A stretch of 59,561 nucleotides of DNA, filler included, from Stramenopiles sp. TOSAG23-6 (lineage: Eukaryota): NCBI GenBank assembly GCA_900128565.1. It is 11 parts of 11 records of this genome, joined end to end, with 100 filler letters (N's around TTAATTAATTAA, not from the genome) between each part and the next. Parts side by side here need not be neighbours in the genome. Positions count along the whole stretch, not along the records: positions 16,309 to 21,640 come from LT636927.1; 10 more parts are not named here. One strand, 5' to 3'. The translations under genes and the position numbers were made by a program. Numbering within the stretch: the first letter of the stretch is position 1; every line of letters begins with the position of its first letter. The notes under the pieces were generated by a model, which made no database searches, was not told the DNA's origin, and saw only the letters and a list, made by a program, of their open reading frames with translations. Shown here piece by piece: positions 1 to 59,561 of this stretch.

Positions 1-64
1 TAGGTACAAAATTTCGTACGAAAAAAAAAATTTAGACAAAAAATTGAAAAAAAATAAAACATAC

Positions 65-749
65 ATAGTGTCGATGGACTGGAACTGGGGGGTAATTCCC
101 CTAATAGCAAAGTGGTAGAACAAGAAATAGAATGAGACGTATGATTATTTTGAAGACTTTGTGATGTGTGATTATTTTGAAGACTTTGTCTTTGTTTCTT
201 TTGCTTCTTTTGAATGTATTGCGTTTGTTGATTTTGTTGATTTTGTTGATTTTGTTTAGTAGGGATTGGACTTTTGTTTTGAAAAGAAGAACGTGCGAGT
301 ACAGTACGTTGCTGATCGGAAAAAGAAGTGGGCTTATAATTGGTTGACTCGTTATGTAGAGAATACCCCTTGTGTATGTTATATTGACGCTGGTTCGTTA
401 CTCTATTCATATTTGAGGGGTCGTTTTCCTGAGAATATTGTCTCGGTGACGTTTGCATGGCATACACATGGTTCCCTCCGAGATGTTTCTGAGAAGATTT
501 TGCAGAAAAACCATACCCGTTTGTAGATCTTTCAGATTCAATAGATCCATTATTGGCATGTAATTTCGGTCGATAACTCCAAGATCGTTGCGTTGATGAG
601 TTGGACTTTCCAACGCTTCGTTGTAGAGGAGACAAATTTTGGAAATGACGCTGATCTGTTTCATATTTTATATTACCTTGCTCCTGTTGAAGAGGACGAG
701 AAAAAGTTGTTGGTTGAACTACTCCTTTCTCTGCATCATGTGTTGACAT
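65..749 (-). CDS. Low-complexity Q/N/S-rich hypothetical protein, first exon (3' partial)
   Basis: ORF MSTHDAEK...; ends at AT|GTATGTTTT donor at 64 followed by the intron-family core at the contig edge. Confidence 0.6.
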
Positions 750-1124
750 GATATTCTATCGTTTGGATAGAAAATGTAATGTTCTTTTTCAACAACACAA
801 TACTTTACTATAGACAACGTCAATAAAATATACTCAAAATAGTAAAAAGGCGCGATGTTTACGAAACTTGGTTCAAAAAAAATTGCGCAAGTTTTTTTTT
901 TGAGTTATTTTTGAGTTATTTTGAAAATAATTCAACAAAATTTTGGAACAAACCTGAGACGCCAATTTTTAGCTCTCCTAGGGTTAGGTTAGGTGCCTAG
1001 GGTTAGGGTTCCTGGTGTTTTGGTCAGCCCTTCATTTTTTTTTCGCGAAAAAAATTCAACTCTGTGTTTCTGCTCTGCGCACGAATTTTCCTTCAACGTA
1101 GACCTTTTTTCTATCACTCAAGGA

Positions 1125-1411
1125 GTACGTAATTCTCTTAATTACTTTATTATTATATACATCATCGATTAACTTATCTTGTTGACGATCATTTCATTGA
1201 TTCTTAAGAAGAGTATGATTGTCTTTCCTTGTTTTTTTGCAATTTGTTTTTCTTCATGAACCAAGTCATGACTTTCTTCCTCCGTTTTGTTGTCGTGTCT
1301 GTTTTTCGGTTTGAACCTGGCATTCTTTCCTTTGATATAGTGTTTTTTTACTCTAGCATTTCACAGTGTATGTCTAACCCTTTCCAAATTTCTTATATTC
1401 TGAAAAAGCAG
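1125..1411 (+). other. Possible canonical GT-AG intron in the Sec61 gamma 5' UTR
   Basis: GTACGT at 1125, TGTCTAAC branch-like motif near 1371-1378, CAG ending 1411, 10 nt before the ATG. Confidence 0.45.
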
Positions 1412-1421
1412 TACTCTTACA

Positions 1422-1628
1422 ATGGACGTTAACGAACTTGTATTCAAACCTCTCTTCCAATTCGGTTTAGATTCGTACCGCCTGGTTCAAAAATGCACCA
1501 AGCCAGACCGCACTGAATTTACCCGTGTATTTTTCGCTACTAGCTGTGGGTTCTTTATTATGGGATTTATTGGTTTCTTTGTCAAACTTGTTCATATTCC
1601 TATAAATAATATTATCGTAGGGCGTTAA
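1422..1628 (+). CDS. SEC61G: Protein translocon subunit Sec61 gamma
   Basis: 68 aa with [17 protein letters not shown]...[25 protein letters not shown] signature. Confidence 0.97.
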
Positions 1629-2036
1629 AACACATGTGAAAAAAAAAAAAAAAAAAACAGGATTTTTCGTACGAAATTTCGTACCTAACGAAAAAAAAAA
1701 TCGACGTCTAGTCTATCCTTTTTTTTTTGTGATTATTTGATAAATAAACAACACTCTAGAGAATGTAGAGACATTATTTTATACTATGTATATATATACA
1801 TGATACACAAGGAAAATAGCAACATGAAAAGAATGTATATCAACATGAAAAAAATATATATTTTATTACACTTCATTTAAAAGTACAACAAGGATAATCA
1901 ACCCTAACCCTAGTACAAAGACATTCATTGTAGGGCTAGTGGCCTCTTTTTGAGTACTCATTTTGTGTAATGAGTTCATTGTGTTACTTTATATGTTTTA
2001 GATATAATAGATTTTTTCTATGTTACATTCTCCAAA

Positions 2037-3785
2037 TTATACATTTTTGGACGTTTCTTCCATTTCAATGTCAAAGTCGTCAGGTACATTTCTCAAAATC
2101 CAGCGGTCAATTTCATCTTCCATGTCGTCTTTGTCGTGTATCGAAATATCTCCAACTTGAGCCGCTCTTTGTGCTTTCAACTTCTTCGCTTCCTCTTCAA
2201 AACCCCGGACAGAACGCATATGACTTGTTTCGTTTACTTCAGTCAAGAATTCCTTTATTTTGTGTGCTGTTGGTGTGGTCGGTCGTAGTGGACTTTGTTC
2301 CAATGAACTTTCCAGCGCTGCATTACTATTCTTGAGAACAGTTTTATCAGAAAATGTAGATGCAATTGCACGATCAATACCTAAAACATGACCACCTAAT
2401 ATATTTCCGACGGCATCACCACGTTCAATAGGTAAATACAACTGCGAATCAATTGGGTTGGAGTGGGTATCAAAGTCAAGAAATTCGGAAATTACAGTAT
2501 CCGATATATCACTAAAACTATCATACTTTTTCATAGGATTAGATACACTAGATAATATAGCTCGGGAGACAGAAAACTCCATTTGAAGACATTCTGCAAT
2601 GGAATATTCTACTTTTTTACAACCCCCTATACGTTGCATTGCGTGAGTTAGTTTTAGAGCTAGAGGGGAACGCTCATGGAGTAACACTTGAAGAGTTTGA
2701 CTCGCCCAGTCAGCTAACGAATCGCCTGCAGAACCTGAAGCAAGTTGTTCCAATTGTTCGATAATTTCCTCAATACTGTCTTGATTGAAACAAGTATCAA
2801 TTAATTCTAAATGATTTGACAACCAAGTCTCTGGTATAACTGCAGTATCACCTGTAATAGTGTCTCCATGCGTACCGTATGAAATTGCAGTATCAAAACT
2901 GGCTTCAACTAGGCAATCTGCTAGTGTTGAGTTCATACGACTTGATATATTATCAATATCGTCTCTAAGAAATCCTATAGAACCACTTAATACGGGTGTG
3001 TAATGCGTGGCAATACCAGTATGAAGAGCATCCGCTCCAGTTACCCGGGCCCCTGTTAACGATAACCATAGACCTATACCAGACATTCGATCTTCATTAC
3101 CACGAAACTGAAGTCGAGGAAGATTATATGATGCACCCATATCTGGTATCCATCCTATTTCTGTCTCTGGTAATTGAAATATTGTCTTATCAGTAGCAAT
3201 GCGAACACGATTTAATAAGGAAAGTGAAGCGGCAGACCCGGATGTTAAGCCATCAAGAAGTGTAATCACTGGTGTCCCGGATGTCGCTAAACGATAGCTA
3301 AGATAATTCTCCTGTCTTAATATGTCAATAGCTTTATCCAATGAACCATTTTGTACCATTTGTACGAGTGCAGGATGATCACGGCCTCTACAAAACACAT
3401 CAGAACGTTGGTCATTGCTTCCTTGATAACCACCAAGGAAAATAGCCAAAATTTGAGAATTTGGTTCCCAAAGTTCATGAAGGCGTGTTAGTTGCTGAAC
3501 GGTAGAAAGATCAAGAACATTATCTCCATTGTTCGTATTTACTTCTGCCATTCTCCATGTAGCATTCCCTTCGGAAATTAGAACCTTCTCGTCTGATCGG
3601 AAAGGTTGTCGGACAACTTCTTCATCGCGAGATGAGAGAAGACCACGAGACAGAGGATGTTTTTCTTCATCTTTGTTTGTGTCTATATTACTCGTACTGA
3701 AACTACACGATGATAAAGCTGTCGAGTGACGTAAGTGTGATGCGGATGTGCGCGTAAATGTTCGAACTAATTGTGTGGAAGACAT
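2037..3785 (-). CDS. 3-hydroxyisobutyryl-CoA hydrolase-like (ECH_2 crotonase family), mitochondrial; possibly mitoribosomal mS47-like
   Basis: FQLPETEIGWIPDMGASY, LSLTGARVTGADALHTGIATHY, RSPLALKLT, CLQMEF motifs; R/S/T-rich N-terminus; first ATG at 3785. Confidence 0.85.
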   Translation of the reverse strand: MSSTQLVRTFTRTSASHLRHSTALSSCSFSTSNIDTNKDEEKHPLSRGLLSSRDEEVVRQPFRSDEKVLISEGNATWRMAEVNTNNGDNVLDLSTVQQLTRLHELWEPNSQILAIFLGGYQGSNDQRSDVFCRGRDHPALVQMVQNGSLDKAIDILRQENYLSYRLATSGTPVITLLDGLTSGSAASLSLLNRVRIATDKTIFQLPETEIGWIPDMGASYNLPRLQFRGNEDRMSGIGLWLSLTGARVTGADALHTGIATHYTPVLSGSIGFLRDDIDNISSRMNSTLADCLVEASFDTAISYGTHGDTITGDTAVIPETWLSNHLELIDTCFNQDSIEEIIEQLEQLASGSAGDSLADWASQTLQVLLHERSPLALKLTHAMQRIGGCKKVEYSIAECLQMEFSVSRAILSSVSNPMKKYDSFSDISDTVISEFLDFDTHSNPIDSQLYLPIERGDAVGNILGGHVLGIDRAIASTFSDKTVLKNSNAALESSLEQSPLRPTTPTAHKIKEFLTEVNETSHMRSVRGFEEEAKKLKAQRAAQVGDISIHDKDDMEDEIDRWILRNVPDDFDIEMEETSKNV

Positions 3786-4122
3786 AATCACACCAACTTG
3801 TTGAATACACTACAAAAGTAATCTGGATATTTTAGTTTTGTTGTGTGTGTTTGCGACTGACTTTTGATTAATTCTAATGCGCCACGTGCTCGAAGTTAAA
3901 ATTTTTGACTCGTGTGTTACCCGGTTCCAAAAATAAAGCTGCTTTGATCCATTGAATTCAGATCGTAAACCGTAAAATAAAATTGACAAAAAAATGTCAT
4001 AAAAATTAAATACTACTACGTCAAAGACCGAAAAGACTATTTCCCTGTAAGGGGTAAAGACATACACAATACATACAGTAACATTATTTAAATTCACTTC
4101 ATTTTGAGCAATATTTTTAGCC

Positions 4123-4650
4123 ATGAATGGTCAAATCATGTTTTTCTATCTCTTCATTTTGGGATGGATCAGTTCTAGTGCAATACACGTTGAAAAGAAT
4201 TATATTTGTTTGAATCACAATGAAAATCCTGATAATACTTGCTCTGTTCACAAAGACAGAATTTCTTGTACGTCTTCGTATGATACAACACATAAGAAGT
4301 GTTTATATGTGTATAGAAAAGCCGCACAATTAAATGAAACATGTTGTCCAAATAAGAAAGAAGATAATGGGAAATGCGCCGAAAAAATAGGTGGTCTACA
4401 GTGTGATGCAAATTTGTACTGCTACGTTTCCACTTTTCGTGGTGACGTTGGCACCTGCGTCTTACGAAGCAGTGTTGCTTTTATTGGCCAGACATGTTGC
4501 AAAACAAAAACAGAAGTATGTACAGCACCACACTGTGCGTCAGGATTGACTTGTTATTCTAGCCCATCTTTTTTTGGTACGTGTGGTCGATCGTTTCCAT
4601 CTCTTCGAAGTCGAAATGGAGAAAACAGTACACTATTTTCCTGGTTTTGA
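4123..4650 (+). CDS. Small secreted cysteine-rich protein
   Basis: Hydrophobic N-terminus; repeated TCC..C..C..L.CY..GTC module. Confidence 0.7.
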   Translation: MNGQIMFFYLFILGWISSSAIHVEKNYICLNHNENPDNTCSVHKDRISCTSSYDTTHKKCLYVYRKAAQLNETCCPNKKEDNGKCAEKIGGLQCDANLYCYVSTFRGDVGTCVLRSSVAFIGQTCCKTKTEVCTAPHCASGLTCYSSPSFFGTCGRSFPSLRSRNGENSTLFSWF

Positions 4651-5214
4651 ATTTAAAAAAAAAATAATACTAGAGAACTGTGTGTAACAAGATCGTTACA
4701 ATCCCAATATACATTGGATAACTTGGAAGCTTGTGCATTTGTATACAAAATGATAAAATAATACATTTGCAACTTACATTTCATTCAAATTTCATATTTA
4801 TTCTTTTATCCTTAGGGTTAGGGTAAAAAGACACATCAGAGGGAAGAAAGATTATTTCTCTCTGGTGTTTTTTTTCCCTTTACATTATCTATGTGGTTCA
4901 TTTTGGAACTGTAGCTAGATTGCCTACAATGCAACATAAAGAAAAAACAACAAAAACAAATTTAAATTTAAATTTAAATTTTTTTATAAAACAATTAGAA
5001 AAAACAAAAACAAATTCATTTATTTTTGTATTTTTGTATGTAACAATTAGAAAAAACAGAAATAATAAAAACAAAATTAAATTTTTTTTTAATTCACAAA
5101 TCAACATGTTAACATAATGTTTAAGTGGTCAAGTTTTACACTTCACAAACAAAAAAAGAACAAAAAAAATACAATTTTTACATTTTGTCATTTTTTTTTG
5201 GACATTACAAATTT

Positions 5215-5254
5215 TTATTGAGTTTCTAATATTTTTGTTACAATACCAGCCGCA
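5215..5254 (-). CDS. Terminal exon of an HBS1/eRF3/EF1A-family GTPase (AAGIVTKILETQ*)
   Basis: Follows family acceptor TTTACAATACAT|; resembles the HBS1-type C-terminus TIAAGxVT. Confidence 0.5.
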
Positions 5255-5336
5255 ATGTATTGTAAAAAAATATTTTTTTTTTGTAATTTTTTTGTTAGGT
5301 ACAAAATTTTTATAAAAAACCAAAAAAAAAAAAAAA

Positions 5337-5436
5337 NNNNNNNNNNNNNNNNNNNNNNNNNNNNNNNNNNNNNNNNNNNNTTAATTAATTAANNNNNNNN
5401 NNNNNNNNNNNNNNNNNNNNNNNNNNNNNNNNNNNN
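5337..5436. other. Artificial contig spacer (also 10773, 16209, 21641, 27066, 32489, 37906, 43323, 48739, 54153; each 100 bp)
   Basis: N44-TTAATTAATTAA-N44 with stops in all six frames. Confidence 0.98.
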
Positions 5437-5500
5437 TAGGTACAAAATTTCGTACGAAAAAAAAAATTTAGACAAAAAATTGAAAAAAAATAAAACATAC

Positions 5501-6185
5501 ATAGTGTCGATGGACTGGAACTGGGGGGTAATTCCCCTAATAGCAAAGTGGTAGAACAAGAAATAGAATGAGACGTATGATTATTTTGAAGACTTTGTGA
5601 TGTGTGATTATTTTGAAGACTTTGTCTTTGTTTCTTTTGCTTCTTTTGAATGTATTGCGTTTGTTGATTTTGTTGATTTTGTTGATTTTGTTTAGTAGGG
5701 ATTGGACTTTTGTTTTGAAAAGAAGAACGTGCGAGTACAGTACGTTGCTGATCGGAAAAAGAAGTGGGCTTATAATTGGTTGACTCGTTATGTAGAGAAT
5801 ACCCCTTGTGTATGTTATATTGACGCTGGTTCGTTACTCTATTCATATTTGAGGGGTCGTTTTCCTGAGAATATTGTCTCGGTGACGTTTGCATGGCATA
5901 CACATGGTTCCCTCCGAGATGTTTCTGAGAAGATTTTGCAGAAAAACCATACCCGTTTGTAGATCTTTCAGATTCAATAGATCCATTATTGGCATGTAAT
6001 TTCGGTCGATAACTCCAAGATCGTTGCGTTGATGAGTTGGACTTTCCAACGCTTCGTTGTAGAGGAGACAAATTTTGGAAATGACGCTGATCTGTTTCAT
6101 ATTTTATATTACCTTGCTCCTGTTGAAGAGGACGAGAAAAAGTTGTTGGTTGAACTACTCCTTTCTCTGCATCATGTGTTGACAT
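5501..6185 (-). CDS. Duplicate of 65-749 hypothetical protein exon
   Basis: Identical copy. Confidence 0.6.
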
Positions 6186-6857
6186 GATATTCTATCGTTT
6201 GGATAGAAAATGTAATGTTCTTTTTCAACAACACAATACTTTACTATAGACAACGTCAATAAAATATACTCAAAATAGTAAAAAGGCGCGATGTTTACGA
6301 AACTTGGTTCAAAAAAAATTGCGCAAGTTTTTTTTTTGAGTTATTTTTGAGTTATTTTGAAAATAATTCAACAAAATTTTGGAACAAACCTGAGACGCCA
6401 ATTTTTAGCTCTCCTAGGGTTAGGTTAGGTGCCTAGGGTTAGGGTTCCTGGTGTTTTGGTCAGCCCTTCATTTTTTTTTCGCGAAAAAAATTCAACTCTG
6501 TGTTTCTGCTCTGCGCACGAATTTTCCTTCAACGTAGACCTTTTTTCTATCACTCAAGGAGTACGTAATTCTCTTAATTACTTTATTATTATATACATCA
6601 TCGATTAACTTATCTTGTTGACGATCATTTCATTGATTCTTAAGAAGAGTATGATTGTCTTTCCTTGTTTTTTTGCAATTTGTTTTTCTTCATGAACCAA
6701 GTCATGACTTTCTTCCTCCGTTTTGTTGTCGTGTCTGTTTTTCGGTTTGAACCTGGCATTCTTTCCTTTGATATAGTGTTTTTTTACTCTAGCATTTCAC
6801 AGTGTATGTCTAACCCTTTCCAAATTTCTTATATTCTGAAAAAGCAGTACTCTTACA

Positions 6858-7064
6858 ATGGACGTTAACGAACTTGTATTCAAACCTCTCTTCCAATTCG
6901 GTTTAGATTCGTACCGCCTGGTTCAAAAATGCACCAAGCCAGACCGCACTGAATTTACCCGTGTATTTTTCGCTACTAGCTGTGGGTTCTTTATTATGGG
7001 ATTTATTGGTTTCTTTGTCAAACTTGTTCATATTCCTATAAATAATATTATCGTAGGGCGTTAA
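6858..7064 (+). CDS. SEC61G: Sec61 gamma (duplicate contig)
   Basis: Identical copy. Confidence 0.95.
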
Positions 7065-7472
7065 AACACATGTGAAAAAAAAAAAAAAAAAAACAGGATT
7101 TTTCGTACGAAATTTCGTACCTAACGAAAAAAAAAATCGACGTCTAGTCTATCCTTTTTTTTTTGTGATTATTTGATAAATAAACAACACTCTAGAGAAT
7201 GTAGAGACATTATTTTATACTATGTATATATATACATGATACACAAGGAAAATAGCAACATGAAAAGAATGTATATCAACATGAAAAAAATATATATTTT
7301 ATTACACTTCATTTAAAAGTACAACAAGGATAATCAACCCTAACCCTAGTACAAAGACATTCATTGTAGGGCTAGTGGCCTCTTTTTGAGTACTCATTTT
7401 GTGTAATGAGTTCATTGTGTTACTTTATATGTTTTAGATATAATAGATTTTTTCTATGTTACATTCTCCAAA

Positions 7473-9221
7473 TTATACATTTTTGGACGTTTCTTCCATT
7501 TCAATGTCAAAGTCGTCAGGTACATTTCTCAAAATCCAGCGGTCAATTTCATCTTCCATGTCGTCTTTGTCGTGTATCGAAATATCTCCAACTTGAGCCG
7601 CTCTTTGTGCTTTCAACTTCTTCGCTTCCTCTTCAAAACCCCGGACAGAACGCATATGACTTGTTTCGTTTACTTCAGTCAAGAATTCCTTTATTTTGTG
7701 TGCTGTTGGTGTGGTCGGTCGTAGTGGACTTTGTTCCAATGAACTTTCCAGCGCTGCATTACTATTCTTGAGAACAGTTTTATCAGAAAATGTAGATGCA
7801 ATTGCACGATCAATACCTAAAACATGACCACCTAATATATTTCCGACGGCATCACCACGTTCAATAGGTAAATACAACTGCGAATCAATTGGGTTGGAGT
7901 GGGTATCAAAGTCAAGAAATTCGGAAATTACAGTATCCGATATATCACTAAAACTATCATACTTTTTCATAGGATTAGATACACTAGATAATATAGCTCG
8001 GGAGACAGAAAACTCCATTTGAAGACATTCTGCAATGGAATATTCTACTTTTTTACAACCCCCTATACGTTGCATTGCGTGAGTTAGTTTTAGAGCTAGA
8101 GGGGAACGCTCATGGAGTAACACTTGAAGAGTTTGACTCGCCCAGTCAGCTAACGAATCGCCTGCAGAACCTGAAGCAAGTTGTTCCAATTGTTCGATAA
8201 TTTCCTCAATACTGTCTTGATTGAAACAAGTATCAATTAATTCTAAATGATTTGACAACCAAGTCTCTGGTATAACTGCAGTATCACCTGTAATAGTGTC
8301 TCCATGCGTACCGTATGAAATTGCAGTATCAAAACTGGCTTCAACTAGGCAATCTGCTAGTGTTGAGTTCATACGACTTGATATATTATCAATATCGTCT
8401 CTAAGAAATCCTATAGAACCACTTAATACGGGTGTGTAATGCGTGGCAATACCAGTATGAAGAGCATCCGCTCCAGTTACCCGGGCCCCTGTTAACGATA
8501 ACCATAGACCTATACCAGACATTCGATCTTCATTACCACGAAACTGAAGTCGAGGAAGATTATATGATGCACCCATATCTGGTATCCATCCTATTTCTGT
8601 CTCTGGTAATTGAAATATTGTCTTATCAGTAGCAATGCGAACACGATTTAATAAGGAAAGTGAAGCGGCAGACCCGGATGTTAAGCCATCAAGAAGTGTA
8701 ATCACTGGTGTCCCGGATGTCGCTAAACGATAGCTAAGATAATTCTCCTGTCTTAATATGTCAATAGCTTTATCCAATGAACCATTTTGTACCATTTGTA
8801 CGAGTGCAGGATGATCACGGCCTCTACAAAACACATCAGAACGTTGGTCATTGCTTCCTTGATAACCACCAAGGAAAATAGCCAAAATTTGAGAATTTGG
8901 TTCCCAAAGTTCATGAAGGCGTGTTAGTTGCTGAACGGTAGAAAGATCAAGAACATTATCTCCATTGTTCGTATTTACTTCTGCCATTCTCCATGTAGCA
9001 TTCCCTTCGGAAATTAGAACCTTCTCGTCTGATCGGAAAGGTTGTCGGACAACTTCTTCATCGCGAGATGAGAGAAGACCACGAGACAGAGGATGTTTTT
9101 CTTCATCTTTGTTTGTGTCTATATTACTCGTACTGAAACTACACGATGATAAAGCTGTCGAGTGACGTAAGTGTGATGCGGATGTGCGCGTAAATGTTCG
9201 AACTAATTGTGTGGAAGACAT
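7473..9221 (-). CDS. HIBCH-like protein (duplicate contig)
   Basis: Identical copy. Confidence 0.85.
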   Translation of the reverse strand: MSSTQLVRTFTRTSASHLRHSTALSSCSFSTSNIDTNKDEEKHPLSRGLLSSRDEEVVRQPFRSDEKVLISEGNATWRMAEVNTNNGDNVLDLSTVQQLTRLHELWEPNSQILAIFLGGYQGSNDQRSDVFCRGRDHPALVQMVQNGSLDKAIDILRQENYLSYRLATSGTPVITLLDGLTSGSAASLSLLNRVRIATDKTIFQLPETEIGWIPDMGASYNLPRLQFRGNEDRMSGIGLWLSLTGARVTGADALHTGIATHYTPVLSGSIGFLRDDIDNISSRMNSTLADCLVEASFDTAISYGTHGDTITGDTAVIPETWLSNHLELIDTCFNQDSIEEIIEQLEQLASGSAGDSLADWASQTLQVLLHERSPLALKLTHAMQRIGGCKKVEYSIAECLQMEFSVSRAILSSVSNPMKKYDSFSDISDTVISEFLDFDTHSNPIDSQLYLPIERGDAVGNILGGHVLGIDRAIASTFSDKTVLKNSNAALESSLEQSPLRPTTPTAHKIKEFLTEVNETSHMRSVRGFEEEAKKLKAQRAAQVGDISIHDKDDMEDEIDRWILRNVPDDFDIEMEETSKNV

Positions 9222-9558
9222 AATCACACCAACTTGTTGAATACACTACAAAAGTAATCTGGATATTTTAGTTTTGTTGTGTGTGTTTGCGACTGACTTT
9301 TGATTAATTCTAATGCGCCACGTGCTCGAAGTTAAAATTTTTGACTCGTGTGTTACCCGGTTCCAAAAATAAAGCTGCTTTGATCCATTGAATTCAGATC
9401 GTAAACCGTAAAATAAAATTGACAAAAAAATGTCATAAAAATTAAATACTACTACGTCAAAGACCGAAAAGACTATTTCCCTGTAAGGGGTAAAGACATA
9501 CACAATACATACAGTAACATTATTTAAATTCACTTCATTTTGAGCAATATTTTTAGCC

Positions 9559-10086
9559 ATGAATGGTCAAATCATGTTTTTCTATCTCTTCATTTTGGGA
9601 TGGATCAGTTCTAGTGCAATACACGTTGAAAAGAATTATATTTGTTTGAATCACAATGAAAATCCTGATAATACTTGCTCTGTTCACAAAGACAGAATTT
9701 CTTGTACGTCTTCGTATGATACAACACATAAGAAGTGTTTATATGTGTATAGAAAAGCCGCACAATTAAATGAAACATGTTGTCCAAATAAGAAAGAAGA
9801 TAATGGGAAATGCGCCGAAAAAATAGGTGGTCTACAGTGTGATGCAAATTTGTACTGCTACGTTTCCACTTTTCGTGGTGACGTTGGCACCTGCGTCTTA
9901 CGAAGCAGTGTTGCTTTTATTGGCCAGACATGTTGCAAAACAAAAACAGAAGTATGTACAGCACCACACTGTGCGTCAGGATTGACTTGTTATTCTAGCC
10001 CATCTTTTTTTGGTACGTGTGGTCGATCGTTTCCATCTCTTCGAAGTCGAAATGGAGAAAACAGTACACTATTTTCCTGGTTTTGA
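9559..10086 (+). CDS. Secreted cysteine-rich protein (duplicate contig)
   Basis: Identical copy. Confidence 0.7.
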   Translation: MNGQIMFFYLFILGWISSSAIHVEKNYICLNHNENPDNTCSVHKDRISCTSSYDTTHKKCLYVYRKAAQLNETCCPNKKEDNGKCAEKIGGLQCDANLYCYVSTFRGDVGTCVLRSSVAFIGQTCCKTKTEVCTAPHCASGLTCYSSPSFFGTCGRSFPSLRSRNGENSTLFSWF

Positions 10087-10936
10087 ATTTAAAAAAAAAA
10101 TAATACTAGAGAACTGTGTGTAACAAGATCGTTACAATCCCAATATACATTGGATAACTTGGAAGCTTGTGCATTTGTATACAAAATGATAAAATAATAC
10201 ATTTGCAACTTACATTTCATTCAAATTTCATATTTATTCTTTTATCCTTAGGGTTAGGGTAAAAAGACACATCAGAGGGAAGAAAGATTATTTCTCTCTG
10301 GTGTTTTTTTTCCCTTTACATTATCTATGTGGTTCATTTTGGAACTGTAGCTAGATTGCCTACAATGCAACATAAAGAAAAAACAACAAAAACAAATTTA
10401 AATTTAAATTTAAATTTTTTTATAAAACAATTAGAAAAAACAAAAACAAATTCATTTATTTTTGTATTTTTGTATGTAACAATTAGAAAAAACAGAAATA
10501 ATAAAAACAAAATTAAATTTTTTTTTAATTCACAAATCAACATGTTAACATAATGTTTAAGTGGTCAAGTTTTACACTTCACAAACAAAAAAAGAACAAA
10601 AAAAATACAATTTTTACATTTTGTCATTTTTTTTTGGACATTACAAATTTTTATTGAGTTTCTAATATTTTTGTTACAATACCAGCCGCAATGTATTGTA
10701 AAAAAATATTTTTTTTTTGTAATTTTTTTGTTAGGTACAAAATTTTTATAAAAAACCAAAAAAAAAAAAAAANNNNNNNNNNNNNNNNNNNNNNNNNNNN
10801 NNNNNNNNNNNNNNNNTTAATTAATTAANNNNNNNNNNNNNNNNNNNNNNNNNNNNNNNNNNNNNNNNNNNNTAGGTACAAAATTTCGTACGAAAAAAAA
10901 AATTTAGACAAAAAATTGAAAAAAAATAAAACATAC

Positions 10937-11621
10937 ATAGTGTCGATGGACTGGAACTGGGGGGTAATTCCCCTAATAGCAAAGTGGTAGAACAAGAAAT
11001 AGAATGAGACGTATGATTATTTTGAAGACTTTGTGATGTGTGATTATTTTGAAGACTTTGTCTTTGTTTCTTTTGCTTCTTTTGAATGTATTGCGTTTGT
11101 TGATTTTGTTGATTTTGTTGATTTTGTTTAGTAGGGATTGGACTTTTGTTTTGAAAAGAAGAACGTGCGAGTACAGTACGTTGCTGATCGGAAAAAGAAG
11201 TGGGCTTATAATTGGTTGACTCGTTATGTAGAGAATACCCCTTGTGTATGTTATATTGACGCTGGTTCGTTACTCTATTCATATTTGAGGGGTCGTTTTC
11301 CTGAGAATATTGTCTCGGTGACGTTTGCATGGCATACACATGGTTCCCTCCGAGATGTTTCTGAGAAGATTTTGCAGAAAAACCATACCCGTTTGTAGAT
11401 CTTTCAGATTCAATAGATCCATTATTGGCATGTAATTTCGGTCGATAACTCCAAGATCGTTGCGTTGATGAGTTGGACTTTCCAACGCTTCGTTGTAGAG
11501 GAGACAAATTTTGGAAATGACGCTGATCTGTTTCATATTTTATATTACCTTGCTCCTGTTGAAGAGGACGAGAAAAAGTTGTTGGTTGAACTACTCCTTT
11601 CTCTGCATCATGTGTTGACAT
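10937..11621 (-). CDS. Third copy of 65-749 hypothetical protein exon
   Basis: Identical copy. Confidence 0.6.
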
Positions 11622-12293
11622 GATATTCTATCGTTTGGATAGAAAATGTAATGTTCTTTTTCAACAACACAATACTTTACTATAGACAACGTCAATAAAA
11701 TATACTCAAAATAGTAAAAAGGCGCGATGTTTACGAAACTTGGTTCAAAAAAAATTGCGCAAGTTTTTTTTTTGAGTTATTTTTGAGTTATTTTGAAAAT
11801 AATTCAACAAAATTTTGGAACAAACCTGAGACGCCAATTTTTAGCTCTCCTAGGGTTAGGTTAGGTGCCTAGGGTTAGGGTTCCTGGTGTTTTGGTCAGC
11901 CCTTCATTTTTTTTTCGCGAAAAAAATTCAACTCTGTGTTTCTGCTCTGCGCACGAATTTTCCTTCAACGTAGACCTTTTTTCTATCACTCAAGGAGTAC
12001 GTAATTCTCTTAATTACTTTATTATTATATACATCATCGATTAACTTATCTTGTTGACGATCATTTCATTGATTCTTAAGAAGAGTATGATTGTCTTTCC
12101 TTGTTTTTTTGCAATTTGTTTTTCTTCATGAACCAAGTCATGACTTTCTTCCTCCGTTTTGTTGTCGTGTCTGTTTTTCGGTTTGAACCTGGCATTCTTT
12201 CCTTTGATATAGTGTTTTTTTACTCTAGCATTTCACAGTGTATGTCTAACCCTTTCCAAATTTCTTATATTCTGAAAAAGCAGTACTCTTACA

Positions 12294-12500
12294 ATGGACG
12301 TTAACGAACTTGTATTCAAACCTCTCTTCCAATTCGGTTTAGATTCGTACCGCCTGGTTCAAAAATGCACCAAGCCAGACCGCACTGAATTTACCCGTGT
12401 ATTTTTCGCTACTAGCTGTGGGTTCTTTATTATGGGATTTATTGGTTTCTTTGTCAAACTTGTTCATATTCCTATAAATAATATTATCGTAGGGCGTTAA
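12294..12500 (+). CDS. SEC61G: Sec61 gamma (third copy)
   Basis: Identical copy. Confidence 0.95.
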
Positions 12501-12908
12501 AACACATGTGAAAAAAAAAAAAAAAAAAACAGGATTTTTCGTACGAAATTTCGTACCTAACGAAAAAAAAAATCGACGTCTAGTCTATCCTTTTTTTTTT
12601 GTGATTATTTGATAAATAAACAACACTCTAGAGAATGTAGAGACATTATTTTATACTATGTATATATATACATGATACACAAGGAAAATAGCAACATGAA
12701 AAGAATGTATATCAACATGAAAAAAATATATATTTTATTACACTTCATTTAAAAGTACAACAAGGATAATCAACCCTAACCCTAGTACAAAGACATTCAT
12801 TGTAGGGCTAGTGGCCTCTTTTTGAGTACTCATTTTGTGTAATGAGTTCATTGTGTTACTTTATATGTTTTAGATATAATAGATTTTTTCTATGTTACAT
12901 TCTCCAAA

Positions 12909-14657
12909 TTATACATTTTTGGACGTTTCTTCCATTTCAATGTCAAAGTCGTCAGGTACATTTCTCAAAATCCAGCGGTCAATTTCATCTTCCATGTCGT
13001 CTTTGTCGTGTATCGAAATATCTCCAACTTGAGCCGCTCTTTGTGCTTTCAACTTCTTCGCTTCCTCTTCAAAACCCCGGACAGAACGCATATGACTTGT
13101 TTCGTTTACTTCAGTCAAGAATTCCTTTATTTTGTGTGCTGTTGGTGTGGTCGGTCGTAGTGGACTTTGTTCCAATGAACTTTCCAGCGCTGCATTACTA
13201 TTCTTGAGAACAGTTTTATCAGAAAATGTAGATGCAATTGCACGATCAATACCTAAAACATGACCACCTAATATATTTCCGACGGCATCACCACGTTCAA
13301 TAGGTAAATACAACTGCGAATCAATTGGGTTGGAGTGGGTATCAAAGTCAAGAAATTCGGAAATTACAGTATCCGATATATCACTAAAACTATCATACTT
13401 TTTCATAGGATTAGATACACTAGATAATATAGCTCGGGAGACAGAAAACTCCATTTGAAGACATTCTGCAATGGAATATTCTACTTTTTTACAACCCCCT
13501 ATACGTTGCATTGCGTGAGTTAGTTTTAGAGCTAGAGGGGAACGCTCATGGAGTAACACTTGAAGAGTTTGACTCGCCCAGTCAGCTAACGAATCGCCTG
13601 CAGAACCTGAAGCAAGTTGTTCCAATTGTTCGATAATTTCCTCAATACTGTCTTGATTGAAACAAGTATCAATTAATTCTAAATGATTTGACAACCAAGT
13701 CTCTGGTATAACTGCAGTATCACCTGTAATAGTGTCTCCATGCGTACCGTATGAAATTGCAGTATCAAAACTGGCTTCAACTAGGCAATCTGCTAGTGTT
13801 GAGTTCATACGACTTGATATATTATCAATATCGTCTCTAAGAAATCCTATAGAACCACTTAATACGGGTGTGTAATGCGTGGCAATACCAGTATGAAGAG
13901 CATCCGCTCCAGTTACCCGGGCCCCTGTTAACGATAACCATAGACCTATACCAGACATTCGATCTTCATTACCACGAAACTGAAGTCGAGGAAGATTATA
14001 TGATGCACCCATATCTGGTATCCATCCTATTTCTGTCTCTGGTAATTGAAATATTGTCTTATCAGTAGCAATGCGAACACGATTTAATAAGGAAAGTGAA
14101 GCGGCAGACCCGGATGTTAAGCCATCAAGAAGTGTAATCACTGGTGTCCCGGATGTCGCTAAACGATAGCTAAGATAATTCTCCTGTCTTAATATGTCAA
14201 TAGCTTTATCCAATGAACCATTTTGTACCATTTGTACGAGTGCAGGATGATCACGGCCTCTACAAAACACATCAGAACGTTGGTCATTGCTTCCTTGATA
14301 ACCACCAAGGAAAATAGCCAAAATTTGAGAATTTGGTTCCCAAAGTTCATGAAGGCGTGTTAGTTGCTGAACGGTAGAAAGATCAAGAACATTATCTCCA
14401 TTGTTCGTATTTACTTCTGCCATTCTCCATGTAGCATTCCCTTCGGAAATTAGAACCTTCTCGTCTGATCGGAAAGGTTGTCGGACAACTTCTTCATCGC
14501 GAGATGAGAGAAGACCACGAGACAGAGGATGTTTTTCTTCATCTTTGTTTGTGTCTATATTACTCGTACTGAAACTACACGATGATAAAGCTGTCGAGTG
14601 ACGTAAGTGTGATGCGGATGTGCGCGTAAATGTTCGAACTAATTGTGTGGAAGACAT
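12909..14657 (-). CDS. HIBCH-like protein (third copy)
   Basis: Identical copy. Confidence 0.85.
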   Translation of the reverse strand: MSSTQLVRTFTRTSASHLRHSTALSSCSFSTSNIDTNKDEEKHPLSRGLLSSRDEEVVRQPFRSDEKVLISEGNATWRMAEVNTNNGDNVLDLSTVQQLTRLHELWEPNSQILAIFLGGYQGSNDQRSDVFCRGRDHPALVQMVQNGSLDKAIDILRQENYLSYRLATSGTPVITLLDGLTSGSAASLSLLNRVRIATDKTIFQLPETEIGWIPDMGASYNLPRLQFRGNEDRMSGIGLWLSLTGARVTGADALHTGIATHYTPVLSGSIGFLRDDIDNISSRMNSTLADCLVEASFDTAISYGTHGDTITGDTAVIPETWLSNHLELIDTCFNQDSIEEIIEQLEQLASGSAGDSLADWASQTLQVLLHERSPLALKLTHAMQRIGGCKKVEYSIAECLQMEFSVSRAILSSVSNPMKKYDSFSDISDTVISEFLDFDTHSNPIDSQLYLPIERGDAVGNILGGHVLGIDRAIASTFSDKTVLKNSNAALESSLEQSPLRPTTPTAHKIKEFLTEVNETSHMRSVRGFEEEAKKLKAQRAAQVGDISIHDKDDMEDEIDRWILRNVPDDFDIEMEETSKNV

Positions 14658-14994
14658 AATCACACCAACTTGTTGAATACACTACAAAAGTAATCTGGAT
14701 ATTTTAGTTTTGTTGTGTGTGTTTGCGACTGACTTTTGATTAATTCTAATGCGCCACGTGCTCGAAGTTAAAATTTTTGACTCGTGTGTTACCCGGTTCC
14801 AAAAATAAAGCTGCTTTGATCCATTGAATTCAGATCGTAAACCGTAAAATAAAATTGACAAAAAAATGTCATAAAAATTAAATACTACTACGTCAAAGAC
14901 CGAAAAGACTATTTCCCTGTAAGGGGTAAAGACATACACAATACATACAGTAACATTATTTAAATTCACTTCATTTTGAGCAATATTTTTAGCC

Positions 14995-15522
14995 ATGAAT
15001 GGTCAAATCATGTTTTTCTATCTCTTCATTTTGGGATGGATCAGTTCTAGTGCAATACACGTTGAAAAGAATTATATTTGTTTGAATCACAATGAAAATC
15101 CTGATAATACTTGCTCTGTTCACAAAGACAGAATTTCTTGTACGTCTTCGTATGATACAACACATAAGAAGTGTTTATATGTGTATAGAAAAGCCGCACA
15201 ATTAAATGAAACATGTTGTCCAAATAAGAAAGAAGATAATGGGAAATGCGCCGAAAAAATAGGTGGTCTACAGTGTGATGCAAATTTGTACTGCTACGTT
15301 TCCACTTTTCGTGGTGACGTTGGCACCTGCGTCTTACGAAGCAGTGTTGCTTTTATTGGCCAGACATGTTGCAAAACAAAAACAGAAGTATGTACAGCAC
15401 CACACTGTGCGTCAGGATTGACTTGTTATTCTAGCCCATCTTTTTTTGGTACGTGTGGTCGATCGTTTCCATCTCTTCGAAGTCGAAATGGAGAAAACAG
15501 TACACTATTTTCCTGGTTTTGA
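14995..15522 (+). CDS. Secreted cysteine-rich protein (third copy)
   Basis: Identical copy. Confidence 0.7.
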   Translation: MNGQIMFFYLFILGWISSSAIHVEKNYICLNHNENPDNTCSVHKDRISCTSSYDTTHKKCLYVYRKAAQLNETCCPNKKEDNGKCAEKIGGLQCDANLYCYVSTFRGDVGTCVLRSSVAFIGQTCCKTKTEVCTAPHCASGLTCYSSPSFFGTCGRSFPSLRSRNGENSTLFSWF

Positions 15523-16308
15523 ATTTAAAAAAAAAATAATACTAGAGAACTGTGTGTAACAAGATCGTTACAATCCCAATATACATTGGATAACTTGGAA
15601 GCTTGTGCATTTGTATACAAAATGATAAAATAATACATTTGCAACTTACATTTCATTCAAATTTCATATTTATTCTTTTATCCTTAGGGTTAGGGTAAAA
15701 AGACACATCAGAGGGAAGAAAGATTATTTCTCTCTGGTGTTTTTTTTCCCTTTACATTATCTATGTGGTTCATTTTGGAACTGTAGCTAGATTGCCTACA
15801 ATGCAACATAAAGAAAAAACAACAAAAACAAATTTAAATTTAAATTTAAATTTTTTTATAAAACAATTAGAAAAAACAAAAACAAATTCATTTATTTTTG
15901 TATTTTTGTATGTAACAATTAGAAAAAACAGAAATAATAAAAACAAAATTAAATTTTTTTTTAATTCACAAATCAACATGTTAACATAATGTTTAAGTGG
16001 TCAAGTTTTACACTTCACAAACAAAAAAAGAACAAAAAAAATACAATTTTTACATTTTGTCATTTTTTTTTGGACATTACAAATTTTTATTGAGTTTCTA
16101 ATATTTTTGTTACAATACCAGCCGCAATGTATTGTAAAAAAATATTTTTTTTTTGTAATTTTTTTGTTAGGTACAAAATTTTTATAAAAAACCAAAAAAA
16201 AAAAAAAANNNNNNNNNNNNNNNNNNNNNNNNNNNNNNNNNNNNNNNNNNNNTTAATTAATTAANNNNNNNNNNNNNNNNNNNNNNNNNNNNNNNNNNNN
16301 NNNNNNNN

Positions 16309-17289
16309 ATTATTACATTGCAAAAGGTATCATATTTGAAGATGACAACTTTTCGAGAATTCGAAGTATGTTAACTTCTGGTGGAAAGAGTGGAAAAGAT
16401 AGCAAGAATTATTCTTCATTGAATGATTATGAGTGGTTACATAAGAGCCATAAGCATAAACGTGCAATTCTTCGAACAGTTCACAATTATGTAAATTATC
16501 ATGTTCATGCAAATATTCTTGAAGATGAGTTTCTTGAGTGGCTGCCCTCAGTGAATGCTATGGCAATTGTAATGGCAGTTCGTCGTGATTTGGGTTTTTA
16601 TCCTTGGCGAAAAGAATTCGATGTACGTGTTCATCATTTACTTGAATTTTTGTTTTTTGATACAAAATTATGTACCTAACGAATTTTTTTTTTACGAAAA
16701 AAAAAAAATATTTTTCACAATATATGAACTCTCCGGGCATAAGCATACAGCTGTATATGAAAGTGCTTGTAGAGTATGGACATTACACCAAAAGCGTAAT
16801 AATAACCAAATACGACGGAGATTGCCGCCTATAAAAGCACCTATGGAGGAGGATGAGTCACCTCGAAGCATTGGTGCCATCGTAGATTTAGATTCAACAT
16901 CACCAACAAAGACAAAGACAAATAAAAAGACTAAAGCATACTTGAGTGATCAAGAAACAAACCGAAGGCTTCATCAAAAGGATTCTACGATATACGGACA
17001 AATTTCATTGAAGTCAAATGAAAAATATAGTCATTCAAATACAAATTGCTCAGAGAATAGTAATAATAAAAGACCAAATAGAAAACAATCTTATTCAAAA
17101 GTAACAAGCAACTCATCCGGAGTGGTTGTTGAGCCTAATGCTGTAACAACTACTGCATCTGTTAAAAGTCGACAACGACAACGATGCATCCCTCAAGATT
17201 CCCGGAGAGCTGTATATAAGTCACGTAGAAAAAGTCGCGGACTACTAATGATGCAAATATCAAAGCGGTCACGTGGTAAAGGCAGGTAA
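16309..17289 (+). CDS. Cyclin-family protein, C-terminal part (exons ..16622, 16726-17289)
   Basis: EFLEWLPSVNAMAIVMAVRRDLGFYPWRKEFD|ELSGH resembles the Cyclin_C fold. Confidence 0.7.
16623..16725 (+). other. GT-AT family intron (103 bp)
   Basis: GAT|GTACGT...GTACCTAAC...CACAATATAT|GAA restores frame. Confidence 0.8.
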
Positions 17290-17460
17290 ATCATTTCATT
17301 GCATTTTACAATAAATTCATGATTAAAATATTTTTTTAGAATTTGTTTATAGTAAAAAATGATTTGAAAGATCGTTTTCTCTCAGTTACAGTTGTACAGT
17401 CTACGATGTATCCATAAGTTGAAACACTATTTTGATTCGATTTTTTTTTGTTTTTTTGTT

Positions 17461-19089
17461 TTACTGTTTTCCTTTTTTCTTCTTTTTCGCCGCGTTCATT
17501 AGCATGTTCTCACGGTCAATCATGTGACGTGTTTTTTGCATTAGACTCAATAATTCAGTGGTATCGTTGCTCCAATCGTTGAGAATTGTGTTTGCATCCT
17601 CTGGCTGGCTAAAAGAAATGACACCTTTTGGTCTATCAATACGGGCAAACAGAGGCATACATTCCTCATTTGTTGGACAAACCATGTCACAAACAACTCG
17701 TTCCGCTTTAGCCTCATCCAACAGCAATAATTGAGCCAATCGGTTTGTCGAAATACGTGAATAATACTTAGATACAATTCGCACATTGTGCTGTAATATT
17801 CGTAAATGGAGCATTTCAGCCCACTTTGCAGAAAGGTCTTTCCAAACGGCAGTGTTAGTGAATACAGAATGCTGTTGGAGGTCAGATTGATATGGCAAAG
17901 GCCAAGGAGCATATATTGTGAAAAATATTTCTTTTTTGGTTTACACATTCGTTAGGTACAATATTTCGTATGAAAAAAAAATACATTTGAAATTCGATTT
18001 TTGAAAACGTACAATTTCAGAGTCTGAAAAATGTTTCAATAATTGCTTCATAGAAGCCACATTTGGATGTTCCAGACGAGTTGCTTGCATTTTTTGAAGA
18101 GTATGTAACATTGTATTTTGTTCTACACCAAACTCCGATAAAACACAAAAGATGCAAGCGTGACTAAGAGCCTCTTGCCACTTTGTAGAATCCTGTAAAA
18201 TTGACGGAGTATTCAATATTCCGACATAATCCCTGCACAAGCTTAACGTTTCAGCCATAATTGTATGATATTCAATGAGTAAGTTGTAATATTTTAGCTT
18301 TAATTCTTGGAATTCTTTACCACATAACACCTTCTTATCGATTTTTTTGGCAATGATAAATGCGCGGTCATGATCTTTTTTAGCGAGACAGAGACGTACT
18401 TGTTCTAAGATGAAAGCAGTTTTCTCCAATTTGTCCATGGTCCCATATGTTTCCACCTTAACTTCTTGAAGAATATCTGCAGCTTCGACGATTTTGCCCT
18501 CATCTTCACGGATTGAGGCAAGACGTTTTGTAAGTCTAGCACGCTCGACTTCGAGAAAAATCTTTCCTTCCGAAATTTCACGAAGAGTTGTTATGAGTCT
18601 CAATTCTTCTTCTTTACTTTCTTGTCGCGCATTGTCAAGTTCAGCGATACCTTGTTTTGCGATTTTACCTATTACCTTGCGATGCTGTTGTCGACGTTTA
18701 GAAATAACAACGAGGTTGACGTTTATCGCGTCCCAGTCATGTACTGCGATACATAACTCCATGAGAAGGGCACAAACCTCAACAGATATATCAAACTCCA
18801 TCGCAGACCGAGTCTTCTTTTCCAATTTCAACAACAAATCTATCGCCGACTGGAGCTCTCCGGTTGATGCAAGTGTTTTGGCTTCGATTGCAGTACTCGC
18901 CCACTCGGGGCCAAAGTCTTTTTTCTTTATAACCAACTCAGGTGCCCCAATACCTCCGCGATCTGTTTTTTTGGACATCTTGCGGAGCATATCATAAACA
19001 GACAAATCTTTCTCACGCTGAGATTTACCCTCATCTTGAGCATCACTAACAGGAACCTCTATTGGTATTTCTTGGCCTGGAGTAGCCAT
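17461..19089 (-). CDS. PSMD12: 26S proteasome lid subunit RPN5/PSMD12 (exons 19089-18013, 17910-17461)
   Basis: LLKLEKKTR, EGKIFLEVERARLT, VETYGTMDKLEK, HNVRIVSKYYSRI, ARIDRP motifs. Confidence 0.96.
17911..18012 (-). other. GT-AT family intron (102 bp) in RPN5
   Basis: ATT|GTACGT...GTACCTAAC...CACAATATAT|GCT gives FSDSEI-APWPLP; contains an in-frame stop. Confidence 0.85.
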
Positions 19090-19197
19090 TTGTTACACTT
19101 GCGCAGCAAATAAGGAATTTCACTCGACTTAGAATAATCGATACGATGATGAGAGATTGAAATTGATGTCGAAGGAAGAAGCCTCTCAAAATTAGCC

Positions 19198-19213
19198 GTT
19201 AGGGTTAGGGTTA
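19198..19213. promoter_or_regulatory. (TTAGGG)n telo-box-like motif in the divergent RPN5/AP2A promoter
   Basis: GTTAGGGTTAGGGTTA in a 261-bp head-to-head intergenic region; similar motifs at 978-1010. Confidence 0.3.
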
Positions 19214-19350
19214 TGAGTCAAAAATTTGGAATACTGTACGTGTAAAAAAAATGCGATAAATTTCGTCGAAAATAGAGTGGACCTACGCACACACCGATTG
19301 TGTTCAAATTAATATTGATTTGTAAACTTCTTGGGGATTAGTATATCACA

Positions 19351-21563
19351 ATGGCTTTTCGCGGCTTAACAGTGTTTATTTCAGATTTGCGAAATTGCAA
19401 GTCGAAGGAAGCGGAAGTTGAACGCGTAGATTTAGAAATGGCAAATATTCGAAAGAAATTCACGTCTACAAAGAAGAAGCTCGACGCGTACAACCAGCAA
19501 AAATACGTTTGGAAAATGATGTATATGTGGATGTTGGGATATGAAGTTGATTTTGGACACATGGAAGTAATAACACTCATGAGTTCAACAAAGTTCTCTG
19601 AAAAAATGGTTGGATATTTGGCAACTTCAGTACTAATTACTCAAAATGACGAGTTAATGACACTAATAGTTAATTCTGTTAGGAATGATTTAACGAGTGG
19701 TGTAGCATTGAGCCAAGGTCTTGCTTTATCATGTATAGCAAACTTGAGTTTCCCACAGATGGCAGAAGCAACAAGGGAAATTGTGTACAAAGTACTTACT
19801 GCACCAGAGGCTTCTGGTGCCTTGAAAAAACGTGCGGCGCTTTGTCTTTTACGGATCATTCGTGTCAGCCCTGACTACGCTGAGTCTTTTCCCCGTGAAT
19901 GGGTTCCAGTAATTGCAAAAATGATGGAAAGCCGTCATTTAGGTCTTGTTACTTGTGTAGCGGCTCTACTGCTTGGGCTTATTTCTCTTGACTTTAAATC
20001 ATGTACATGTGCTATACCAGGCGCAATTCTAGTACTAGAAAAGTTAGCATTGGCTCGAAACAATATACCGTCAGATTATATGTATTATGTCACACCTAAT
20101 CCATGGCTACAGATCAAACTGCTAAAAATCTTACAATATTATCCAAAACCAACTGATACGGTTCTCTCTAACAAAATTATTAAAGTTCTTCAACAAATCC
20201 TTAAGAAGACTGTGGTGACGAAATCTGTAAACAAAAATAATGCGGATCATGGCGTCTTGTTTGAAGCAATTAATCTAATTATTCATTATGGTGGTGAAGG
20301 GTCTTTACGTAAAAAAGATGGACTTAAATTGAAGGCTGTAAAATTACTAGCACGATTTATGCAAATTAAAGAGCCAAATATCCGATATCTCGGATTGGCT
20401 ACCATGTATGTTTTATGTTTTGAATTTCGAAGTTAGTTTTTTTTTCGTACGAAATTTTGTACCTAACATTTTTTTTTTTTTTGAATTTCGAATTTATTTT
20501 TCCACAATACATGTCTCGCTTGGCTATGCTAGAGGGAACCAGTGAACATATCAAAAAATATCAAGGTGTCGTTATCCACGCGTTGAAAGATGCAGATATT
20601 TCCATTCGGAAAAGAAGTTTAGATTTGTTATTTGTGATGTGTGATGAATCAAATAGTGATACGATTGTTCAAGAGTTGGTGGAATATTTAGGTTCAGCAG
20701 ATATAAATGTACGTTTTATTTTTTTTTTTTACTATGAATTTTTTTTTCGTACGAAATTTTGTACCTAACGAATTCTTGTTTTTTTTTTTGAAATATTTTT
20801 TCACAATACATATTCGTCAACAAATGGTTTTGAAAATTGCGATTCTTGCGGAGCGTTTTGCTCCTGACCATAAATGGTACATAGATACAATTTTACGAAT
20901 TATTAATACTCATGGCGTCGATGTAGCAGATGATGTGTGGCATCGCTGTGTACAGATTATTAGCAATCATGAAGCTTTGCAAAGTTATGCGTCCGCAACT
21001 GTTTATGATGCTCTACAGCCTGTTCATGTATGTTTAATTTTTTTTTTTAACAAAAAAATCGAATTTATTTTTTTCAAAAAATTTTGTACCTAACGATTTA
21101 TTTTTGAAATATTTTTCCAAAATACATGTGCCTGAAGCTGTGATTAAAGCAGGCTCTTATATCTTGGGTGAGTATGGATATTTGTTAGCCGATCATGATG
21201 ATCAGAATATATGCGTCAGTGGAGCTATGCAATTTGAAACTTTACATCAGCATTTTGATCAGTGTACGTCTCAAGCAAAAGCAATAATGATACACACTTA
21301 CATTAAGATGGCCAACTTATATCCTGAGGATACTATTGATGGTGAATTGTTAAAAGACCGAGTCAAAGGTGTGTTAGAATATCATAGAAGTAGTTGGAAT
21401 ACTGAAATACAACAGCGTTCAAATGAATATGTAACTTTATTAGATGATGATGAAAAACTTCAATTAAGTTTAGATCAAATGCCTCCTTTTCCTGCTGATA
21501 AAGTTTCAAACTTAGTATTGATTCTTAGAGATCAACAGGAAAAAACTAGTGACAAAAATGCAT
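19351..21563 (+). CDS. AP2A: AP-2 complex subunit alpha, 3' partial (exons 19351-20405, 20513-20708, 20812-21027, 21128-21563)
   Basis: RGLTVFISDLRNCKSKEAE, VDFGHME, EPNIRYLGL, DADISIRKRSLDLL, LKIAILAERFA, YILGEYG, EIQQRSNEY. Confidence 0.97.
20406..20512 (+). other. GT-AT family intron (107 bp), AP2A intron 1
   Basis: ACCAT|GTATGT...CACAATACAT|GTCT gives LGLATM-SRL. Confidence 0.88.
20709..20811 (+). other. GT-AT family intron (103 bp), AP2A intron 2
   Basis: AAT|GTACGT...CACAATACAT|ATT gives ADIN-IRQQMVLK; no AG anywhere in the intron. Confidence 0.88.
21028..21127 (+). other. GT-AT family intron (100 bp), AP2A intron 3
   Basis: CAT|GTATGT...CAAAATACAT|GTG gives ALQPVH-VPEAVIK; no AG anywhere in the intron. 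Confidence 0.88.
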
Positions 21564-21796
21564 GTATATTTTATTTTTTTCAAATTCGATTTTTTTTTCG
21601 TACGAAATTTTGTACCTAACAAATTTTAGTTTTTTTTTTTNNNNNNNNNNNNNNNNNNNNNNNNNNNNNNNNNNNNNNNNNNNNTTAATTAATTAANNNN
21701 NNNNNNNNNNNNNNNNNNNNNNNNNNNNNNNNNNNNNNNNTTTTGTACCTAACAAATTTAAGTTTTTTTTTTTTGAAATATTTTTCCAAAATACAT

Positions 21797-22110
21797 TACC
21801 CATTCTTGGCCATGTCAATTTACCTTTACATTATATTGGAAAACCACTTGAATTTCTATTTACAACTACACCTTTTAAATTTATTCGTACAATTCCATAT
21901 ATTGGATCTCTATTTACTCCACCTGTCAGTGTTGAGGACGTTGCAACGAAAGCTGCAGAAGCTGCATTGGGTCAAATCGTGAGTGACCCTAACCCTAACC
22001 CTAACTCAAACTCAAACATGAAAGATGATTCTGACGATTCGTTGCATGTATTGAGTGATGGCTGGTCATGTCGTGATAGTAAATGTTTAGTACAAGATTT
22101 TAATTATTAG
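21797..22110 (+). CDS. Terminal exon of an atypical SDR/NAD(P)-binding protein (Coq11/At1g32220-like)
   Basis: After TACAT acceptor: LPLHYIGKPLE...IPYIGSLFTPPVSVEDVA (frame not in ORF track). Confidence 0.6.
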
Positions 22111-22369
22111 ACATTTTATTTGATGTTTTGTTTAAATAAAATTCAAAGTCTTGAACTAAAAATAAAAACAAGAAAATAGAATGTCCAATATTTTTTTTAT
22201 GACTTTTTCGTGTTTTCAACCGACGGTATGTTATTTTTATTATAGTACTAAAAACGTATGCATTAGTATGTATCCAATGTATTAGTAATTTAGTATACCC
22301 AAAGAGCTCCAGAGAGTTCCAAAGGTTCCGTAACTATACCTTACTCTCAGGTAGTGTGGGAGAAAATCC

Positions 22370-24184
22370 ATGTACAGTATGCCAGGCATATATCATCGTT
22401 TCCTTTTATTCATTGCAACAACCCAAATAGTAGTACAAGTAATGGGAATGGGTGAAACTGAAATGGCTTTTTTTTCCTGTGCAAAAACGTTATCAACAAG
22501 AGATACAATTTACCGTAATTGCTACGAAGGCAAACTTATAATACATGATACAAGTGAAGCGCTTCTTGCAATGTGGTATCGACAGGAAATGCCCAACAAA
22601 AACCAAAATGTTTTGGATTGCTTCAAAGAAATGGATAAGGCAGAATGTATCACACTAAACAAACCTGGCTTGATTGAACTCCAAGTTGCAATTGACAAAG
22701 GTGATTTTTTCCCTATAAGGCTAAATAGATATCGCCACTACAAACCTAAAACGAAGAACCCCGCAGTTCCACTTTTACAAATACCCAAAATAAGAAAGCT
22801 AATTCTTCAAGATGATATTATTGAAGAAGTATTTCGAGAAGAAATGTCCAAGACTTTATCCGGCTCTGGATCTACTTCCGTCACGTCAGCAGCAGCAACA
22901 GAAGACTTGGTAAACGCCGACTTAATGTCGATGGTTGTCGAACGAATTCTTTCTGATGAGTTTTCCAAGCATTTATCCAATTTGGGATCTACTTTAGTAA
23001 TGCCAGCAAAAAATACGGTAGACGGTGCTTCGATATCTAGGACTGTTGCAAGATATCTTTCAAATCATTTCTCCAGTTCAGGATCTACTTCCGCTATGTT
23101 AGCAGCAGCAGCAACCGCAGAAGACAGTGTGTACGATAGCTCAATGGTTCTCGAAAGAATTATTCTTTCTGATGAGTTTTCCAAGCCTTTATCCAGTTTG
23201 GGATCTACTTCAGTAATGTCAGCAACAAATACGGTAGACGGTAGTTTAATATCTAGGACTGTTGCAAGATATCTTTCAAATCATTTCTCCAGTTCAGGAT
23301 ATACTTCCTCTATGTTAGCAGCAGCAGCAACCTCAGAAGACAGTGTACACGATAGCTCAATGCCTATGACTGTCGCAAAGTTTCTTTCTGCTGTATTTAG
23401 AAAGCACCCGAATCACTTCTATCCTCGCTTAGTAGACAATACTTCAGATCACTCATCTAGTACTTCGTGTTACACCGACCGATATACTAAATTCGTGCAA
23501 AATGGTTATACTCATTTTATGATCAATGGTGGTGCGGCTACGGCGATTAAGAAGGATGCATTACGAATAAGCTTTAATGTGAAAGATATCTATACTTCAA
23601 CCTTGGAAGAGATCACCAAGGTATTTTTATGCGATGAAGAATTTAAAAATCAATCAGGTGTTGAGTATCCTTATCCTTATTATCTGAAGTATAGGATGCC
23701 TCAATCAGAGGGACAAGACTCTATAATTATTGCGTATGATATTGCAGCTGTTGATGGTTCTGAAACTATGCCCTCACGCAGTGAAGCTAATTCATTATTT
23801 ATTGATAGGTTTTGTGCCGCAATACTTGCAGATGAGGATAAAATTTTAAATAAAATATCTCAAGATTCGGATAAATTGCCACCTTTCCAATACAAGCCAT
23901 GTGACGGATTTTTCTCAGTGTCAAGCTACTATCTTGGTGAAAGCTTTGGCATGAGATTAATCAACAGTTTTCTTGCTTTTAGAAAACAGGCTGATATAGA
24001 TCATAGTATAGAGGAATTTTATAAATATCGCATAAGAAATGGTGAAACAACAAATTATAGCTGGGGTTTAAAAGTAGACCCATCGCCAGAGAATATAGCG
24101 GCGTATCAAGCACTTGAACAAAAAATTACTTCTACTTCTACTGCAACGGAAGCGTCTCTTCATGCAGCTCAAGCAGGTGTGTAG
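22370..24184 (+). CDS. Intronless 604-aa protein with hydrophobic N-terminus, 72-aa internal repeats and a possible HopA1-like C-terminal domain
   Basis: Long ORF; 216-bp repeat; RISFN..LKY..DSIIIAY..LPPF..ESFGM. Confidence 0.7.
   Translation: MYSMPGIYHRFLLFIATTQIVVQVMGMGETEMAFFSCAKTLSTRDTIYRNCYEGKLIIHDTSEALLAMWYRQEMPNKNQNVLDCFKEMDKAECITLNKPGLIELQVAIDKGDFFPIRLNRYRHYKPKTKNPAVPLLQIPKIRKLILQDDIIEEVFREEMSKTLSGSGSTSVTSAAATEDLVNADLMSMVVERILSDEFSKHLSNLGSTLVMPAKNTVDGASISRTVARYLSNHFSSSGSTSAMLAAAATAEDSVYDSSMVLERIILSDEFSKPLSSLGSTSVMSATNTVDGSLISRTVARYLSNHFSSSGYTSSMLAAAATSEDSVHDSSMPMTVAKFLSAVFRKHPNHFYPRLVDNTSDHSSSTSCYTDRYTKFVQNGYTHFMINGGAATAIKKDALRISFNVKDIYTSTLEEITKVFLCDEEFKNQSGVEYPYPYYLKYRMPQSEGQDSIIIAYDIAAVDGSETMPSRSEANSLFIDRFCAAILADEDKILNKISQDSDKLPPFQYKPCDGFFSVSSYYLGESFGMRLINSFLAFRKQADIDHSIEEFYKYRIRNGETTNYSWGLKVDPSPENIAAYQALEQKITSTSTATEASLHAAQAGV
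22950..23360 (+). repeat. 216-bp coding tandem repeat (~2 copies)
   Basis: TTCTGATGAG at 22951/23167; GACTGTTGCAAG at 23041/23257. Confidence 0.85.
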
Positions 24185-24304
24185 AAAACTGTATAAAACA
24201 TTTATAATTTATACAATTACATTGACTATTATATATCCTCAAGTGTTTTTTAATTTTGTAAAATTTAAAAATTAAAATTCAAAACTTTTTTTATTTTTTT
24301 TTAT

Positions 24305-25708
24305 TTATTTTTTTTTATTTTGTTCAACACAAACAAAACATAAAGTAACTGCTTTGATAAATCCCAATTGTAATGCCATTTGTTTTCGAGGCGCACATTG
24401 TTTACATATTAAATATCCACATTGTCGACAATGATGTATTATGAAAAAATATTTTTTTTGTAATTTTTTTTGTTAAGTACAAAATTTCGTACGAAAACTA
24501 AAAAAAAAAAATAAATTTGAAATTGAAAAAAAATAAAACATATATGACGTCTACGAAGTAATGTAAAATGATTTCCACATCTCATACAATTTTTACTATT
24601 TGCATCCGACACCCAACTACGTTTACGTGATTTCGTGTTTTCATTTAATTTCGTGTTGTTTTGTAGATTTTTTGTTGTTTGTTGAATTTTTTGAATTTTT
24701 TGAATTTCACTACCTCTATTACTACCATCTATACTATTACATTTTATACGATTATCTGTTGTACTTTTCATTGAATATTTTATACTATCATAATTTTTTT
24801 TATTAGGGTTAGGGCTAGGGTTAGGGCTATTGTGTACTATTTTTTTTTTCATAGAGGAAATTTTTTTACGATATGTTTCTGCAGCATTTGACATATAATC
24901 ATATTTATGACTATTTACTCTATCATTATTACTTTTAAGTGTATTTTCAAACGTAAATGGTGGTGGAGGAGCATGTGAGGCCATATACTGAGAAAAAGCT
25001 AAATTACCACCACACGAAATCATTAATTGAATATGTTGAAGAAAAAATATTTCAAAAAAAAAAAATTCAGAATTTTTGTTAGGTACAAAATTTCGTATGA
25101 AAAAAAAATTATGAAAAAAAAAAATAAATTCGAAATTGAAATGAAAAACGAACATCGTCTTTTGTCCAATTATCAAGAGTTAATGACTTTACTATACTAA
25201 TATGTACACCAAGTGATCGATGATATCCTGCACAATGTGTACATAGTAAAATACCATGTGAAAAAGATGCCCATTCAGGTTTTTTTTTCCCACAGTCTAC
25301 ACAAGAGTCATTTCCTTTCATTTTTGTAATTGATGTTGTACTTTTAACATTTTCATCTATAATTCCTACACGATTTGTAGTTTGTAACATTGAATCCAAA
25401 GAATGAAAACCATGTGCTGTTAACTGTACCGCACACTTCTTACATACTCGTTGTTGACCTAAATAACCAGGAACATTAATTCGCTTGGAAGAACAAGAGT
25501 CACAAAATACTTTACCACACGCACGACAATGATGACGTCTTCGTAACAAGTTAAATGCTTGACCACAAGTTCTACAATAATGAGCTTTAGAATCTGATTC
25601 CCAATGACCAATCTTAAATTTTGGTTTTGTAAATGTAGTGGCTGGTGGGGTTGATGAAGAACTCATATGAAATGAAATAATACTGGTGTTTACAAATTGT
25701 AATAGCAT
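24305..25708 (-). CDS. FYVE-ArfGAP-FYVE protein (exons 25708-25154, 25032-24544, 24433-24305)
   Basis: WxxD..RRRHHCRACG FYVE; CVDCG..PEWAS..CTHCAGYHRSLGVHIS ArfGAP; second RRRH|HCRQCG FYVE. Confidence 0.9.
24434..24543 (-). other. AT-AT family intron (110 bp)
   Basis: CAT|ATATGTTTT...GTACTTAAC...CATAATACAT|CAT restores the invariant RRHHCR. Confidence 0.8.
25033..25153 (-). other. GT-AT family intron (121 bp)
   Basis: GAT|GTTCGT...TTCAACAT|ATT gives LDNWTKDD-IQLMISCGGN. Confidence 0.82.
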
Positions 25709-25905
25709 TATAAGTACTAAATTTTTATTTCAATTATTATTTTCAAAGATTATTAGCTACTATTTTTCATTTTGATTTGATGGAGGATGACGTCATCATT
25801 TTTTTTGACAGCTTTTTCTTTTTTTTTTTTTTTTCGACCATACCCTCTTGAGATCAACCTCGTCCAAGGAGGCTTGAACAAATATTTCACCTAGTCACAC
25901 CAATT

Positions 25906-27065
25906 ATGATGATGAATGAAAGTAAATTATCTACCATAAAATTTGAAGATATCTATCTTGTTGCAGATTATACTCGGTTAGTAACAGCGTTTTTAGATGA
26001 GAGGGATATACAATCAATATGTTGCACTTCGAAAGACATAAAAGAGGCAACGGAACTTGATCGCGCATACCAGTTGTATCATCAAATTAAACCAGTGGCA
26101 AAGCTATTTGAATTGCTCAACTTTATTTCAGGCAAAACATCAATTACAAAGAAAGGGGAAACTGAGACAGCACAACAGTGGTACAAACGGATTGAAGAAG
26201 AAGCAAAAGAAGTTTTCAGTGTTAAAAATATTCCATGTGGAAAGTTTGAATCTAATCTTGGAATGTTGTCTGGTGGTGATGAAAGTTCATGTTATGCTGT
26301 GATATCTGGTACGGTATACACATGGGGATGTGGAAAACTTGGTCAACTTGGTCATGGTGATGAAAATGATCAACTAATACCTAAACTTGTTGAAGAATTA
26401 CAAAGTAAAAAAGTATCAGAAATATTAGCCAGTAATCACCACACTGTTGCATTACTTGAAAATGGTACTATTTACACATGGGGATATGGAATTCACGGTC
26501 AACTTGGTCATGGTGATACAGAAAATCAAAACAAACCTAAATATGTTGAAGAATTAAAAGATAAAAAAGTAAATCAGATATCAGCTGGTAATCAACACAC
26601 TGTTGTATTACTAGACAACGGTGATGTATACACATGGGGAAGTGGAGAATTTGGTCAAATCGGTCATGGTGATGAAAATGATCAACTCATACCAAAAAAT
26701 GTTGTAGAATTAATAGGTAAAAAAGTAAATCAGATATCAGCTGGAGATTATCACACTGCTGCATTACTTGAAAATGGTGATGTATACACATGGGGATGGG
26801 GATTTTCTTCCCAACTTGGTCATGGTGATGAAAAAGATCAACTTATACCAAAAATTATTGAAGAATTAAAAGATAAAAAAGTATTAGAAATATCAGCTGG
26901 TTTTTGTCACACTGTTGTATTACTAGACAATGGTGATGTATACACATGGGGAAGTGGATATTATGGTCAACTTGGTCATGGTGATAAAAATAAACAACTA
27001 ATACCTAAAATTGTTGAAGAATTAAAAGATAAAAAAGTAAAGCAAATTTCAGCTGGTTTAAAACA
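25906..27065 (+). CDS. RCC1-repeat protein, 3' partial
   Basis: ~52-aa repeats GDVYTWG.G..GQLGHGD...ISAG..HT. Confidence 0.92.
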
Positions 27066-27457
27066 NNNNNNNNNNNNNNNNNNNNNNNNNNNNNNNNNNN
27101 NNNNNNNNNTTAATTAATTAANNNNNNNNNNNNNNNNNNNNNNNNNNNNNNNNNNNNNNNNNNNNTTTTTTTTTTTTTTTTTTTTTTTTTTTGAGTAAAA
27201 AAAAATTGTTTGTTAAATATAAACTTTAAAACTTCCAAAAGAAATAATTCATCTATAACAAATATATGTACAAGGAATCGATAAAAAGAAACACCTAAAA
27301 CAAAAAAAAAACATTTTTTTTTTTGTAGGTACGAAATTTTCTATAAAAAAAAATTTAAAATTCATATTGAAAATGTAAACATAAAAATTAAAAAAAAAAT
27401 GGTTAGGTACAATATTTCGTATGAAAACAAAATTTAAAATTCATGATGAAAACAAAC

Positions 27458-28722
27458 ATCCGTTCTATAATCCATTTGTTTCTCGATTGTAGATGTATCA
27501 ACTTCACTATGAAATGACACGTGTCGTCTTCTTTCAGCTTCCATGTATAGTAAAAAAATTATTTTTTTTGTCAAAAATAAAAAATTATTAGATTTTTTTT
27601 TTAAGGCTCAAAAAAAAAAAAAAATAAAACATTCATACTAAAATTCATACTAAAATTCATAATTAAAAGGTACATCATTCTCGTTCTTGGTGACCTTGCA
27701 GGTGAAATAGGTCTACGAGGTTGTGAAATCACTGAATTATAATCTCCTTTCGGTACCACAAGAGTGTGCAATCCAGATGCTTGTACAGTTAGTGTCGTTT
27801 GTTTTGAAGATTCATTTGTTATTTTGTTAGGGTTAGGGTTATTGTTGTTAGGGTTTGGTGGACGTAACATATTTCCTCTATCTCCAATATGTTCGTGCAT
27901 ACTTGTAAATGATGGTAATGATGGTGGTGATAAAGAAGTTGTTGACATTGCACTTGAAAATAATTTTGAAGCGGATAAATTAGCAGGCCTACATGAAAAA
28001 TATTTGACATCTGAAGATGAATTTTTTTGTGTTAGGGTTTCATTTTGAGATATTTCGGTATTTTGATTATATTCATTGTGATACTCAGATGTTTCTTCAT
28101 CACTTCTATTTTGTAACGAATCACTATGTAAAATACAGCCTCGTAAGGCTATCTCAGTCTCTGTCATTGATGCCTCATTAGGGTTAGGGTTTTGACTTGA
28201 ATTTTCATCATTTTTTACATGATCATTTGATCCAACATTAATACTAAGTGTATCATACTGATGTGATTTATGTTTGGATGGTGAAAATGGTGATAATGGT
28301 GAATTGTCTATATTATAACTAGACATATTATTTGAATTGGAATCCAAAGTGTTCAAAGAATCCAAAGAATCAACAAATACATTTGTTCTTGAAGAACTTG
28401 AACAGACACGTTCACGAGAAATAGCTGCATCAAAAGCATTATACCAAAGTGTACATTCATCTTCACTCATGGCTTGTAGAGTGATGGATTTTGGTTTGCA
28501 ATTTTTCCCAAAGAAAATTGTAAATGAATTTTTTCGCATTTTGGACTTTTTTATTGTTGACGAGTTGCCAATTTTCCACGAACCTCTTTTTTTGAAGGCA
28601 TCATACGTATTACGTTTTGAATCATTTGGAAACCAATAGGTTAATAAATTACCACGTAGTCGAAAATACCGTCGGCTCCATCTACGCACATACATAGATC
28701 GTTTTACAAGGAACCCTTCCAT
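27458..28722 (-). CDS. N-terminal PH-domain protein (exons 28722-27674, 27542-27458; 3' end unresolved)
   Basis: MEGFLVKRS..WSRRYFRLRGNLLTY..LQAMSEDECTLWYNAF. Confidence 0.85.
27543..27673 (-). other. GT-AT family intron (131 bp)
   Basis: AT|GTACCTTTT...TACTATACAT|G; next exon open. Confidence 0.65.
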
Positions 28723-29101
28723 ATCACAAAATGTATTTTAAAATGTATTGAATGAAAAGATAGAAGAAGACTTGTTGCATACTACAACAATAACAGTTTT
28801 TCAAAAATAATCTTTTCAAAGTGTAACTGTTTTTTCCGGATCCGCCGATTATTTTACACATGTGACTCTCTCTAACCCTAGTACTAATAAAATACTACGG
28901 TACTAGCTGCAGTATAGATACTTTTTTAACGCATAACTAAAAACAACAATTGTNAAAACCTTTTCTTCACAATTAGTTAATCTATAATTGTTGTAATTGT
29001 TGATATATCATAGTATATGTCCAGTGTTCGATTTTTTGTGGTAGTATAGTAGACAAAGCCTAACTAGAGTATAGTGCAAAATCATATTCTTCAATTGAAA
29101 A

Positions 29102-31654
29102 ATGATGACGTTAATAAACGTAATCATATATATAGCACTTACAATACAAGTAATAGTTATAGCCTGTAGTATATATAAGATGTATATAACACATTATCAT
29201 GTGTACACTTGGCCAAATCGGTTAATTAAACGGACACAATTATGGCNTCTTCTGTGGCAAAATGAGAAAGAAAAGATTCGATTCTATAAAAACAATTTCA
29301 AAATATTTTTGAATCTGATAGCAAGTGCTTTAAGTATAATTATGTGTATCATTATGGCTACAACTGGTATTGAAATTGCTTCTAGTANTCCTACAATTTC
29401 AAATGTAGGAAATAGAAATAATTCTGAAACAAGTGNTCTTGAAGACAATGTAGGTTTCATTATTTTTTTTGTGGTAATTTTTTTTTTCGTACCAAATTTC
29501 ATACCTAACAAAAATTTGATTTTTTTTTTTTACATTTTTTTTACAATACATATTTTTATAGTTTATTTTTGTAGTAGTTCCATTGTTTGGTTATTGATAG
29601 CTATACAGATTAGACTTGAATTTATGAATTTTCAAAATCCAACAGGCAACTGTTGGATTTTTTGGTGTGTTGATGTTTTTAGTCAATTTTTAATTTTTTA
29701 TGTACTGCATAAATATAATAATAGAGATGTACTAGGGTTAGGGTTGTTGAATAGTGTAGAATTGTGTAAAATATTGATTTGTATTTTACTTATAATTATA
29801 CATTTTTTTACGATGAATGATATAGAAAATGGTTTATCAGTAATGTTTGAANATGAATCCACAGGAGATATTCATATATTTATTACTGGAAGTACTTTAT
29901 ATAATGTGATATCAAATACACAAAACCCTAACCCTAATGAAGGCATGCAATACTCTCGTTTAGGTGACTTCTCAAACCCTAGTAGTAACCCTACTGCTAC
30001 GATAGACACTACGATGATGAATTCTAGATATTTTGATGAAGCTAGAAAATCCGCTTTGATTCGTAAGCATCGGAATATCAATGGAATAATAAATAGGTCA
30101 GTACAAACAATGAATACACGAAATATCAAATGTATTGAGGATTTACAAAGAGACCTTTATATTCAAGACACAGTACAAAAAAATAGACAAAAAAAAAACA
30201 TTAACCCTAACCCTAATAATAAAAATAATAAAAATAATAAAAAAAGTAAAAATAATAAAAATGAACGAATACACTATAGAAATGATGGAGAAAAAATTGA
30301 GATGAAATTTTCTGATTATGAGAAACAAACAGACGCAGCAGAGTGTGGGTTAGGGTTAGGGGTTTTGCCCTCTTATGCTTTGCCGTATTCTTTAGATGAG
30401 ATAGTAAACCCTAACCCTAATACAAATAGAAGCAAAATATCATCATCAAATACAAATAGAAACAAAATATCATCATCAAATACAAATAAAAACAATACAT
30501 CATCATCATCATCATCAAGTGGTTGGTATAGCAAAGAAAAGTTCGTACCAAAAGATGATTATGTTGAATCACAAAAGCAAAAGATGGACGTATTTATTGA
30601 TATGTTTTCATCATTCATTTTCATTTCAAATTAATTTTTCAAATTTTTTTACATTTTTTTTTCATATTTCGTTTTGTATTTTGTATTTTTTTTATCTAAC
30701 AAATGTTTAATTTTTTTTTCAAAATATGTCTTCACAATACACATGTTATACACAGTGCTAGTCAAAGATGTTTAGTCGCAGGATGGCTTATCAAGTGTCA
30801 AGGGAAAAAATTGTCTTTAAATACGATAGAAAATAATGATCGAGTTTCAAATGGTAAAAAAGGTGTATGTTTATATAAATTTCTAATGTAATACTTTTTC
30901 ATACGAAATTTTGTACCTAACATTTTTTTTTNGAANTATTTTTTCACAATACATCAAGATACATTAAATCAATTTAAACAAAGTTATGATAAGGGTAGTC
31001 GTCGATGGTATGCTGTCCATGTACGTTTTTATTTATGATGTTTTTTTTAAATACAAAATTAAAAGACTTTTTTACATCAACGTTTTTGATTTTAATTTTT
31101 TNACTTTAATGATTAAAACNTAACTTAAAATTAAGACACACACTATCTAACAAAAACAAAATTAAATTTGATATTTGACTACACTACATGGTAAATATTT
31201 GTTTGGTTTTCTCTCTCCTGGGATTTGGAGGCATTGGATTCAAAGATGTCGTACAAATTGTAGTAGTTGCAATATACAAGAAATTGCAACTATTCCATTA
31301 TACATAATTGAATTTAAACCAGAATCAAAAGCAAAATTTACATTTGATCATAATGTNTCTGACCCAACTTTTGCGAATAGGGTTTCATTTGGAATACTTC
31401 AAATTCAAAATATAATAAATGTACGTTTTTCAATGATGTCAACCATTGATACCATAGAAAATAAGCAAAACAATAATGATAATGATAATAGTACTTTTAT
31501 TGCTGAAAATGAAAATGACTTTATGAAATTTGCAGAATCTTTTGACACAGCCATTGATATATCANAAGAAGAAAAAAANAGTATACCAATTGATATATCA
31601 AAAGAAGGAAAAAAGAGTATACCAATTAGTATATCAAAAGAAGAAAAAAAATAA
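29102..31654 (+). CDS. Multi-pass membrane protein with C-terminal PH-like domain (5 exons)
   Basis: Hydrophobic N-terminal segments; spliced VAGWLIK...SRRWYAVH|GKYLFGF is PH-like. Confidence 0.65.
29450..29551 (+). other. GT-AT family intron (102 bp, in-frame, stop-free)
   Basis: AAT|GTAGGT...ATACCTAAC...TACAATACAT|ATT. Confidence 0.7.
30600..30742 (+). other. Family intron with AT-AC ends (143 bp)
   Basis: G|ATATGTTTTCATCATT...TATCTAAC...CACAATACAC|AT; both ends align with family consensus and keep frame. Confidence 0.55.
30865..30954 (+). other. GT-AT family intron (90 bp)
   Basis: GGT|GTATGT...CACAATACAT|CAA. Confidence 0.75.
31021..31189 (+). other. GT-AT family intron (169 bp, diverged)
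   Basis: CAT|GTACGT...TATCTAAC...CACTACAT|GGT gives RRWYAVH-GKYLF. Confidence 0.75.
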
Positions 31655-31714
31655 AACACTATGATATTGTTAAAAAATAAAAACACAATACTACATTTCG
31701 AAATTCTTCTTCTT

Positions 31715-32392
31715 TTATTTGCTATTTGTGCTATATAAAGAATCACCAACATCAGAATCAATATCGCAATCATCATCATCAACATCATCATCAATAGTAT
31801 CGTCAACAGTACCATTCGGATTCTTTTTTTTCTTTTTACTATTTGTATACATTAAATCCGTACCTTTTTTTTGTTTTCTTACAATAGAATGAATAGGTCT
31901 ACCTAAAGGCTCCACAAATCCAGTCCAAACATCGTCACGAATTTCACTTGGTAATGACGTCTGTAATAAAGCTTGAAAAAAAGGTCTTCGAGGTTCATTT
32001 TGTTGAATAATACTTCCGTCAACAGCTAATCGTGTTTCGTTTTTTGAACGAAAATGTCTCCAACTAAATGCCCAAACATTTAATGTAAAAAAAATTTAAA
32101 AAACAATTTAAAAAACTGTTAGGTACAAAATTTCATTATACTGTTCTTTTACAATTTAAAAAAATTTAAAAAATTTAAAAAAATTTAAAAAAAAAGACGT
32201 ACATGAGCAGTTGCTACTAAAAGCATTTCGATTGTAATGAGCCAATCTTGTAACATTGAAGATATTTCGTGTTCATTGTAATGCTCAGTACTTTGTATAA
32301 GACCAATTGCACTCAATACTGATATAGCTAGTCCTTGCCACCATGAAAAGAAAACAACAAATTTTACACAACAAAATTTTCCAAAAGGTTGA
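31715..32392 (-). CDS. TMEM184: TMEM184/OST-alpha family transporter, 3' part (exons 32392-32203, 32077-31715)
   Basis: PFGKFCCVKFVVFFSWWQG...LQDWLITIEMLLVATAH|VWAFSW (not in ORF track). Confidence 0.88.
32078..32202 (-). other. GT-AT family intron (125 bp)
   Basis: CAT|GTACGT...GTACCTAAC...ACATTAAAT|GTT restores AH-VWAFS. Confidence 0.8.
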
Positions 32393-32588
32393 CTATATTT
32401 TTGAATAATATGTCAAACATTTGATTTTTTTTGTTAGACATTTTCATAGTTGAAAAAAAAAAAAAAAAAAAAAAAAATTAGAATTTTTNNNNNNNNNNNN
32501 NNNNNNNNNNNNNNNNNNNNNNNNNNNNNNNNTTAATTAATTAANNNNNNNNNNNNNNNNNNNNNNNNNNNNNNNNNNNNNNNNNNNN

Positions 32589-33220
32589 AGAGACAGGGTG
32601 AAATGGTTAAAGTCACAGATGTGCCACCTAGTTGGAAGCTGGCATCTGTAGCAACCACTAAACAGCCAAAAGTTGAAATAAAACATGAATCTTCAATTAT
32701 TGCAAAACATGATGTCCCGATATTGAATAAGGCTCAACAAGTAGTTAAAAACAAATCCAACTCAAGTGCAAATGACCACCAAAAAGTTAAAGACGAATTC
32801 AACTCAAGTGCAAATGACCAACAAGTAGTTAAGAACGAATTGAATTCAGGTGATGAACGTGCTTGTAATATCGATAATGAAATATTATTACCACGTGTAA
32901 AAACTATCATGCGAGAAATGTTGAAAACCCTAATTTTAGCTGCAGATCTTTCATCGACCACAGGACGAATACTCAGGAAAACTTTACAGAAGGAATATGA
33001 AAGTTCTAGTGAATTGTCTAGGTACGTTTCCATCATGATTTTTTCATACTCGATTTTTTTTTCGTAAATTTATATACACCTACTAATAATTTTTCTTTCA
33101 TTTATTTTTGCACCATATATGATCCAAATCATCAACTGGGAGAATCATTCAGTGAAAATGTTCATCAGAAATCAAATTAGGGAACTAAGTGCTGAAGTGT
33201 TTAAAAAGAGTGATGCTTAA
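32589..33220 (+). CDS. Protein with C-terminal DEK_C-like domain, 5' partial (exons ..33021, 33121-33220)
   Basis: LILAADLSSTTGRILRKTLQKEY...KMFIRNQI. Confidence 0.7.
33022..33120 (+). other. GT-AT family intron (99 bp; copy at 38439-38537)
   Basis: AG|GTACGT...TACTAAT...CACCATATAT|G; the first downstream AG gives an immediate stop. Confidence 0.75.
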
Positions 33221-33361
33221 AAGTATAGTATAGTTTATTTAGTCAAATATCAAGATAAATTTTCAATATATCATTCATATAGTTTTATAAATTGTGCTTT
33301 ATCAAATATTTCATAGAATTTTTTGTACCTAACATTTTTTTTTCCTTTTTTGAGTCTTCCA

Positions 33362-36300
33362 CTATTTTTTATTAGTAACACACATCTTTACAGATAATCC
33401 TTTACTAGATCCAGGTTTCTCATTTAGGTGTCTTTTAAATCGCCGAGTATTTGAAAACTTCATTGGGGTTGATTGATTACCAGGTGTTGATTTCTTCTTT
33501 AGAAACCATGATTTCATATTATTTCTTCTTTGATCACGTCTTGAATGTGGTAACATGGATCTCGATGCAGTTTGTTTACTCAATAATTTTTCTCCCTTTA
33601 CAGATTTTAATGATTTTGTAGATTTAGATGATATTTTCAACATATTCCGTCTAGTTGGGAAACCACCATAGGTATTGATTGCATTCACTTTGTCCTTTGA
33701 GCCTTGTTCTATAACACTTGAAAGTGGTTTATTTCTTTTTTGTGAGGATCCTGTTCGATACGAACTCAATTTTCGATCTATTTCAAAATCATCTTTTTCA
33801 AGTATACCCGAAAGGTCCATATCCATATTTGATGATTGAATCAGTGATAATTTTTCCTTGTATTGTCTCAATAAATCCGTTAATTCACCCAATAAAATAT
33901 TATTCTCCTGTATAACTAAGTCAAACTCCGATTGCTTCATAGTAAATAATTTTCTAGTTTCTTCTAATTCTTGATTTGCTTGATTCAATTGATTTGTCTT
34001 GGCCTCAAGTTGCTTTGCAGCGTAGGCGGCTGTGCTTCGAATATGTTTCACTTTTAGTGACATTAAATGAGTTTCTCTGTTTACTTCTAACTCTAATTTA
34101 CGTTGAAATGTAACTGTTCTTGGTATTTTCATATCTTTAATTACTTGAGCAGTAATATTTTTTTGTAACTCCATGGTGAGGTTTTGACGCAAATCATGCT
34201 CCATTTTACGTTGAATCCTTTTTAATGTTTCTCCATCTATGCAGTTTTCTCCTTCTAAACCAAAAGTAGTAGGCTCATGATTGTGGGTATCAGAATTATC
34301 AACAACATTTGGACTAAGTAAGGATGAAGGATTTTTAATTCCTTCGTCGTTATTGGAGGGAGTATTAGGAAACATATTTAATGATTCATCTCCATCTAAC
34401 ATTTTCCTCATGCGAACATTCTCTGTCTTTAATGCTTTAATGTTTTGACTAAGTCTCTGAATATCCTTGTCCTTATTCTTGATTTTCAATGAAGACTGTG
34501 ATAGATCATCTTGCATTGTTCTATATCGTAGCTTCATTAGTTCACGTTCAGAATTTGCACTCGCAGTTTCTTTTGATAAACTCACAACTTTCTCCTCAAA
34601 TATGCTATTTTTCAATTGAGTCTTTTGCAAAGTATCTGATAACTTTTCTAGTTTTTCCTTTAATAAGACAGACATCTTTTCCATATTTTTTGCCTTTGAA
34701 TTTAACCTACGATTATTATCAGATAACTTTTTGTTGGAGTTCTTCACACTTGTATAATTTTTCATTTCAGATGTCATTTTTCGTACTTTTGACTCAGCAT
34801 CCTTTTCTGCCATGCGTGATTTCGCAAGTTTATTTTCGAGTTTAATTTTATCTTTAATTACATTTTGTAGTTTTTGAGCAGCGCCACCTCCTGAAAGAGC
34901 TTCTTCCAATTCCTCTATATTCGTTTTATAACGTAAAGTTGTTCGTTTAAAACTATCTCGTTCCTTTTCTAATTTTTTAATGCTTTTGTTCAATTTCTGA
35001 ATATGTATTGTGCTATCCTCCACTAGATGTTTTCTATCGGCATCAAAGTGTTCTTGTAGTCCTTTCACTTTTGTGGATAATATTGCAGCATCTCTAATCT
35101 GAACTCTTTGTAAATTCAATAATCCTGCATTGCGTGATTTTGCAAAATCATTTTTGAATCGTACTTGCAAATTGTGAATAGTATTCTGATTTTCCTCACA
35201 TATGTCTCCCAAAGTCGAAGTTAATGCATCTTTTACGCTAGATTGTACCAAATTTAACATGGAGTCTTGAATTCTTCTTTGCTCCGTGGCTAATCGAGAA
35301 GCATTCTTTGCAACGCGACTATAATGTATTCTATAGACATTTTCTGCTTCACCAAGTACTTTGCCCATCGCCTGCTTTGCAAAATCAGCTGCAATTTCAC
35401 GTCGCTTTGGCAGCGAACCTGCTTGTAATGCTCTATCTATAATATCCATAAATCTTTGATCCAGAGTTAGTCTCTCTGAATGAACTGACTGATGTACTTT
35501 CAACCCCTGTAATTTACTTACTAGGTCTTGTTCTGTACTCTTATCAGTGTCAAACTCTTTTATTTCATTGTTATCTAATTTGTCAACTTGGTTCATCGTG
35601 AAGTATTTCAATCTCAGCAAATCAAGTTGTTGAATCAAATTTGCCTCATTTATAGCAACCTGTTTTATATATTCTTTTTCTGAATGTTTCGCTTCGGTAA
35701 TTTTTGGTGAAGCTGTTGACGCTAAAGCATTCATTACATATGTACAGTATCTTTGAATAGTTGTAACATTGTTATTATCTTTTTCTAATACATTTACCGT
35801 GGCTGAGTTATTTGATTTATTGCCTATATCTATTTTAGTATCTCGGACCGAATTTCCATTTTTGCTCCGCGTTAAAAAGGACGCAGCCGCAAGTGGACAG
35901 AAGATTTTCCCTGGCCATTTTTTTATAGCAGAATAAACATGGTCACTATCTACATCAATATTGGATATCCATGAAATAACGTCTTCAAATCGAATTCTCG
36001 GTGTATTTGCAGTTGTACTCCGCAATAAATCCATTTTCATCACCATGGTAGGATCAACTTTTGAAATACTTCCCTGTTCTCCACCGTCAATTTTCGATAG
36101 TAACTTCTGAAACTCCGTTGTTAGTGCAGCATTGCCTAATGCAAGATTCAAATTTCTGCAACATTGTTTAAAACTTTGAAAGTCTATATCGTCATCTTCA
36201 TCTGAGTAAGCTTTTAAACAACTTAGACTCACCCAGACTTCAATAAAATGTAGACATATTTTGAGCAAAGTGTCTAAATTACTTTGCGTTACCCATGGTC

Positions 36301-36598
36301 CATCCAACTTTACATCGAGTTTGATATCACCACGTGTACACGCCTTTTGATGAGCTAATATACATGATTCGTCAAAAGCTTCTTTGCATTCGTTGAATAT
36401 TATCCATCTATCTTTTAGCTTATCAAACAACTGACGTGGATGAAATGCACGGACTCCTTCTTTATTAATTTCTTCCCAAAATGATACTCGTAATTTTGCC
36501 TTTGACAATATGTCAAATATTTCAGGTCTCGCAATATTGAGCTGACACAAGCTCTCGTCACATTTAGACCGCTGATGGGCCCGCAAAGTGCCACTCAT
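33362..36598 (-). CDS. Large intronless coiled-coil protein with a degenerate EF-hand-like segment
   Basis: >1000-aa ORF with heptad K/E/L-rich C-half; likely start MSGTLR at 36598. Confidence 0.8.
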   Translation of the reverse strand: MSGTLRAHQRSKCDESLCQLNIARPEIFDILSKAKLRVSFWEEINKEGVRAFHPRQLFDKLKDRWIIFNECKEAFDESCILAHQKACTRGDIKLDVKLDGPWVTQSNLDTLLKICLHFIEVWVSLSCLKAYSDEDDDIDFQSFKQCCRNLNLALGNAALTTEFQKLLSKIDGGEQGSISKVDPTMVMKMDLLRSTTANTPRIRFEDVISWISNIDVDSDHVYSAIKKWPGKIFCPLAAASFLTRSKNGNSVRDTKIDIGNKSNNSATVNVLEKDNNNVTTIQRYCTYVMNALASTASPKITEAKHSEKEYIKQVAINEANLIQQLDLLRLKYFTMNQVDKLDNNEIKEFDTDKSTEQDLVSKLQGLKVHQSVHSERLTLDQRFMDIIDRALQAGSLPKRREIAADFAKQAMGKVLGEAENVYRIHYSRVAKNASRLATEQRRIQDSMLNLVQSSVKDALTSTLGDICEENQNTIHNLQVRFKNDFAKSRNAGLLNLQRVQIRDAAILSTKVKGLQEHFDADRKHLVEDSTIHIQKLNKSIKKLEKERDSFKRTTLRYKTNIEELEEALSGGGAAQKLQNVIKDKIKLENKLAKSRMAEKDAESKVRKMTSEMKNYTSVKNSNKKLSDNNRRLNSKAKNMEKMSVLLKEKLEKLSDTLQKTQLKNSIFEEKVVSLSKETASANSERELMKLRYRTMQDDLSQSSLKIKNKDKDIQRLSQNIKALKTENVRMRKMLDGDESLNMFPNTPSNNDEGIKNPSSLLSPNVVDNSDTHNHEPTTFGLEGENCIDGETLKRIQRKMEHDLRQNLTMELQKNITAQVIKDMKIPRTVTFQRKLELEVNRETHLMSLKVKHIRSTAAYAAKQLEAKTNQLNQANQELEETRKLFTMKQSEFDLVIQENNILLGELTDLLRQYKEKLSLIQSSNMDMDLSGILEKDDFEIDRKLSSYRTGSSQKRNKPLSSVIEQGSKDKVNAINTYGGFPTRRNMLKISSKSTKSLKSVKGEKLLSKQTASRSMLPHSRRDQRRNNMKSWFLKKKSTPGNQSTPMKFSNTRRFKRHLNEKPGSSKGLSVKMCVTNKK

Positions 36599-36753
36599 TG
36601 TGTGTAAGATGATAAATATAGCGACAATGATCTGATACCCTAGTAAGACCTCTTTCGTGTGTACACGTAACTGCCCGTGTAACTGTCGGTTAATAAAGGG
36701 AAAACAAACATCGGAAAAGCTACACAAAAACGAAGAATATTTGTTCTCTGTAG

Positions 36754-37893
36754 ATGTTTTCTTCTCTAGACAATAGTTTTGAGGAAATAAAGAGTCCCGG
36801 GAATCGACCACTTCAACGAACGATTGACTTGGATGGGACAAAGGCAAAGAGATTTACGCGAGCAAGGCACCAAAAAGTGCAGAAGGAAGAACCAGAAGAA
36901 CTACGTTGGAATACTGCCTCAATCAATACAGGCTTCGGAAACGATGAATTTGACGAGACCTGGGACGTTGCTGATTTCGGTGATGATATTGAAGAAGAAG
37001 AAATTACAGTTCCAGAGACCTTTTCTCGGACAAATGCGTTGCAAGCCATAAAAGACGCGCGGGGTGCCGGAACATCCACCTCAACTATTTCCACAGAAAG
37101 ACGAAATCGCAATTCCCCTAGAAAGTCTGAGAGACCAAAGGTAAAGAGTAATACTGGCTGGGGAGAGACGAGCAACATAACACCTAAATACACCGGTTTT
37201 ACAAGAAGTGGACAGAATTCAGACAGCGATGATATTATCATATCAGATGATGATGCGTCCACTCCTGCATTTTCGAAAGAAGTTGAGAAGAATAGCTACG
37301 AGAAGAACGGAGATCACGAGGATTCCAAAAATAATAAAGATTATAGAGAAGAAAAAGAACTATTTCGCGAAACTGCTGATAAAGATAGACTTACTACAAT
37401 GTCAAATAGTAGGTCATCATCGCCCAGGAAAATATTCTCAACAAATGACGAAATGCATCAAAGTATTGAAATGAAAGATAAACTTTCTCCGAAAAAAAGT
37501 GCACCATCAAGTACGTCACCATCAAAATCTAAATCTAAATCTAAATCTAAATCTACATCTAAATCTAAAAGTCCAGTAAAGAAGGGTCGAACAGAATCTA
37601 GACAAGAAACTCAAAAGCCAACAGCAGACAACATAAGTCAAATTAAAGCTGATTTGCAAAGTCTCGAAAAAGATCTGATGAGAGCCCAAGAAAATAGAAA
37701 CTGGGGTCGGTGTGCTGAAATTGATGAAAAAATTAAAGAACTCAAGAATATTTTAAATAATCCAAATGATGCGTCATTATTCAAGAAATATTCCGGTAAT
37801 AGTAATGCTGATGCCTCCCTAGCGGAGTCTATTATAGTTTTGAAGGCCGCAAACAAATTGAAAAAAAAGAAAAGATTTTGCATTCTTCAATAA
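36754..37893 (+). CDS. Disordered protein with UVR-like helical hairpin and polybasic CaaX tail
   Basis: LEKDLMRAQENRNWGRCAEIDEKIKEL; ends KKKKRFCILQ*. Confidence 0.75.
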   Translation: MFSSLDNSFEEIKSPGNRPLQRTIDLDGTKAKRFTRARHQKVQKEEPEELRWNTASINTGFGNDEFDETWDVADFGDDIEEEEITVPETFSRTNALQAIKDARGAGTSTSTISTERRNRNSPRKSERPKVKSNTGWGETSNITPKYTGFTRSGQNSDSDDIIISDDDASTPAFSKEVEKNSYEKNGDHEDSKNNKDYREEKELFRETADKDRLTTMSNSRSSSPRKIFSTNDEMHQSIEMKDKLSPKKSAPSSTSPSKSKSKSKSKSTSKSKSPVKKGRTESRQETQKPTADNISQIKADLQSLEKDLMRAQENRNWGRCAEIDEKIKELKNILNNPNDASLFKKYSGNSNADASLAESIIVLKAANKLKKKKRFCILQ

Positions 37894-38005
37894 ATTAATA
37901 ATTTTNNNNNNNNNNNNNNNNNNNNNNNNNNNNNNNNNNNNNNNNNNNNTTAATTAATTAANNNNNNNNNNNNNNNNNNNNNNNNNNNNNNNNNNNNNNN
38001 NNNNN

Positions 38006-38637
38006 AGAGACAGGGTGAAATGGTTAAAGTCACAGATGTGCCACCTAGTTGGAAGCTGGCATCTGTAGCAACCACTAAACAGCCAAAAGTTGAAATAAAA
38101 CATGAATCTTCAATTATTGCAAAACATGATGTCCCGATATTGAATAAGGCTCAACAAGTAGTTAAAAACAAATCCAACTCAAGTGCAAATGACCACCAAA
38201 AAGTTAAAGACGAATTCAACTCAAGTGCAAATGACCAACAAGTAGTTAAGAACGAATTGAATTCAGGTGATGAACGTGCTTGTAATATCGATAATGAAAT
38301 ATTATTACCACGTGTAAAAACTATCATGCGAGAAATGTTGAAAACCCTAATTTTAGCTGCAGATCTTTCATCGACCACAGGACGAATACTCAGGAAAACT
38401 TTACAGAAGGAATATGAAAGTTCTAGTGAATTGTCTAGGTACGTTTCCATCATGATTTTTTCATACTCGATTTTTTTTTCGTAAATTTATATACACCTAC
38501 TAATAATTTTTCTTTCATTTATTTTTGCACCATATATGATCCAAATCATCAACTGGGAGAATCATTCAGTGAAAATGTTCATCAGAAATCAAATTAGGGA
38601 ACTAAGTGCTGAAGTGTTTAAAAAGAGTGATGCTTAA
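38006..38637 (+). CDS. DEK_C-like protein (duplicate contig)
   Basis: Identical copy. Confidence 0.7.
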
Positions 38638-38778
38638 AAGTATAGTATAGTTTATTTAGTCAAATATCAAGATAAATTTTCAATATATCATTCATATAGT
38701 TTTATAAATTGTGCTTTATCAAATATTTCATAGAATTTTTTGTACCTAACATTTTTTTTTCCTTTTTTGAGTCTTCCA

Positions 38779-41700
38779 CTATTTTTTATTAGTAACACAC
38801 ATCTTTACAGATAATCCTTTACTAGATCCAGGTTTCTCATTTAGGTGTCTTTTAAATCGCCGAGTATTTGAAAACTTCATTGGGGTTGATTGATTACCAG
38901 GTGTTGATTTCTTCTTTAGAAACCATGATTTCATATTATTTCTTCTTTGATCACGTCTTGAATGTGGTAACATGGATCTCGATGCAGTTTGTTTACTCAA
39001 TAATTTTTCTCCCTTTACAGATTTTAATGATTTTGTAGATTTAGATGATATTTTCAACATATTCCGTCTAGTTGGGAAACCACCATAGGTATTGATTGCA
39101 TTCACTTTGTCCTTTGAGCCTTGTTCTATAACACTTGAAAGTGGTTTATTTCTTTTTTGTGAGGATCCTGTTCGATACGAACTCAATTTTCGATCTATTT
39201 CAAAATCATCTTTTTCAAGTATACCCGAAAGGTCCATATCCATATTTGATGATTGAATCAGTGATAATTTTTCCTTGTATTGTCTCAATAAATCCGTTAA
39301 TTCACCCAATAAAATATTATTCTCCTGTATAACTAAGTCAAACTCCGATTGCTTCATAGTAAATAATTTTCTAGTTTCTTCTAATTCTTGATTTGCTTGA
39401 TTCAATTGATTTGTCTTGGCCTCAAGTTGCTTTGCAGCGTAGGCGGCTGTGCTTCGAATATGTTTCACTTTTAGTGACATTAAATGAGTTTCTCTGTTTA
39501 CTTCTAACTCTAATTTACGTTGAAATGTAACTGTTCTTGGTATTTTCATATCTTTAATTACTTGAGCAGTAATATTTTTTTGTAACTCCATGGTGAGGTT
39601 TTGACGCAAATCATGCTCCATTTTACGTTGAATCCTTTTTAATGTTTCTCCATCTATGCAGTTTTCTCCTTCTAAACCAAAAGTAGTAGGCTCATGATTG
39701 TGGGTATCAGAATTATCAACAACATTTGGACTAAGTAAGGATGAAGGATTTTTAATTCCTTCGTCGTTATTGGAGGGAGTATTAGGAAACATATTTAATG
39801 ATTCATCTCCATCTAACATTTTCCTCATGCGAACATTCTCTGTCTTTAATGCTTTAATGTTTTGACTAAGTCTCTGAATATCCTTGTCCTTATTCTTGAT
39901 TTTCAATGAAGACTGTGATAGATCATCTTGCATTGTTCTATATCGTAGCTTCATTAGTTCACGTTCAGAATTTGCACTCGCAGTTTCTTTTGATAAACTC
40001 ACAACTTTCTCCTCAAATATGCTATTTTTCAATTGAGTCTTTTGCAAAGTATCTGATAACTTTTCTAGTTTTTCCTTTAATAAGACAGACATCTTTTCCA
40101 TATTTTTTGCCTTTGAATTTAACCTACGATTATTATCAGATAACTTTTTGTTGGAGTTCTTCACACTTGTATAATTTTTCATTTCAGATGTCATTTTTCG
40201 TACTTTTGACTCAGCATCCTTTTCTGCCATGCGTGATTTCGCAAGTTTATTTTCGAGTTTAATTTTATCTTTAATTACATTTTGTAGTTTTTGAGCAGCG
40301 CCACCTCCTGAAAGAGCTTCTTCCAATTCCTCTATATTCGTTTTATAACGTAAAGTTGTTCGTTTAAAACTATCTCGTTCCTTTTCTAATTTTTTAATGC
40401 TTTTGTTCAATTTCTGAATATGTATTGTGCTATCCTCCACTAGATGTTTTCTATCGGCATCAAAGTGTTCTTGTAGTCCTTTCACTTTTGTGGATAATAT
40501 TGCAGCATCTCTAATCTGAACTCTTTGTAAATTCAATAATCCTGCATTGCGTGATTTTGCAAAATCATTTTTGAATCGTACTTGCAAATTGTGAATAGTA
40601 TTCTGATTTTCCTCACATATGTCTCCCAAAGTCGAAGTTAATGCATCTTTTACGCTAGATTGTACCAAATTTAACATGGAGTCTTGAATTCTTCTTTGCT
40701 CCGTGGCTAATCGAGAAGCATTCTTTGCAACGCGACTATAATGTATTCTATAGACATTTTCTGCTTCACCAAGTACTTTGCCCATCGCCTGCTTTGCAAA
40801 ATCAGCTGCAATTTCACGTCGCTTTGGCAGCGAACCTGCTTGTAATGCTCTATCTATAATATCCATAAATCTTTGATCCAGAGTTAGTCTCTCTGAATGA
40901 ACTGACTGATGTACTTTCAACCCCTGTAATTTACTTACTAGGTCTTGTTCTGTACTCTTATCAGTGTCAAACTCTTTTATTTCATTGTTATCTAATTTGT
41001 CAACTTGGTTCATCGTGAAGTATTTCAATCTCAGCAAATCAAGTTGTTGAATCAAATTTGCCTCATTTATAGCAACCTGTTTTATATATTCTTTTTCTGA
41101 ATGTTTCGCTTCGGTAATTTTTGGTGAAGCTGTTGACGCTAAAGCATTCATTACATATGTACAGTATCTTTGAATAGTTGTAACATTGTTATTATCTTTT
41201 TCTAATACATTTACCGTGGCTGAGTTATTTGATTTATTGCCTATATCTATTTTAGTATCTCGGACCGAATTTCCATTTTTGCTCCGCGTTAAAAAGGACG
41301 CAGCCGCAAGTGGACAGAAGATTTTCCCTGGCCATTTTTTTATAGCAGAATAAACATGGTCACTATCTACATCAATATTGGATATCCATGAAATAACGTC
41401 TTCAAATCGAATTCTCGGTGTATTTGCAGTTGTACTCCGCAATAAATCCATTTTCATCACCATGGTAGGATCAACTTTTGAAATACTTCCCTGTTCTCCA
41501 CCGTCAATTTTCGATAGTAACTTCTGAAACTCCGTTGTTAGTGCAGCATTGCCTAATGCAAGATTCAAATTTCTGCAACATTGTTTAAAACTTTGAAAGT
41601 CTATATCGTCATCTTCATCTGAGTAAGCTTTTAAACAACTTAGACTCACCCAGACTTCAATAAAATGTAGACATATTTTGAGCAAAGTGTCTAAATTACT

Positions 41701-42015
41701 TTGCGTTACCCATGGTCCATCCAACTTTACATCGAGTTTGATATCACCACGTGTACACGCCTTTTGATGAGCTAATATACATGATTCGTCAAAAGCTTCT
41801 TTGCATTCGTTGAATATTATCCATCTATCTTTTAGCTTATCAAACAACTGACGTGGATGAAATGCACGGACTCCTTCTTTATTAATTTCTTCCCAAAATG
41901 ATACTCGTAATTTTGCCTTTGACAATATGTCAAATATTTCAGGTCTCGCAATATTGAGCTGACACAAGCTCTCGTCACATTTAGACCGCTGATGGGCCCG
42001 CAAAGTGCCACTCAT
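38779..42015 (-). CDS. Coiled-coil protein (duplicate contig)
   Basis: Identical copy. Confidence 0.8.
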   Translation of the reverse strand: MSGTLRAHQRSKCDESLCQLNIARPEIFDILSKAKLRVSFWEEINKEGVRAFHPRQLFDKLKDRWIIFNECKEAFDESCILAHQKACTRGDIKLDVKLDGPWVTQSNLDTLLKICLHFIEVWVSLSCLKAYSDEDDDIDFQSFKQCCRNLNLALGNAALTTEFQKLLSKIDGGEQGSISKVDPTMVMKMDLLRSTTANTPRIRFEDVISWISNIDVDSDHVYSAIKKWPGKIFCPLAAASFLTRSKNGNSVRDTKIDIGNKSNNSATVNVLEKDNNNVTTIQRYCTYVMNALASTASPKITEAKHSEKEYIKQVAINEANLIQQLDLLRLKYFTMNQVDKLDNNEIKEFDTDKSTEQDLVSKLQGLKVHQSVHSERLTLDQRFMDIIDRALQAGSLPKRREIAADFAKQAMGKVLGEAENVYRIHYSRVAKNASRLATEQRRIQDSMLNLVQSSVKDALTSTLGDICEENQNTIHNLQVRFKNDFAKSRNAGLLNLQRVQIRDAAILSTKVKGLQEHFDADRKHLVEDSTIHIQKLNKSIKKLEKERDSFKRTTLRYKTNIEELEEALSGGGAAQKLQNVIKDKIKLENKLAKSRMAEKDAESKVRKMTSEMKNYTSVKNSNKKLSDNNRRLNSKAKNMEKMSVLLKEKLEKLSDTLQKTQLKNSIFEEKVVSLSKETASANSERELMKLRYRTMQDDLSQSSLKIKNKDKDIQRLSQNIKALKTENVRMRKMLDGDESLNMFPNTPSNNDEGIKNPSSLLSPNVVDNSDTHNHEPTTFGLEGENCIDGETLKRIQRKMEHDLRQNLTMELQKNITAQVIKDMKIPRTVTFQRKLELEVNRETHLMSLKVKHIRSTAAYAAKQLEAKTNQLNQANQELEETRKLFTMKQSEFDLVIQENNILLGELTDLLRQYKEKLSLIQSSNMDMDLSGILEKDDFEIDRKLSSYRTGSSQKRNKPLSSVIEQGSKDKVNAINTYGGFPTRRNMLKISSKSTKSLKSVKGEKLLSKQTASRSMLPHSRRDQRRNNMKSWFLKKKSTPGNQSTPMKFSNTRRFKRHLNEKPGSSKGLSVKMCVTNKK

Positions 42016-42170
42016 TGTGTGTAAGATGATAAATATAGCGACAATGATCTGATACCCTAGTAAGACCTCTTTCGTGTGTACACGTAACTGCCCGTGTAAC
42101 TGTCGGTTAATAAAGGGAAAACAAACATCGGAAAAGCTACACAAAAACGAAGAATATTTGTTCTCTGTAG

Positions 42171-43310
42171 ATGTTTTCTTCTCTAGACAATAGTTTTGAG
42201 GAAATAAAGAGTCCCGGGAATCGACCACTTCAACGAACGATTGACTTGGATGGGACAAAGGCAAAGAGATTTACGCGAGCAAGGCACCAAAAAGTGCAGA
42301 AGGAAGAACCAGAAGAACTACGTTGGAATACTGCCTCAATCAATACAGGCTTCGGAAACGATGAATTTGACGAGACCTGGGACGTTGCTGATTTCGGTGA
42401 TGATATTGAAGAAGAAGAAATTACAGTTCCAGAGACCTTTTCTCGGACAAATGCGTTGCAAGCCATAAAAGACGCGCGGGGTGCCGGAACATCCACCTCA
42501 ACTATTTCCACAGAAAGACGAAATCGCAATTCCCCTAGAAAGTCTGAGAGACCAAAGGTAAAGAGTAATACTGGCTGGGGAGAGACGAGCAACATAACAC
42601 CTAAATACACCGGTTTTACAAGAAGTGGACAGAATTCAGACAGCGATGATATTATCATATCAGATGATGATGCGTCCACTCCTGCATTTTCGAAAGAAGT
42701 TGAGAAGAATAGCTACGAGAAGAACGGAGATCACGAGGATTCCAAAAATAATAAAGATTATAGAGAAGAAAAAGAACTATTTCGCGAAACTGCTGATAAA
42801 GATAGACTTACTACAATGTCAAATAGTAGGTCATCATCGCCCAGGAAAATATTCTCAACAAATGACGAAATGCATCAAAGTATTGAAATGAAAGATAAAC
42901 TTTCTCCGAAAAAAAGTGCACCATCAAGTACGTCACCATCAAAATCTAAATCTAAATCTAAATCTAAATCTACATCTAAATCTAAAAGTCCAGTAAAGAA
43001 GGGTCGAACAGAATCTAGACAAGAAACTCAAAAGCCAACAGCAGACAACATAAGTCAAATTAAAGCTGATTTGCAAAGTCTCGAAAAAGATCTGATGAGA
43101 GCCCAAGAAAATAGAAACTGGGGTCGGTGTGCTGAAATTGATGAAAAAATTAAAGAACTCAAGAATATTTTAAATAATCCAAATGATGCGTCATTATTCA
43201 AGAAATATTCCGGTAATAGTAATGCTGATGCCTCCCTAGCGGAGTCTATTATAGTTTTGAAGGCCGCAAACAAATTGAAAAAAAAGAAAAGATTTTGCAT
43301 TCTTCAATAA
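42171..43310 (+). CDS. CaaX-tailed protein (duplicate contig)
   Basis: Identical copy. Confidence 0.75.
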   Translation: MFSSLDNSFEEIKSPGNRPLQRTIDLDGTKAKRFTRARHQKVQKEEPEELRWNTASINTGFGNDEFDETWDVADFGDDIEEEEITVPETFSRTNALQAIKDARGAGTSTSTISTERRNRNSPRKSERPKVKSNTGWGETSNITPKYTGFTRSGQNSDSDDIIISDDDASTPAFSKEVEKNSYEKNGDHEDSKNNKDYREEKELFRETADKDRLTTMSNSRSSSPRKIFSTNDEMHQSIEMKDKLSPKKSAPSSTSPSKSKSKSKSKSTSKSKSPVKKGRTESRQETQKPTADNISQIKADLQSLEKDLMRAQENRNWGRCAEIDEKIKELKNILNNPNDASLFKKYSGNSNADASLAESIIVLKAANKLKKKKRFCILQ

Positions 43311-43474
43311 ATTAATAATTTTNNNNNNNNNNNNNNNNNNNNNNNNNNNNNNNNNNNNNNNNNNNNTTAATTAATTAANNNNNNNNNNNNNNNNNNNNNN
43401 NNNNNNNNNNNNNNNNNNNNNNTGTACCTAACAAATTTAAGTTTTTTTTTTTGAAATATTTTTCCAAAATACAT

Positions 43475-44876
43475 TGGATTAACGGAGGAGAGTATAAAAA
43501 AAGTCGTAGAGAAGGTCGTAATGCATCGATTCAGGATAGACCATTGACAGGATCCCGTTCAGGTTCTCGTTCTTCAAGGGTGAGAAATAAAATGGAATTC
43601 GTGAACTCACATCAGGGAGGTGATACTCAGCAAATTCGAAATTCGTTAGGTACGAAATTTGGTACGAAAAAAAACAATTCAATTTCGAATTTGTCAAGTG
43701 ACACCCCTTTGGATTCTAATACTGTACAAATATCAAATATGCAACATATTAACGATATGAGGCGACAGAGAGAAAACATGAATCGTAATAGAATGAAAGC
43801 TGCTTATGTTTGTTTTCATCATTAATTTTAAATTATTTTTTTCCCCTAGAAAATTTCATACCTTATGATTTTTCTGACCAATTTTGAATTTAATATATTT
43901 TTTTATTATTCATAGTGCAGGGGGATGCCGTAGAAATTCTCCGAGGAGAAAATACTCTGATGGTTTGGGTCTTTGGTCTGATTATGTGCACTCCAGAAGT
44001 ATTCACAAAAACCCTAACCCTAACTCCAGAAGTATTCAAAAAAATCAAAGAAACATNTCTAGAAATATGACGTCACAAAATAATTATGAGATCAATAATA
44101 ATCATCAAAGACAATTATTGTCNAATCAGCCAAACAATGAGTCAAATATGCCTAATTTGTATAAAAGTGAAATGTCAAACNGTAGCTCTAGTATGCCTAA
44201 TTTGTATAAATATAGAAAAAAATATCCTAGAAAGTCGAATATTCGCAATATAAATGATACGAAAAGTATTAACCCTACAAACCCTAACCCTAGTTCGATA
44301 CATTTCAAGCACGAAAACCAAACACAAGGAATGACAANAAAAATTAAAATATCGCCCATTACGACTTTAGTTGAACCCAACTTTGAAAATAAATATCACA
44401 ACGCACGCAAGAATTATTATACTGGAAATAGTCCGAGTATAAATAAAAGATATCAACAAAATTTTGATAGTAGTAATAGTCGAAATAGTACCAAGGTAAA
44501 ATTTTCCAATGTCAAAAGTGTATCCAATTATCATGACATACATAAAACATACAAGTACAAAAATAATACTGGAAATTATAGTAACCAAATACATAAAAAC
44601 AACACTGGAAATTATAATACACAAATATACAAAAATAATACTGGAAATTATAATACCCAAATACAGAGCAGGAGACGAGGATCTTCCAAGCATTTTTTTT
44701 CAAATGCTTCAAACATTTTGAAAAATGATACACGAGAAACTAATTCTCGAAAACATAATGTAAATAAACGACTGGAGNACACAAAAAACACACAATTACT
44801 ACCACCGAGACACTCTAAAACAGCACCAGCAACAATTCGAAAAAAACATTATTATAATCGAACATCATTATGGTAA
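43475..44876 (+). CDS. N/K/S-rich hypothetical protein, 5' partial (exons 43475-43807, 43914-44876)
   Basis: Two ORFs joined in frame by a family intron. Confidence 0.55.
43631..43693 (-). mobile_element. 63-bp MITE-like unit: intron core in antisense, flanked by 13-bp perfect inverted repeats
   Basis: CAAATTCGAAATT...AATTTCGAATTTG enclosing GTTAGGTACGAAATTTGGTACGAAAA. Confidence 0.5.
43808..43913 (+). other. GT-AT family intron (106 bp)
   Basis: TAT|GTTTGTTTTCATCATT...ATTATTCAT|AGT; adjacent AGs are out of frame. Confidence 0.65.
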
Positions 44877-45069
44877 GAAAATAGGTTTGTATGATAATTT
44901 ATCTGTCAAATCTTATTACACTAATAAATTCAAAAAATATAAAATTATAAAGAAAAATAATCTCAAATAATATAAATCATTTATACCCAAAATAGTCATA
45001 TAAGATTTGTATAATAATCCTGCTTTATTTAGAATCATCAAATGTGTGATAAAAATAAAATAAATGGAA

Positions 45070-59561: not shown

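Follow-up and report, generated by a model that had tools for sequence, protein, structure and literature searches.

The gene RPN5 (PSMD12) lies on the minus strand of a 59,561-nt stretch of DNA from Stramenopiles sp. TOSAG23-6, hereafter the window, which is composed of 11 contigs of about 5.3 kb each with N spacers between them. The contig that carries RPN5 (G000:C2032) belongs to an assembly of 21.1 Mb in 6236 contigs, many of them duplicated. Assembly artefacts also occur within the window: the first three contigs repeat one another (1-16208), contigs 7 and 8 are duplicates (32589-43322) and the last contig is identical when read on either strand (54253-59561).

The RPN5 gene and its intron

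Exon 1 of RPN5 (18013..19089, minus strand) contains 359 codons and ends in E-I. Exon 2 (17461..17910, minus strand) encodes the PCI and RPN5_C domains and includes the stop codon, and Pfam recognizes PSMD12-CSN4_N, PCI and RPN5_C in the protein. Between the exons lies an intron of 102 nt (17911..18012, minus strand), a GT...AT copy of a repeated intron family, with the sequence AATT|gtacgtttt...ttcacaatatat|GCTCC. Donor, branch motif and 3' box are arranged as ATT|GTACGTTTT...TGTACCTAAC...TTTTTCACAATATAT|GCT. At the 5' splice site, ATT|GTACGTTT (18005..18015, minus strand), positions +1 to +8 are the exact complement of U1 nucleotides 1-8. The branch-site motif TGTACCTAAC occupies 17951..17960 (minus strand), with a putative branch A at 17952, 42 nt before the 3' end, and the 3' box TTTTTCACAATATAT (17911..17925, minus strand) supplies a Y-A-T acceptor.

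The junction ATT|GTACG...TATAT|GCT is present as had been described, and its two flanking dinucleotides are unlike, TT on the exon side and AT at the intron end. Slides of -1, 0 and +1 produce identical mRNA (E-I-A-P-W), with which all three are equally compatible, so that cDNA cannot separate them at this junction. A slide of -2 gives a TT..AT intron and converts E-I to E-N, as the original prediction stated. Among the best 120 of 369 homologs, the corresponding column holds L in 69, I in 38, V in 8, a gap in 5 and N in none; all 115 ungapped homologs thus carry L, I or V, and no indel is found there. The conserved residues support the GT register at RPN5.

A family of similar introns

Position-weight models, from which the last two intron bases were left out, were used to search about 0.68 Mb (the window, L001-L010 and L018-L077) and returned 177 copies, of which 154 passed a frame filter and 23 were dropped. 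In a held-out 232 kb, searched with models that additionally ignored +1, +2, -4 and -3, 26 copies were found and 22 kept; 19 of these 22 were GT-AT, none ended in AG and 20 started with GT. Among the pooled 176 frame-supported copies, 160 start with GT, 151 end in AT, 2 end in AG and 138 are GT..AT. The family introns are 76-172 nt long (median 100), with a median of 42 nt from branch A to end (177 copies), and many similar copies sit at unrelated gene positions, as introners do. When the 177 copies are removed at the length defined by the motifs, the shorter side has a median of 74 open codons, compared with 14 and 17 when the length is changed by one base in either direction. Genome-wide, the branch motif plus 3' box is followed by YAT in 3681 cases and YAG in 163, duplicates included, and the reversed control pattern has no match. 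The search is anchored on family motifs, and therefore unrelated older introns cannot be counted.

Conservation at the donor is high (G+1 94%, T+2 97%, G+5 95%, T+6 99%, with +1 and +2 being part of the anchor). On the acceptor side, 98% of copies have C or T at -3 and 91% have A at -2. The YAG end expected of U2-type introns is rare in the family (AT 151, AG 2 of 176), which is thus not one of canonical GT-AG introns, though it is U2-intron-like in its working. The GT-AT rule as originally proposed describes the 151 of 176 copies ending in AT but is too narrow, since the remaining 25 end in TT, GT, AA, AC, AG, GC or TA; copies ending in TT, GT, AA and AC sit in long open frames. Because ends such as TT, GT, AA and AG also occur, the rule is better written as GT...AY-NN, mostly AT. 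One GT..TT copy falls exactly between conserved residues 194 and 195 of yeast pyrophosphatase, with no in-frame AG within 30 nt and no AT within 15 nt; it failed the frame filter, and its assignment rests on homologs. Starts other than GT are also found among the 177 copies (AT 9, GC 4, GA 2), and because these keep the frame, the first intron bases are probably read loosely as well. Examples are located at L021 2403, at L034 6950 and in the window at 24434..24543 (minus strand, AT|ATATGT...ACAT). At L039 7483-7678, a TBC domain is interrupted by two adjoining copies (AT, element, AT, element, AT); YQQGMNL is restored only when both are taken out, and taking out the first recreates a donor, in the manner of recursive splicing.

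Five junctions of the window had been put forward to break the tie between GT-AT and AT-AC. All five are found in the sequence, and the statement that GT-AT fits all of them and AT-AC none is literally true. Of these, RPN5 alone tests the slide itself, and the other four do no more than exclude an AT-AC pair in the literal sense. The cyclin intron (16623..16725, plus strand, 103 nt, AT|GT...AT|G) ends in TATAT, and the TMEM184 intron (32078..32202, minus strand, 125 nt, AT|GT...TAAAT) belongs to a gene with the Pfam family Solute_trans_a; a shift of -2 turns them into AT..AT and AT..AA, respectively, with unchanged mRNA. The intron at 33022..33120 (plus strand, 99 nt, AG|GT...ATAT), on a contig present twice in the window, becomes AG..AT upon the same shift, the two registers predicting Arg and Met. 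The name DEK_C given to its gene was not confirmed, as Pfam reported 0 families on the 73-aa piece. The intron at 30865..30954 (plus strand, GT|GT...ACAT) is weakly informative because its -2 slide (GT..AC) and a +4 slide (GT..AG) both preserve the frame, and it was dropped as a tie-breaker.

Further family introns of the window include three AT|GT...ACAT copies on the plus strand (20406..20512, 20709..20811 and 21028..21127) in a gene that we take, from its sequence, to be AP-2 alpha-like, one copy reading AT|GTAGGT...ACAT (29450..29551, plus strand) and a member with a canonical end, AT|GT...TATAG (49308..49428, plus strand). Two minus-strand copies, at 48540-48631 and around 32393, possibly have AG ends (CTAAG, ATATAG); at 48540-48631, no join free of stops could be identified. 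Branch-motif sequences that are not followed by the usual 3' box occur at 1660-1700, 33300-33400, 43600-43700 and 53170-53260, and are possibly decayed or non-intronic copies. Telomere-like TAGGGTTAGGG / CCCTAAC boxes are also seen in intergenic DNA of the window (19198-19213, 24800-24830 and 30200-30420). One lies in the divergent gap upstream of RPN5, and such boxes resemble the end of the branch motif.

U1 snRNA and other spliceosome components

The U1 snRNA of this genome begins AAACGUACAUG. Its 5' end, as set by the model, is AAACGUACAUGG compared with AUACUUACCUGG in the Rfam consensus, the changes being U2A, U5G and C9A. The candidate is full length, has an Sm site and scores 54.1 bits (E 8e-12), below the Rfam cut-off of 69.5. 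The family donor consensus is C-A-T|G-T-A-Y-G-T-T-T (35, 74, 88 | 94, 97, 95, C47/T53, 95, 99, 99, 98%) and departs from the canonical donor at -1, +4 and +7. U1 nucleotides 9, 5 and 2 face these three positions and carry the complementary base at each, a coincidence whose odds, by simple arithmetic, are about 1 in 165 multiplied by 1 in 27. Averaged over 154 introns, the Watson-Crick pairs formed by this U1 number 9.2 of 11 in the GT register and 3.3 in the -2 register, compared with 6.9 for a canonical U1, and the median duplex energy is -9.7 in the GT register versus -1.9 kcal/mol at -2. Shifted U1 registers exist elsewhere (PMC13326754), so pairing alone is no proof of the cut; the U1 pairing agrees with the protein tests of the register. 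A search for a second, canonical U1 gave 24 matches to the 10-mer versus 21 for the control, and the two sites that were inspected did not resemble U1 by eye.

The genes for U5, U2, U1 and U4 lie head to tail at L011 9-645 (G000:C1146), separated by spacers of 2, 23 and 5 nt, an arrangement suggestive of a single precursor transcript; U6 is on C3740, away from this cluster. The U2 GUAGUA, U5 loop 1 and U6 ACAGAGA sequences are canonical. The family branch motif TACCTAAC, which was also a search anchor, lies a median of 42 nt before the intron end and is able to base-pair with U2 GUAGUA. Introns of the U12 type carry the donor RTATCCTT and the branch motif TCCTTAAC. The U12-type motif ATATCCTT is also given in PMC5029451. 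The window contains 0 matches to TCCTTAAC, the family donor being GTAYGTTT instead of the U12 type, and U11, U12 and U6atac were not found in this incomplete genome.

Components detected were U1, U2, U4, U5, U6, Prp8, Slu7, Isy1, Cwc15 and a weak zf-U1, together with a U2AF65-like protein recognized by eye below the family cut-off. When nine protein families were searched by name, Prp18, Cactin, Luc7 and SF3b1 were not found, and U2AF35 was not among 16 CCCH matches. Because the essential SF3b1 was missed too, the missing Prp18, Cactin, Luc7 and U2AF35 are not counted as evidence. Prp8 is encoded at L094 3589-9651 (G000:C84) in a frame of 2021 codons that has no family intron, and its alpha-finger motif LTNAQR is intact. 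It differs at 47 of 1220 near-invariant columns (about 6 of them beside an N run), compared with a median of 0.5% and a maximum of 4.0% among 94 homologs. Its private changes cluster at its own residues 879-886, 975-1021 and 1365-1420, and one cluster maps to human residues 1246-1254; this divergence is taken as a lead only.

Target duplication and transposon origin

Where the dinucleotides are not AT, the exon-side dinucleotide equals the intron-end dinucleotide in 15 of 54 cases, compared with a mean of 1.3 and at most 7 in shuffles, and the third base is not duplicated. Because two bases repeat and the third does not, the element can be delimited as GTAYGT...AATAC, and the intron as the element plus one copy of the 2-bp repeat. 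Target flanks lean towards C before and G after, and dinucleotides besides AT are duplicated too. In the consensus, terminal inverted repeats span only about 4-8 nt, with the short ends GTAT/ATAC. The family is MITE-like and duplicates 2 bp of its target. In copies whose ends are mismatched, divergence is only slightly higher than in AT/AT copies (p 0.022) and in matched non-AT copies (p 0.11).

Genome-wide, 24 copies follow an AG exon end (with a pattern blind to ends containing C), and 18 remain after 6 duplicates are dropped: 10 end in AT, 7 in AG and 1 in GT. AG ends are therefore found in 7/18 copies after an AG exon side versus a background of about 4%, and AT ends are common even at AG targets, as 10/18 such copies end in AT. 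Selection, gene conversion among copies or an AT borne by the element could each give rise to AT at AG targets.

An autonomous partner was sought through the DDE_Tnp_4 family, and two distinct elements were found, with ends unlike the intron ends. One of them, at L105 502-3610 (G000:C2432), is Harbinger-like, contains two ORFs, has 28-bp inverted repeats that do not resemble the intron ends, and carries a family branch motif inside. Searches for relatives with the U2-U1 cluster and intron core patterns gave 0 matches in metagenome contigs, and the intron core pattern gave 0 in viral contigs, collections from which near-identical records may be left out. ISL2EU, of the PHIS superfamily, also has a 2-bp AT target duplication, with A|AT|T as its target (PMC4482050), and a DDE transposase with a YqaJ partner. 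Membership was rejected, as the flanks here lean towards C before and G after, other dinucleotides are used too, and the search of DDE_Tnp_4 yielded neither an element with matching ends nor a matching transposase.

Proposed mechanism

The best explanation, to which we assign a probability of roughly 0.9, is that MITE-derived GT...AY-NN introns are removed by the major (U2) spliceosome with a fitted U1. A small non-autonomous DNA transposon (GTAYGT...AATAC, ends GTAT/ATAC) would have given rise to a genome-wide family of introns of about 100 nt by inserting with a 2-bp target duplication, mostly at AT, and the major spliceosome would remove the element body together with the downstream two bases. 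U1 (AAACGUACAUG; U2A, U5G, C9A) is predicted to pair with CAU|GUAYGUUU in the ordinary geometry, with the cut before GU, and canonical U2 and U6 would use the TACCTAAC branch motif and the YGU at +4 to +6. Exon ligation would occur after Y-A-U, about 42 nt past the branch A, at a position that frame, homologs and one RNA contig establish.

In the P complex of yeast, the pairing partner of G(-1) is G(+1) and that of A(-2) is the branch A, and the pyrimidine at -3 is read by Prp8 Gln1594 (10.1101/212811). Here the second step would keep the Y(-3) and A(-2) contacts and lose the G(+1)-G(-1) pair. Of the 3' site contacts, only that at -1 is changed as judged from the introns and Prp8, the -3 Y, the -2 A and LTNAQR being kept. 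The last two bases may be tolerated loosely (TT, GT, AA, AG), with drift or conversion towards AT, even at AG targets.

Alternative explanations

It is also conceivable, though we find it doubtful, that the preferred end of the major spliceosome itself has switched from AG to AU. In that case, the proto-splice site would have changed from AG|G to AU|G at both ends, U1 C9A would be causal, with U1 reading the acceptor too, and AU would be as good as or better than AG. A hint is provided by the 10/18 copies at AG targets that end in AT rather than in the canonical AG that they would have inherited. U1 changes are said, in the title of Reich et al. from 1992, to suppress 3' site mutations in fission yeast, U1 nucleotides 9-10 reportedly being those involved. 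However, the pairing of this U1 with the acceptor is weak (median -2.9 kcal/mol), and therefore reading of the 3' end by a long U1 duplex is unsupported.

A highly improbable reading is that the introns leave by a non-spliceosomal route, either through inverted-repeat pairing and another enzyme or through DNA excision in part of the population. Inverted-repeat pairing has been proposed for the non-canonical introns of euglenids or Amoebophrya; here, inverted ends and direct repeats are present, the family consensus folds with its ends paired, and TT, GT and AA ends fit the known 3' site contacts poorly. Against this, the RPN5 copy folds no better than shuffles (z 1.19), the core spliceosome parts are present, and neither the strictness of the branch motif and its fixed distance nor the fit of U1 to the donor would be accounted for.

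Evidence from RNA counts in favour of the proposed mechanism, and its want of a DNA control in favour of DNA excision. Runs with RNA matching parts of G000:C2032 are seawater and plankton metatranscriptomes, and RNA contigs from 4 of the 12 listed runs were compared with 16309-21640. In the polyA run X5, record 25 covers 16567-16620 and 16724-16837 at contiguous record positions, and hence lacks exactly 103 nt, the length of the cyclin intron. The registers compatible with it are AT..AT, TG..TA, GT..AT and TA..TG; AG and AC ends are impossible. This support consists of one contig at a depth of 3.5, from one run with no DNA run beside it as a control, and the contig is absent from the joint table. 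Run X1 has one unspliced contig that passes from exon into intron. Most RNA pieces on 16309-21640 are other copies of the family repeat, and among the pieces listed none bridges RPN5 or another informative junction.

Slimmer still is the probability that the cut lies 2 nt further upstream, giving NN...AC introns (mostly AT-AC) that either belong to the minor spliceosome or are AT-AC introns of the U2 type. Since 115 of 176 copies carry AT on both sides, mRNA cannot tell GT-AT from AT-AC in these; after the slide, 89/176 copies would read AT..AC, compared with 138/176 that are GT..AT. After the slide the intron would end in T-A-C, which likewise fits Y-A-C, and modelling suggests that a pair between A(+1) and C(-1) is tolerated (10.1101/212811). 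However, the U1 described above pairs with 3.3 of 11 bases in that register, the ATATCC donor is absent, U11, U12 and U6atac are not among the RNAs found in the incomplete genome, and the RNA-supported cyclin intron would be AT..AT. When the two repeat copies differ, AT is located at the intron end in 36 cases and on the exon side in 7 (p 9e-6). For MFSD5 (L062 3380), G is found in 8/8 ungapped rows of 9 homologs and the slide would give M; for DENN, 116 aligned of 150 homologs include R in 36, K in 43 and H in 1; and in the amino-acid transporter of L074 the slide would create a stop inside Aa_trans. The four junctions that homologs or a stop can test (RPN5, MFSD5, DENN and Aa_trans) all favour the GT register at the level of the predicted proteins, and AT-AC fails at each. 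In MTR4 (G000:C6191), the junction reads L-F-G-E-G-L-I-K, the slid residue Cys is absent from all 21 alignments, and the homolog residue is presumably Gly; this probably adds a fifth junction in favour of GT. The original claim of a GT register is therefore backed by homolog residues (RPN5, MFSD5, DENN), a slide-made stop, the asymmetry of mismatched copies and U1 complementarity. A second stop case, at L077 5439, was set aside as probably mis-anchored. A test for synonymous changes in the exonic repeat copy gave no signal (4/32 synonymous versus 11% expected), and PDB searches for DENN and the transporter returned nothing useful.

Least credible of all is that these are canonical GT-AG introns whose AG lies close to the predicted end. 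In favour, YAG stands at the family position in 163 copies, and some in-frame GT..AG option exists for 97/154 copies when the donor may move by up to 9 nt and the acceptor by up to 30 nt (22/154 if the donor is kept and the AG is no more than 12 nt away). Against it, taking the first AG downstream of the branch motif preserves the frame only at the chance rate (50/154), the sole AG within 30 nt in RPN5 ends at -20 and out of frame, homologs align without an indel at RPN5, MFSD5, DENN and pyrophosphatase, and the RNA contig lacks exactly 103 nt with no AG register.

Comparison with known systems

Non-canonical introns derived from introners and removed by the major spliceosome are a known kind, and the fitted U1 sets the present family apart. 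The introns of Fritillaria borealis and F. pellucida have a transposon origin, with TIR and TSD, and are spliced by the major spliceosome with no minor one, much as proposed for the present family, whose inverted ends are short and whose genome yielded no U11, U12 or U6atac; they also share a YAY 3' end that is repeated just upstream of the donor, and their commonest 3' end is AT (34% and 44%) (PMC13326754; PMC11282704). However, Fritillaria donors are mostly non-GT and very diverse (AG/AC 18%, AG/AT 16%), whereas a strict GTAYGTTT is found here, and the U1 5' end of Fritillaria is described as unchanged, the change being put on duplicated U2AF and m6A (PMC13326754). In the present genome, by contrast, one family dominates and U1 itself is changed. 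The introners of Micromonas pusilla likewise consist of many similar short introns with TIR-like ends, in which the element supplies the donor and the target duplication the acceptor; IE1 has a 3-nt TSD giving canonical AG, in contrast to the 2-bp TSD giving AT here (PMC11282704; PMC12130899). In an introner survey from 2025, introns are expected to have AG or AC at the 3' end (PMC12130899). Amoebophrya introners resemble this family as repeated introns with inverted and direct repeats and non-GT-AG ends, occur like it in a genome for which no minor spliceosome was detected, but are reported to have no dominant end signature, direct repeats of 3-5 nt and a U1 that was not detected (PMC7789003).

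Fitted U1 snRNAs are also known. In Entamoeba, the U1 5' end complements an atypical donor (AACAAAC for GUUUGU), and in Mastigamoeba balamuthi (ACGUAC for GUACGU) a U5G change reading the +4 C is identical to the one described here; the changes reported for both concern intron positions only (10.1101/2022.06.08.495308). Here, U1 nucleotide 9, facing the last exon base, is changed as well (C to A), alongside a non-AG acceptor. With regard to the acceptor, the major spliceosome of Saccharomyces cerevisiae lacking Prp18 ligates after H-A-U, helped by upstream U tracts, and HAU is among the commonest non-YAG acceptors in that strain, activated after strong U tracts; it is a minor error of the mutant, whereas here it would be the normal acceptor of thousands of introns (PMC10711555). 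Searches for literature on GT-AT introns, or on intron splicing in MAST-3 single-cell genomes, found none in a collection with few subscription papers; introner lists published as supplements to PMC12130899 and PMC9860276 may be relevant to how new this family is.

Implications

In this marine protist, the three donor-fitting changes of U1 suggest that splicing has been rewired around a mobile element as it spread. The conservation of GU/AG across eukaryotes is attributed to the G-G pair that joins the two terminal bases of the intron (10.1101/212811), and thousands of GU...AU introns, in genes that include RPN5, MTR4 and pyrophosphatase, would be a natural experiment on this step. The three-change U1 would moreover be a case of a core snRNA that evolves alongside an element invading the genome, a course not followed by F. 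borealis (PMC13326754). Two old questions can now be tested: whether target duplication or selection by U1 lies behind the bias at exon ends, and whether the acceptor is read by U1. Gene finders miss such introns: a public gene model that matches one gene of this genome without a difference over 201 aa, and whose label begins GSMAST3 (a hint at a MAST-3 stramenopile), reads through into the intron. The model concerned, P0242, runs into the first intron of a transporter gene at L062 2775-4340 without splicing it.
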